From Naegleria gruberi (Eukaryota), in the NCBI GenBank assembly GCA_000004985.1, contig GG738932.1: a stretch of 64,000 bases of DNA, one strand, 5' to 3'. Both the position numbers and the translations under genes were made by a program. Below, one piece after another: positions 1 to 64,000 of the stretch (the stretch's first letter is position 1; each line of letters begins with the position of its first letter). The notes under the pieces were generated by a model. That model was given only the letters and a program-made list of their open reading frames with translations. It made no database searches and was not told the origin of the DNA.

Positions 1-36
1 ACATTTTTAAAGATTTTCAATTTCCAAAATTAGTAA

Positions 37-437
37 TTATTTTTTCAAATACTTTTCCACAACTCTCGTTACACTCAATCCAACACAAGCAAGCAAACAA
101 GAATTAGTACAAATCTGGCACAATATAAATCCAGGCAATCTCTTCTCTGGATATCCATAACCATACCAAACTCTTCCAATTGCATACAGTAATCCAACTC
201 CTCCTCCCAAATAATCATTCTCCAACATTCCAGTGCACAACCACAAAGCTCCCAAAAAACTTGCAATATTCTCCACTCCATTCAATTGAACTCGGAGTGC
301 ATTCAAAAATCCTGGAGGACCTTCTGTGAGTGGTGGTTTAACATGAAATTCTTTTCTTGCCCTTCCGACCATGAAAGTTGCTTTCGATTGTGCCAAGATG
401 ACGAGAGATGAAGAGAGAGCAGTGAGTGGGTAATCAC
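37..437 (-). CDS. MAPEG-family microsomal glutathione S-transferase (MGST3-like), ~133 aa
   Basis: Translation contains ...GLLYAIGRVWYGYGYPEKR..., matching the conserved GRVLYAYGY motif of MGST3/MAPEG proteins. Size and hydrophobic helices fit. I place the start at the internal Met (MSLRDYPL..., ATG at 437..435) rather than the ORF-track start at 519, because the 24 N-terminal extra residues are basic and unconserved. Confidence 0.7.
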
Positions 438-538
438 GTAGAGACATTTTTTTTGGTTTTGTACACCTTTGTTGGACCAAAGATACTATCGTAGTATCAA
501 TTAATTGAGTATTTCGCATGAGAGGTATTTGTATTCAA

Positions 539-1147
539 TCAATTGAGAATTTCCTTGATTGAAATGCTAAATCTTGATGGAGGTTTTGAGTAAGAGGAAG
601 ATGTTGTTGTTGTGGAATGGTTAAAGTTGTGACAATTGGCATGTTCTTCAATGGCTGGTGGTGAGGGTATTGTTGTGAGTGTTGATGACTTGCCATTCGT
701 AGATGTGGTACTATCCTGTACTACAGATTCTGTCTTTTTTGATTTTCTTGTTGGAGTTTGTTTCGAAACCTTTCGTCTATGAGTTGAAGACCCTTCCATG
801 TCCATGCCTTTCATTAGTAAAACTCCTTCCATTGGAGTGGTATTTATCTTTTCAGAGTATTGAAAAACAGCAAACATTGAATTGTTGCATGTAGTTTCTA
901 ATACTTTCAAATTGGCATTTCCAATAAATTGGAATGAAGTCTTGTCTTGTTTTCTCTTTCCAATTCTTGTTGGCAGCATGGCAACGTTTGATGATGGAGG
1001 AGACCCTTGGTGACATGCTCTTTTAATCATGTTTTCTTGTGATCTTTCTCCAAATCTTGTTGTTGGCATTTGTTTTTGTTTATTGATTCGAATATCAATA
1101 AAACAGCATCCTTCAAAATCACACACAACATGTGAACAAGATAGCAT
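539..1147 (-). CDS. Low-complexity S/T-rich protein, member A of a 3-gene paralogous family (unknown function)
   Basis: 202-aa ORF. It shares ordered motifs with the ORFs at 1335..2816 and 7360..8112: CDFEGCCF vs FEGCNHF, and NNSMFAVF vs NNAMFGVFKKKP vs NNSIFGVMKKPK. The true start and possible introns are uncertain. Confidence 0.4.
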   Translation of the reverse strand: MLSCSHVVCDFEGCCFIDIRINKQKQMPTTRFGERSQENMIKRACHQGSPPSSNVAMLPTRIGKRKQDKTSFQFIGNANLKVLETTCNNSMFAVFQYSEKINTTPMEGVLLMKGMDMEGSSTHRRKVSKQTPTRKSKKTESVVQDSTTSTNGKSSTLTTIPSPPAIEEHANCHNFNHSTTTTSSSYSKPPSRFSISIKEILN

Positions 1148-1334
1148 TTGGAGAGGAAGCGTTAAAACTTTATGTCCTGTGTGTATTTTCGGTATTCCAC
1201 ATTACAATCCATGCATGCATGCGAGCACAATCTTGGAATAAATTGGTGCGAATTGTTCAAATATGTGAGAATTGAGCGACCTACCTCTGTTGGAAACTCA
1301 ACCCAAACTGAGATTTAGATAACAAGCAGAAACT

Positions 1335-2816
1335 TCATTTGAACAATTCCTTTATTGAAGGAATGATTGTTCTTGGTAATGAATGAGATGCAAGAGAATT
1401 ATTTTTCTTATCTAAATTCTGAACTGGTGTTGGTGTTGGAATTATGGGATGTTTAGATTGAGTCATCAATTCAGAAGATTCAATTGAATTACTATTATTA
1501 TTGGGATATGATACAAGATCTGTTGTTTGGTTGTTATTGACAGTTCCAGTTGTTGAGTCTTGTTTTGCAATTTGCTTTTCAGAAAAAAGCAGATCCGTGG
1601 CTGATGTGAAACTGACCGATCTTGAAATCGTACCATAATTCAGGTTTGCTAAATCTCGTTTTGGTTGACTACCAAAAGAAGGTCCAATAATGGGTTGTAA
1701 AGTTGTGTGACTTGGATCTGCAATTACATGATTCGAAGATGAGAAGTATTGCTGTTGTATACTCTCCTTTGGATTAGTTGTTGATTGGTTTACATTGTGT
1801 GAATTGTGTGAAAGAATGTTGTTAAATCCAATATTGGAAGCAACGGGATAGTTGTTCGACACTATTGGATTTGGAAATGTGCCTTGTTGGGAAATATTAG
1901 CACCAGTGCTAGAGGAATTGGAAGATGGATTATGAATGGGTGATGGAGTGGTGAGAGTTTGCGTTTCAGTTTGTGAATTGCTGCTTGATGCTTGTGGAGT
2001 TTTAAATTGATCACCACCATTATTCGTACTATTCGATGATGATGCTGAACCAGGATTGAAATTGAGCACTGTTTCGTAAGCTTGTTGAGTAGGTTTCTTC
2101 TTGAAAACTCCAAACATTGCATTATTATCAGTCATTGAGAGTAGATCAAAACTCGAAACCTGAACTTGTTTTCCACTCTTTCGTTTTTTAGAATTTTTCT
2201 CCACATGTATTTCCTCATTATCCTGATATTGATCCACAGAAGAAGATGATTGATTATTTGTAATTTTGAAATGATTGCATCCCTCGAAAACTTCCTTCTT
2301 CTTTCTCTTTCTCTTTTCCTTATTAATAACTGCTGTATGAAAAGTTAACGTATTTCCATTATCAACCATTGGAAGAATAGCATGTTGTTGTTGCTGCTGC
2401 TGCTGTTGAAAATGATTGTCAACCAGCACTGTGGTTGTTACTCTCGATTGATTTTTGCTAACCTGTTGTTCATAATTAATGAAATGATGATTCGAATAAT
2501 TTCTAACTTGTTGCTGATCATTCACCACCACAACACTCGCACTATTTATATTACTACTTCCTATTCTCATTTCATTATTCATCGCCACTATCATCCCATT
2601 ATTGTCATCATTCTGAGTCAAGTTCATTTGAGCGGCAACCTCCTTTTTCTTCTTTCTCAAATTCGCTTGTTGATTATTTTGATGCGTTCCTTGATATTGT
2701 TGTTGATGATGCTGATGATGAGAATTGGAATGACCAACATGTTGATTATTTTGATGGCCATCACGTATAGCCTTTGTTTGTTGGTGTAGTAAAGGTGGCG
2801 GGAGTTTTTCTGACAT
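1335..2816 (-). CDS. Poly-Q/H/N low-complexity nuclear-type protein, member B of the paralogous family (unknown function)
   Basis: 493-aa ORF with long Q/H/N runs from CAG/CAA/CAT-rich DNA at 2390..2760. It has a basic KEKRKRKKK tract followed by FEGCNHF, and a C-proximal NNAMFGVFKKKPTQQAYETVLNF shared with the paralogues. Confidence 0.55.
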   Translation of the reverse strand: MSEKLPPPLLHQQTKAIRDGHQNNQHVGHSNSHHQHHQQQYQGTHQNNQQANLRKKKKEVAAQMNLTQNDDNNGMIVAMNNEMRIGSSNINSASVVVVNDQQQVRNYSNHHFINYEQQVSKNQSRVTTTVLVDNHFQQQQQQQQHAILPMVDNGNTLTFHTAVINKEKRKRKKKEVFEGCNHFKITNNQSSSSVDQYQDNEEIHVEKNSKKRKSGKQVQVSSFDLLSMTDNNAMFGVFKKKPTQQAYETVLNFNPGSASSSNSTNNGGDQFKTPQASSSNSQTETQTLTTPSPIHNPSSNSSSTGANISQQGTFPNPIVSNNYPVASNIGFNNILSHNSHNVNQSTTNPKESIQQQYFSSSNHVIADPSHTTLQPIIGPSFGSQPKRDLANLNYGTISRSVSFTSATDLLFSEKQIAKQDSTTGTVNNNQTTDLVSYPNNNSNSIESSELMTQSKHPIIPTPTPVQNLDKKNNSLASHSLPRTIIPSIKELFK

Positions 2817-2859
2817 TTTTTTTGAGAGGCGATTTTTGGAAAGTTTGAAACCCTAAATT

Positions 2860-3000
2860 ATGTTGATGCGGGATTGCTTACGAATATTATTTTTTTAATG
2901 GAAAGAGATGGGATTGTTGATAGTGTTGGATTGGCTCTTTCAATGTGACAAGTGGCGTGAATTGACAGAGTTTCGAATAGATAAACTTTTGAGTAATTGG
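2860..3000. repeat. Copy 1 of a duplicated ~130-bp noncoding element (second copy at 6600..6735)
   Basis: ...gaatattatttttttaatggaaagag...gtgacaagtggcgtgaattgacagagtttcgaatagataaacttttgag... is near-identical to 6620..6735. It lies directly upstream of the start codon at 2816 of the minus-strand gene. Confidence 0.6.
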
Positions 3001-3289
3001 GAAGCATTTAGAGAAGTTTGAATGATTACAAGTTTGTTGACAAACTATTAATTCTCTATAATAATTCACAGTCTTACTGAGAGTGCTCTCAAGTACAATA
3101 TGATGTATTCTATTATTTGAGAAACTTTGATAATTCTCAAACAAATTCATCCTTCACTGAAATGTTTCACCACATTTCGTCTATCATTTAAATATTAAGA
3201 ATGATTTGAAGAGTAGTTCAACAATCGAAAAGTGAAGATTCAAGTGGATTCTAGTTTAGTGCTGAACAACACTAAAATATATTAAATTT

Positions 3290-3470
3290 CACTATTATCA
3301 AATTTATTTCCACAAATATTACTGTTATAATGATGATAAATAACAATGATGATAGTAGTTGTTCCGATGATGGTGTATTACCAACTTGAATTTTTCCAAA
3401 TCATATGTGAAGAATTAAATTCCAAAAATTACTATTATTTAAAATGATGTGGTGAAATTCTTGGGTTTAT
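3290..3470. repeat. Short array of a TGATGA / AAAATTACTA-containing repeat family (larger array at 45360..46250)
   Basis: Units such as aaaaattactattatttaaaatgatgtggtgaaattcttgg recur with variation at 45930..46230. There is no ORF. Confidence 0.4.
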
Positions 3471-3524
3471 AGATGTGAAATTACTCCAAGAATCAACACA
3501 GAGCATTTTCCAATATTTTTTTCT

Positions 3525-3615
3525 AGAAATTGTTCCAATGAAAATTCGAACTTTAAAAATTCTGTTGACTGACCTTCACAATAGGAAGTTCGAATTTTCA
3601 TTGGAACAATTTCTA
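3525..3615. repeat. Perfect 27-bp inverted repeat (hairpin) with 37-nt spacer
   Basis: gaaattgttccaatgaaaattcgaact (3525..3551) and its exact reverse complement agttcgaattttcattggaacaatttc (3589..3615). The spacer itself contains the partial inverted repeat actgacctt/aaggtcagt. Confidence 0.6.
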
Positions 3616-3745
3616 AGGTCAGTTAGCAGTATTTTTAAAATATGATGATGATGATCATCGGGTTACACTTCTTCTCGATCACGATATTATCCACTCTTCT
3701 GTCCAGATAATTACAAATCCACACAACAGAAATAAACTCTGTCTG

Positions 3746-4256
3746 ATGTATATTCCGATTATTGAGTGGTTTCCTTTGGACATGCTTGCCGGATGGAGTG
3801 ATAAACCCTATCTTTATGCATCCCAATTGACAGCCATCATGAGATACACACTTGAAAGAGATTGTCAACCATTGAGTGAAATTTTGATCGAACATTTCAA
3901 TTATTAATCATTCCATCACGAGTTAAAGCAAATCCTTTTGATTTATTTCTTGAAATTGTTTCGAATATTAGAATGGTAAAACTCTTCAATATGCTTCTGA
4001 TAGATTGAAGAAGGACAGGAATATTGCCTTGAAAGCTGTAAAATCCTCAATTGAGGCATTGGAGTATGTTGGAATTTCATTAAGAAATGCTGAATTTATT
4101 TGTTATTGTTTAGAGGAAAGAGCACTTTCTACCAAAACTCAAACTATTCGAATGGATGTTGACAAGTTGTGTGAACCTAGCGACTCTTTATATTGTATAA
4201 TAGTGGCATTTGTTTTGAAAAGTAAAATTTACATTTATGGAAAGTCTTCAAAATAA
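3746..4256 (+). pseudogene. Degenerate truncated copy of the downstream DUF4116 gene (N-terminal plus C-terminal fragments, middle deleted)
   Basis: 3746..3907 encodes MYIPIIEWFPLDMLAGWSDKPYLYASQLTAIMRYTLERDCQPLSEIL*, which parallels residues ~55-100 of the 4300..6450 protein (PILDWFPLQMIG...SQFTAIIKHRIEQ). 3972..4256 in another frame encodes NGKTLQYASDRLKKDRNIALKAVKSSIEALEYVGISLRNAEFICYCLEE..., near-identical at DNA level to 6236..6400, the last repeat and C-terminus of the full gene. A stop lies between the fragments and there is no in-frame ATG. Confidence 0.5.
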
Positions 4257-4299
4257 TTTAAATAGAAATTACTTGACATTCATTAATTTACTATAAAAA

Positions 4300-6450
4300 A
4301 TGATTAGTCAAGTTTCGGCTGTTACGTCTGTACCATTCGAACAGAAGAGTAAAATACCAACACCTAAATACAATTATGTTAATATCATTCTAGACGAAAC
4401 AATTCAATCAGATTTATTAATCAAAAAGTTAAAATACCAAACCACAGAATTACAGCTCTTTCTAATACATTATCCTATTCTCGATTGGTTTCCTCTACAA
4501 ATGATAGGAACAAACACCAAACCTGGCCTTGATCGTTCCCAATTCACAGCCATTATCAAACATAGAATTGAACAGAACCACCAACTTATATCCAACATTA
4601 TTGGTTTGTGTGATTGTGACGACAAGTACAATTCATTCACTTCCATCCTGAAAATGCCAGATTTTAATGTGGATTGTAATTTGGAAGAGTTTGAAGAGCA
4701 AGCTAGAAAGCAACGTGTTAAAATGTTCTTGGCAGGGTTGTTGGAAGATAGGGATATTGCTTGGATAGCACTTGGTAGTAATTTTAAGTTTAGGCATATT
4801 TCGGATAGATTTAAGGAAGATTATCAAGTTGTTTTACAAGCTGTAAAATATGATACTAAAGCTTTTGAATTGGTTTCTGATAGATTTAAAGATGATGAGA
4901 GAATAGTTTTCGAAGCTGTTAGAAACTGTGGCAGCAATCTCAAATTTGCATCTGAAAGATTGAAAGACAATAACCAGATTATTCTAAAAGCCATCAAGAA
5001 GAATACATCAGCAATTATGTATGCCTCAAAGAGATTCAAAGATTACTTTGGCGAATTACTTTCTGATAGTGAGCTACTCCAATTAGAAAGATTTGAAAAA
5101 GATTCGTCTGATTTATTCTTCAACGAAGGGTTTGACAATGAACTGCTCATGTTAGAATTTGTCAAGTTAAATACAAGGTCTCTCAGAAAGGCATCCGATC
5201 GATTGAGGGATAATCAAACAATTGTGTTGGAAGCTATCAGGAGAAATGCCATGTCGTTGTGTTATGCATCTGACAGATTGAGAGATACTGAGATGGTTGT
5301 GATGGAAGCAGTTACACAAGAACCTCAAATGATGAAGTATGCTTCCAATAGATTGAAAGATAATAAGCAGTTTGTGTTGAAGATCATGAAATCATTGGGA
5401 TACTCGTATGATCTTTCTTTGGTTCAGTATTTATCGAAACTATTGCAAGATGATGAGCAAATTATTATAGAAGAAATCAAGAGAGACCAATCACCACTCT
5501 TTTTTGCATCTGAAAGGTTGCAAGACAATGAAGAAATTGTAATGAAAGCAGTCAACCAAAATGGAATGTCACTTTATTGTGCTTCCGAGAGATTGAAGGA
5601 TAATGAAAAGATTGTTTTGGAAGCGGTTCGAAATACTAGTGAAGCCCTTACTTATGCATCCAATAGATTGAAAGATAGTGAACTAGTTCTGATGGCAGCC
5701 ATTTGTCATGGTCGTTTGTGCAAGGCTCTTTCGTATGCTTCTGAAAGATTGCAAGATAACGAATTGATTGTTTTGGAATCTGTCAAGAAGAATGGGTCTA
5801 TGCTTGGATATGCATCTGATCGATTGAAATATCATGAACAAATTGTTTTGGAAGCAATTAAACAGGAACGATCATCAATAGAAAATATCACTTCTGCAAG
5901 ATTGAAAGATACTGAAACGATTATATTGGAATTGGTTAAGGATTCTACCATGAAACATGTACATAATCTGGAAATTGATGAATATGAGTTTCATTCCTCA
6001 GGCAGTGAAGTACGTTCTGATTTATTTAATGAATATTGTTCTGAAAGATTGAAAAACGATTCACAATTCATGTTAAAAGTATTGGCAAGCAAGTGGAGAG
6101 GTGGAATCGCACATGGACTTTCAGATAACAAGCAATTTATGCTTGAGGCAATTAAGCTCAATTGTTGGGCAATTGATTCAGCTTCCGAACAATTAAGAGA
6201 CGATGAAGAGGTTGTAAAGGCAGCTATTTCTCAAAATGGTAAAACTCTTCAATATGTTTCTGATAGATTGAAGAATGACATAACTATAGTCTCAAGTGCA
6301 GTGAAATCCTCAGTTGCCTCCTTAAAGTACATTGGTGAAAAGTTCAGAAATGTTGAATTTATTTGTTATTGCTTGGAGAATCAATTGATTTCTTCCAAAC
6401 CTTCAAATGTTGTTAAGGAAATACCATTCTTTGGAAATTTACATTTCTAA
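4300..6450 (+). CDS. DUF4116-repeat protein (~14 tandem ~36-aa repeats of the type ...IVLEAVKqNgxaLxYASeRLKDNe...)
   Basis: 716-aa intron-less ORF with highly periodic repeats carrying YAS.RLKD and IVLEAV signatures, which I recognise as the DUF4116 repeat family. The ATG at 4300 is preceded by an A/T-rich leader. Confidence 0.75.
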   Translation: MISQVSAVTSVPFEQKSKIPTPKYNYVNIILDETIQSDLLIKKLKYQTTELQLFLIHYPILDWFPLQMIGTNTKPGLDRSQFTAIIKHRIEQNHQLISNIIGLCDCDDKYNSFTSILKMPDFNVDCNLEEFEEQARKQRVKMFLAGLLEDRDIAWIALGSNFKFRHISDRFKEDYQVVLQAVKYDTKAFELVSDRFKDDERIVFEAVRNCGSNLKFASERLKDNNQIILKAIKKNTSAIMYASKRFKDYFGELLSDSELLQLERFEKDSSDLFFNEGFDNELLMLEFVKLNTRSLRKASDRLRDNQTIVLEAIRRNAMSLCYASDRLRDTEMVVMEAVTQEPQMMKYASNRLKDNKQFVLKIMKSLGYSYDLSLVQYLSKLLQDDEQIIIEEIKRDQSPLFFASERLQDNEEIVMKAVNQNGMSLYCASERLKDNEKIVLEAVRNTSEALTYASNRLKDSELVLMAAICHGRLCKALSYASERLQDNELIVLESVKKNGSMLGYASDRLKYHEQIVLEAIKQERSSIENITSARLKDTETIILELVKDSTMKHVHNLEIDEYEFHSSGSEVRSDLFNEYCSERLKNDSQFMLKVLASKWRGGIAHGLSDNKQFMLEAIKLNCWAIDSASEQLRDDEEVVKAAISQNGKTLQYVSDRLKNDITIVSSAVKSSVASLKYIGEKFRNVEFICYCLENQLISSKPSNVVKEIPFFGNLHF

Positions 6451-6599
6451 TCATCCATTAGAAACACATCATCAACAAGAATATTAAGAAACAACAATTA
6501 ATTCCTTATTAAATTATTTGGAATTTCTATTTAAACTTCCCTTTATTCACATGTTATCCCGAATGCCCAAGCTCACATGTTGTTTCCTCCAAGAATGGC

Positions 6600-6735
6600 T
6601 GACACAATCTATTATGCATGTGAGATTGTTGAATATTTTTTTAATGGAAAGAGGAATTGCTGATTGTGTTGGAATACTATGACAAGTGGCGTGAATTGAT
6701 AGTGTTTCGAATAGATAAACTTTTGAATTGGAAAC
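6600..6735. repeat. Copy 2 of the duplicated ~130-bp noncoding element (see 2860..3000)
   Basis: gaatatttttttaatggaaagaggaattgctgattgtgttgg...gacaagtggcgtgaattgatagtgtttcgaatagataaacttttgaattgg. It is in the same orientation as copy 1. Confidence 0.6.
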
Positions 6736-6868
6736 GGTTGAGCTTTTATCAAAGAAAAAGGAATATTTAAAGTGAAAGAAAGCCGGTTAGTTTTTGGGGG
6801 TCGGTTGCCTAGCGAAACTTTTTCATAAAAATCATCTCAATGTGAAGGGAGTGTCCTTATCCACCGCA

Positions 6869-6924
6869 TTTATATTTCACAATTGTTGAATGAGCTCTAT
6901 CCTTTCAACAATTGTGAAATATTA
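6869..6924. repeat. Perfect 19-bp inverted repeat (hairpin) with 18-nt loop
   Basis: atatttcacaattgttgaa ... ttcaacaattgtgaaatat. It lies in the intergenic region downstream of the DUF4116 gene. Confidence 0.5.
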
Positions 6925-7359
6925 GATCACTTTAACAGATCTTGACGAAACTTTGAATTTTTATTCGAAATATTGTTTAAATCTGAAGATGGCAAAATCC
7001 TTGTTGTTTATTTCTCAGAGTTTCTAACAAAATAAATATTGAGGGAAATGTGGTGCGTTGAGAATATGCAAGGAGAGCTTTCGAATATGGTAATTAAGAG
7101 ACCAAAACTTGCTCTTGTTATAATATTGCCAAATTAGAATTTTGGAAAGCATGTCAACACACACATGATATCAAGTAAACAATGCATTATCATATTCTAA
7201 ACCTTTCTAATAATCATTTTGCAACTAAACAAAGAGGAAGGTCTTTCTGAAAATGCAAATTGAAAGATAACAAGGAGACCACTAAAAACGGACTGTGTCC
7301 ACCCTCAAAACAACCTTGTGAGGTAGTTTCCAATAGAGGCACATGTGAAAAAGGTCTAA

Positions 7360-8112
7360 TTATGGCTTTTTTCGTTTCTTCTTGTTTGTTGATTGGATTT
7401 GAGATTCTTGGTGTGGACTCCAAGAACGAGTTGTTGTTGTTGGTGGCGTTTTCACACGTTGATTTGAATTGCTACTAGAAGTATCTGAAAGGTTTAGAAT
7501 AGTTTCGTATGAAGCCATATTCGCATGTTTTGGTTTTTTCATCACTCCAAAAATTGAATTATTTCCTGTATATTCCAATTGAAAATCTCTTGTATTGTTG
7601 ATTAGAGGAGAGCTTGGTTCATTTCGGCTCTTTCTCTTCTTGATGGTATTGTTATTAGAAAGAGGTGTTGAAGAATTATTCGAAAGTAAAGATGTCTTTT
7701 CACTATTTGAATGTATTATTTTCTTTGTGTTTTCCACATGATTGTAATCATGATTCAATAATATTGGCGGCAATTGAGAAGCATGTTTAGAGTTTAGTCT
7801 ATCAATATCTGAAAAGATAACAGACGAAAGTGAAGGAAGGATTGTTCTTGTTGGTGAGTTTCCAATACTTGCTCCATGAATGCTTGTTGGAAGAGTATGT
7901 CCACTCTGAACAGGATTAATTGTTGAAAAGGTTGAAGTACTATTGGAAATGTTATTAGAATCTTTTGGAGGTGATTCAATAATCTTGTAATGTTCCATGA
8001 GAGTTTTCTTCCTTCTGGTTTTCTTGATAGGTTTAATTGCTGGACTCTTCGCCAAATCTTCTGAGTCGGTGACTGAATGTTCTTGATTCTGTTGGAAACT
8101 GGACGAATTCAT
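7360..8112 (-). CDS. S/N/T-rich low-complexity protein, member C of the paralogous family (unknown function)
   Basis: 250-aa ORF with a basic KKTRRKKTLMEHYKII tract (cf. KRKRKKKEVFEGCNHFKIT in member B) and NNSIFGVMKKPKHANMASYETILNLS (cf. NNAMFGVFKKKPTQQAYETVLNF). Confidence 0.5.
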   Translation of the reverse strand: MNSSSFQQNQEHSVTDSEDLAKSPAIKPIKKTRRKKTLMEHYKIIESPPKDSNNISNSTSTFSTINPVQSGHTLPTSIHGASIGNSPTRTILPSLSSVIFSDIDRLNSKHASQLPPILLNHDYNHVENTKKIIHSNSEKTSLLSNNSSTPLSNNNTIKKRKSRNEPSSPLINNTRDFQLEYTGNNSIFGVMKKPKHANMASYETILNLSDTSSSNSNQRVKTPPTTTTRSWSPHQESQIQSTNKKKRKKP

Positions 8113-8752
8113 TCACTTGTGTTTCGAATAGGTTTGAAGATGTTTTTTTCAAAGGTGCCAAGCACACAGTGTTGTGATTTCAATTTTTCATTCGACAAAA
8201 CAAAAACATGAAGGTGTGCAATTGGCCCCTTCTCTTTTAACATAACTGCGATTGATTAAAAAAGGTAATTGCAAATTTGGAGCAACACCATATTAGCTCG
8301 AGCTAGATGATTTTCATGACTTGCTCAAATTTGAGTACTAAGGCCCTCCTGTATGTAGTTATACCTTCTCCATTCAAGAAAGAGATGATGTTCAATATTT
8401 GGAAAGTTTTTGACATTTGGCAGTTGCTTTGTGGAAAGAGGAATAGGATTGTTAGGAATGCTATTCATGGTTGTTTTCATTATTTATCGGTTATATCTTC
8501 CACATTCAGTGTTTATTAACGTTGAATGAGAATGTTGATGTGGTTGTATCAGAATTGATATTCTAAACTGATTACCATCTGTAATATCAATAATTTTGCA
8601 ATAATTTACAAAAGGATGGGAAGAAGAGAATAGATAGTGAGCCACTTCAGCTACGCACCTCCTCAATTCTATTGTTTTTCTATTGATTGCTTTATTCAAT
8701 TGACCAAAAGGAAAAACAGATCACAAAAAAGGCCAATGAACCAATATCGAGA

Positions 8753-8767
8753 TTTTGGCGCCAAAAA
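8753..8767. promoter_or_regulatory. Palindromic TTTTGGCGCCAAAAA element (E2F/DP-type consensus TTTSGCGC) in a divergent promoter region
   Basis: The GC-rich palindrome ggcgcc flanked by T/A runs recurs four times in the window, always intergenic: 8753, 24556, 40066 and 42965. Confidence 0.35.
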
Positions 8768-9127
8768 TCAAAGTTCTTTGGAACCAAGAAAAAATATTGA
8801 GTTTGGGTGCGATGATAATGATCGTAATTATTAGAGGAGGAAATCAATGGTTACACAATCAAACAATCAAACCCTTGAGAAGTCATCAATTCTGCTAATG
8901 TATTAATTAATAATTCAATGAGTGGTTAATTATCAGCCTGAACCCCAAGCAGGATACATTAAAAATTGAACGAATTGCAAATATCACCCTTAATCATCAC
9001 CTTGCTTACTTTTTTTCCATTCTTCCTGGAAATATGAAACATTCAATAGTCGCAAAGCCCCAATCAGAGATGTTACACTTCATAATCATCAACATCACAC
9101 ATTACAGTATGTGAAACTAACCAATCA

Positions 9128-10642
9128 ATGAGCCTAAAATCCAACATTTCAAAAAAAAAAGCAAAAAAGTCTCCGCTCATCACATCTCTCTCTTCATTGA
9201 TTTTTTTTAAATTATTGAAAATTCTAATGATGAAGAACCTCGGACTAGTAAAGATCATTATGATCGTCATGATGATGTTGGTATTTGTGAGTACAGTTGA
9301 TGCTGCTGCTGCTTCAAATGTTCCATCACAAGTTCACTTGGCATTGACAAGAAATAGTAGAGAAATGATTGTTTCATTCCATACTGAAGGTTATGATAAG
9401 GATGTTTTGGGAAAGGCTCAAGTAATGTATAGTACGAATGAAAATTTCCAAGATTATCAAGTAGCTCATCTTGGAAGTGTCAGTACAACTTATGGAGAAT
9501 CTGCCAAGACTGGTTATGAACATCATGTCTTGTTGGTTGATTTGGAATACTCGACCAAGTATTATTACAAGTGTGGATTTACCAAATCTACCGATATTCA
9601 ATCTGAAGTTTATTATTTCCACACAAGAACTGATCCAAAACAATCTGAAAGTAAGCAAGTGTCAGTATTAATGTATGGAGATCAAGGAACAACCAACAGT
9701 GCATATGTCATTGCTAGAAGCAAGCATTTTGTTAATTCATTCTATGACAAATCTGATAGCAAACACAAGAACATGTTTGTTTATCATTTGGGAGATATTG
9801 GTTACGCTAACGACTTTGCAGGAGCTCAATATCAATTTATTTGGACCAAGTACATGAAAATGTTGTCTGATTTCATGCCATATGCTCCATATATGGTTTG
9901 TGTTGGTAATCATGAAAAGGGACCAAAGAATCATCCATATGATGAATTTGAAATTCCATTCAAAGCTTACAATTCTCGTTTTTACATGCCAGGTAGAAAT
10001 GAATCTGCAATTGGACATAATATGTGGCACGTTTTCGAATATGGTCCAATTACATTTGTTGCTGTTGATACTGAAACTAATTTCCCAGGAGCTCACTTTG
10101 GAAAGTATGATGATCATTTCCATGGAGAGCAATTAAAGTGGTTGGATGAAACATTATCACAAGTTGATAGAAAGAAGACCCCATGGTTGGTAGTTGTGGG
10201 CCATCGACCAATTTACAGCTCAACTAAAGAATTCTCAAATGAACATGGTGATCCAATTGGAGATTCCAAAGTTTTACAAGATGCTTTTGAGGAAGTTATG
10301 TACAAGTACAAGACTGATATTTTCATGGTTGGTCACGTTCATAGTTATGAAAGAACATATCCAGTTTATAAAACCAAAGTGGAAACCAAATCAAATTATC
10401 ATAATTTGAGATCACCTATTCATATTGTCAATGGTGGTGGAGGAAACATTGAAGGACAAACTAAGGCTGAATCATTCCATAATCATGATTGGAGTGCTGA
10501 CATTTTCTATAAGGATGAAGGATATGGTATTTTACATACCAATTATGATGAAAAGACCAAGGTTTACTCCCTAAAGTTCAATTATCATGAATCCAAGACT
10601 GGATCTGTAGTAGATACTATTACTATCTCCAAAGATCAATAA
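9128..10642 (+). CDS. Purple acid phosphatase (binuclear metallophosphoesterase), secreted
   Basis: All five PAP metal-ligand blocks are present in order: GDIGYANDF (GDxG/GDxxY), GNHE, VVGHRPIY, GHVHSYER. The probable true start is ATG 9227 (MMKNLGLVKIIMIVMMMLVFVSTVDA), giving a signal peptide. The track ORF start at 9128 adds an unlikely basic extension. Confidence 0.85.
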   Translation: MSLKSNISKKKAKKSPLITSLSSLIFFKLLKILMMKNLGLVKIIMIVMMMLVFVSTVDAAAASNVPSQVHLALTRNSREMIVSFHTEGYDKDVLGKAQVMYSTNENFQDYQVAHLGSVSTTYGESAKTGYEHHVLLVDLEYSTKYYYKCGFTKSTDIQSEVYYFHTRTDPKQSESKQVSVLMYGDQGTTNSAYVIARSKHFVNSFYDKSDSKHKNMFVYHLGDIGYANDFAGAQYQFIWTKYMKMLSDFMPYAPYMVCVGNHEKGPKNHPYDEFEIPFKAYNSRFYMPGRNESAIGHNMWHVFEYGPITFVAVDTETNFPGAHFGKYDDHFHGEQLKWLDETLSQVDRKKTPWLVVVGHRPIYSSTKEFSNEHGDPIGDSKVLQDAFEEVMYKYKTDIFMVGHVHSYERTYPVYKTKVETKSNYHNLRSPIHIVNGGGGNIEGQTKAESFHNHDWSADIFYKDEGYGILHTNYDEKTKVYSLKFNYHESKTGSVVDTITISKDQ

Positions 10643-10743
10643 AATGTCAATTTAGTTACAGACAAGATATTGGAATTAAACTGTTTTGAATTCTGTATTC
10701 TCAATATTACTTCAAAGCTAAAAAATTTGAAGATAAAATTATC

Positions 10744-10816
10744 TGCTGACGGACGGGATCGAACCGGCGACCAATGGCTTATTAGACCAACGCTCTACCG
10801 ACTGAGCTACGCCAGC
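10744..10816 (-). tRNA. tRNA-Ile (anticodon AAT), 73 nt
   Basis: Reverse complement is GCTGGCGTAGCTCAGTCGGTAGAGCGTTGGTCTAATAAGCCATTGGTCGCCGGTTCGATCCCGTCCGTCAGCA. It folds as a cloverleaf with anticodon loop CTAATAA and T-loop TTCGATC, and resembles eukaryotic tRNA-Ile(AAT). Positions 27:43 (T.T) and 50:64 (C.T) are mismatched by my hand fold. A TTTT terminator lies 6 nt downstream. Confidence 0.6.
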
Positions 10817-11032
10817 TTCATGTTTTAGTTATAATATATTCTTCATATATTTATCATTTAAATATAATCATATGGAATTTCAATATTGTGTTGATGATGA
10901 TTATTTATAAATTCGCTCACTTTTGATTTAACTGGTTATTGTACTTGTTACCAGTATGTGGCAATATGTTTGTATCTTGCTTGTGTGAAGTATTATTAAT
11001 AATTATTAATCAATTCACAAAAAAATCTTTTA

Positions 11033-13192
11033 ATGCCTAACCTTGAGACTCTGAAGGAGACAGCAAGATCGGAGCTTTGCGATATTCTTGATTCGGTTTG
11101 TTATCATCACATTTATTATAATAACACAAGCAATCGAACAATATTTGTTTATCAATCATCTCATCTTCAATTAAATAATATATTATTATTAATTAATTCA
11201 TCAACATTAACAACAAAATAATAGATAAACGGAGACAAGATTCTTGTCCTTGATGAACAATTAATTGGACCTCTTGGATTAGTTGCCCCTCTGGCACTTT
11301 TAAAAGAACTTGGAGTTAAAAAACTATTTAAATTGAATGATAGAACATTTGATACCAATTTTGCAAATATTGTCTATATTGTGAGACCAAAGATGCACTT
11401 GATGAAGTGGGTTGCTAATCAAGTATCCTACTGGGTCAAACAAAAAGAAGATTTAGATCGAATGATGTCGGAAAAGCTGAAGGAAAAGAAGAACACAAAA
11501 AACAAAAAGCAACAACCTGAAGAAACCAATGAAGAAACATATACACCACCAACCAATTTCCACCTCTATTTATTACCTAAAACATCATTAATTTGTGTTG
11601 ATATCTTGAAGGATTTGGGTGTTTATCCACATTTAAGAATTTCCGAATATCCTTTGGATTTAATTGTCTTTGATAATTATTTAATGTCTTTGGAACTTCC
11701 TTCATCATTCAAGGAATGCGAATTGGATGGTGATTTTTCATCACTGTATTATGTAGCACGATCTATTATGAAGTTACAATCCTATTTTGGTTTGATACCA
11801 AATGTTAAATTTATTGGATCGGGTGCAACACATGTCTCTGAAATGATCATGAGAATGAGAAAGGAAGTTGGTTCACAAGCTTTTGCTTCTGTTCCAGAAA
11901 TTAACACATTAATTTTGATTGATAGAAATGTAGATTTAATTACTCCAATGTTAAATCAATTTACTTATGAAGGAATGATTGATGAACTTTTGGGAGGTAT
12001 TACAAATACCTTGTTTACAACTCAACGTGTACCTGAAGCTGCTACTATTGCTAAAAAGATTGCCCTCAATTCTTCTGATAATGTTTTTAATCGTTTGAGA
12101 CATCTCAATCACAATAGAGCTGGTATTGCAATCAATGAAATGGCTATTGAATTTAAATCCAGAGAAGATAAGGCAAGAGAAATCAAAACATCAGATTCTA
12201 AAGTTTCCATTGAAAAGATCAAGGAAGTTACTAAAATGTTACCACAAATTCAAGAAGACAAAAAGTATTTGGAACTTCGTAAGTTTTAAATTTCATGCAA
12301 TTCGTTACTAACACACATCCAAGACACCAAAATGATGCTTGAAATTAGATCAATTATTGGAAAGGTTCCTTTCAGAAGATTAATTCAAACACAGAAGAAT
12401 GTTCTTGATGGTGAGGATGAAAAGGAAATTATCGAATATATTGAAGAAACAATTGACAAGCAATTACCACTTACCAACGTTCTGCGTGTCATTTGTCTCT
12501 ATTCACTAATTAATGGAGGTATTAAGAATAAGGTTTTTGAAAAATTGAGAAGAGAAATTATACAAAGTTATGGACTTCAAGCATTGCCAACTCTCAACAA
12601 TTTGGAAAAGATTGGCATGCTCAGAAAGCAAGACTCCAAGTCTGTCAGTAATTGGAATTTACTGAAAAAGACATTTAATCTTGTAGATGAAGCTGCAATG
12701 GAAAGAACCAACGAGGAAGATGGTCAATATGATCCTCACTTGGTTTACAATGTCTATTGTCCAATAACTGTTGCTCTTGTCGAACATGCCATGACTGAAG
12801 AAAAGGGATGGAGAAGAGTTGAACCTGTTTTGAGTAAGCTTGCTCCAGGCCTTTATGGAGAATTATCTCAAACAGGTTCCCAAGATACTCAACTCGGAAA
12901 GAAGGTTGTCTTGGTTTACTTTATTGGAGGTGTTACTTTTGCTGAAATCAGTGCCATTACCTACTTGAATGAAAGAAGTAACGATTGTGAATACATTATA
13001 GCAACAACCAAGCTCACTAATGGATCCACATTTTTGGAAAATCTTGTTGAGGAAATTCCTGAAGATAGACAATCATTCAAAAAGAAAGCAAGCAGCGATT
13101 CCTATGCCCTTTTCTACGAAGAGCCACCAAAGGAAGGTGCTGATGCTTCATCATCTTCTGGAACAGCCAAAAACGGTCAACAAGATGTGTAA
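11033..13192 (+). CDS. vps33: Vps33 (Sec1/Munc18-family HOPS/CORVET subunit), 3 exons, ~662 aa
   Basis: Exons 11033..11095, 11225..12278 and 12324..13192 are joined in frame. Intron 1 is gtttgt...aatag. Intron 2 is gtaagttttaaatttcatgcaattcgTTACTAACacacatccaag. The product (MPNLETLKETARSELCDILDS|INGDKILVLDEQLIGPLGLVAPLALLKELGV...) aligns along its length to human VPS33A: IDRNVDLITPMLNQFTYEGMIDE vs [23 protein letters not shown], and VVLVYFIGGVTFAEISAITYL...IATTKLTNGSTFLENL vs LIFFLGGVTFAEIAALRFL...IATTKLMNGTSWIEAL. The TTG start at 11333 in the ORF track is an artefact. Confidence 0.8.
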
Positions 13193-13638
13193 ATTATATT
13201 AAATAATACAACCACCACAATTAATTCCATACTATTAATACAATAATATTAGAATCCCAATATATTTATTAAGAATTTAAACTCACAATATTTGATGATG
13301 CCTAAAGTCATAAAAAGTGTAACAAATCATCTCCTCCATAAATGTTGTTTTTGTTTACCCTTTGTAACCGAATCTAACCTAATGTTTCATTGACAACTTA
13401 ATAGGAACGCAGTACTGAGCCATCTCTCTAGAATTTAAGGATATTGTCAAGAAGTGTCAAAAAGCATCACTACAAACGCTCAGTCTCTACTAGGATAATC
13501 GAACACCTGGCTCGTTGATCAATTTTATCTTGCCACTCATTCAGGCGTTTTTATTTCTCAAAACGAACAAATATGCAAAATGATGGGTATGGTTGGTTGT
13601 AGAGGAAACAACATCACCAAAAAACAAACATCAAGAAA

Positions 13639-16600
13639 ATGAAACAACAGCTACACGTTAATGGCCGCTTGCTGATTATTTCAGTTGTGCTGGCATTATT
13701 TCTAGTAATGACAGGTTGTGTTGCAGATATTGTGCAAGTGACACCTCAGAATCCACTGCTTGATATGATTAGTTGGAATGATAAGGATGAAATATGGTTT
13801 GCCCAATCGTGTCCTCTCACTGGATCCAACAGTCGGTAAGTTTCGAATATATTTTCTTTCCTGACTAATGGAAATAGTCTTGGAATTGAAATGAGAAATG
13901 GCATCCTTGCTGCATTCCATGAAATCAACTCTATTGGGGGTGTTTGGGGCTCAAAGAAACTCAAATTGCTCTCACTCGATGATAATTATGATCCAGTGAG
14001 CACTTTACAAAATACAAATTACTTTCTTTACAATATTACTCCACCAAATACTTCACTGAATTATGCAAATGTGTTTTCAAGTGGTAAATATGAAGATAGA
14101 AATGTCAATGATGTGAAAGTTTTTGGATTGTTAGGATATGTCGGCACGCCAACTGTCCAAGCAGTTTATTCTGATGTTGTGGCAAAGAATGTACCACTTG
14201 TAGCTTCTTTTACAGGAGTTGGTTGGTTGAGATATTCTCCATTCTATTCAAATGTCATTAATCTTAGAGCTTCCTATGATGATGAGACAGCTGCCATGAT
14301 TGACTATCTCATTAACGAAAAACTAATTAGAAGAATCTCTGTATTCTACCAAAATGACAGTTTTGGACTTGCTGGATTGAGCGGAGTCCAACGTTCCCTA
14401 GTCAACTATCTCAATATCCCTATTCGTTCCACATCTTACTATACAAGAGGAACACTAAATGTGGAAAATGCATTTCAGGAAATTGGAGCGGGAAAACCAG
14501 CTGCAATTATTTGCATTGGAACTTTTGCTCCCATTGCCAAGTTTATCAAGATGGTAAAAGATTTGGCCTTCAATTCAACTGCCAATCAATACGGTTATGA
14601 GAAACCGAGCGAAATTATTTTCATGACTTTGAGTTTCGTCAGCTCAGGAGCTCTCATTGAAAGATTAAACTCCTTCAGTTTACCTTCGAATAACTATGGC
14701 AATTCGTATTACATTGACAATGTAGTCATCACACAAGTCGTCCCCAGCCCTTTCAATCTCTCAATTCCAATAGTGAGATCCTATCAGAATGCAAGAAGAT
14801 CCTATCTACTAGCCAACGATCCATCCTCTTACAATTCCTTCACTCCCTCCTTTATAGAATTGGAAGGATACATGGCGGGAAGATTGGTTTTTTCGATATT
14901 TCAGAAAATGGTTGGAAATTTAACGAGATCCAACTTTATTGCAACGAATTATTTTGGAGGGAATAGGTTGGGAACTGATATTGGGGATTCGTCATCGACT
15001 GGTGACAGTTCAGGAGGTGTTTCACTTGTGGATGGGATTAGGGTAGGTCCGTATCGTTGGTGTGAAAGTGTCAATGTCATGGATTTGAATTTACCATATG
15101 CGGATAAGATTTCATTGAATGTTTCGGCACTTTCGAATACTACTTGTTCTAATTTTAATTGTAATCAAGGTTTGAAAGTTGTTTACAAAAGTTCAGCTCA
15201 AATTGAAAACTCTAAAATTTCATTTTCTATTTTAGGGAATAGTTTTTCATGGTATGATTACAAGGGAGGTATTTATTGCATTTCAGATCCTTCACTTGTT
15301 AAGAAACCTCTCATTTTCGGTCAATCAATCTATTCGAATAAGGACTATACTGAAGAACTAATGCTGAGAAAAGGAATTTTAATGGCCTTTACCATATATA
15401 ACCAAGGATTGTCAAGTTCTGATTCCAAATTAGAACTTTTAACACAATATCACTCAAATAAGGATGAATTAATTTCGAATACAAAGGAATTCATTGAAAC
15501 TCATGATGCACTTGCTCTGGTTGGCTATTCGACAGATCACTTTTCGTTGGTAGAAAGTAGTGGAAAGATCAATATTGCAACTAATCCACAATTTGCAAAC
15601 ATTTCCTTGATTGGAGGTGCTTCAACTATTAATTCAATGAAATTAAGAAATCCATTCACAAGGAATATCATTCACGCACATTCGTCCATTTTCGAACAAT
15701 TGGCAACGATTGTGGAATATTCAATGAATCAAGAAGCATCTTCAAGGTTTTCAATTATTTACAGTAAGAGAAATGAAGATTCATTTGCAGCTTTTGGATT
15801 ACTCAATCAAATATTGACTGCTTTGGGTTTAGTTTTAGATTCTTCTGCATGTATTGATGGTTCGAATAGTTATTCATATGCCAGTATAGATTCAATTGTT
15901 GATAGTTTGAGATATAATGGTTCTAATCCTCAAGTTGTTATATTTGCATTCCCATCAAATGTCGATGTAGTTTCGTCCTTGATTGGAGCTTTCCAAACTA
16001 CTTATCAGAATTCACCAAAATTTGGTCGAAACTTGGATATTGTTTTGATGAATTCCTTCTTTTCCCTTAATGCAGAATACGAAATGAAAGATTGGCTCGC
16101 TCAAAATTACAAGAGTTTCTTCAAAGTTTCGTTTGTTTCTCATTTAGATTCGGTTTATTCATCCTCACAACTTTCCATCGTCAAATTCATTCAAACCATG
16201 AAGAATTTCTTCCCAAACGATTATTCCAACTCAACTACCCTCTATCACAACAAAGTTTTGGAAGGATTTTATATTGGAAACTTGATTACCTCTATTCTAA
16301 TCAATATTGATTCAGGTTTGACTTCAAAGGAAGTATTGCAAACTATTTATGATGTCAAGAGTTTCATTTCTCAGCAAACGACATATGGTCCCTTCAGTGA
16401 AGATGGTTGCAATGTTGGTATTCGTCAAAATTATGTTTTCACATTCGTTTCGAATAGTTTCTCCAAAGTTTATACGAAAAGTTATGATTCAGGTTGTGGA
16501 TTATTGGCAAGCTCTGTTGAGACAGCCATCAAATCATACATTAACACGCCATTACTATTTGGATATCTAGCTCCCTATAGAAAAATTGGAAATTCTCAAA

Positions 16601-19332
16601 TTGAAAGACAATTAGACTTGTTGAGCCAGGTTTCAGATTTGGACACTTCTGGTCATACTCAATTTTCTAAGGGTCTATCCACCTATTTTAAAAAAATTAC
16701 TCAGAAATTCAATAATGGATATTCCTCTAAAAATATTCAACTTGTTATTGAATATTATAGTACTGATGAGGAGAAATTCAATCTTCCAAATAAGGTAAAT
16801 TCCTTGATTGACAAAAATAGAGTTTTTGCAATTATTGGATCAGAATTTATTTTTACTTCATCTGATATCAGTAGAGAATTTGATTCTATCAGATCCACCC
16901 TCGAAACAAAACAAATTCCTTGGATTAACAGCTATTCAGGTTCCATGGAATTGAGAAAACCGTACACTCCTTATTTTGTCAATGTTGGACCATCTGTCGT
17001 TGATCAAGCCATTTCATTCTTTAATTATTTCAAACAGAATGGAACTGTCAACTTGGCTCTTGTTTATGAAAATGATCCATTTTATACTAATATGGCAATT
17101 AGTGAAATTGTTGAATATTGTAGAATTGAATCCATTCCAATAAGTTTCACTCAGGGAGTTTATAATACATCGATAGCTGATCAAATTATTTCATTGTTTT
17201 CGAATGCAAGAATTGAGAAGGATGTGGCAATTATGGTTTTGGCAAGAGATTCGAATAGTGCTTCGATTATTAAGCATTCAATTCTTGCTGCTCAGAAATT
17301 GAACATTGATAAGAAACTCTATTTTGGTATTTTGATTGAAAATAGTGGAAGGATATTCGAACAATCTCTTGTTTCCACTTCTGACCTTTCATATTGGATT
17401 AGTTCAATTTCAGGTTCTTCCCTTTCAACTTTGTCCCAATCTGTTTTAAATGGAGTGAAAGAAGGTAAGCTAGTAATGGCTAGCTCAATGGATTCTCCAT
17501 TCCATGACTTTTCTGGTTCAGATAGCGCCTCTTTCGTCCAATTATTCAAAACCGAAACTATTTCATACTTTGATTCCAATATTAATCATTTAACATTTGA
17601 AGGTTACTCGCTTGGCCACTTTATCGATATTCTCATCACCTCCATTGAACAAGCAAAGAGTATTTCAGGTCAAACCTCAAACATTACCCCTTCAGATTTA
17701 TTGAACTCCATTTATAGTAATACCGTCTTTGATTTGAACATGAAAAAAGTTGGCCCAGTTGGATATGCCTGCTCCAATACCACAACAGCAAGTACAACTT
17801 GTGATTCTTCCACTTCCTTGGGCTGTTCCTGTAATGAAGGAGCTAAAAAAGTTGTCTTATCAACTCTAACAAGTCAACCAACTGTGAATTCTTCCGCTCT
17901 CTTCAAATATTCCAATACTATCTCAACCAATACCTTTGGAACATGTGGTTTGGTTGCTGTTGTTCCTTCTCTGTCTGTTGTTGCCATTGTCATGATTGTC
18001 CTTTCAGGTATTGCCTTCCTCCTTCTCATAACAATCATTCCAATACTTTCGTATAGATATTATGTAGCAAGAAATGCCATCAAACACGCTCCTAAATCAA
18101 AGAATGGTAAATTAGCTTGTTGCTTTACCGATATCCAAAACTCGACTGTCTTGTGGCAATCCAATGAGAAAGCCATGAGAGAAGCTTTGATCATTCACAA
18201 CCAAATTATGAGAAAGAATCTCGATCTATGTAATGGATTTGAAGTCAAGACACAGGGTGATTCATTCTTTGTGGTTTTCAAGAATCCAACTGATGCCTTA
18301 GATTGGTGTGTCTCTGTCCAACATGATTTGTTGACAGCCAAGTGGCCATCTGATTTATTGGGATTGTGGGATTGTAGACCGGAGTGGGATAATGCAACTA
18401 AGGAAATAATTTGGTCAGGAGTGAGAGTTAGAATGGGACTTCATTATGGAGCTGCGGAATATGTCTTTGATAAGGTTGTGAAAAGACCGGACTATTTCGG
18501 AACTTGTGTAAATACCTCCGCAAGAGTTGAGAGTGTGGCTATTGGTGGACAAATATTGGTTTCTGAGGATTTCTTATTGGAAACATGGAAAACAAACAAG
18601 TGCCGATTGTATTCCTTTATCAAATTCCTTCAGGGAAATAACAACTCGTACGTGAGTGAAATCATGACTGGATTGACCTTACAGGAGGAACAGAATGATA
18701 AGGACATTGTCTCAGTTGGAGGATCCAGTCATAAGAGTTCTGAATTATCGAGAAATTCCATCTCATCCAGGAATTCCTCAGTTAGCTCAGCACAAGCTTA
18801 CGATCTTTCAGATCCAAATCAAGTTACAAAGAGGAAGCGAACAAGACATGCACGTGGTTGGAGATATTTAGCTGAAGACATGGGAGAATTCACATTGAAA
18901 GGTTTGGAAGGAACAACAAGACTTTTCCAAATCAAGTCAACCATCATGGCCAAGAGAAATTATCCAGCATTGAAGAGTGTGACTGTAGCTTCATCATCTA
19001 AACCATTGTTGCTATCTCAACAAAGTGCTGCAGTTTTTGGTTTGAATGGTCAATCATCTAGCAATAGCGTGACTCAGGATAGTAAGGCATTTAGAACACT
19101 CATGACAAGAACGAATACTCAATCTTTTAGAACAGTTCCAGATCAACAGATTTATCAGAGTTATCAGGAAGATGGTATGGAGAAGGGACCACAATCAATT
19201 CCACCACAGTCTACTGTTGCAAATCCAGAAATTCCAATGGATTCAGATTTTGAAGTGTCCAGATTTAAAAAGAATAGAATTGTACCAGTAATTACAACAA
19301 CAAGTGAGAATGAGACAAATGAGGAGGAATAA
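13639..19332 (+). CDS. Receptor-type class III nucleotidyl cyclase: signal peptide, two PBP1/ANF-receptor-like ligand-binding domains, one TM helix, cyclase homology domain, Ser-rich tail (~1,880 aa, 2 exons)
   Basis: Exon 1 (13639..13835) encodes the signal peptide MKQQLHVNGRLLIISVVLALFLVMTGCVA.... A 42-nt intron gtaagt...ctgactaatggaaatag spans 13836..13877. Exon 2 (13878..19332) follows in frame. Ectodomain motifs LGIEMRNGILAAFHEINSIGGVWGSKKLKLLSLDDNYDP and a second LRKGILMAFTIYN... unit are typical of Leu/Ile/Val-binding (PBP1/ANF receptor) folds. The TM helix is LVAVVPSLSVVAIVMIVLSGIAFLLLITIIPIL. The cyclase domain immediately follows the TM and carries CCFTDIQNSTVLW, KTQGDSF, VRMGLHYGAAE, YFGTCVNTSARVES and GGQILVSE. 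There is no kinase-homology domain. Confidence 0.8.
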
Positions 19333-19377
19333 AGGTTATGAAAATTAAAAAAGAAATACCATGATTTAAAAGGAAAC

Positions 19378-19449
19378 GGGGACCAGTGGGAATCGAACCC
19401 ACGGCCTCTCGCACCCAAAGCGAGAATCATACCACTAGACCATGGTCCC
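19378..19449 (-). tRNA. tRNA-Pro (anticodon TGG), 72 nt
   Basis: Reverse complement is GGGACCATGGTCTAGTGGTATGATTCTCGCTTTGGGTGCGAGAGGCCGTGGGTTCGATTCCCACTGGTCCCC. It is near-identical in its core to canonical eukaryotic tRNA-Pro(UGG), with anticodon loop TTTGGGT. A T-rich terminator (tttccttttaaa) lies immediately downstream. Confidence 0.8.
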
Positions 19450-19829
19450 TTACATATCATATACAAAATATAATGTTTTTAGATGGTTCATATATGTTAC
19501 GTATGCTGAAGAAAGAGAGGCAGTGCTCTGGGCTGCGAGTTTGCTGGTACAACCAGTAGATGTTATTGTGGATTAATAGTCATGTTACTGGTTAGAAGCC
19601 AATTTCTGTCTTGTAAAAGACTGCTCCAAAACATCAATAAAAGAATAATAATCCGATGTTTACATCTACTATCATTATTTGATCATCACCAACCTTCTAC
19701 TCACACATCAACTTCTCATGAAGGAAGGGAAAAGGAAATTAATCATTCTTGGATTGTCTTATTTTTTTTAAAATAGAAAATAATTTTATTAAAAATTATT
19801 TATTAATCCAACGGTAACTAACAACTAAA

Positions 19830-22800
19830 TTAGAAGGCAGCAGAAACCAATACAATAATCACCATCAAGAGCATATTCATTCCAATAGAACAAGCACCAG
19901 AAACAATAGAACTTCTTGGAATGACAGTATTATTACTTGCTGAAGGTGAAATTGGAGTAGTTGAAGTGCCTGGTTCTGGAACAGTATCTTGTCCTGATCT
20001 TACTTCATTGGTTACATCAAAGAATAGAGAGGCCATCTTCAATGGATCAACATCTGGATTAGCAGAAACACCACAAGATGAAACAGAATCCCAGGTCTTA
20101 ATTTCACTTGAAGTGATATATCTGGATGTCTCTTCAGTGCCTTGATCTCCAACGAAACGAATATTATCGAGGATCATTTCTCTGTATTGTCCATTGTTGT
20201 TTAAGGAGAAGGCAAATCTACTGAATGGTTGAACTCCTTGGAATCCCAAATCAGTGAGAGGATATCTAACTCTGGTAACACGAGTGTCATCAATCTTGTA
20301 GTGTTGAATGTAGGTTGCATTGGTTGTAATACCTCTACCAATGGTAATGAAAGCCTTGGATGTAGTATTGTACCAAGCAAAGGCCAAGTTCAAATCAATG
20401 GATCCAGAGCTATTGGTTCCCTTAATGAAGAATTCAAAGTATTTGAAAATACTGGTATCCACATTGACAACTGAACCTCTGTAAAGTTGGAAACCTCCCT
20501 TCTTGAGTCCAAAGTAATAAGAAGAATTACCACAAATTGGATTGAATGGATAGGTAATGTTGGCAACGTAGTAATCAGGACTAGCTCCAGCATATGGACC
20601 ATTGGTGAATCCAGTTGACTTGAAAGTAGCTCCTTCATCATACAATGTAATAACTTCAGAAGCATTCTTGACAGTACATGGAGAAGTGATTGGAACTGCT
20701 GGTGGCAAATTACATTTACCACTACAGTACAATTGAGCTCTCAAGTGACCTGTTGGATTTTCAATACTGGAAACCTTTACGAAAATTCTTCCCTTCAACA
20801 AGTCAACCCATTCTCCATAAGACAATTGCAAACCAAATCTACTTTGAGAATATGGAGATGGAACATAGTTATAGTGATCATTCTTTCAACAGAACCAGGA
20901 GCACCGACACCAACTTCAACCAAAGTAGCCCTATTATTCATATTGTGATGGAGAACAATATCCAATAATCTGTCATTATAATTGAGGAAGGCAAAAACTG
21001 AACCAACAGCTTGGGAAGAACCAGAAGCCAATGGAGAAACAGCAGCTTGTTGACACATTTCCAAACGACCTACAAATCTATCTTCCTTCATGTAAACTCT
21101 ATAAGTTTCTCTTGGATTTGATGGAAGACTTTGGGTGGCTCCACAATAATCATTTGGACAAGTGGCTGTAACATTGATTGCAGCTGAACTACCATAATTA
21201 CCATAATCAACAAAGCCATACCATTCCTTCTTACCACTCTTGGAGTTGGTATTCTTCAACTTGATATAAAAGTGACCAGTTGTGGCATTGAAATAATAAC
21301 ATTGTGTTGGGAAGTTAATGACATCTTCCAGAGAGTCACATAAATTGAGAGTTTTTGGATCGTTACTACTTGTTACACTGAATGTAGTACCAAGTGGATA
21401 TTGAGCAACAAAAACAGCCCAATCACCAGCACCAGATGATTGCATATTCAAATTCATTGGATTTGGAGGTGGAAGATCCCAGTTAAACTTGATAGAATAG
21501 AAACCACGAGCTGGAATGTTTGCCTGCATGGCAAAGTCGCCTCCACTGGATTGGACACCTGACACTGTACCTTGAATACCTCTCAAGAGATCAGTGAGTA
21601 TTAATCTCGGAACTCTCTTTGAATTATCCTTAAAATCAGGATGTGAAACACCATTTGGATCGATAATTACTGAAGAAGAAATGTTATAATTAGTTACTCT
21701 TAATTGGAAGTATGATTCTCCCATCAATGGACAAACTGAAGCATTATTCCAGTCATATCTTGTGATACAACCTTCAAAGTTTTGAATTGGGTCAGTACCA
21801 CTAATCCAAGCACCAGCTTCTACACCAGTGATTGAACCATCGATATCCATGAGAGCAGCACCCTTGTGATTTTCATAAGTGACAGTATCCAAGAATACTC
21901 TTTGGGGCGAGTTTTCAAACTTTAAATCACAATATCTATTTCTAGTATGGAGTCTGAAGAAGTTATCAAGGACTGACAAACAACCAGCTCTCTTATACTT
22001 GTCAGTGACAAAGTTTCTGAAAGTGACATTTCTCAATAATTCAGCACCACCATTATCATAAGTTTCATAACCCTTAATAACAGTAGTGGTTGAGTAGTAA
22101 GCATTTGGTCTTGTTCTATTACCAATATCAACAGATGGTCTCAAAGTATAATCACCAACATTCTCAGATTCAGCAATCATGATAGAATCAGTAATGTATG
22201 AAGTACCAGGTGGAGAGTTCATTTGTCTCATATTATCAGTCAAGTACAAGTTTTTGAAAACAATATTACCACAACGAGCCCAAATACCATAACCTCTCAT
22301 TTTGTAAGCAGTAAAGTTATCAATTAGTGCTTCAATAGCTGGATAATAACCTGCCAATTCAGTTGTACCATCAGATTTTTCCATATCGTCAATGAATAGA
22401 CCATTTTGACCACTGTGAGCTACATTTCCTGAAAATGGCTTTGGAGGAGCAGTTCTAGGATTGATAGAACCTGGAGCATACAGGGAGGCACTTGCACCTG
22501 TTGGGAATGTTGGCATTCTAAAGTAAAATTTAAACATTAACTATGAACAAATTGTAATAACTTACGTAAACCAAAAAGAATGCTTTCCACCCATTGCATG
22601 GTTATCAACGAATGTATTGTTTGGATTAGTAATCCAAAAAACAGCAACATCACTGTCAGATGGAATTAAACGATATGCCAAATCATAAACTGGCTTTGGA
22701 CGAATTCCCAAATTATGTTTGAAAACATTTCCGACTTCAGAACCATCTTCCAAAAAGTAACAGTGACCATTGGCATTGAAGCAGACATTATCTTGAAGCA

Positions 22801-23857
22801 AGAAATAATTGGTATCGTGAACAACGTAACATCTTTGGAAAGAGTCATGAACTGAACATCCCTTGATATAATATTGAGTACCCAAAGCAGTACCTTGAGC
22901 AGTATTTTCCAAAAGGTGAAGATGGAATGAGTATCTTCCCATCAAACCATATTGACCAAACTTTCTAATTTCAATACCTTCAACTTGGAATTGAGTAACC
23001 AAACGAACCATGAAATGACCACCGAATTGAGAAGCATCAGATGAATTGTCACCTTGGAAGACAATTCTTCTAGACAATAAACCAACTTCTGGCTTGATCT
23101 TGTTACCATCGCTGTAGTGAGTGTAATTGAGTGGAGCATCCAAGACAATAGTCTTTCCGCCATCTAAAACTTGAGTAATAATACGCTCTTCATTTTGATC
23201 TGGGAATTTAACACCTCTAGCCCAACCAATTAATGAAGAAGTTACTTTGGTATAGTCAAGTAATTCACCATAATCTGAGGTAGCAATAACAATAGAATCA
23301 CCAACTCTCCAAGAAACACTTTCGCTCAACTTGATTTGATTAGAACCCTTGACAGCAGTAACAGCCAGATCAGTAAATGTTGGATAATCAACTTGACCAA
23401 AGATTTGTACCTTTGATCCAGAGAGGAAACCAATACCCTTTGAGCCCATGTTAACGTTATCAAATGGATCTGTTCCAATATCATTCTCAGTAGTACGAGC
23501 GCCATAGAATGTCAACACAATTTTGCTAGTAATTGGACATGTGGCACTTCCCATGATCCAGCTAGCGCCTGATTCCACTCTAATAAAATCAACATTCAAA
23601 GTCAAGTTGGTATTATCGAAAATTAGAGAACCACCATTCAAAACGGTTATGGAACGAAGCTTGTTTGGTGGAGATTTGTCAACCTTGACAGCTGTGCTAA
23701 TAGTAATTTGACTATCAGCAACAGAGAATCCAGTAACACTGGAAAACAATGTTAAACCTTGTGCATCTTGTGGACAATTGGTTTGACAATTTACCAAACC
23801 AACTACCAACAGGATAAAGAATACTAAACCTGTCAGTACTCGCTGCTTGTTGGACAT
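19830..23857 (-). CDS. Large secreted G8-domain plus right-handed beta-helix protein (CEMIP/TMEM2/fibrocystin-like) with Ser/Thr-rich stalk and GPI-anchor-like hydrophobic C-terminus; ~1,340 aa
   Basis: Three track ORFs belong to one gene. Exon 1 is 23857..22566 (signal peptide MSNKQRVLTGLVFFILLVVGLVNC, then a G8-like Gly-spaced block LNGGSLIF...VESGASWIMGSATCPITSKIVLTFYG, then GRYSFHLHL as in G8/PbH1 proteins). An intron at 22565..22518 (gtaagttattac...ttttactttag) splices in frame onto exon 2 starting at 22517 (...HSFWFT|MPTFPTGAS...). A +1 frame change falls somewhere in 20795..20890 before the last ~340 codons, which end SIVSGACSIGMNMLLMVIIVLVSAAF* (GPI-signal-like). Confidence 0.7.
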
Positions 23858-24555
23858 TTTTTTGTTGATGATGTGAGAGAATAACGTTGTTGAGCGACTT
23901 TTTGCCGTGTTGAGTCTGCACTACAATGTTGATTGGCGAAGTGAAACAATTGGTCCTTTGACATTAGCGAATGACATTTGGCATGGAAGTTGAAAATTTA
24001 AGCAAAAATATGCCAGCTTGTATGTTGTTGGAACCGAAATTGATGAGCGATATTGATGGATTGTAACTCGAAAAGCCCTTAAAGTAGTTCGTATTGTAAT
24101 CTTAGTGGAATGACTTGCCTAAATCTAATGTGAGTGAGGTGGTATGTCACAATGAAAGAGAACACGAATCATTGTATTATTGTTACTAGTATACAGATGC
24201 AACGTTGTGTTCTCATCTTGTTCAAATGTTTTCAACAATTTGAAGGATGCATTCTTACCAGCAACAGATCCAATAATAAGAATATGGATAACAACTCAAT
24301 CTTATTAAGGTTGTTAGTATCGGGGATACATCATCGTTTGCACTACGAAGTGCAATAAATCAAGACAACGGAATCGTCCTCTAATTTCAACCATTAATTT
24401 TATGGCCTTATAGGTAAGGAGCAGAAGAATATTATAGAGGGTTGATTTGATCATTAATTTCCCTACACAAACATTCAAAAGAATAAATTATTTTTCATCG
24501 GGATGATAAATTGCTCCTGCATCTATCAACATTTTTTAAAAGTCGAAAAAAATAT

Positions 24556-24570
24556 ATTTTTGGCGCCATT
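24556..24570. promoter_or_regulatory. ATTTTTGGCGCCATT element (E2F-like palindromic core)
   Basis: Second instance of the TTGGCGCCA motif. It lies in the 1.4-kb intergenic region between the G8 gene start and the 25255 gene. Confidence 0.3.
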
Positions 24571-25254
24571 ACCGTTACTTTTAATAAATTTTTTATCAAA
24601 AAATCATCACCATCTTTGATGATTTTCAAAGGCAATTCTTCATCACGGTGAAAAATATTTTCAGGCAATATAGGATAGGATAGGATTATATGGAATGTGT
24701 ACAAGTTGATTTTATTGGATTTGAATATGAATTATAAAAAAGCAATGATTAAATTAATGGAAAATTTTGTTGGATTGGATGATTCAAAAACCACATCATT
24801 TACATCTATTCAACATTAATACAGATTATTTTCATCAACTTAAATTTAATTTTAAACATTACAATTGAAGGTAAGCAATAATTATGCAAACAATAAGAAC
24901 ATATCGATATTCATATTCAAGAAATGTCAAATCTTGTTCAATTTCAACATTAGGAATAAGATTTGTTATCGTACGATATATCATATGGGTACTTTCTTAC
25001 AACTGTTTGCAAAGATTGGCAAGAATTGAATTCAATTGAACATGATTCCTAACCTTATTCATCATCTACTTGATCAATCTTCAGTAAGCCAATCTAGGAT
25101 TATTTATCAAATATAATTATTATTTTAGCCTAAGCCTCTCCAAATCACGTTTCTATTAGAAGCAAAAGATGTGCACTCTGAACAAAACGTGATTTGTGTC
25201 AATTTCGTTTAAAGAAACCAAATCACGGATAATCTACCAACAATTTAAAAGAAA

Positions 25255-25866
25255 ATGACTGTCTATACCTTTGATGCAAACGGCCTTGCTATTCTATTGC
25301 TTGATATTGTTGAATTGTACAAAACCACAGAATCCATTCGTGACGGTTCCAAAACATATCGTTTCTTATCCATTTCGAATAGAACTAGATACATTCTGGC
25401 ATGGCTCAATATCCTTTTCACTCCTATTTTAACAATGATCTATGCAGCAGTTTCTCTACCAGTTTGCTTTTCATTACCTGCTTGTAAATCATCGACTGAA
25501 TCTGTCTCGTGCAGTGTTCGTCTTGGTTGTGCAATTGCTGGTTTTATTTGCCTGATTGCTGGCTCAACTATGTTAATCATACTTTCAGTTTATATTTTAA
25601 AACAGAATTGTGGAAATTCGTATGCTTATACAGATTTAGATTTTGTTGGAAATGTTGCAAAGATCATTACCATTTATGATGCATGTTGTTATGGAATGGT
25701 TATTTTATTTATCTTGACTTTTTTGGGGATGGTTATTGGTGGAGCTGTTGGAAATATTAACCTTTTGATTGCACTTGGTATGGCCTTATTGATTCCAATG
25801 GCATTTATTTTCTTGTATGTTGTGTGCAGAACATTGAGAAGAGCTTTATTACTTGAAAAGGAATAA
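25255..25866 (+). CDS. Small polytopic membrane protein (about 4 predicted TM helices), unknown function
   Basis: 203-aa ORF with four long hydrophobic segments and several Cys-rich loops. I recognise no family. Confidence 0.45.
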   Translation: MTVYTFDANGLAILLLDIVELYKTTESIRDGSKTYRFLSISNRTRYILAWLNILFTPILTMIYAAVSLPVCFSLPACKSSTESVSCSVRLGCAIAGFICLIAGSTMLIILSVYILKQNCGNSYAYTDLDFVGNVAKIITIYDACCYGMVILFILTFLGMVIGGAVGNINLLIALGMALLIPMAFIFLYVVCRTLRRALLLEKE

Positions 25867-25950
25867 TCTCATTACAATTTGATTTTTGACTGAAATCATA
25901 ATGAGCTAGTCTTTGAAATAACAAGTACTCTTGTAATAAATAATTGTAAA

Positions 25951-27087
25951 TCATTTAAAAGTGTAAGAATCAGCTCTGGAAATCTCAGAAACAGTATAGC
26001 TAGTACGATCAAAGTATGGATCCATCACTGAGAAGGTCTTGCTTACCGGATCGTAACCTGTGGCCAAAACGAAATGCTCTGATTTCTTTCCAGGTGGTTT
26101 TATCAGTTTCAGAATGACCAACTTTCCTTCACATAAATTTCTTGTGGCCACCACAAGAATATCAGTTGTTCTTCCATAATATTTAACTCCAAACTTGGAA
26201 GTAATTGCTGCCCAAACGTACAAGTTCTTGTTTTGGAAACCACCATTGGTCTTCAACCATTCATTGAATTCATAGGGATTCATTTTGGTTTTTCCAATTC
26301 CATTCAATCCTGAAATAATGGATGTGATCAAACAACCTGCCTTACAAATAGTTTCACTAGAGGTTCCCAATTTGAAAGATCCCCAAGTAGAATCACATTG
26401 TTTCAATAACGGGAATTGAGATGGAATATATCCTGGTGAGCAAATATTTGGTGGAATAATTGGTGATGGTTCTGGAATAGGAGTTGGTTTTGGAGGAGGT
26501 GGAATAGGAATAATTGGAGATGGCTCTGGTTTCGGTGGAATAGGAGATGGATCAGGTGAGGGTGGAATAGGAGAGGGTTGTGGCAAAGGTGGAATAGGTG
26601 ATGGTTTTGGTTTTGGCACAATAATGACCTCACGTCTTCTTCTTCTTCCTCTTGGTATCTCCAATTCCAAATTAATATTCACACTTCCACCAGGATTGTT
26701 AGTTGTAGCAGAGGAAGATGCTGAGGAAGCAGCTCTACTTGCCTGTTGAAGAACAATAGTTTGTGGAGTTTGAGGAATTGGCACTGGAACATTCACAACT
26801 AGTTCTCTACCTGGGAAGTAACATTTACGTGAAGTTTTCTTCTTCTTTTTCCCAATAACCTTGATGATAATTTCCTTATCGTTCTTTGTTTTTTTCTTGA
26901 TAGTTTGTTTTCTTCTTCTTCTTGATGAACTTTTAAATGACCTGGCAGAGGTCAATGTAATGATCTGAACATTACTGTCTGATCTTTTTGATGATTTCGC
27001 AGCAGTAATAGCAACTACACCAAACAAACAAACCAACAAGATTCCAATAAGAAAGTTAGTTGGTTTCAGAGCAGCTGATTTGTACAT
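25951..27087 (-). CDS. Type-II-anchored or secreted protein: N-terminal TM/signal anchor, basic region, (P-S/E-P-I-P-P)n proline-rich stalk, C-terminal papain-fold Cys/His domain resembling bacterial Peptidase_C39-like (C39_2) domains
   Basis: The N-terminus is MYKSAALKPTNFLIGILLVCLFGVVAITAA. The stalk PKPKPSPIPPLPQPSPIPPSPDPSPIPPKPEPSPIIPIPPPPKPTPIPEPSPIIPP is encoded by tandem ggtggaataggagatgg-type DNA repeats at 26440..26640. The C-terminal domain has Q...C(K)AGC...TSII followed by EHFVLATGYDPVSKTFSVMDPYF, which matches the His-block H-x-V-V-x-G-Y-D...DP of C39-like peptidases. Confidence 0.55.
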   Translation of the reverse strand: MYKSAALKPTNFLIGILLVCLFGVVAITAAKSSKRSDSNVQIITLTSARSFKSSSRRRRKQTIKKKTKNDKEIIIKVIGKKKKKTSRKCYFPGRELVVNVPVPIPQTPQTIVLQQASRAASSASSSATTNNPGGSVNINLELEIPRGRRRRREVIIVPKPKPSPIPPLPQPSPIPPSPDPSPIPPKPEPSPIIPIPPPPKPTPIPEPSPIIPPNICSPGYIPSQFPLLKQCDSTWGSFKLGTSSETICKAGCLITSIISGLNGIGKTKMNPYEFNEWLKTNGGFQNKNLYVWAAITSKFGVKYYGRTTDILVVATRNLCEGKLVILKLIKPPGKKSEHFVLATGYDPVSKTFSVMDPYFDRTSYTVSEISRADSYTFK

Positions 27088-27201
27088 TTTTTTGAAGGAT
27101 AACGTGACACGGTAGGGTAAATTGATCCAAAAAAGTAAGCTTTGTCCAATCGTAAATACGCATGGTCATGGCACAAGCAATCAGGATTACCAAGGATCCA
27201 A

Positions 27202-29715
27202 TTATTTCTCATTTGTTTCCTGTTTCAATAAAGGAACAGATTTCTGTTCAAAATATAAACTTCTGTGCACTTGTACAAGATACTGAGATGGAATGGAAGT
27301 ATCAATTATTAAAGATTCTCCACTCCTATGGATAATCAATTCTTCTCCAAAGTTCTTTTTACACTTGATAGTGAACTTGTTGATAGCTCTTGATTTGGTA
27401 CTCAATCCTCTCTTACAAATCTTTTTGAGTTTTTCAATCTTCTGTAAATAGCCAGGGGACCCTTCCACATTATCGAATAAATCAAAAGCTGTTTTACCTT
27501 GACTATTTCTAACAATGTCGAATTTCAAACCCCTTTTAATGAGTGCACTGCAAGTTAGAAAATCATCATGAATAAAGGTTTGTGCCCAATGCATGTAAGC
27601 TCTGACAATAAAGTGAGATATATCATCTCCATCTACACAGCCAAAACAATTAACATTTCGTAACTGTTGGAGTGGAGATCTTTCTAATGAAAAGTGACAA
27701 CGATTTCCGTCATAGTGGAAGAAGAGTGAGACTAATTGAGGTTGACCCTCCACATAATCAAATGCAAGAGAATTGCACTCCTGAATACTGTAATTATATA
27801 ATCTATCAATTATTTGAAACATTATTCTATACATTCCACAATCGTCCGAATATCCAACAAAATTAAATTTAGGAAAATCTTCTATTGAAGTCAATTTGTC
27901 TAATAGACTGTAGTATCCTAGTGAGGTGGTTTGTATTGGCATATTTCCATTTCTATCTTTGCATAAAACAATTTCCCTTAAACTAATGTTTAAACTAGAA
28001 AGGAAACAATTTCCAAAATAATGCACCAAATGTTTCCCATTCATATCTCTATAATTGATATCATTGAACTCTTGGTAATCATAATGTTCTGGCATTCGAT
28101 TAATAGTTGCAAATAGAATTCGCATATCTATCAGTAATCCATCTAACAAGATTACTTTTGAATAAACTTCTCCACATACTTTCTTAAACGCTTCATAATT
28201 AAAAACTTTTGAGAAATTTCCTATTATCATTTTAGTGTAACGGCTGAACGCAACCTCTTTAGGTGTAATTCCATAATTATTTGGCTCCTCACTAAGGCGA
28301 TCTATTTCAGTATCTGATAATTTTGCCAGAAATGATATTTTCTTGTAAGTGGTCGCAGTTGAAAATAAATAATAACAATGTAAAATATTATTTCCAAAGT
28401 TATCTTTGGAACTGGGATCAAAATTGTTCGTAACATGATATCTCATCATACATGGATTAATTCCAAACACGTCTCTACTATTTGGGTCCAGTTTTATCTT
28501 GCTAAATTGAAAACAATCCGAAACTAAACTAGCTGCTGATAATTGGTACTTTCCCAAATGTGACAGATCTATATTATATTCACTGCAGAAAGATATTATT
28601 TCCTCCTTATCAATAGTATTATTTAGAAATTCCTTGGTAATGTTTCTTTCAACCTTAATCTTCACAAATGGATATTTTAGAATAATATTCAAACATTGAA
28701 TAGAGTAAATAGGAATTTTGAAAATTCTGAATGTTGGATATTTCGCATGTATCTGTTGCAATAAATTCATGACCTGCTCCAAGTTTTCCTCTTTTTCTAA
28801 ATAATTCCAATTTGTAAATTCGATCTGCAAAATAAATGTAAAATATTCAATGTCAAGTTTGAAATTTTCAATTAGATAATTTGCATCTTCAAATTGCAAA
28901 CAAATAATACAGTAAAACACAAGGTTTTCTACTTTTTGAAAAGTTTTTGGGATAATATTGGCAAATTCTGTAGTTGGTATGATTTCATACTCCTGTGTGA
29001 ACCTATAGCTACGATAGCAATTACCACTCCTGTACAATCTAGGTTGTAAAACTCCATAAACAGGTAGAGTATAAACAGATACATCACTACTTTCAGGCTT
29101 AAAATCTGAATTGAAATTCAAAAAGTAATGCTTCACACTCGGCATTAATTTCATAAAATCTACTCCAAAATTTCTTACACTCGAGACATTGAAATAATTC
29201 TTTCCCATTACTGAATGAAACGAAACATATTCCACCTGACGAAGAGGTTGCTTTCCATGACAAATCTTTTTCAATTTCCACATGAATTTGGAAAACACTT
29301 GCATCCACGATTCCCTCTCATATTGTCGCAACAAATCTACAATTTTAACACATGGATGCCTCTTGAGATGTTGCACATAAACCTCATCAAGAAAATAGTT
29401 ACGTTTAATCTTGGGCGTATCAAAGATTGTAATATTCAAACTTTTCGGAAGGAAAGTCTTGATGGATTTTAAAATTGATTTACAAACTAGAAAGAGACCA
29501 ATACTTTCATGGCAAGGAGGTTTCTCCTCAAAAGCAATGAAATCATCAGAGCATAAGATTTGATCAAATTCTTCAAGAGTTTCGGGAAAGTTGATTTTTG
29601 GTACAAAGAGAAGTGGATGAGCACAAATATCACGAATGTAATCGAGGTAGGAGAAAATTTCATGATGAATTTCGGAGGGAAGATTTGAGAGTGAGGGTTT
29701 GCCTTCTTCATGCAT
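27202..29715 (-). CDS. Large F-box-like protein (837 aa), otherwise unknown
   Basis: The N-terminus LSNLPSEIHHEIFSYLDYIRDI fits the F-box consensus LPxEIlxxIfsyLd. The rest has no motif I recognise and has low-moderate complexity. Confidence 0.5.
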   Translation of the reverse strand: MHEEGKPSLSNLPSEIHHEIFSYLDYIRDICAHPLLFVPKINFPETLEEFDQILCSDDFIAFEEKPPCHESIGLFLVCKSILKSIKTFLPKSLNITIFDTPKIKRNYFLDEVYVQHLKRHPCVKIVDLLRQYERESWMQVFSKFMWKLKKICHGKQPLRQVEYVSFHSVMGKNYFNVSSVRNFGVDFMKLMPSVKHYFLNFNSDFKPESSDVSVYTLPVYGVLQPRLYRSGNCYRSYRFTQEYEIIPTTEFANIIPKTFQKVENLVFYCIICLQFEDANYLIENFKLDIEYFTFILQIEFTNWNYLEKEENLEQVMNLLQQIHAKYPTFRIFKIPIYSIQCLNIILKYPFVKIKVERNITKEFLNNTIDKEEIISFCSEYNIDLSHLGKYQLSAASLVSDCFQFSKIKLDPNSRDVFGINPCMMRYHVTNNFDPSSKDNFGNNILHCYYLFSTATTYKKISFLAKLSDTEIDRLSEEPNNYGITPKEVAFSRYTKMIIGNFSKVFNYEAFKKVCGEVYSKVILLDGLLIDMRILFATINRMPEHYDYQEFNDINYRDMNGKHLVHYFGNCFLSSLNISLREIVLCKDRNGNMPIQTTSLGYYSLLDKLTSIEDFPKFNFVGYSDDCGMYRIMFQIIDRLYNYSIQECNSLAFDYVEGQPQLVSLFFHYDGNRCHFSLERSPLQQLRNVNCFGCVDGDDISHFIVRAYMHWAQTFIHDDFLTCSALIKRGLKFDIVRNSQGKTAFDLFDNVEGSPGYLQKIEKLKKICKRGLSTKSRAINKFTIKCKKNFGEELIIHRSGESLIIDTSIPSQYLVQVHRSLYFEQKSVPLLKQETNEK

Positions 29716-29771
29716 TTTTTTTTAAATATTTAATTATTTAAATATATTATTTAATTGTTTACAATGTCTTG

Positions 29772-30797
29772 TTATGGAAGAGTAGATTCAAATTTAAAGA
29801 CAAGATCAGAATATGGCGAATTTGGAGAAAGTAAATGTTCAATATTGTGAACTTTCTTACTCCAATTGACAAAGATGTGAATCATGTGATTTCCAAAATC
29901 AGCAACAAAGAGTTCTCCCAACCCATATGAGATTGCCAATCCTACAGGTCTCATGAATGCTAAATCATCATTTTTCACTTTGAAACTCTTAACAAATGCC
30001 TTTTTGTGATCGAATAATTGAATTCGATTATTCATTGTATCTGAAACAAGGATCATGTTGGTTTTCTTATCATAGGCAATTCCTTTCGGTGATTCAAAAC
30101 AACCATTTTCTTTCCCCTGTTTCCCAATTGAGTATAAGAAAGTGCCATCCTTCTTGAAAGCTTGAATTCGATGATTTCCAGAATCACAGACAATAATATT
30201 TTCCTCCAAATCCAAAGTTAAATCATGAGGGAATAATAATTGACCTTCTTTTCTTCCCCTCTCAGAAATTACTGACAATACTTCTCCACTCCTCTTACTC
30301 AAAACCTTAATTGAATTCGTTTTTTTACAAGTCACATAAATTTGGTCGCTTGAACATGAAACTCCATTAGCTCCAGGTATTTCAGTAGTCCAATTAATCT
30401 TTCCATTCTCCATATTAATACATTGTACAATTCCTCGATCAGTACTCAACACAAATTTATCATCAAAATAATCAAAATAACTTGGAAGACCATCCACCAA
30501 CATTCTCTTCAAAACTTGTCGTGTATCTAAATCCAAAATATAGATAAATCCCTCACTCACATCTGTAAAATACAATCGTCTCTCCTTTTCATTCACTCTC
30601 ACTTGATACGGTTCAAATAACATTAAATAATTAATATTTTCATCGGAGGATTTTACAACATTTGATCCACCAGAATCCAACTGTAATCGAGCAAGTTTGG
30701 ACTCACTCAACATTCGATCGGAGGGATAGATGGCTTCAATAGCCTTCGCTGACGTTAATTCTACACTCACGGGAGCACACAATGCACGTGGTAGCAT
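29772..30797 (-). CDS. NHL-repeat (six-bladed beta-propeller) protein, 341 aa
   Basis: Repeated NHL signatures: LLFPHDLTLDLEENIIVCDSGNHRIQAFKKDG, FESPKGIAYDKKTNMILVSDTMNNRIQLFD and PVGLAISYGLGELFVADFGNHMIHIF. Confidence 0.75.
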   Translation of the reverse strand: MLPRALCAPVSVELTSAKAIEAIYPSDRMLSESKLARLQLDSGGSNVVKSSDENINYLMLFEPYQVRVNEKERRLYFTDVSEGFIYILDLDTRQVLKRMLVDGLPSYFDYFDDKFVLSTDRGIVQCINMENGKINWTTEIPGANGVSCSSDQIYVTCKKTNSIKVLSKRSGEVLSVISERGRKEGQLLFPHDLTLDLEENIIVCDSGNHRIQAFKKDGTFLYSIGKQGKENGCFESPKGIAYDKKTNMILVSDTMNNRIQLFDHKKAFVKSFKVKNDDLAFMRPVGLAISYGLGELFVADFGNHMIHIFVNWSKKVHNIEHLLSPNSPYSDLVFKFESTLP

Positions 30798-30999
30798 TTT
30801 TTAATTTGTGCTTTATCAATTCTGGCATTTACAATTGTTTACAAGATTCCCTGTTGAATATTGATATAACTTTACAGTTTACCTGGTTTTTTCCGGTTTA
30901 CACTTGAATTTGGTCGAGACACTTTAACTTTTATATAAGATGGATACCATAAGATAGAACCTTAGATAGTCGTTGTGTATTTTATGATACATATGTATT

Positions 31000-31083
31000 C
31001 CGGTGATAGCTCAGCTGGTAGAGCATGGTACTGTAGTTGTAACAGTTCTCCCGTGGTCGGCGGTTCGAGTCCGTCTCGTCGGA
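31000..31083 (+). tRNA. tRNA-Tyr (anticodon GTA) with an ~11-nt intron 3' of the anticodon
   Basis: The 5' half CCGGTGATAGCTCAGCTGGTAGAGC..ACTGTAG matches the canonical eukaryotic tRNA-Tyr 5' half, which is CCTTCGATAGCTCAGCTGGTAGAGC in human. The T-arm is GGCGGTTCGAGTCCGTC and the acceptor is CCGGTGA/TCGTCGG+A. An inserted ttgtaacagtt (about 31037..31047) pairs with the anticodon loop (CTGT/ACAG), as pre-tRNA-Tyr introns do. A TTATTTTGGCTATTTTGG Pol III terminator follows directly. The anticodon stem has one mismatch in my hand fold. Confidence 0.6.
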
Positions 31084-32453
31084 TTATTTTGGCTATTTTG
31101 GTCAAATTGAGTTAAAAATATTAAGGATGGTTCAACACATATTTCAATCCAATTGCTGAAAATTATCCAACTTCCATCCTTATTTTTGTAAACTTTATTT
31201 AATGATAAGAAAAGGATGAAGAAGTTTATCATTATCTATGGCAATTCCTTTTATTGATTCTCCGAGAAGGAATATTCCAAAACAACAGCATATCTCAATT
31301 TCATGTATTTTTCAGATTCGAATCTTTGTATACAAAGATTTCATTCCAAATCACCGGTGATGAGATTTTTTCGAACCACTACAGTTTTATTGTAATCACA
31401 GTAGATCAAAACTGTAGATCAAGTTTAGGTGATTGTATAATTTGATCAGAGTCAATTTAGGAAAACTTGTAATATGAATAAGAAGAAATTAAACGAATGG
31501 TGGCGAAACATACTTTTAAGAACCTGTAAGGCCTCCATATGGTTAGATCATCTAACTTGTAGATTTTGCTTCCTGTTGTTTCGAATCGTCCAATGTAATT
31601 CGTTCAGAATAGTCTAAAACAAATTCTAAATTGGTAATATTCCACATCCGAAGATTTTACATAGAATGGAACAATATCACAACAATCAACTCATCTTGAA
31701 GTAATTTACCCTTTTCGATCAATCGTTACATTTTCGAATAGTGCCATTGCTGTTTCTAATAGTTTAATTTCATGTACTTCTATGTATTTTTTAATCGGTC
31801 AAGGAATACATTTCACGATCATCCTCAATCTCCAAATTTCATCAATTCTGTACATTGTCCTTTCCAACAAAGTTTCGAATGGCATTATCGAACGAAAGAA
31901 AAAATTTTGAAATCTCCATTGAAATCCTGAAAGAGAAACTTTCTACATTCGAAAAGTTGCCACCTCACACTTCTATCCTCAAATCATGTATTCAAAATTG
32001 CATCCTTTTCATTAAATTCTAAACCAGACGAAACCATTCCCTCAAATCCTACTCAATTATACAAAACGAAATCGTTTCAGTCAACCAACTCTACTCTCCT
32101 TTTCAAGATCTTTCCAATTCTCCAAAACCAGCATCACAGGTTCATTTCAATTTTGTTCATTTTACAATTTATCAAATTTTCCCAAAAACCTTCCAGTCAG
32201 GCCTCTAAATAGTTGAAAACATTTTTCTGCATCTAGCTGTATCCACTTCCAATCTCGTCCAATCGCTCCTTTTTCATCCAAGAGTCCAAACATTACTGTC
32301 GCACTGGTTTTTTTCGTTACACCGCTTTTTATTTGTACTATGGTGATTCTCGAATATACTAGCTGATTCTCCATAACATTCATGAACAATGACATGAATA
32401 TACGAGCTAGAGTAGTGAGGGAATGGAGGAATGCATAAGAAGACAACAACACC

Positions 32454-33587
32454 ATGTCCCAATTCAGCAGAATATTCAAAAAAAAAGAAACAACAACACC
32501 CACACAATTTCTTCTTTTTGATTTTACAAAACTAATTTATATGATAATCGATATGAATCCTAATTCATTCTCGTCAAGAATTGTTACTGTTTCCTCCTCC
32601 TCATCGTGCAATAGTAATAATACTTCAACTATTGCTCGTACATCCAATAATGGTGGATCGATTAGTAGTAACAGATCAACTGATTTGAATCAAGATCAAA
32701 TTTTTGCACCCAATGCTTGGTGGAGAAGTTTTGGTAGTTCTGCTCAACAAGAACAATATGATAATTTGATTTCAATGCCATCATCAGGAAATGTCATTCA
32801 AGAAGTGAGTGGTGACAGCTGCAGTGCTATTGACTGGGAGAGTTTCTTTGCTCCTTCTTCATGTCATTACGAACCTAAGGTAACAGCAATTCCAACTTCC
32901 CGTGAACAAGTTTCCTGTAAAATTACAATCAACCCTAACTGTACCGAAAATAGTTTCAATAATTATTCAACAACAACGACAACAAACACAACAAATACAA
33001 CTAACAACGCCTCTAGTCTTGATGGAATGATTACCATGCTGAATAGAATATTAATAATGAATGGTGTCAATCCAGAGTCTAATCAATGCCAAATGCCTTC
33101 TGTTTCTTACCAACATTCTAATTTGGAAACGATTCCTTCCACATATGTTAACCAAACTGCCCATTTTACTTATAATCCAATTCAATCCATTGCTGAAGTG
33201 CATCATCAGAATTACAATACTTTGCCAAGTCAATCCCAACTCAATACTTCACTTTCTTCTTCATCCGATAGTGATAGCACAGGTAGTCAACATTCGAGTA
33301 ATTCTATCGGAAAGGACAGATGCAAAATCTCAAAGAAGAGAACCACAAGACCTAGGCTCAAATTCCAAAAGGAAACTGACAAGTCAATCAAGTTTAATCT
33401 AGTAACAAGTGAAGAATTGGCTGCCAGTTTACAATTTCATGAAACTTCGGCGCCAACTAGTGGAAAGAGAAATAGAGGAAGACCAAAGAAATCGGATTCA
33501 TCTCCTCAAAAACCTAAAGCTGATCAGTCGACAACCATTGAATTTATGGTCAATTGTTATGATCAATGCAGTAAAATTTTCAAATAA
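32454..33587 (+). CDS. N/S/T-rich low-complexity protein with C-terminal AT-hook (GKRNRGRPKK); probable chromatin/DNA-binding protein
   Basis: 377-aa ORF with an AT-hook core RGRP flanked by basic residues and a KKRTTRPRLKF basic tract. The start may instead be the Met at about 32540 (MIIDMNPNSF). A long CT/A-rich leader-like region lies at 31850..32450. Confidence 0.5.
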   Translation: MSQFSRIFKKKETTTPTQFLLFDFTKLIYMIIDMNPNSFSSRIVTVSSSSSCNSNNTSTIARTSNNGGSISSNRSTDLNQDQIFAPNAWWRSFGSSAQQEQYDNLISMPSSGNVIQEVSGDSCSAIDWESFFAPSSCHYEPKVTAIPTSREQVSCKITINPNCTENSFNNYSTTTTTNTTNTTNNASSLDGMITMLNRILIMNGVNPESNQCQMPSVSYQHSNLETIPSTYVNQTAHFTYNPIQSIAEVHHQNYNTLPSQSQLNTSLSSSSDSDSTGSQHSSNSIGKDRCKISKKRTTRPRLKFQKETDKSIKFNLVTSEELAASLQFHETSAPTSGKRNRGRPKKSDSSPQKPKADQSTTIEFMVNCYDQCSKIFK

Positions 33588-33723
33588 TTATAAAAACAAT
33601 TTTTCAATAATTCTTCTAATTATTTCACAATTTTAACGAATGTCATCTCTCACATATTGTTTCAATGTTGAAAAATAGAAAAATTGTGAAAAGTTCTATT
33701 CCAATAAGAATCACCATAACCTT

Positions 33724-35646
33724 TTATTGTTTGACCTTCTTTTGGGATGGTTCATATTTGGAATTATTGGTTGGATTATCCTCTCGTTTCAATCTCTTTT
33801 GAATTTCATTCTTGGTTGATTCCATCTTTAAGAGTTGTTTCAAAAGGAAAGATCCTTCACAATATTCAGCATAACGTGAATCTACAAGTTCAATAATCTT
33901 GTATCTACCATCTAGAGGATGGAAGTATGCCTTGGCAATTTGCTCATTCCTATTTCTAATTGAACTCAAATCGATGGTATTAACAAAATTAGCATCAACA
34001 TCAACTTCCATACAATGAACTCTCCAAATATCACCTTCATCACCCTTAATACAGAATTGAAGTGAGAGTTTTTGTGCAACGTGTTGCAGTCTGAAATAAG
34101 CAACTTGATTCATTCTAATGACTCTTTCTCTGTATAGTTCTGTAAATGTGCCTCTTGATTGGACATATTTATGGTAGTTATCAGAGTTGGAATTTGGGCT
34201 AATGTAATGTTTCAAATCATCAATGGTGATATTTTCAATCATATTCTCAACAGTATTGGCAACAGTTTTAAAGGCATTTGGTGAAGTCTTATCTTCACGA
34301 ATGAGAAGGAAATACCATCCACTTTTAGTCGAGTCGAATCCCATTTCAACAATTAATCCAGTTCCCTTTTGAAGATCCAAGAATTTAGCCAAAATATGTG
34401 GACTAATATCCTTCACTTGAACAGTATCGAAAAAGTGACTAATCTTTGAAAATTGGAAATATACATGGAATAAATTGTCATTGGCACCTTCTGCATGTTC
34501 TTTCAAACTTGAATTTTCATCTGGTGAAACTAGGAAATCACAGGTTAGTTTGTTTGGCCATTTCCACTTTAACAGGTAGTTATTAGCACCTGGTTTGAAA
34601 GCACTCAGGACTGCATCCTTTGGAGTGAAAACCAATCCATCATTCTTATTGTAATTTTTGTACAAGTATTCACCAGTTTCTGGATCCTCCTTAATGCATT
34701 CCATTACTTCCATCAATTTAGACTTTTCATAGAAATGTTTACGGATGAGTTTTAAACATTTTGGTGGATCTCTCTTTAAAATGATTTTATAATAGTGATA
34801 ATGTGGATCGGTAATGTATTTTTCTATGAATTCATATCGGTTGTTCATAGATTCTGCTCTTGCTGAAATTACCTTTTCTTTGCAAAATGTAATTAGGTCA
34901 TAAATTGAATAATTATTTCGTTGTTCTTTCAAGTTAAAGACTATTTCACCATCCAAGATTACAATATCTTGATAGCGACATTCCTCGAGTGTTTTAGTTT
35001 TTCTATTAATATTATCTCTTGATGGAAATGCAATTTCCTCAATACTAAGATAAAATTCAAAAGTTCTATCAAAAAAGAATGAAAAGGACCATCCTTTCAA
35101 TCTTTTCAACTTGATTGAAGAGTTTGTTACTGTATCAATCAGCAGTACTGTATTGGTTCTACTTAAATATTGTAAATTTGTATTTTCCATACAAGTTACT
35201 TTTAAAGTAGTGTCCTTTCCAGCTTGTTTAGCATGATGATAAATACATTCAATAGCACAATTATTCTTCAAATCAAATTGTTGAGTATTATCCGAATCAT
35301 GAACCCATCTAGGAAATTCCTTGCTTCTCAACATTAAACACATGGCACGAATACCATCTGATTTTTCTGTAATATAATAATCGTGCTCACTCAATAGATG
35401 AAGGGAAGTCCTGGAAAGCTGTACAGCCATTGGTCCTGGGAATATTCCTTCCTGATAAGAGTCTCCAAGGTTCTTACGAATAATATTTCTCAAGAAATTG
35501 GTTCCTTCCTGTCGATCAAATTGAACAGAAGGATCCATCATGTCTGTTAAAGCAAGATAGGCTTCATAATATGAATTTGATGATAAAGTACTATGTATAA
35601 AGGAACTAGAAATACGACAAAATTGGTTTGGATTTAATGTATCCAT
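33724..35646 (-). CDS. mRNA capping enzyme, stand-alone GTP:mRNA guanylyltransferase (Ceg1/PBCV-1 type), 640 aa
   Basis: All covalent nucleotidyltransferase motifs are present in order: I YYITEKSDGIRAM (KxDGxR), III ILDGEIVFN, IV NDGLVFTP, V LLKWKWPNKLTCDF, VI LLIREDKTSPNAF, plus ENMIENITIDDL (cf. Chlorella virus GTase EENITIDEL). FPGPMAVQL is N-terminal of motif I, as in the FPGSQPVS of capping enzymes. There is no triphosphatase domain. About 90 extra residues sit between motifs I and III, and there is a C-terminal K/E-rich extension. Confidence 0.75.
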   Translation of the reverse strand: MDTLNPNQFCRISSSFIHSTLSSNSYYEAYLALTDMMDPSVQFDRQEGTNFLRNIIRKNLGDSYQEGIFPGPMAVQLSRTSLHLLSEHDYYITEKSDGIRAMCLMLRSKEFPRWVHDSDNTQQFDLKNNCAIECIYHHAKQAGKDTTLKVTCMENTNLQYLSRTNTVLLIDTVTNSSIKLKRLKGWSFSFFFDRTFEFYLSIEEIAFPSRDNINRKTKTLEECRYQDIVILDGEIVFNLKEQRNNYSIYDLITFCKEKVISARAESMNNRYEFIEKYITDPHYHYYKIILKRDPPKCLKLIRKHFYEKSKLMEVMECIKEDPETGEYLYKNYNKNDGLVFTPKDAVLSAFKPGANNYLLKWKWPNKLTCDFLVSPDENSSLKEHAEGANDNLFHVYFQFSKISHFFDTVQVKDISPHILAKFLDLQKGTGLIVEMGFDSTKSGWYFLLIREDKTSPNAFKTVANTVENMIENITIDDLKHYISPNSNSDNYHKYVQSRGTFTELYRERVIRMNQVAYFRLQHVAQKLSLQFCIKGDEGDIWRVHCMEVDVDANFVNTIDLSSIRNRNEQIAKAYFHPLDGRYKIIELVDSRYAEYCEGSFLLKQLLKMESTKNEIQKRLKREDNPTNNSKYEPSQKKVKQ

Positions 35647-36564
35647 TCTTTGTATTGTTGATGATGATGAAACTCTATATGGGATGACTACTAGTTCCCT
35701 CTATATTGAAAGATGAGTAGATATCTATTTAAATCGGGATGGATAATGACTTGTTGTTGCTCCAGAGAGAGATGTATTCAGGTAAGTCACTTTATTCGGG
35801 TGTGTTTGTTGTTCTATGAATAAAATTATTTTTTTTTGAAGTGAATTTGTTGAAGTTTGCTGAGAAGTTTTCTTTTTTTTGAATATTTTTCAAAGTTATT
35901 TTTGGATCGTGTTGAAGAATGCATTCTTGATTTCAATGTACAATTTTATTTGTTGGTGAAGCTAATAAAAGAATTGATGAAGAGAATTCCCTTTAGATAG
36001 AAGATATTGGAATTAGTGTTGGAATGCTGATTGATGAATTTGTATTATCCAAAGATTAAATCTTGTTTTGCCACAAGTTACCGTTGCATAATTTCTTTTT
36101 GCAAATTAAAAAAAAATTACAGCAAGCCATCACACAGCAAAGAATATTTCATCCACATCCAATGGATTCTTAATTCTGTTCTTGTTAAAAGGTCAAAACA
36201 ATCTTTTACGCAAGCTAAAGCACAACATTTTTACTGGGTAACATGGCCTCCATTGCATCATCAACAATGTTCATCAAAGCCACATGTCGTATCAAAAGGT
36301 TCAACTTGTGGTCGTTCTCGTCCTCCAGTAATATCAAAAAGGAAGAGCAGTAGAAAAGACAGTCAATGTTTCGGGAGATGATAATAGTGGTCGTTTCAAT
36401 CTTCTGCTCCTCTTGAGGTTCTAATCAAATTCCATCTTGTAAATCTTAAAAATAATTTATTAAAAAAAAATTGAACAGATCATCACACAACTATTGTGAT
36501 TTTTATCATCAGTTTTAAATAATAATAATAGAAAAATACTTTTTAAAAATCATCACAGTACAGG

Positions 36565-37206
36565 ATGGGCTTGATGGATATATTTCATAAAAAGACTCCG
36601 GAAGAGTTGGCTAAAGAATGGAAGAAGGGATTAAAATCGGAAGTGAGAAATATGGATAGAGGTATTAGAAAGATTGAAATGGAGGAAATAAAGGTAAAGA
36701 ATAATATTAAAATGATGGTCAAGAAGGGACAAGAAGATAATGCTAAAATTGTTGCCAGAGAATTAATTAAAACTAGAAAGGCAAAGGAAAGGCTGATCAG
36801 AACAAAAGCTCAAATGAATTCCGTTATTTTACAATTGGATCAACAAGTGCAACAACTCAGAGTGATGGGAGCTTTACAGAAGAGTGCCGATGTAATGAAA
36901 TGTATGAATGAAATGATGAAATTACCAGATTTACAAGCAACGATGAGAAACATGTCCAAGGAAATGGAAAAGGCAGGTTTAATAGAGGAAATGGTTGATG
37001 ATATGATGGAAGATGTTTTTGAAGATGAGGATGTTGAAGAAGCTGCTGATGAGGAAGTTTCTGAAGTATTGAATGAAATTTTGGAAAATGTCAAATCAAC
37101 AAGAGTTGGATCATCAAAACTTCCACAAAAACAAGTTGAAGAAGAAGAGGAAGAGGATGAATCAGAATTGGAACTTCAAAAGAGATTATCATCTCTTAGA
37201 AATTAG
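36565..37206 (+). CDS. vps24: ESCRT-III subunit Vps24/CHMP3 (Snf7 family), 213 aa
   Basis: Collinear with human CHMP3. MGLMDIFHKKTPEELAKEWKKGLKSEVRNMDRGIRKIEMEE...KKGQEDNAKIVARELIKTRKA...AQMNSVILQL...LRVMGALQKSADVMKCMNEMMKLPDLQATMRNMSKEMEKAGLIEEM aligns to MGLFGKTQEKPPKELVNEWS...KKGQKDVCIVLAKEMIRSRKA...AHMNSVLMGM...LRVAGSLQKSTEVMKAM...IQATMRELSKEMMKAGIIEEM. It has an acidic C-terminal tail. Confidence 0.85.
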   Translation: MGLMDIFHKKTPEELAKEWKKGLKSEVRNMDRGIRKIEMEEIKVKNNIKMMVKKGQEDNAKIVARELIKTRKAKERLIRTKAQMNSVILQLDQQVQQLRVMGALQKSADVMKCMNEMMKLPDLQATMRNMSKEMEKAGLIEEMVDDMMEDVFEDEDVEEAADEEVSEVLNEILENVKSTRVGSSKLPQKQVEEEEEEDESELELQKRLSSLRN

Positions 37207-37448
37207 ATATTTCGAACAAAAAACAATTATTTATTATAATATCTAGAGTTTAATAGTCTTCGTCCTGATTGCCAATGATCTGGACAGTTTGTAAAATATA
37301 AATTTGTAAATTTTGTTTTTTTAACAATTATAACTTACAGGAAGTGAATTATCACCAGTCGAATAACCTTTATATTCATCATTTCTTTGTTCTACACTAG
37401 AATAATGAGGCTTCACTATTAAAGTTCTTAATGTCAAGTTGTTGAAAG

Positions 37449-39857
37449 CTACTTACTAGGAGCTAGAGCCTCCAAAATCCACTCATGACGGAATGCTTCT
37501 TCTGGAGTCATTCTTTCAACTGGATCCCATCTCAAACAAGCTTCCATAAAGGAAACAAATTTTCTGTCTGGACAGTCAAGAGCTTGCTGGAGTGTGACAC
37601 TTCCTGGAATTCTCTTCTTGCCAGTTTTCTTGTTAATCACTAACCTAGGTTGACCATTAGAGTCGAAGAATTTCTTTCTTCTTGTACTGATCTGAATTAA
37701 TTTCTTGGAAGGCATTCCCATAACTTCCATAATATAACACAATTGTTCCAATTCGTTTCTTCCTGGGAATAGAGGATATCCTGTATATAATTCAGCAAGA
37801 ATACATCCAAAACTCCACATATCAATTGAACGACCATAAGAAATACCTAGAATAATTTCTGGAGATCTGTAAAATCTTGACTGAATATATGTATAGATTC
37901 TTTCATTTTCAAAACATGAACTACCAAAGTCAATCATCTTGATATCTGATTTTGTGGAAGATACCAACAAGATGTTTTCAGGTTTGAGATCGCAGTGAAT
38001 TATCTTTTCTTGACTCAAATATTGTAAAGAATTCAATATTTGCAAGGCGAATTTTCTGATTAGAGCCAAACTTAATCCTCTAAAATTGTTATTCTTAATG
38101 AACTCATAAAGGTTAATACTCAGTAATTCAAAAGCAATACATAAATGTTGTCTGAAAGTAAAGTAAGCAACCATTTCTATACAGTGGTGCTTTCCTTCCT
38201 TATCGTTATCTTTAAGATGTTTCAATATTTTAACTTCAACAAGAGCTTGGGCGTGGAATCTCTTTCTATTCCTAATCACTTTGAGAGCTACAAATTTGTT
38301 TTCCTTAACATCGTGGGCCTTGACTACTTGACCAAAACTTCCCTTTCCCAAAAATCCAACAACTTCATATCTGTAACCTATATGATCATTCAAAACAAGT
38401 TTGTAATCACCCCTTTCATCGTCATAACCAAAGTTCATCTCCTCGTTGGCATTTACTGTTCCCTTAATCTTTCTCGCTGTGCTACCTATACAGTACACTT
38501 TGTGGAAATCGAAAATTTCAGATTGCTCGTAATCTGTCAAGTAATCACTATACATTTTTATGGCAGCAGCTGGAGTGATTGGATCATGGAATTTAAGATT
38601 CACATTTCCACCTGTATTAGAACTAGAAGTTCTAATAGACCTCACAGAGGAAGACCTAGAACTTGGATTTGATTGTTGATTACTAGTTGTTGTACTTGTT
38701 GATGAGGCAACATCGAACACTGTTGTTTTATCTTCCGACGTATATTTGAAAGGAAGATTTTGGAATGAAGTGGTTTCTGCATTGGCAGCTCTTGCACTCA
38801 TTGGCATTGATGGCTGTTGTTTGGCTGTGGTATTTCTAGCAGTCTTGACAGTTTCTGGAACTCCTGACCCAAATCCTTCAAATTCCACATCTTTCATATA
38901 GTTGGCTGTTTGCAAATTCAAATTGAGTTTAAGGGTTGGAGGTTGAGCAGATGCTCCACTAGTTGGAGGATGTGGAACCAAATTACTTTGTGAGGAAGGA
39001 TTGGCAAAGTTATATCTTCTGGCACTATTAGGTGCTGTCGTTTGAGAGTGACCACTGCTGACTGTGCTTGGTTCTTCTGTTGCATAGCTCTGTGAAGAAA
39101 TGACAGCAACATTTGAAACTGAGGGTTTTCTTGGCACTGGAGGTCTTGGAGTGAGATAGGAAGCAGCTCCAATATTAGCAGTGATGATTGTTTCCTTTTT
39201 TGTTCCAGATGATGATGTTATTGATTTTGTCGAGTTGGTTTTGGAGACTGTTCCTATTCGTTTTGTGGTTCCTTTAGTGTAGCCTACCGTGTTTTGCTTA
39301 GTGTTTGGACTGATATTCCTTGGAGTGTTCATTGTGCTTTTTTGATTTGTTATTGAAGATGAAACTAGCCCTCCGATTTGAGGTTGGGAAGGATAGTATT
39401 GATATCGTGGAGTGTTATTTGTACTAGCTACATTGTGAGATGGTGGTGTTTTGTACATTTGTCGAGCAGAATTATATCCTCCTACCGAACCTCTATTTGT
39501 GGAACCTCTACTTGAAGGGGGTCCTCCAGTAGGTGTCTTTTTCGAGTTCTGTAATCCATTCAGATTCAAACTCAAACTTGGTGGTTGTTTTTTTGGAGCT
39601 GTGTCTGAAGAAAAAGGATTCAATTCATCCGAACTAATCAGAGCATTTAAGATTGATGTTGTCGAGTTTAGTTGATCGATTTCCAGAGGAGGAACGCCAG
39701 ATTTATATTTTCTTCCTGGACTTTGGTAAGAAGGGACCGGGTTATTGGTATTGGTATTATTAGATGGAGGACTTGGCATCATGATGTACGTTCCTCGCTT
39801 ATCGGCTCCATTTCTAACCAGCATTACTCCACCACTTGATGAGTCCTTATTATTCAT
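37449..39857 (-). CDS. DYRK-family dual-specificity protein kinase (DYRK2/Pom1-like) with long S/T/N/P-rich N-terminal region, 802 aa
   Basis: It has a DH-box-like GYDDERGDYKL. The kinase domain has GKGSFGQVVKA, VALKVIRN, HCDLKPENILL, DFGSS, the activation-loop YTYIQSRFYRSPE (the DYRK YxY motif), and DMWSFGCILAEL. Confidence 0.85.
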   Translation of the reverse strand: MNNKDSSSGGVMLVRNGADKRGTYIMMPSPPSNNTNTNNPVPSYQSPGRKYKSGVPPLEIDQLNSTTSILNALISSDELNPFSSDTAPKKQPPSLSLNLNGLQNSKKTPTGGPPSSRGSTNRGSVGGYNSARQMYKTPPSHNVASTNNTPRYQYYPSQPQIGGLVSSSITNQKSTMNTPRNISPNTKQNTVGYTKGTTKRIGTVSKTNSTKSITSSSGTKKETIITANIGAASYLTPRPPVPRKPSVSNVAVISSQSYATEEPSTVSSGHSQTTAPNSARRYNFANPSSQSNLVPHPPTSGASAQPPTLKLNLNLQTANYMKDVEFEGFGSGVPETVKTARNTTAKQQPSMPMSARAANAETTSFQNLPFKYTSEDKTTVFDVASSTSTTTSNQQSNPSSRSSSVRSIRTSSSNTGGNVNLKFHDPITPAAAIKMYSDYLTDYEQSEIFDFHKVYCIGSTARKIKGTVNANEEMNFGYDDERGDYKLVLNDHIGYRYEVVGFLGKGSFGQVVKAHDVKENKFVALKVIRNRKRFHAQALVEVKILKHLKDNDKEGKHHCIEMVAYFTFRQHLCIAFELLSINLYEFIKNNNFRGLSLALIRKFALQILNSLQYLSQEKIIHCDLKPENILLVSSTKSDIKMIDFGSSCFENERIYTYIQSRFYRSPEIILGISYGRSIDMWSFGCILAELYTGYPLFPGRNELEQLCYIMEVMGMPSKKLIQISTRRKKFFDSNGQPRLVINKKTGKKRIPGSVTLQQALDCPDRKFVSFMEACLRWDPVERMTPEEAFRHEWILEALAPSK

Positions 39858-40065
39858 GATTTGAGCTATTATTCTCTCGAGGTGATGTATTTTTCTTATT
39901 AAATCCTCAAGTTATTATCGTCGACAAGTGAGAATAACTACTGATGATGACGTAAACAGGAGAGAGTAATCTTCTTTTCAATTAGAGATTATATCCACCA
40001 CACTATTTTCCTCAATCAATTCCTGAGAGATAGAACAGCTAATTTTTTTTTTGGGTTTTTTCAAG

Positions 40066-40081
40066 AATTGGCGCCAAATTT
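40066..40081. promoter_or_regulatory. AATTGGCGCCAAATTTTT element (E2F-like palindrome), ~210 bp upstream of DYRK start
   Basis: Third instance of the TTGGCGCCAA motif. Confidence 0.3.
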
Positions 40082-40749
40082 TTGCTGTAGATGCATCTAA
40101 GCGTTATTGTTGTTGAAAATGTAGATTTGTTGATCCAAAATATATAACTATGATGTAATTATTGTCTTGTTGTTATTGTTCAAGGGACAAATTACCATTG
40201 AAACTGCCTCACGAACGAACTGTTTTCAACCTTTTACCACCACTGTGTGTTTATTTTAAACGCAACAATTACCTCAAACCCTCAACAATGTAATAAACAA
40301 GGAAATTCGTATGGAGAATTGTTCCTGTCCAATAGATATGATGATTCTTAATTGTTGATTATATGCTAATTTTCATCCATTGAGAAGGATGCATGCTCTA
40401 CTCCAATATAAAATGAAAGGAAGTAACAAGTTTTGGAAAATGTACAACAAGTTTCATAATCCATCGATTCAACAACTGTACGACCCTCAACAGAACCAAC
40501 CTCTCTTCTAACTGAACAACGATCGTAAATTACAATTTATATTATCTTCTTGTGATGATGGGAAGTGATGATTCTTTAATAACACTACCTTTCAAAAAAT
40601 CAAAAAACAAAAACTTGATACATTCTTTCTTGTCATTATTCCTCATCACAATAAATTCATCATCATCAAGTTTATTATAATTTTTTTAAAACAATTTCAT
40701 AACGGAACTATTTGGAGCCTTAAAATTATTCCTTACATTTTTTAAAAAA

Positions 40750-42441
40750 ATGCTTAAAAACAGTTTTAATTCAACCTCAATGATGAGAAAGAAAATTTCC
40801 TCCAAGCTGGAAAATAGAGAGGAATTCGGAGCGAAGGAAATAATTACGAGGAATGATAAGGTGGAATATACAATTATGAATATTCATGATAGGAGGGCTG
40901 ATGAGGACAATTTAAAAAAGAATCAACGACAATTGAATGAAATTCTTACAAGAACTTTATATGAGGCACAACGTAATTTGAGTGATTTGTCTAGTTTGAC
41001 AAAGAAAAAGTTGGGTCCGAAGGCATTACTCTATCAACAACAATCACTGGTGGATGATACTGATCCATTATCTGCCTTGGGTGATGTTGGAAACTTTGAT
41101 TCAGTTAGTGAGGAAGATGGAATCAAGACAGATAAGCTTGATGAACTCGGCTCGACAACAATGTCATCGAGCATCATGAAGAAGGCCAGTAATAACAAGT
41201 TGAATGCCATGACCGAGAATCTCATGTTGAATCAATTAATTGATCTTGTCGATCAGAAGAAGAGAGAAAAACAACAGGAAGGTATCTTTGATAATTCTTT
41301 GAGGGAAATCTTTTTGAGAACAAGAGGTCTCATTGAAAACTTGTGGGATGAAATGAACATTGAAGACTCTGAGAGAAGAGATTTCTCCAGAAGATTCTTC
41401 TACCCTGAAACGCTAATTAACTATGTTTCCATCTTTAGAGAAATTACGCGATTGACTGGAGTAAGATCCATTCAACACGATGTCTTAACGAGTTTGGAAC
41501 AAAGAGAAGTCTACATTAAGAGACTGAAAGAAATTGCAATGCAATTCAACGGATATAGGGCTGGGGCATCTTCACTCATGGGTAGATTGCAAGATCCTAT
41601 GGTAAAGAATGAAATTCCGACCATTGTCTCCAATTTGAGAAATGTAACAATAGAACTTGTGGAATCTATTCTATTGTGGAGAAGTCAACTTACGAAGAAA
41701 ACTGTATTTTTATATAACGGAGAGAATTACATGCTCAAGATGAGAAATGATGTTGACTTTTTGAAACTTACAGAACTGGCTCCATTATTTGAAATTGTTG
41801 GAATTACAATTGATTCCAATCCATTACTATTACCTGATGATGTAAGAGGAAATAACAATATTTCATTCGATGAATATGTGAATGAAATCTTGAATGAAGG
41901 TGATGAGAATATCAATAAGAGCCAAACCGCATTGACTCTTGTGGAACACTATCAATCTAAGAGAGATCACGACAAGAAACAAGCCAATAGATTTAATGAA
42001 GACCAAAATCTTCAAAACATTCCTCGTGTTCTCAAAATCAACTTGCCTTTCGCTTACATGGAAAGATTGAGAAGATCAGACAAGTTCATCTTCCAAGAAG
42101 AATTGTACATTAAACTATTAGAAGATAGAGCAATGAGAGATCAAGCAGCTACAAAAATTCAAAGCCAGTGGAGAAGCTTCCTTGCCAGAAGATACATGAA
42201 GAGATTGAAAATGGAAACCAAGAAGGCTGCAGCTTACACGAATTCGAATAACTTCCTCAATCAACAAAAGAAACAAACTTTGAGAAATGAGGCAGTCATC
42301 CGTAATCTTCCAAAGAAAATTGAAGCACTAACAACAAAGGATTTGATTGAGGAATTGGAAAAGAATAGAAAGGCCGATGTTTTCCTTGATTCTCTCAATA
42401 TTTCAGGACGTTATTCAACTTCCATTTTCGATTTTGAGTAG
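40750..42441 (+). CDS. Coiled-coil protein with C-terminal IQ motif (AATKIQSQWRSFLARRYMKRLK); family not recognised
   Basis: 563-aa intron-less ORF predicted to be mostly helical, with a conserved-looking central block FYPETLINYVSIFREITRLTG...ILLWRSQLTKKTVFLYNGENYMLKMRNDVDFL. Confidence 0.5.
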   Translation: MLKNSFNSTSMMRKKISSKLENREEFGAKEIITRNDKVEYTIMNIHDRRADEDNLKKNQRQLNEILTRTLYEAQRNLSDLSSLTKKKLGPKALLYQQQSLVDDTDPLSALGDVGNFDSVSEEDGIKTDKLDELGSTTMSSSIMKKASNNKLNAMTENLMLNQLIDLVDQKKREKQQEGIFDNSLREIFLRTRGLIENLWDEMNIEDSERRDFSRRFFYPETLINYVSIFREITRLTGVRSIQHDVLTSLEQREVYIKRLKEIAMQFNGYRAGASSLMGRLQDPMVKNEIPTIVSNLRNVTIELVESILLWRSQLTKKTVFLYNGENYMLKMRNDVDFLKLTELAPLFEIVGITIDSNPLLLPDDVRGNNNISFDEYVNEILNEGDENINKSQTALTLVEHYQSKRDHDKKQANRFNEDQNLQNIPRVLKINLPFAYMERLRRSDKFIFQEELYIKLLEDRAMRDQAATKIQSQWRSFLARRYMKRLKMETKKAAAYTNSNNFLNQQKKQTLRNEAVIRNLPKKIEALTTKDLIEELEKNRKADVFLDSLNISGRYSTSIFDFE

Positions 42442-42467
42442 TAATTCAATAAATAATTTATGTACAA

Positions 42468-42938
42468 TTATTGTTCTAGAAGTTTGGGTAATTTTTCCTT
42501 CGCCATATCTTTGATTTCCTGTTTGATTTGTGACTCTGATTTTCCTTCTCTATTCTTCATAATTTCTGGTCTTATTTTCTCGATGTGTTCCTTTAATAAT
42601 TTACTGTATGGATTATTTTCCAAATTTTTCGAATGTTTTGGATTATTTCTAATAAGATACATGGCAATCCAATTAATCGGATCGATCTTTGAGTAGATAG
42701 TACTCTTTAATTTTTCATATTCTTGTTCCTCTTCCGATTTCGGATCAACTGTTGAATACTCCTTTAATAAGGATTGAAAAGCAGGAATCAGCACTCCCAA
42801 AATATTTTCCTCCAAATAAAACGACAGCTCATCGCCACCCTCCCGAGCCAATCTAATGGTTGTTTCATCCTCTCCGAGCGATTCCTCAACATGAAAATTG
42901 TATTCGTGATGAAGAGGCGAAGCAAAGTGCTTTTTCAT
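42468..42938 (-). CDS. Small acidic protein with a possible Dpy-30-like motif (DPINWIAMYLIRNNP), 156 aa
   Basis: FYLEENILGVLIPAFQSLLKEY...DPINWIAMYLIRNNPK resembles the Dpy-30/RIIa-like dimerisation motif (YL..xV.P.L..GL..L...RP.DPI.FLA.YLL.NNP), but is interrupted by an insert. Its stop lies only 26 bp from the stop of the convergent 40750..42441 gene. Confidence 0.4.
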   Translation of the reverse strand: MKKHFASPLHHEYNFHVEESLGEDETTIRLAREGGDELSFYLEENILGVLIPAFQSLLKEYSTVDPKSEEEQEYEKLKSTIYSKIDPINWIAMYLIRNNPKHSKNLENNPYSKLLKEHIEKIRPEIMKNREGKSESQIKQEIKDMAKEKLPKLLEQ

Positions 42939-42964
42939 TTTTTTAAAGAATTTTTATCGTAGTT

Positions 42965-42980
42965 ATTTTTGGCGCCATTT
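42965..42980. promoter_or_regulatory. ATTTTTGGCGCCATTTT element (E2F-like palindrome) in the 160-bp divergent promoter between 42938(-) and 43098(+)
   Basis: Fourth instance of the TTGGCGCCA motif. Confidence 0.3.
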
Positions 42981-43097
42981 TAGTCAATCTGAATGGTAAT
43001 TAGTTTAAGATCATAAAATATTAGAATTCAAAGAAGTAAGCGAGCGAGTGATAAATATTTTCATTTTGTTTGCCCACTAAATAATTAACCAAAAAAA

Positions 43098-44705
43098 ATG
43101 ACTCTACACGAAAGTACTCTTATTCGAAACAATAGTTTATTTCCCGATGATGTTTGTTTCGAAATTATCGATTACTTTGATTCTCCATTTATCATCAAAA
43201 CGTGTTCTTTAATTTCACATCAATTTTTACGTGTCATAAAATTATATTCGAATCTTGTGGTCAATTTCCTAATGATTACTTCAGAACAAATTAATCAATT
43301 TTCAAAAAGTCAATTTTTAGGAAATATAAGAAAGGTTAGAATAGCAAGTCATCAAATTGAAGGAGAAATAGGTGTTAAATTATTGGAAACTTTATCAGAA
43401 ATGAAAAATTTAACCTATTTGAATATTGATTGGAATAAAATTTCAGAAAAGTCTAAAATTATTCTTTCTGGAATGAAACACTTGAAAATACTTGCTGCTA
43501 GCGGATCTGAAATTGATAAATTTAGTCGATTGGATCAATTGACTGAACTAAATGTCAATTGGAATCGTTTAAAAGATGAAGATGTAAAATCTATTGGAAA
43601 TTTGAAAAATTTAACTTTATTAGAATTGAGTGGAAATGAAATTTCTAAAAATTCAATGAAATTTATTAGTCAGCTCTCAGAATTAACAAAACTTTCTGTG
43701 GGATTGAATTCAATTGAAAATGAAGGAATCAATTCAATAATCAATCTTTCAAAATTGACTTGTCTAAACATTATTAATGCAAATATTACTTCAGAAGGTG
43801 TCAAATTAATTGGAAAACTATCAAACTTAACCATTCTCGATATTAGTGGAAATTTAATTGGAGCTGAAGGAGGTCAATACATTGGAGAATTGAATAATCT
43901 CAAAATACTTGTGGCAAGTGATAATGAACTTGGAGTGTTTGGAGCAAAGAGCATTGGAGAAATGAATCAATTAACTTCACTTTGTTTGATAGGCAATTCT
44001 ATTGGAAATGAAGGAGCCAAGTATATTTCTCAATTAACCCAATTGACTGATCTTGATTTGGGAAGAAATGAAATAGGTAATGAAGGATTTAAACTACTAA
44101 CAAAACTTGAAAAGTTGACAAATTTAGATATGGTTTCTAATAACATTTCTGATTTGAGTTCGATTGGTCAATTGGGTTTATTAAACTGCCTTGATGTCAG
44201 AAAAAACAAAATAGAGGACACGGGCATAAGAAATATTTGTCAATTGGGTGGATTGAATGCACTTCGTCTTTGCGGAAATCCAATCACTTCAGAAGGAGCC
44301 AAAATATTATCAGAAATGGTTCAATTGACCAATTTATCAATAAGTGAGACCCATATTGATGACGAAGGAGCCAAATTTATAGCACAATTGACAACTCTGA
44401 AATATCTTGATATAAGTACTAAAAGAATAACCGCGAATGGTGTCAAATTTATTTGCCAATTATCAAAACTAATCTCACTCGATATTAATTGGAATAATAT
44501 TGGAGACGAGGGAGTGTTATATATTAGCAGAATGCAACAATTAGAAACACTAAATGCTGTTTATTGTAATATTGGATTGGAAGGCGCAAAACTCTTGAGT
44601 GAAATGGAACAATTGACCGTACTTGATGTGAAAATTAAAAGGATACCTGGAGAGGGAATTCAATTATTAGAAAATATTGCACGATTTAAATCATTAGTTG
44701 TGTAA
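43098..44705 (+). CDS. Leucine-rich repeat protein of ribonuclease-inhibitor/NLR type (about 18 LRRs of 24-28 aa), 535 aa
   Basis: Regular repeats LxxLxxLDISGNxIGxEGAKYISQL.., with a recurring N-I-G-N/D-E-G-A-K signature typical of RNI-like LRRs. Confidence 0.75.
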   Translation: MTLHESTLIRNNSLFPDDVCFEIIDYFDSPFIIKTCSLISHQFLRVIKLYSNLVVNFLMITSEQINQFSKSQFLGNIRKVRIASHQIEGEIGVKLLETLSEMKNLTYLNIDWNKISEKSKIILSGMKHLKILAASGSEIDKFSRLDQLTELNVNWNRLKDEDVKSIGNLKNLTLLELSGNEISKNSMKFISQLSELTKLSVGLNSIENEGINSIINLSKLTCLNIINANITSEGVKLIGKLSNLTILDISGNLIGAEGGQYIGELNNLKILVASDNELGVFGAKSIGEMNQLTSLCLIGNSIGNEGAKYISQLTQLTDLDLGRNEIGNEGFKLLTKLEKLTNLDMVSNNISDLSSIGQLGLLNCLDVRKNKIEDTGIRNICQLGGLNALRLCGNPITSEGAKILSEMVQLTNLSISETHIDDEGAKFIAQLTTLKYLDISTKRITANGVKFICQLSKLISLDINWNNIGDEGVLYISRMQQLETLNAVYCNIGLEGAKLLSEMEQLTVLDVKIKRIPGEGIQLLENIARFKSLVV

Positions 44706-44818
44706 AATTCAATTAAACAATTCCCTTTCCTGGATCAATGAAGATCAAGTTTTACGTCTCTTCCACCCATTTGTTGTTTTGTTTACAACTCAAAGTTCCC
44801 CGCCTTATTGATTTCATC

Positions 44819-45127
44819 TTAGTAATGATCAACCACTTTCATTTTTTTCCTCAGTTCCTTGATTATTCTATCCGAAATATCATCACCAATATAAAGTTTC
44901 CTCAGCATTCCACTAATTGCCTCGAGTCCTTCATTTCCAATTTTATTTCCCGAAAGGTTTAGTTTGGTTAAATTTTCCATCCCACTTAATGATTTTGCTC
45001 CCTCAATTCCAATAGTACTGTCATAGATACGGAGATTAGTCAATTGATTTAGTTCACTTATTATTTTAGCTCCTGAATCTCCAATTTGATTATCACTAAT
45101 TAAAAGTCTCGTTAATTGTTTCAGTTA
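44819..45127 (-). CDS. 3' part of a second RNI-type LRR gene (convergent with the previous one), truncated by the 50-N assembly gap at 45128
   Basis: The minus-strand frame encodes ...LTNLRIYDSTIGIEGAKSLSGMENLTKLNLSGNKIGNEGLEAISGM.... The frame stays open up to the gap. Confidence 0.5.
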
Positions 45128-45359
45128 NNNNNNNNNNNNNNNNNNNNNNNNNNNNNNNNNNNNNNNNNNNNNNNNNNGATCACATCAACTTTTTATGACC
45201 CAGTGAATTTGTCAATTGGGCACAAATTCGTGGAGCTGTCCAAACAGAAACTAAAGAAACAGCAAAGCCTATTCCAGTTGTGTGATCTTTCCACATGATC
45301 TCAGTTCATAATAGACACAAGAAAACACAATGCTAATAATAAAAATATAATTTTATTTA

Positions 45360-46250
45360 ATTATTGAAATATGTGGAAAGATTTCCAACCTTGAAATTTA
45401 CCTAGTTGGAAAATTTACCATTAGTGAATTTTATTGATGGTGTGATGATGATGACCATTAAGATATTTACCTTAATGATCGGACTTGCTGATGATATTGA
45501 TGATAAAAGATATGATGAAGTGAAAATTCCACAACTCGATGAATACTAAGTGGAAAATTCAAACTCTCTTGATGGTGATATTAGACATCCCTACTAATGA
45601 TACTACGTTGTTGAAATTCAATCATCATGATGAAAATATATGGTGAATGATGAATACACCACCAACAAGGTGAAAACTCCAAATATCCAAAAACTATTAT
45701 TCGGAGTGTTGTTGATGATGTATTTGAATGGTACTATTCGAAGAAAGTTTGGTTGATGATGAAGTACATGTTGAAATATGGTCCATGTAATATTTTGAAT
45801 ATATGCATGTACCTATCTTGATGAAAACAAAATTCCAATCTATGAAATTCGAATATGTATTGCTTTATACTATTACAAATAATCCCACATATGAATTTCT
45901 GATGATGATTCACCAACTTTAATTTTTCCAATAACAAAATTACTATCTAATTCCATAACAATAAACTTCCACATAAAATTACTATTATTACTATTATATT
46001 GATGATGTATAGATGATGAGGTTCAATTCTTGGAGTGGGAAGATGAAGAACCACTCTGAAAATAAACTACTCATAAAATTGATATTTTTTATGAATGCTA
46101 GATACGTCTTTATTGAGTTTGCTGTATGATGAAAGTATAATAAAAATTACTACTGTAACTACTATTTAAATGATGTTGAGATGATGATGTGAAAGTTTGG
46201 TAGCTTACAGATATGAAACCACTCAAAGAATCATCAAGTCATTGACTTTA
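45360..46250. repeat. Array of degenerate short repeats (unit ~60-130 bp) rich in (T)GATGATG, AAAATTACTA(T/C)T and GAAA(T/G)TTTGG motifs; noncoding
   Basis: GATGATG-containing blocks recur roughly every 40-60 nt. Units such as aaaaattactactgtaactactatttaaatgatgttgagatgatgatgtgaaagtttgg match the 3290..3470 array. No ORF exceeds 70 aa. The array lies next to both assembly gaps. Confidence 0.45.
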
Positions 46251-46342
46251 TTTTTAGGTCTTCATTAAGTTGATCAGGTGAAACGGTTTCAAGATGCTTT
46301 CTTCTCTCACCCAAAGAAGTGATGGTGTTGAAAATAGCATCA

Positions 46343-49300
46343 NNNNNNNNNNNNNNNNNNNNNNNNNNNNNNNNNNNNNNNNNNNNNNNNNNNNNNNNNN
46401 NNNNNNNNNNNNNNNNNNNNNNNNNNNNNNNNNNNNNNNNNNNNNNNNNNNNNNNNNNNNNNNNNNNNNNNNNNNNNNNNNNNNNNNNNNNNNNNNNNNN
46501 NNNNNNNNNNNNNNNNNNNNNNNNNNNNNNNNNNNNNNNNNNNNNNNNNNNNNNNNNNNNNNNNNNNNNNNNNNNNNNNNNNNNNNNNNNNNNNNNNNNN
46601 NNNNNNNNNNNNNNNNNNNNNNNNNNNNNNNNNNNNNNNNNNNNNNNNNNNNNNNNNNNNNNNNNNNNNNNNNNNNNNNNNNNNNNNNNNNNNNNNNNNN
46701 NNNNNNNNNNNNNNNNNNNNNNNNNNNNNNNNNNNNNNNNNNNNNNNNNNNNNNNNNNNNNNNNNNNNNNNNNNNNNNNNNNNNNNNNNNNNNNNNNNNN
46801 NNNNNNNNNNNNNNNNNNNNNNNNNNNNNNNNNNNNNNNNNNNNNNNNNNNNNNNNNNNNNNNNNNNNNNNNNNNNNNNNNNNNNNNNNNNNNNNNNNNN
46901 NNNNNNNNNNNNNNNNNNNNNNNNNNNNNNNNNNNNNNNNNNNNNNNNNNNNNNNNNNNNNNNNNNNNNNNNNNNNNNNNNNNNNNNNNNNNNNNNNNNN
47001 NNNNNNNNNNNNNNNNNNNNNNNNNNNNNNNNNNNNNNNNNNNNNNNNNNNNNNNNNNNNNNNNNNNNNNNNNNNNNNNNNNNNNNNNNNNNNNNNNNNN
47101 NNNNNNNNNNNNNNNNNNNNNNNNNNNNNNNNNNNNNNNNNNNNNNNNNNNNNNNNNNNNNNNNNNNNNNNNNNNNNNNNNNNNNNNNNNNNNNNNNNNN
47201 NNNNNNNNNNNNNNNNNNNNNNNNNNNNNNNNNNNNNNNNNNNNNNNNNNNNNNNNNNNNNNNNNNNNNNNNNNNNNNNNNNNNNNNNNNNNNNNNNNNN
47301 NNNNNNNNNNNNNNNNNNNNNNNNNNNNNNNNNNNNNNNNNNNNNNNNNNNNNNNNNNNNNNNNNNNNNNNNNNNNNNNNNNNNNNNNNNNNNNNNNNNN
47401 NNNNNNNNNNNNNNNNNNNNNNNNNNNNNNNNNNNNNNNNNNNNNNNNNNNNNNNNNNNNNNNNNNNNNNNNNNNNNNNNNNNNNNNNNNNNNNNNNNNN
47501 NNNNNNNNNNNNNNNNNNNNNNNNNNNNNNNNNNNNNNNNNNNNNNNNNNNNNNNNNNNNNNNNNNNNNNNNNNNNNNNNNNNNNNNNNNNNNNNNNNNN
47601 NNNNNNNNNNNNNNNNNNNNNNNNNNNNNNNNNNNNNNNNNNNNNNNNNNNNNNNNNNNNNNNNNNNNNNNNNNNNNNNNNNNNNNNNNNNNNNNNNNNN
47701 NNNNNNNNNNNNNNNNNNNNNNNNNNNNNNNNNNNNNNNNNNNNNNNNNNNNNNNNNNNNNNNNNNNNNNNNNNNNNNNNNNNNNNNNNNNNNNNNNNNN
47801 NNNNNNNNNNNNNNNNNNNNNNNNNNNNNNNNNNNNNNNNNNNNNNNNNNNNNNNNNNNNNNNNNNNNNNNNNNNNNNNNNNNNNNNNNNNNNNNNNNNN
47901 NNNNNNNNNNNNNNNNNNNNNNNNNNNNNNNNNNNNNNNNNNNNNNNNNNNNNNNNNNNNNNNNNNNNNNNNNNNNNNNNNNNNNNNNNNNNNNNNNNNN
48001 NNNNNNNNNNNNNNNNNNNNNNNNNNNNNNNNNNNNNNNNNNNNNNNNNNNNNNNNNNNNNNNNNNNNNNNNNNNNNNNNNNNNNNNNNNNNNNNNNNNN
48101 NNNNNNNNNNNNNNNNNNNNNNNNNNNNNNNNNNNNNNNNNNNNNNNNNNNNNNNNNNNNNNNNNNNNNNNNNNNNNNNNNNNNNNNNNNNNNNNNNNNN
48201 NNNNNNNNNNNNNNNNNNNNNNNNNNNNNNNNNNNNNNNNNNNNNNNNNNNNNNNNNNNNNNNNNNNNNNNNNNNNNNNNNNNNNNNNNNNNNNNNNNNN
48301 NNNNNNNNNNNNNNNNNNNNNNNNNNNNNNNNNNNNNNNNNNNNNNNNNNNNNNNNNNNNNNNNNNNNNNNNNNNNNNNNNNNNNNNNNNNNNNNNNNNN
48401 NNNNNNNNNNNNNNNNNNNNNNNNNNNNNNNNNNNNNNNNNNNNNNNNNNNNNNNNNNNNNNNNNNNNNNNNNNNNNNNNNNNNNNNNNNNNNNNNNNNN
48501 NNNNNNNNNNNNNNNNNNNNNNNNNNNNNNNNNNNNNNNNNNNNNNNNNNNNNNNNNNNNNNNNNNNNNNNNNNNNNNNNNNNNNNNNNNNNNNNNNNNN
48601 NNNNNNNNNNNNNNNNNNNNNNNNNNNNNNNNNNNNNNNNNNNNNNNNNNNNNNNNNNNNNNNNNNNNNNNNNNNNNNNNNNNNNNNNNNNNNNNNNNNN
48701 NNNNNNNNNNNNNNNNNNNNNNNNNNNNNNNNNNNNNNNNNNNNNNNNNNNNNNNNNNNNNNNNNNNNNNNNNNNNNNNNNNNNNNNNNNNNNNNNNNNN
48801 NNNNNNNNNNNNNNNNNNNNNNNNNNNNNNNNNNNNNNNNNNNNNNNNNNNNNNNNNNNNNNNNNNNNNNNNNNNNNNNNNNNNNNNNNNNNNNNNNNNN
48901 NNNNNNNNNNNNNNNNNNNNNNNNNNNNNNNNNNNNNNNNNNNNNNNNNNNNNNNNNNNNNNNNNNNNNNNNNNNNNNNNNNNNNNNNNNNNNNNNNNNN
49001 NNNNNNNNNNNNNNNNNNNNNNNNNNNNNNNNNNNNNNNNNNNNNNNNNNNNNNNNNNNNNNNNNNNNNNNNNNNNNNNNNNNNNNNNNNNNNNNNNNNN
49101 NNNNNNNNNNNNNNNNNNNNNNNNNNNNNNNNNNNNNNNNNNNNNNNNNNNNNNNNNNNNNNNNNNNNNNNNNNNNNNNNNNNNNNNNNNNNNNNNNNNN
49201 NNNNNNNNNNNNNNNNNNNNNNNNNNNNNNNNNNNNNNNNNNNNNNNNNNNNNNNNNNNNNNNNNNNNNNNNNNNNNNNNNNNNNNNNNNNNNNNNNNNN

Positions 49301-52300
49301 NNNNNNNNNNNNNNNNNNNNNNNNNNNNNNNNNNNNNNNNNNNNNNNNNNNNNNNNNNNNNNNNNNNNNNNNNNNNNNNNNNNNNNNNNNNNNNNNNNNN
49401 NNNNNNNNNNNNNNNNNNNNNNNNNNNNNNNNNNNNNNNNNNNNNNNNNNNNNNNNNNNNNNNNNNNNNNNNNNNNNNNNNNNNNNNNNNNNNNNNNNNN
49501 NNNNNNNNNNNNNNNNNNNNNNNNNNNNNNNNNNNNNNNNNNNNNNNNNNNNNNNNNNNNNNNNNNNNNNNNNNNNNNNNNNNNNNNNNNNNNNNNNNNN
49601 NNNNNNNNNNNNNNNNNNNNNNNNNNNNNNNNNNNNNNNNNNNNNNNNNNNNNNNNNNNNNNNNNNNNNNNNNNNNNNNNNNNNNNNNNNNNNNNNNNNN
49701 NNNNNNNNNNNNNNNNNNNNNNNNNNNNNNNNNNNNNNNNNNNNNNNNNNNNNNNNNNNNNNNNNNNNNNNNNNNNNNNNNNNNNNNNNNNNNNNNNNNN
49801 NNNNNNNNNNNNNNNNNNNNNNNNNNNNNNNNNNNNNNNNNNNNNNNNNNNNNNNNNNNNNNNNNNNNNNNNNNNNNNNNNNNNNNNNNNNNNNNNNNNN
49901 NNNNNNNNNNNNNNNNNNNNNNNNNNNNNNNNNNNNNNNNNNNNNNNNNNNNNNNNNNNNNNNNNNNNNNNNNNNNNNNNNNNNNNNNNNNNNNNNNNNN
50001 NNNNNNNNNNNNNNNNNNNNNNNNNNNNNNNNNNNNNNNNNNNNNNNNNNNNNNNNNNNNNNNNNNNNNNNNNNNNNNNNNNNNNNNNNNNNNNNNNNNN
50101 NNNNNNNNNNNNNNNNNNNNNNNNNNNNNNNNNNNNNNNNNNNNNNNNNNNNNNNNNNNNNNNNNNNNNNNNNNNNNNNNNNNNNNNNNNNNNNNNNNNN
50201 NNNNNNNNNNNNNNNNNNNNNNNNNNNNNNNNNNNNNNNNNNNNNNNNNNNNNNNNNNNNNNNNNNNNNNNNNNNNNNNNNNNNNNNNNNNNNNNNNNNN
50301 NNNNNNNNNNNNNNNNNNNNNNNNNNNNNNNNNNNNNNNNNNNNNNNNNNNNNNNNNNNNNNNNNNNNNNNNNNNNNNNNNNNNNNNNNNNNNNNNNNNN
50401 NNNNNNNNNNNNNNNNNNNNNNNNNNNNNNNNNNNNNNNNNNNNNNNNNNNNNNNNNNNNNNNNNNNNNNNNNNNNNNNNNNNNNNNNNNNNNNNNNNNN
50501 NNNNNNNNNNNNNNNNNNNNNNNNNNNNNNNNNNNNNNNNNNNNNNNNNNNNNNNNNNNNNNNNNNNNNNNNNNNNNNNNNNNNNNNNNNNNNNNNNNNN
50601 NNNNNNNNNNNNNNNNNNNNNNNNNNNNNNNNNNNNNNNNNNNNNNNNNNNNNNNNNNNNNNNNNNNNNNNNNNNNNNNNNNNNNNNNNNNNNNNNNNNN
50701 NNNNNNNNNNNNNNNNNNNNNNNNNNNNNNNNNNNNNNNNNNNNNNNNNNNNNNNNNNNNNNNNNNNNNNNNNNNNNNNNNNNNNNNNNNNNNNNNNNNN
50801 NNNNNNNNNNNNNNNNNNNNNNNNNNNNNNNNNNNNNNNNNNNNNNNNNNNNNNNNNNNNNNNNNNNNNNNNNNNNNNNNNNNNNNNNNNNNNNNNNNNN
50901 NNNNNNNNNNNNNNNNNNNNNNNNNNNNNNNNNNNNNNNNNNNNNNNNNNNNNNNNNNNNNNNNNNNNNNNNNNNNNNNNNNNNNNNNNNNNNNNNNNNN
51001 NNNNNNNNNNNNNNNNNNNNNNNNNNNNNNNNNNNNNNNNNNNNNNNNNNNNNNNNNNNNNNNNNNNNNNNNNNNNNNNNNNNNNNNNNNNNNNNNNNNN
51101 NNNNNNNNNNNNNNNNNNNNNNNNNNNNNNNNNNNNNNNNNNNNNNNNNNNNNNNNNNNNNNNNNNNNNNNNNNNNNNNNNNNNNNNNNNNNNNNNNNNN
51201 NNNNNNNNNNNNNNNNNNNNNNNNNNNNNNNNNNNNNNNNNNNNNNNNNNNNNNNNNNNNNNNNNNNNNNNNNNNNNNNNNNNNNNNNNNNNNNNNNNNN
51301 NNNNNNNNNNNNNNNNNNNNNNNNNNNNNNNNNNNNNNNNNNNNNNNNNNNNNNNNNNNNNNNNNNNNNNNNNNNNNNNNNNNNNNNNNNNNNNNNNNNN
51401 NNNNNNNNNNNNNNNNNNNNNNNNNNNNNNNNNNNNNNNNNNNNNNNNNNNNNNNNNNNNNNNNNNNNNNNNNNNNNNNNNNNNNNNNNNNNNNNNNNNN
51501 NNNNNNNNNNNNNNNNNNNNNNNNNNNNNNNNNNNNNNNNNNNNNNNNNNNNNNNNNNNNNNNNNNNNNNNNNNNNNNNNNNNNNNNNNNNNNNNNNNNN
51601 NNNNNNNNNNNNNNNNNNNNNNNNNNNNNNNNNNNNNNNNNNNNNNNNNNNNNNNNNNNNNNNNNNNNNNNNNNNNNNNNNNNNNNNNNNNNNNNNNNNN
51701 NNNNNNNNNNNNNNNNNNNNNNNNNNNNNNNNNNNNNNNNNNNNNNNNNNNNNNNNNNNNNNNNNNNNNNNNNNNNNNNNNNNNNNNNNNNNNNNNNNNN
51801 NNNNNNNNNNNNNNNNNNNNNNNNNNNNNNNNNNNNNNNNNNNNNNNNNNNNNNNNNNNNNNNNNNNNNNNNNNNNNNNNNNNNNNNNNNNNNNNNNNNN
51901 NNNNNNNNNNNNNNNNNNNNNNNNNNNNNNNNNNNNNNNNNNNNNNNNNNNNNNNNNNNNNNNNNNNNNNNNNNNNNNNNNNNNNNNNNNNNNNNNNNNN
52001 NNNNNNNNNNNNNNNNNNNNNNNNNNNNNNNNNNNNNNNNNNNNNNNNNNNNNNNNNNNNNNNNNNNNNNNNNNNNNNNNNNNNNNNNNNNNNNNNNNNN
52101 NNNNNNNNNNNNNNNNNNNNNNNNNNNNNNNNNNNNNNNNNNNNNNNNNNNNNNNNNNNNNNNNNNNNNNNNNNNNNNNNNNNNNNNNNNNNNNNNNNNN
52201 NNNNNNNNNNNNNNNNNNNNNNNNNNNNNNNNNNNNNNNNNNNNNNNNNNNNNNNNNNNNNNNNNNNNNNNNNNNNNNNNNNNNNNNNNNNNNNNNNNNN

Positions 52301-55300
52301 NNNNNNNNNNNNNNNNNNNNNNNNNNNNNNNNNNNNNNNNNNNNNNNNNNNNNNNNNNNNNNNNNNNNNNNNNNNNNNNNNNNNNNNNNNNNNNNNNNNN
52401 NNNNNNNNNNNNNNNNNNNNNNNNNNNNNNNNNNNNNNNNNNNNNNNNNNNNNNNNNNNNNNNNNNNNNNNNNNNNNNNNNNNNNNNNNNNNNNNNNNNN
52501 NNNNNNNNNNNNNNNNNNNNNNNNNNNNNNNNNNNNNNNNNNNNNNNNNNNNNNNNNNNNNNNNNNNNNNNNNNNNNNNNNNNNNNNNNNNNNNNNNNNN
52601 NNNNNNNNNNNNNNNNNNNNNNNNNNNNNNNNNNNNNNNNNNNNNNNNNNNNNNNNNNNNNNNNNNNNNNNNNNNNNNNNNNNNNNNNNNNNNNNNNNNN
52701 NNNNNNNNNNNNNNNNNNNNNNNNNNNNNNNNNNNNNNNNNNNNNNNNNNNNNNNNNNNNNNNNNNNNNNNNNNNNNNNNNNNNNNNNNNNNNNNNNNNN
52801 NNNNNNNNNNNNNNNNNNNNNNNNNNNNNNNNNNNNNNNNNNNNNNNNNNNNNNNNNNNNNNNNNNNNNNNNNNNNNNNNNNNNNNNNNNNNNNNNNNNN
52901 NNNNNNNNNNNNNNNNNNNNNNNNNNNNNNNNNNNNNNNNNNNNNNNNNNNNNNNNNNNNNNNNNNNNNNNNNNNNNNNNNNNNNNNNNNNNNNNNNNNN
53001 NNNNNNNNNNNNNNNNNNNNNNNNNNNNNNNNNNNNNNNNNNNNNNNNNNNNNNNNNNNNNNNNNNNNNNNNNNNNNNNNNNNNNNNNNNNNNNNNNNNN
53101 NNNNNNNNNNNNNNNNNNNNNNNNNNNNNNNNNNNNNNNNNNNNNNNNNNNNNNNNNNNNNNNNNNNNNNNNNNNNNNNNNNNNNNNNNNNNNNNNNNNN
53201 NNNNNNNNNNNNNNNNNNNNNNNNNNNNNNNNNNNNNNNNNNNNNNNNNNNNNNNNNNNNNNNNNNNNNNNNNNNNNNNNNNNNNNNNNNNNNNNNNNNN
53301 NNNNNNNNNNNNNNNNNNNNNNNNNNNNNNNNNNNNNNNNNNNNNNNNNNNNNNNNNNNNNNNNNNNNNNNNNNNNNNNNNNNNNNNNNNNNNNNNNNNN
53401 NNNNNNNNNNNNNNNNNNNNNNNNNNNNNNNNNNNNNNNNNNNNNNNNNNNNNNNNNNNNNNNNNNNNNNNNNNNNNNNNNNNNNNNNNNNNNNNNNNNN
53501 NNNNNNNNNNNNNNNNNNNNNNNNNNNNNNNNNNNNNNNNNNNNNNNNNNNNNNNNNNNNNNNNNNNNNNNNNNNNNNNNNNNNNNNNNNNNNNNNNNNN
53601 NNNNNNNNNNNNNNNNNNNNNNNNNNNNNNNNNNNNNNNNNNNNNNNNNNNNNNNNNNNNNNNNNNNNNNNNNNNNNNNNNNNNNNNNNNNNNNNNNNNN
53701 NNNNNNNNNNNNNNNNNNNNNNNNNNNNNNNNNNNNNNNNNNNNNNNNNNNNNNNNNNNNNNNNNNNNNNNNNNNNNNNNNNNNNNNNNNNNNNNNNNNN
53801 NNNNNNNNNNNNNNNNNNNNNNNNNNNNNNNNNNNNNNNNNNNNNNNNNNNNNNNNNNNNNNNNNNNNNNNNNNNNNNNNNNNNNNNNNNNNNNNNNNNN
53901 NNNNNNNNNNNNNNNNNNNNNNNNNNNNNNNNNNNNNNNNNNNNNNNNNNNNNNNNNNNNNNNNNNNNNNNNNNNNNNNNNNNNNNNNNNNNNNNNNNNN
54001 NNNNNNNNNNNNNNNNNNNNNNNNNNNNNNNNNNNNNNNNNNNNNNNNNNNNNNNNNNNNNNNNNNNNNNNNNNNNNNNNNNNNNNNNNNNNNNNNNNNN
54101 NNNNNNNNNNNNNNNNNNNNNNNNNNNNNNNNNNNNNNNNNNNNNNNNNNNNNNNNNNNNNNNNNNNNNNNNNNNNNNNNNNNNNNNNNNNNNNNNNNNN
54201 NNNNNNNNNNNNNNNNNNNNNNNNNNNNNNNNNNNNNNNNNNNNNNNNNNNNNNNNNNNNNNNNNNNNNNNNNNNNNNNNNNNNNNNNNNNNNNNNNNNN
54301 NNNNNNNNNNNNNNNNNNNNNNNNNNNNNNNNNNNNNNNNNNNNNNNNNNNNNNNNNNNNNNNNNNNNNNNNNNNNNNNNNNNNNNNNNNNNNNNNNNNN
54401 NNNNNNNNNNNNNNNNNNNNNNNNNNNNNNNNNNNNNNNNNNNNNNNNNNNNNNNNNNNNNNNNNNNNNNNNNNNNNNNNNNNNNNNNNNNNNNNNNNNN
54501 NNNNNNNNNNNNNNNNNNNNNNNNNNNNNNNNNNNNNNNNNNNNNNNNNNNNNNNNNNNNNNNNNNNNNNNNNNNNNNNNNNNNNNNNNNNNNNNNNNNN
54601 NNNNNNNNNNNNNNNNNNNNNNNNNNNNNNNNNNNNNNNNNNNNNNNNNNNNNNNNNNNNNNNNNNNNNNNNNNNNNNNNNNNNNNNNNNNNNNNNNNNN
54701 NNNNNNNNNNNNNNNNNNNNNNNNNNNNNNNNNNNNNNNNNNNNNNNNNNNNNNNNNNNNNNNNNNNNNNNNNNNNNNNNNNNNNNNNNNNNNNNNNNNN
54801 NNNNNNNNNNNNNNNNNNNNNNNNNNNNNNNNNNNNNNNNNNNNNNNNNNNNNNNNNNNNNNNNNNNNNNNNNNNNNNNNNNNNNNNNNNNNNNNNNNNN
54901 NNNNNNNNNNNNNNNNNNNNNNNNNNNNNNNNNNNNNNNNNNNNNNNNNNNNNNNNNNNNNNNNNNNNNNNNNNNNNNNNNNNNNNNNNNNNNNNNNNNN
55001 NNNNNNNNNNNNNNNNNNNNNNNNNNNNNNNNNNNNNNNNNNNNNNNNNNNNNNNNNNNNNNNNNNNNNNNNNNNNNNNNNNNNNNNNNNNNNNNNNNNN
55101 NNNNNNNNNNNNNNNNNNNNNNNNNNNNNNNNNNNNNNNNNNNNNNNNNNNNNNNNNNNNNNNNNNNNNNNNNNNNNNNNNNNNNNNNNNNNNNNNNNNN
55201 NNNNNNNNNNNNNNNNNNNNNNNNNNNNNNNNNNNNNNNNNNNNNNNNNNNNNNNNNNNNNNNNNNNNNNNNNNNNNNNNNNNNNNNNNNNNNNNNNNNN

Positions 55301-58300
55301 NNNNNNNNNNNNNNNNNNNNNNNNNNNNNNNNNNNNNNNNNNNNNNNNNNNNNNNNNNNNNNNNNNNNNNNNNNNNNNNNNNNNNNNNNNNNNNNNNNNN
55401 NNNNNNNNNNNNNNNNNNNNNNNNNNNNNNNNNNNNNNNNNNNNNNNNNNNNNNNNNNNNNNNNNNNNNNNNNNNNNNNNNNNNNNNNNNNNNNNNNNNN
55501 NNNNNNNNNNNNNNNNNNNNNNNNNNNNNNNNNNNNNNNNNNNNNNNNNNNNNNNNNNNNNNNNNNNNNNNNNNNNNNNNNNNNNNNNNNNNNNNNNNNN
55601 NNNNNNNNNNNNNNNNNNNNNNNNNNNNNNNNNNNNNNNNNNNNNNNNNNNNNNNNNNNNNNNNNNNNNNNNNNNNNNNNNNNNNNNNNNNNNNNNNNNN
55701 NNNNNNNNNNNNNNNNNNNNNNNNNNNNNNNNNNNNNNNNNNNNNNNNNNNNNNNNNNNNNNNNNNNNNNNNNNNNNNNNNNNNNNNNNNNNNNNNNNNN
55801 NNNNNNNNNNNNNNNNNNNNNNNNNNNNNNNNNNNNNNNNNNNNNNNNNNNNNNNNNNNNNNNNNNNNNNNNNNNNNNNNNNNNNNNNNNNNNNNNNNNN
55901 NNNNNNNNNNNNNNNNNNNNNNNNNNNNNNNNNNNNNNNNNNNNNNNNNNNNNNNNNNNNNNNNNNNNNNNNNNNNNNNNNNNNNNNNNNNNNNNNNNNN
56001 NNNNNNNNNNNNNNNNNNNNNNNNNNNNNNNNNNNNNNNNNNNNNNNNNNNNNNNNNNNNNNNNNNNNNNNNNNNNNNNNNNNNNNNNNNNNNNNNNNNN
56101 NNNNNNNNNNNNNNNNNNNNNNNNNNNNNNNNNNNNNNNNNNNNNNNNNNNNNNNNNNNNNNNNNNNNNNNNNNNNNNNNNNNNNNNNNNNNNNNNNNNN
56201 NNNNNNNNNNNNNNNNNNNNNNNNNNNNNNNNNNNNNNNNNNNNNNNNNNNNNNNNNNNNNNNNNNNNNNNNNNNNNNNNNNNNNNNNNNNNNNNNNNNN
56301 NNNNNNNNNNNNNNNNNNNNNNNNNNNNNNNNNNNNNNNNNNNNNNNNNNNNNNNNNNNNNNNNNNNNNNNNNNNNNNNNNNNNNNNNNNNNNNNNNNNN
56401 NNNNNNNNNNNNNNNNNNNNNNNNNNNNNNNNNNNNNNNNNNNNNNNNNNNNNNNNNNNNNNNNNNNNNNNNNNNNNNNNNNNNNNNNNNNNNNNNNNNN
56501 NNNNNNNNNNNNNNNNNNNNNNNNNNNNNNNNNNNNNNNNNNNNNNNNNNNNNNNNNNNNNNNNNNNNNNNNNNNNNNNNNNNNNNNNNNNNNNNNNNNN
56601 NNNNNNNNNNNNNNNNNNNNNNNNNNNNNNNNNNNNNNNNNNNNNNNNNNNNNNNNNNNNNNNNNNNNNNNNNNNNNNNNNNNNNNNNNNNNNNNNNNNN
56701 NNNNNNNNNNNNNNNNNNNNNNNNNNNNNNNNNNNNNNNNNNNNNNNNNNNNNNNNNNNNNNNNNNNNNNNNNNNNNNNNNNNNNNNNNNNNNNNNNNNN
56801 NNNNNNNNNNNNNNNNNNNNNNNNNNNNNNNNNNNNNNNNNNNNNNNNNNNNNNNNNNNNNNNNNNNNNNNNNNNNNNNNNNNNNNNNNNNNNNNNNNNN
56901 NNNNNNNNNNNNNNNNNNNNNNNNNNNNNNNNNNNNNNNNNNNNNNNNNNNNNNNNNNNNNNNNNNNNNNNNNNNNNNNNNNNNNNNNNNNNNNNNNNNN
57001 NNNNNNNNNNNNNNNNNNNNNNNNNNNNNNNNNNNNNNNNNNNNNNNNNNNNNNNNNNNNNNNNNNNNNNNNNNNNNNNNNNNNNNNNNNNNNNNNNNNN
57101 NNNNNNNNNNNNNNNNNNNNNNNNNNNNNNNNNNNNNNNNNNNNNNNNNNNNNNNNNNNNNNNNNNNNNNNNNNNNNNNNNNNNNNNNNNNNNNNNNNNN
57201 NNNNNNNNNNNNNNNNNNNNNNNNNNNNNNNNNNNNNNNNNNNNNNNNNNNNNNNNNNNNNNNNNNNNNNNNNNNNNNNNNNNNNNNNNNNNNNNNNNNN
57301 NNNNNNNNNNNNNNNNNNNNNNNNNNNNNNNNNNNNNNNNNNNNNNNNNNNNNNNNNNNNNNNNNNNNNNNNNNNNNNNNNNNNNNNNNNNNNNNNNNNN
57401 NNNNNNNNNNNNNNNNNNNNNNNNNNNNNNNNNNNNNNNNNNNNNNNNNNNNNNNNNNNNNNNNNNNNNNNNNNNNNNNNNNNNNNNNNNNNNNNNNNNN
57501 NNNNNNNNNNNNNNNNNNNNNNNNNNNNNNNNNNNNNNNNNNNNNNNNNNNNNNNNNNNNNNNNNNNNNNNNNNNNNNNNNNNNNNNNNNNNNNNNNNNN
57601 NNNNNNNNNNNNNNNNNNNNNNNNNNNNNNNNNNNNNNNNNNNNNNNNNNNNNNNNNNNNNNNNNNNNNNNNNNNNNNNNNNNNNNNNNNNNNNNNNNNN
57701 NNNNNNNNNNNNNNNNNNNNNNNNNNNNNNNNNNNNNNNNNNNNNNNNNNNNNNNNNNNNNNNNNNNNNNNNNNNNNNNNNNNNNNNNNNNNNNNNNNNN
57801 NNNNNNNNNNNNNNNNNNNNNNNNNNNNNNNNNNNNNNNNNNNNNNNNNNNNNNNNNNNNNNNNNNNNNNNNNNNNNNNNNNNNNNNNNNNNNNNNNNNN
57901 NNNNNNNNNNNNNNNNNNNNNNNNNNNNNNNNNNNNNNNNNNNNNNNNNNNNNNNNNNNNNNNNNNNNNNNNNNNNNNNNNNNNNNNNNNNNNNNNNNNN
58001 NNNNNNNNNNNNNNNNNNNNNNNNNNNNNNNNNNNNNNNNNNNNNNNNNNNNNNNNNNNNNNNNNNNNNNNNNNNNNNNNNNNNNNNNNNNNNNNNNNNN
58101 NNNNNNNNNNNNNNNNNNNNNNNNNNNNNNNNNNNNNNNNNNNNNNNNNNNNNNNNNNNNNNNNNNNNNNNNNNNNNNNNNNNNNNNNNNNNNNNNNNNN
58201 NNNNNNNNNNNNNNNNNNNNNNNNNNNNNNNNNNNNNNNNNNNNNNNNNNNNNNNNNNNNNNNNNNNNNNNNNNNNNNNNNNNNNNNNNNNNNNNNNNNN

Positions 58301-61300
58301 NNNNNNNNNNNNNNNNNNNNNNNNNNNNNNNNNNNNNNNNNNNNNNNNNNNNNNNNNNNNNNNNNNNNNNNNNNNNNNNNNNNNNNNNNNNNNNNNNNNN
58401 NNNNNNNNNNNNNNNNNNNNNNNNNNNNNNNNNNNNNNNNNNNNNNNNNNNNNNNNNNNNNNNNNNNNNNNNNNNNNNNNNNNNNNNNNNNNNNNNNNNN
58501 NNNNNNNNNNNNNNNNNNNNNNNNNNNNNNNNNNNNNNNNNNNNNNNNNNNNNNNNNNNNNNNNNNNNNNNNNNNNNNNNNNNNNNNNNNNNNNNNNNNN
58601 NNNNNNNNNNNNNNNNNNNNNNNNNNNNNNNNNNNNNNNNNNNNNNNNNNNNNNNNNNNNNNNNNNNNNNNNNNNNNNNNNNNNNNNNNNNNNNNNNNNN
58701 NNNNNNNNNNNNNNNNNNNNNNNNNNNNNNNNNNNNNNNNNNNNNNNNNNNNNNNNNNNNNNNNNNNNNNNNNNNNNNNNNNNNNNNNNNNNNNNNNNNN
58801 NNNNNNNNNNNNNNNNNNNNNNNNNNNNNNNNNNNNNNNNNNNNNNNNNNNNNNNNNNNNNNNNNNNNNNNNNNNNNNNNNNNNNNNNNNNNNNNNNNNN
58901 NNNNNNNNNNNNNNNNNNNNNNNNNNNNNNNNNNNNNNNNNNNNNNNNNNNNNNNNNNNNNNNNNNNNNNNNNNNNNNNNNNNNNNNNNNNNNNNNNNNN
59001 NNNNNNNNNNNNNNNNNNNNNNNNNNNNNNNNNNNNNNNNNNNNNNNNNNNNNNNNNNNNNNNNNNNNNNNNNNNNNNNNNNNNNNNNNNNNNNNNNNNN
59101 NNNNNNNNNNNNNNNNNNNNNNNNNNNNNNNNNNNNNNNNNNNNNNNNNNNNNNNNNNNNNNNNNNNNNNNNNNNNNNNNNNNNNNNNNNNNNNNNNNNN
59201 NNNNNNNNNNNNNNNNNNNNNNNNNNNNNNNNNNNNNNNNNNNNNNNNNNNNNNNNNNNNNNNNNNNNNNNNNNNNNNNNNNNNNNNNNNNNNNNNNNNN
59301 NNNNNNNNNNNNNNNNNNNNNNNNNNNNNNNNNNNNNNNNNNNNNNNNNNNNNNNNNNNNNNNNNNNNNNNNNNNNNNNNNNNNNNNNNNNNNNNNNNNN
59401 NNNNNNNNNNNNNNNNNNNNNNNNNNNNNNNNNNNNNNNNNNNNNNNNNNNNNNNNNNNNNNNNNNNNNNNNNNNNNNNNNNNNNNNNNNNNNNNNNNNN
59501 NNNNNNNNNNNNNNNNNNNNNNNNNNNNNNNNNNNNNNNNNNNNNNNNNNNNNNNNNNNNNNNNNNNNNNNNNNNNNNNNNNNNNNNNNNNNNNNNNNNN
59601 NNNNNNNNNNNNNNNNNNNNNNNNNNNNNNNNNNNNNNNNNNNNNNNNNNNNNNNNNNNNNNNNNNNNNNNNNNNNNNNNNNNNNNNNNNNNNNNNNNNN
59701 NNNNNNNNNNNNNNNNNNNNNNNNNNNNNNNNNNNNNNNNNNNNNNNNNNNNNNNNNNNNNNNNNNNNNNNNNNNNNNNNNNNNNNNNNNNNNNNNNNNN
59801 NNNNNNNNNNNNNNNNNNNNNNNNNNNNNNNNNNNNNNNNNNNNNNNNNNNNNNNNNNNNNNNNNNNNNNNNNNNNNNNNNNNNNNNNNNNNNNNNNNNN
59901 NNNNNNNNNNNNNNNNNNNNNNNNNNNNNNNNNNNNNNNNNNNNNNNNNNNNNNNNNNNNNNNNNNNNNNNNNNNNNNNNNNNNNNNNNNNNNNNNNNNN
60001 NNNNNNNNNNNNNNNNNNNNNNNNNNNNNNNNNNNNNNNNNNNNNNNNNNNNNNNNNNNNNNNNNNNNNNNNNNNNNNNNNNNNNNNNNNNNNNNNNNNN
60101 NNNNNNNNNNNNNNNNNNNNNNNNNNNNNNNNNNNNNNNNNNNNNNNNNNNNNNNNNNNNNNNNNNNNNNNNNNNNNNNNNNNNNNNNNNNNNNNNNNNN
60201 NNNNNNNNNNNNNNNNNNNNNNNNNNNNNNNNNNNNNNNNNNNNNNNNNNNNNNNNNNNNNNNNNNNNNNNNNNNNNNNNNNNNNNNNNNNNNNNNNNNN
60301 NNNNNNNNNNNNNNNNNNNNNNNNNNNNNNNNNNNNNNNNNNNNNNNNNNNNNNNNNNNNNNNNNNNNNNNNNNNNNNNNNNNNNNNNNNNNNNNNNNNN
60401 NNNNNNNNNNNNNNNNNNNNNNNNNNNNNNNNNNNNNNNNNNNNNNNNNNNNNNNNNNNNNNNNNNNNNNNNNNNNNNNNNNNNNNNNNNNNNNNNNNNN
60501 NNNNNNNNNNNNNNNNNNNNNNNNNNNNNNNNNNNNNNNNNNNNNNNNNNNNNNNNNNNNNNNNNNNNNNNNNNNNNNNNNNNNNNNNNNNNNNNNNNNN
60601 NNNNNNNNNNNNNNNNNNNNNNNNNNNNNNNNNNNNNNNNNNNNNNNNNNNNNNNNNNNNNNNNNNNNNNNNNNNNNNNNNNNNNNNNNNNNNNNNNNNN
60701 NNNNNNNNNNNNNNNNNNNNNNNNNNNNNNNNNNNNNNNNNNNNNNNNNNNNNNNNNNNNNNNNNNNNNNNNNNNNNNNNNNNNNNNNNNNNNNNNNNNN
60801 NNNNNNNNNNNNNNNNNNNNNNNNNNNNNNNNNNNNNNNNNNNNNNNNNNNNNNNNNNNNNNNNNNNNNNNNNNNNNNNNNNNNNNNNNNNNNNNNNNNN
60901 NNNNNNNNNNNNNNNNNNNNNNNNNNNNNNNNNNNNNNNNNNNNNNNNNNNNNNNNNNNNNNNNNNNNNNNNNNNNNNNNNNNNNNNNNNNNNNNNNNNN
61001 NNNNNNNNNNNNNNNNNNNNNNNNNNNNNNNNNNNNNNNNNNNNNNNNNNNNNNNNNNNNNNNNNNNNNNNNNNNNNNNNNNNNNNNNNNNNNNNNNNNN
61101 NNNNNNNNNNNNNNNNNNNNNNNNNNNNNNNNNNNNNNNNNNNNNNNNNNNNNNNNNNNNNNNNNNNNNNNNNNNNNNNNNNNNNNNNNNNNNNNNNNNN
61201 NNNNNNNNNNNNNNNNNNNNNNNNNNNNNNNNNNNNNNNNNNNNNNNNNNNNNNNNNNNNNNNNNNNNNNNNNNNNNNNNNNNNNNNNNNNNNNNNNNNN

Positions 61301-64000
61301 NNNNNNNNNNNNNNNNNNNNNNNNNNNNNNNNNNNNNNNNNNNNNNNNNNNNNNNNNNNNNNNNNNNNNNNNNNNNNNNNNNNNNNNNNNNNNNNNNNNN
61401 NNNNNNNNNNNNNNNNNNNNNNNNNNNNNNNNNNNNNNNNNNNNNNNNNNNNNNNNNNNNNNNNNNNNNNNNNNNNNNNNNNNNNNNNNNNNNNNNNNNN
61501 NNNNNNNNNNNNNNNNNNNNNNNNNNNNNNNNNNNNNNNNNNNNNNNNNNNNNNNNNNNNNNNNNNNNNNNNNNNNNNNNNNNNNNNNNNNNNNNNNNNN
61601 NNNNNNNNNNNNNNNNNNNNNNNNNNNNNNNNNNNNNNNNNNNNNNNNNNNNNNNNNNNNNNNNNNNNNNNNNNNNNNNNNNNNNNNNNNNNNNNNNNNN
61701 NNNNNNNNNNNNNNNNNNNNNNNNNNNNNNNNNNNNNNNNNNNNNNNNNNNNNNNNNNNNNNNNNNNNNNNNNNNNNNNNNNNNNNNNNNNNNNNNNNNN
61801 NNNNNNNNNNNNNNNNNNNNNNNNNNNNNNNNNNNNNNNNNNNNNNNNNNNNNNNNNNNNNNNNNNNNNNNNNNNNNNNNNNNNNNNNNNNNNNNNNNNN
61901 NNNNNNNNNNNNNNNNNNNNNNNNNNNNNNNNNNNNNNNNNNNNNNNNNNNNNNNNNNNNNNNNNNNNNNNNNNNNNNNNNNNNNNNNNNNNNNNNNNNN
62001 NNNNNNNNNNNNNNNNNNNNNNNNNNNNNNNNNNNNNNNNNNNNNNNNNNNNNNNNNNNNNNNNNNNNNNNNNNNNNNNNNNNNNNNNNNNNNNNNNNNN
62101 NNNNNNNNNNNNNNNNNNNNNNNNNNNNNNNNNNNNNNNNNNNNNNNNNNNNNNNNNNNNNNNNNNNNNNNNNNNNNNNNNNNNNNNNNNNNNNNNNNNN
62201 NNNNNNNNNNNNNNNNNNNNNNNNNNNNNNNNNNNNNNNNNNNNNNNNNNNNNNNNNNNNNNNNNNNNNNNNNNNNNNNNNNNNNNNNNNNNNNNNNNNN
62301 NNNNNNNNNNNNNNNNNNNNNNNNNNNNNNNNNNNNNNNNNNNNNNNNNNNNNNNNNNNNNNNNNNNNNNNNNNNNNNNNNNNNNNNNNNNNNNNNNNNN
62401 NNNNNNNNNNNNNNNNNNNNNNNNNNNNNNNNNNNNNNNNNNNNNNNNNNNNNNNNNNNNNNNNNNNNNNNNNNNNNNNNNNNNNNNNNNNNNNNNNNNN
62501 NNNNNNNNNNNNNNNNNNNNNNNNNNNNNNNNNNNNNNNNNNNNNNNNNNNNNNNNNNNNNNNNNNNNNNNNNNNNNNNNNNNNNNNNNNNNNNNNNNNN
62601 NNNNNNNNNNNNNNNNNNNNNNNNNNNNNNNNNNNNNNNNNNNNNNNNNNNNNNNNNNNNNNNNNNNNNNNNNNNNNNNNNNNNNNNNNNNNNNNNNNNN
62701 NNNNNNNNNNNNNNNNNNNNNNNNNNNNNNNNNNNNNNNNNNNNNNNNNNNNNNNNNNNNNNNNNNNNNNNNNNNNNNNNNNNNNNNNNNNNNNNNNNNN
62801 NNNNNNNNNNNNNNNNNNNNNNNNNNNNNNNNNNNNNNNNNNNNNNNNNNNNNNNNNNNNNNNNNNNNNNNNNNNNNNNNNNNNNNNNNNNNNNNNNNNN
62901 NNNNNNNNNNNNNNNNNNNNNNNNNNNNNNNNNNNNNNNNNNNNNNNNNNNNNNNNNNNNNNNNNNNNNNNNNNNNNNNNNNNNNNNNNNNNNNNNNNNN
63001 NNNNNNNNNNNNNNNNNNNNNNNNNNNNNNNNNNNNNNNNNNNNNNNNNNNNNNNNNNNNNNNNNNNNNNNNNNNNNNNNNNNNNNNNNNNNNNNNNNNN
63101 NNNNNNNNNNNNNNNNNNNNNNNNNNNNNNNNNNNNNNNNNNNNNNNNNNNNNNNNNNNNNNNNNNNNNNNNNNNNNNNNNNNNNNNNNNNNNNNNNNNN
63201 NNNNNNNNNNNNNNNNNNNNNNNNNNNNNNNNNNNNNNNNNNNNNNNNNNNNNNNNNNNNNNNNNNNNNNNNNNNNNNNNNNNNNNNNNNNNNNNNNNNN
63301 NNNNNNNNNNNNNNNNNNNNNNNNNNNNNNNNNNNNNNNNNNNNNNNNNNNNNNNNNNNNNNNNNNNNNNNNNNNNNNNNNNNNNNNNNNNNNNNNNNNN
63401 NNNNNNNNNNNNNNNNNNNNNNNNNNNNNNNNNNNNNNNNNNNNNNNNNNNNNNNNNNNNNNNNNNNNNNNNNNNNNNNNNNNNNNNNNNNNNNNNNNNN
63501 NNNNNNNNNNNNNNNNNNNNNNNNNNNNNNNNNNNNNNNNNNNNNNNNNNNNNNNNNNNNNNNNNNNNNNNNNNNNNNNNNNNNNNNNNNNNNNNNNNNN
63601 NNNNNNNNNNNNNNNNNNNNNNNNNNNNNNNNNNNNNNNNNNNNNNNNNNNNNNNNNNNNNNNNNNNNNNNNNNNNNNNNNNNNNNNNNNNNNNNNNNNN
63701 NNNNNNNNNNNNNNNNNNNNNNNNNNNNNNNNNNNNNNNNNNNNNNNNNNNNNNNNNNNNNNNNNNNNNNNNNNNNNNNNNNNNNNNNNNNNNNNNNNNN
63801 NNNNNNNNNNNNNNNNNNNNNNNNNNNNNNNNNNNNNNNNNNNNNNNNNNNNNNNNNNNNNNNNNNNNNNNNNNNNNNNNNNNNNNNNNNNNNNNNNNNN
63901 NNNNNNNNNNNNNNNNNNNNNNNNNNNNNNNNNNNNNNNNNNNNNNNNNNNNNNNNNNNNNNNNNNNNNNNNNNNNNNNNNNNNNNNNNNNNNNNNNNNN
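46343..64000. other. Assembly gap (17,658 N); a second 50-N gap lies at 45128..45177
   Basis: Runs of n in the sequence, with no information content. Confidence 0.99.

Follow-up and report, generated by a model that had tools for sequence, protein, structure and literature searches.

A Peptidase_C39_2 domain carried on a proline-rich stalk in Naegleria gruberi, a putative peptidoglycan hydrolase of unusual N-terminal architecture

The gene analysed here encodes a real, already catalogued and automatically annotated protein of Naegleria gruberi, which is an ordinary member of the known Peptidase_C39_2 family with an unusual N-terminal architecture. From its associations with wall-lytic systems, we give about an even chance to its being a hydrolase of peptide bonds in peptidoglycan (an endopeptidase or an amidase) that works at the cell surface or inside the phagosome, with bacterial peptidoglycan as the presumed substrate.

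The product of the open reading frame (Table 1) was found to be identical, at 100% over 100% of its length, to the N. gruberi entry XP_002669102.1 / EFC36358.1 / UniProt D2W3M1 in the NCBI and UniRef collections, where the locus is named NAEGRDRAFT_75991, is labelled "predicted protein" and already bears a precomputed PF13529 label. A preliminary description of this DNA had offered a "new eukaryotic surface enzyme" as one reading, but the protein and its Pfam domain were in public databases beforehand, and the UniProt name of the N. fowleri homologue is already "Peptidase C39-like domain-containing protein". The adjacent open reading frames are typically eukaryotic (an mRNA capping enzyme, a receptor-type adenylate/guanylate cyclase, a G8/CEMIP protein and an NHL propeller), and the third-position GC content (GC3) of the gene is 0.274, with neighbouring genes spanning 0.21-0.37; the gene is integrated in the N. 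gruberi nuclear assembly and is ordinary in composition. The window, the whole 64,000-nucleotide stretch that was analysed, holds real sequence as far as position 46342, interrupted by a gap of 50 Ns at 45128-45177; beyond 46342 it is padding.

Table 1. Positions in the window of the gene, the regions of its product and the codons of the presumed active site.
Feature	Positions	Strand	Residues	Observations
Complete single-exon gene	25951..27087	minus		378 codons and stop; from the ORF list; starts with ATG, uninterrupted
Sole hydrophobic segment	26998..27054	minus	12-30	FLIGILLVCLFGVVAITAA; Kyte-Doolittle 19-residue mean 2.8, maximum at residue 12
Basic low-complexity region, lineage-specific	26623..26997	minus	31-155	31 K/R, pI 11.7
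Proline-rich linker ("stalk")	26449..26622	minus	156-213	31 Pro in 58 residues (53%)
Peptidase_C39_2 papain-fold catalytic domain	25954..26448	minus	214-378	
Gln codon, presumed oxyanion-hole residue	26398..26400	minus	230	Adjoins Cys231; Q in 82/83 relatives
Span of putative disulfide	26344..26397	minus	231-248	Of 83 relatives, 72 have both Cys, 11 lack both and 0 have a single one
Cys codon, presumed nucleophile	26332..26334	minus	252	GC252L motif; C in 81/83 relatives; aligns with GC of 3ERV
His codon, presumed general base	26074..26076	minus	338	H in 80/80 relatives; aligns with EH of 3ERV
Asp codon, presumed third triad member	26020..26022	minus	356	D in 80/80 relatives; aligns with DP of 3ERV

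Family membership, which the preliminary description had proposed as Peptidase_C39-like/C39_2, was borne out by a Pfam match to PF13529 (Peptidase_C39_2) at residues 224-358 that is far above chance (E=1.1e-15, 58.9 bits against a gathering cut-off of 24) and runs over essentially the whole profile (positions 2-143 of 143). The only other row in the Pfam scan of the protein was DapH_N (E 0.13, under its cut-off), and the NlpC/P60, CHAP and transglutaminase-like families of clan CL0125 were not matched. The Cys block ICKAGCLITSII (residues 247-258) and the His block EHFVLATGYDPVSKTFSVMDPYF (residues 337-359), on which the original assignment had been built, are both present, and Cys, His and Asp fall at catalytic positions as judged by conservation among relatives and by alignment with the solved structure 3ERV. 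One correction was needed within the Cys block: since C248 is missing in 11 of 83 relatives and C252 is kept in 81, the presumed nucleophile is not C248 but the block's second Cys, C252. The residue before it, G251, is invariant (83/83), and the predicted Gln/Cys/His/Asp set has the arrangement of C39-type enzymes.

The perfect covariation of Cys231 and Cys248 (Table 1) suggests a disulfide, which would tie the loop bearing Gln230 to the nucleophile helix. This pair was also considered as a mark of a eukaryote-specific subfamily and was dropped as such, an Anaerolineaceae protein (L007) having the pair too. In a confident AlphaFold2 (AF2) model of the domain the nucleophile helix occupies domain residues 39-50, with the GC252L motif at its start, and this placement of the putative nucleophile, taken with similarity to clan members, puts the domain in clan CA (papain fold). 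Searches of the PDB with the plain sequence or with a eukaryote-only profile returned nothing significant; a profile mixing eukaryotic and bacterial sequences reached 3ERV (E 7.3e-6), and in that alignment the GC, EH and DP motifs coincide. The top solved structural neighbour of the domain is an enzyme that cuts an archaeal wall cross-link, and further neighbours include staphopains, C39 leader peptidases and one glutathione-cleaving enzyme, a set with which the Foldseek results agree.

Homology searching was rerun with the domain alone and with a profile, as the full-length query was drowned by proline-rich words (3 matches). When 1.84 billion cluster representatives were searched exhaustively with HMMER, 1122 relatives were recovered at E<=1e-3, with 186 of these at E<=1e-10. 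The closest named relatives are from other Heterolobosea, at 43-48% identity, and include proteins of N. lovaniensis (XP_044551175.1, 47%) and Willaertia magna (KAL9646478.1, 44%), both with a signal peptide, an SH3b module and the C39_2 domain, and of N. fowleri (XP_044558433.1, 43%), with a signal peptide and the domain only; a Percolomonas sp. WS protein (37%) combines SH3b with C39_2. Hundreds of relatives from metagenomes, each of about 200 residues, likewise consist of a signal peptide and the domain. Three of these were followed to their contigs; all three lie on long contigs with sparse and fragmented gene calls, and genes of eukaryotes are present on two of the contigs (MCU, V-ATPase subunit a split into several pieces, and parts of protein kinases), so the checked contigs read as intron-rich eukaryotic DNA. 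Fewer than 50 residues precede the domain in 81 of 149 representatives, and most relatives are predicted to be small soluble secreted proteins. Partner domains were found among the 83 relatives scanned, with SH3_3 in 15, SH3_4 in 4, SH3_16 in 1, LysM in 1 and GH25 lysozyme in 2 (P0023, for example, is GH25 joined to C39_2). The subfamily appears from these sequences to be large, mostly eukaryotic among placeable data, and to form an old, widespread and unstudied branch of a known family.

That the domain follows an N-terminal hydrophobic segment and a proline-rich linker had been described correctly, and both elements were found. The stalk contains five occurrences of the motif PSPI[PI]P, spaced mostly 9 residues apart, and the DNA coding for it is a tandem repeat of imperfect 27-nt units: Tandem Repeats Finder (TRF) reported a period of 27 with 3.7 copies, 75% matches and a score of 104 at 26512-26612, and a repeat search gave 4-5 copies of 63-91% identity between 26453 and 26611. 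The periodicity noted from the DNA is therefore real, if imperfect. Within the stalk GC3 falls to 0.10, the Pro codons being almost only CCA or CCT. The repeat had further been thought prone to length variation. This is not supported, because a second allele from an ENA assembly (P0015, in the same 90% cluster; 99% identical with five substitutions) has a stalk of identical length, and the repeat copies are of low mutual identity; the comparison is a single one, and the sole length difference between the two alleles is one Arg fewer in an RRRR tract. Proline-rich linkers (at least 25% Pro) stand upstream of the domain in 3 of 97 other relatives, for example P0053, none of them as extreme as the N. 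gruberi stalk.

Ahead of the stalk, the basic region (Table 1) gave no Pfam match and no detectable homologue, as relatives align only from about residue 220 onwards. It was modelled without a fold (pLDDT below 50) and contains four multibasic tracts (RRRRK56, KKK64, KKKKK80 and RRRRR148). A short basic n-region (residues 1-11) leads into the hydrophobic segment, and a single-sequence AF2 model of the full-length protein reaches moderate confidence only in a helix at residues 9-31, being otherwise uninformative (overall pLDDT 41). Residues 12-30 could be either a signal anchor, for which their length and hydrophobicity suffice, or the h-region of a signal peptide, and a membrane-anchored topology with the domain displayed on the stalk is plausible from these features.

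An alternative for the N-terminus, in which catalysis would proceed as in the main reading, is that the hydrophobic segment serves as a signal peptide and is cleaved off, the basic region being a propeptide cut at its multibasic sites, for example after RRRRR152, so that a soluble enzyme of stalk and domain would be released. T28-A29-A30 fits the -3/-1 rule, with possible cleavage after TAA30 and K31 following, much as at SEA|K in N. fowleri; ordinary signal peptides begin the N. fowleri, N. lovaniensis and Willaertia homologues, and the homologues in general, with the short N-termini counted above, are plainly soluble secreted proteins. The four multibasic tracts are also in keeping with such processing. 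However, so long and hydrophobic an h-region (19 residues, Kyte-Doolittle mean 2.8) is more usual in signal anchors, the present data give no sign of kexin-type processing in Naegleria, and we put the likelihood of release somewhat below even.

With either N-terminus, entry into the secretory pathway is suggested by the hydrophobic N-terminus, the signal peptides of relatives and the covarying Cys231/Cys248 pair. The protein would then be a cysteine hydrolase of the secretory pathway, a member of Peptidase_C39_2 with the clan CA papain fold, in which the hydrophobic segment directs entry into the ER and the catalytic domain comes to lie on the lumenal side, that is, in the phagosome or lysosome interior or at the cell exterior. 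Cys252 would serve as nucleophile and His338 as general base, oriented by Asp356, and Gln230 would form the oxyanion hole, its loop being held against the nucleophile helix by the Cys231-Cys248 disulfide. A stiff, 58-residue polyproline-rich linker may keep the domain off the membrane or off the rest of the protein. The proposed substrate is the peptide moiety of bacterial peptidoglycan, which the enzyme would cut as an amidase or as an endopeptidase of stem peptides or cross-links, helping a bacterivorous amoeba to kill or digest its prey. The basic residues 31-155 may stand in for the SH3b wall-binding module of other heteroloboseans by binding anionic bacterial envelopes, or may alternatively form a pro-region that is cut away at its multibasic tracts. 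The secreted or surface hydrolase or amidase role that the preliminary description proposed is thus plausible.

The link to peptidoglycan is one of association. SH3, LysM and GH25 domains are standard modules for binding and cleaving bacterial walls, and the protein is predicted to enter the secretory pathway of an amoeba that lives on bacteria. The best viral structural matches (TM 0.6-0.7), phage tail lysins, were to domains of phage proteins whose annotations read tape-measure, phi29-type "morphogenesis protein 1 ... hydrolase", peptidase and cyanophage lysozyme. Catalogues of phage lysins list Peptidase_C39_2 among the enzymatically active domains (PMC8223927; bioRxiv 10.64898/2026.04.25.720813), and the N5 domain of mycobacteriophage LysA matches 3ERV (PMC3314691). 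In Trichomonas vaginalis, laterally acquired papain-fold enzymes of the NlpC/P60 type are active peptidoglycan DL-endopeptidases (PMC6299479). The partner domains of relatives, the matches to phage lysins, bacterivory and the Trichomonas precedent together favour a peptidoglycan hydrolase, in line with the wall-lytic structural neighbours and the endolysin catalogues.

Several results count against this assignment. No cell-wall-binding domain (SH3b, LysM or other) was recognised in the query by Pfam scan, although relatives carry such modules. Searches by tblastn against 50,697 phage records, and against PHROGs, PADLOC and NCBIfam, gave no meaningful match, so that the sequence is not close to a catalogued phage lysin or defence protein. 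A 2023 classification of papain-like enzymes leaves the function of PF13529 open and places its bacterial members in transporter neighbourhoods (PMC10318531), and in the literature searched no Peptidase_C39_2 member had been shown biochemically to cleave peptidoglycan. Searches on the accessions themselves, or on Naegleria or amoeba together with C39, found nothing relevant. We know of no PF13529 member with a demonstrated substrate.

The presence of true proteases and of a glutathione-cleaving enzyme among the predicted structural neighbours also counts against a wall hydrolase. The main rival reading takes its analogy from staphopains and the C39 leader peptidases: the protein might be a true protease with proteins or peptides as its substrates, serving digestion or processing in the phagolysosome or the maturation of other secreted Naegleria proteins. 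We hold this to be possible but rather improbable: the query has no PF03412 match, no ABC domain was found in the protein or among the neighbouring ORFs scanned, so that a transporter is neither fused nor adjacent, the partner domains of the family are cell-wall binders or lysozyme in place of protease-associated modules, and the best solved and viral structural neighbours are wall-lytic enzymes. A further reading is a hydrolase or acyl-transferase of gamma-glutamyl peptides or other small molecules, resembling phytochelatin synthase or BtrH; this is very unlikely, as the query has no Pfam match to Phytochelatin (PF05023) and a secreted location with wall-binding domains in relatives is ill-suited to glutathione metabolism.

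As to where the domain came from, the preliminary description had regarded the family as mostly bacterial and the gene as a possible horizontal acquisition. Within this subfamily the placeable data run the other way: the best bacterial relatives, from Anaerolineae/Chloroflexota and Cloacimonadota metagenome-assembled genomes (20 loci under a looser motif), reach 27-36% identity over the domain, and a motif scan of 185,579 prokaryotic species (one genome each) with signature peptides of the subfamily recovered no relative. In a neighbour-joining tree the query lay beside the other heteroloboseans, on a long branch and apart from most bacterial sequences; with a short domain and bootstrap support of 6/100 we treat the tree as unresolved, and the conclusion on origin rests instead on similarity ranking, composition and genomic context. 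An apparently close bacterial homologue assigned to a "Bdellovibrionales MAG" (P0177) was rejected: it lies on a 3-kb contig with a long gene-free stretch, its protein nests among sequences from eukaryotic contigs, and it is probably mis-binned. Peptidase_C39_2 is best known from bacteria and phages, and bacterial relatives do exist, but a recent transfer, or a bacterial contaminant in the assembly, is scarcely credible given the eukaryotic flanking genes, a GC3 within the range of the neighbours, the greater similarity to heterolobosean proteins (43-50% against at most 36% for bacteria) and the empty prokaryotic scan. With heteroloboseans as closest relatives, weak bacterial identity and neighbour-like GC3, any bacterial origin is ancient, predating the divergence of these heteroloboseans, and not specific to the N. 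gruberi gene.

These observations can be drawn together into a broader proposal, which we put forward tentatively and regard as less likely than the hydrolase assignment on its own. A large eukaryotic family (at least several hundred clusters at 50% identity, from Heterolobosea and many freshwater eukaryotic metagenome contigs) may consist of secreted, peptidoglycan-cleaving digestive or antibacterial effectors, derived anciently from wall hydrolases of Chloroflexota-type bacteria and forming a protist counterpart of lysozyme for the peptide part of the wall. The N. gruberi form would have been re-engineered within it, being membrane-tethered, with a polybasic segment replacing SH3b and a rigid polyproline stalk holding the active site out towards captured bacteria from the plasma membrane or that of the phagosome. 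The known tools of free-living amoebae against bacteria are lysozymes and pore-forming peptides, and to our knowledge the breakdown by these amoebae of peptide cross-links in bacterial walls is poorly documented. If the family consists of peptidoglycan peptidases or amidases, a widespread class of antibacterial and digestive enzymes, with a homologue in the pathogen N. fowleri, would be added to protist biology; eukaryotes would then offer two examples of working wall hydrolases with a papain fold and bacterial ancestry, the first being the NlpC/P60 enzymes of Trichomonas, and Peptidase_C39_2 would receive its first functional assignment outside the catalogues of phage lysins. The present value of the gene is as a lead for biochemistry and not as a discovery, and its interest lies in the putative protist peptidoglycan peptidase at the level of the family and in the unusual, putatively tethered architecture.

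Compared with known systems, the nearest likenesses are to the other heteroloboseans (N. lovaniensis, Willaertia magna, N. fowleri and Percolomonas sp. WS), which share the catalytic domain (37-48% identity), the KQCD..W and TIC..GCL motifs and predicted secretory entry. Where those proteins have a signal peptide followed by SH3b and a Gly/Ser linker, or a signal peptide alone as in N. fowleri, the SH3b and Gly/Ser part is replaced in N. gruberi by the long hydrophobic segment, the polybasic region and the proline stalk. The structure 3ERV, a putative C39-like peptidase of Bacillus anthracis (PF13529), is itself without assigned function, and the N. gruberi protein differs from it in being eukaryotic and in having the extra covarying Cys pair, the 58-residue polyproline-rich linker, the polybasic region and a possible membrane anchor. 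The canonical bacteriocin-processing C39 domains of PCAT1 and ComA (PF03412, MEROPS C39), to which the query gave no match at E<=10, differ in that the N. gruberi domain is not ABC-fused and has extra structural decorations. The pseudomurein endoisopeptidases PeiR, PeiW and PeiP (MEROPS C71, PF12386), which cut archaeal pseudomurein, share 17% identity with the query, which has no Pfam match to PF12386. The NlpC/P60 enzymes of Trichomonas vaginalis (PMC6299479) offer a parallel in biology, being protist proteins of bacterial ancestry with a clan CA papain-like fold, bacterial SH3 fusions among relatives and a proposed antibacterial use; the N. gruberi protein, in contrast, belongs to C39_2 with no NlpC/P60 Pfam match, and the activity that is proven in Trichomonas is inferred in Naegleria.

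The peptidase gene of N. gruberi and the 203-aa ORF beside it were found to be convergent, with their stop codons 84 bp apart. This very hydrophobic ORF, which gave no Pfam match, apparently encodes a multi-pass membrane protein. The 837-aa ORF on the other side of the peptidase gene had no Pfam match at E<=1e-3, and its N-terminus (LPSEIHHEIFSYLD) looks F-box-like by eye.

Elsewhere in the window, the 1813-aa ORF is a receptor-type cyclase, combining an adenylate/guanylate cyclase catalytic domain with two periplasmic-binding-protein/ANF-receptor-like ligand-binding regions. Two adjacent ORFs, separated by a gap of ~25 bp, matched G8 and the CEMIP beta-helix (431 aa) and, weakly, CEMIP domain X (580 aa); together they look like a single CEMIP/TMEM2-like gene broken by a frameshift or a short intron. 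Three tRNA genes were present, with the 86-nt length of tRNA-Tyr(GTA) being consistent with an intron-containing eukaryotic tRNA-Tyr. Real sequence extends for only ~46.3 kb, as N padding fills positions 46343-64000, and there is an assembly gap of 50 N at 45128-45177.

Features of the N. gruberi window and of two loci carrying relatives labelled bacterial
Feature	Location	Strand	Source or basis
tRNA-Ile(AAT)	window 10744-10816	-	
1813-aa ORF, receptor-type cyclase	window 13891-19332	+	domain content
Two adjacent ORFs, 431 aa and 580 aa	window 20795-23857	-	Pfam matches
tRNA-Pro(TGG)	window 19378-19449	-	
203-aa ORF, very hydrophobic	window 25255-25866	+	ORF list
837-aa ORF, immediately upstream of peptidase gene, same strand	window 27202-29715	-	ORF scan
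tRNA-Tyr(GTA), 86 nt	window 30999-31084	+	
Relative named "C39 family peptidase [Bdellovibrionales bacterium]"	L006, JAGQZZ010000288.1, 226-801		GCA_020434865.1
Multi-domain 820-aa protein	L007, 2347-4809	+	Anaerolineaceae MAG UBA2260

Across the family, tandem C39_2 domains were seen in 22 of the 149 representatives, with the metagenome relatives P0018, P0029 and P0035 carrying such a pair, and another (P0023) joins a GH25 lysozyme domain to C39_2.

The relative labelled Bdellovibrionales lies on a MAG contig of 3 kb, ~1.8 kb of which is without called genes. As this relative groups with sequences from eukaryotic contigs, its contig is probably mis-binned eukaryotic DNA. Among the bacterial relatives examined in detail, the nearest was the 820-aa Anaerolineaceae protein, in which the C39_2 domain lies mid-protein, and immediately upstream of its gene is a second, weakly related protein of 738 aa (E 4e-4). 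The QC...VCxxGC cysteine pair of the eukaryotic enzymes is also kept in this 820-aa Anaerolineaceae protein.
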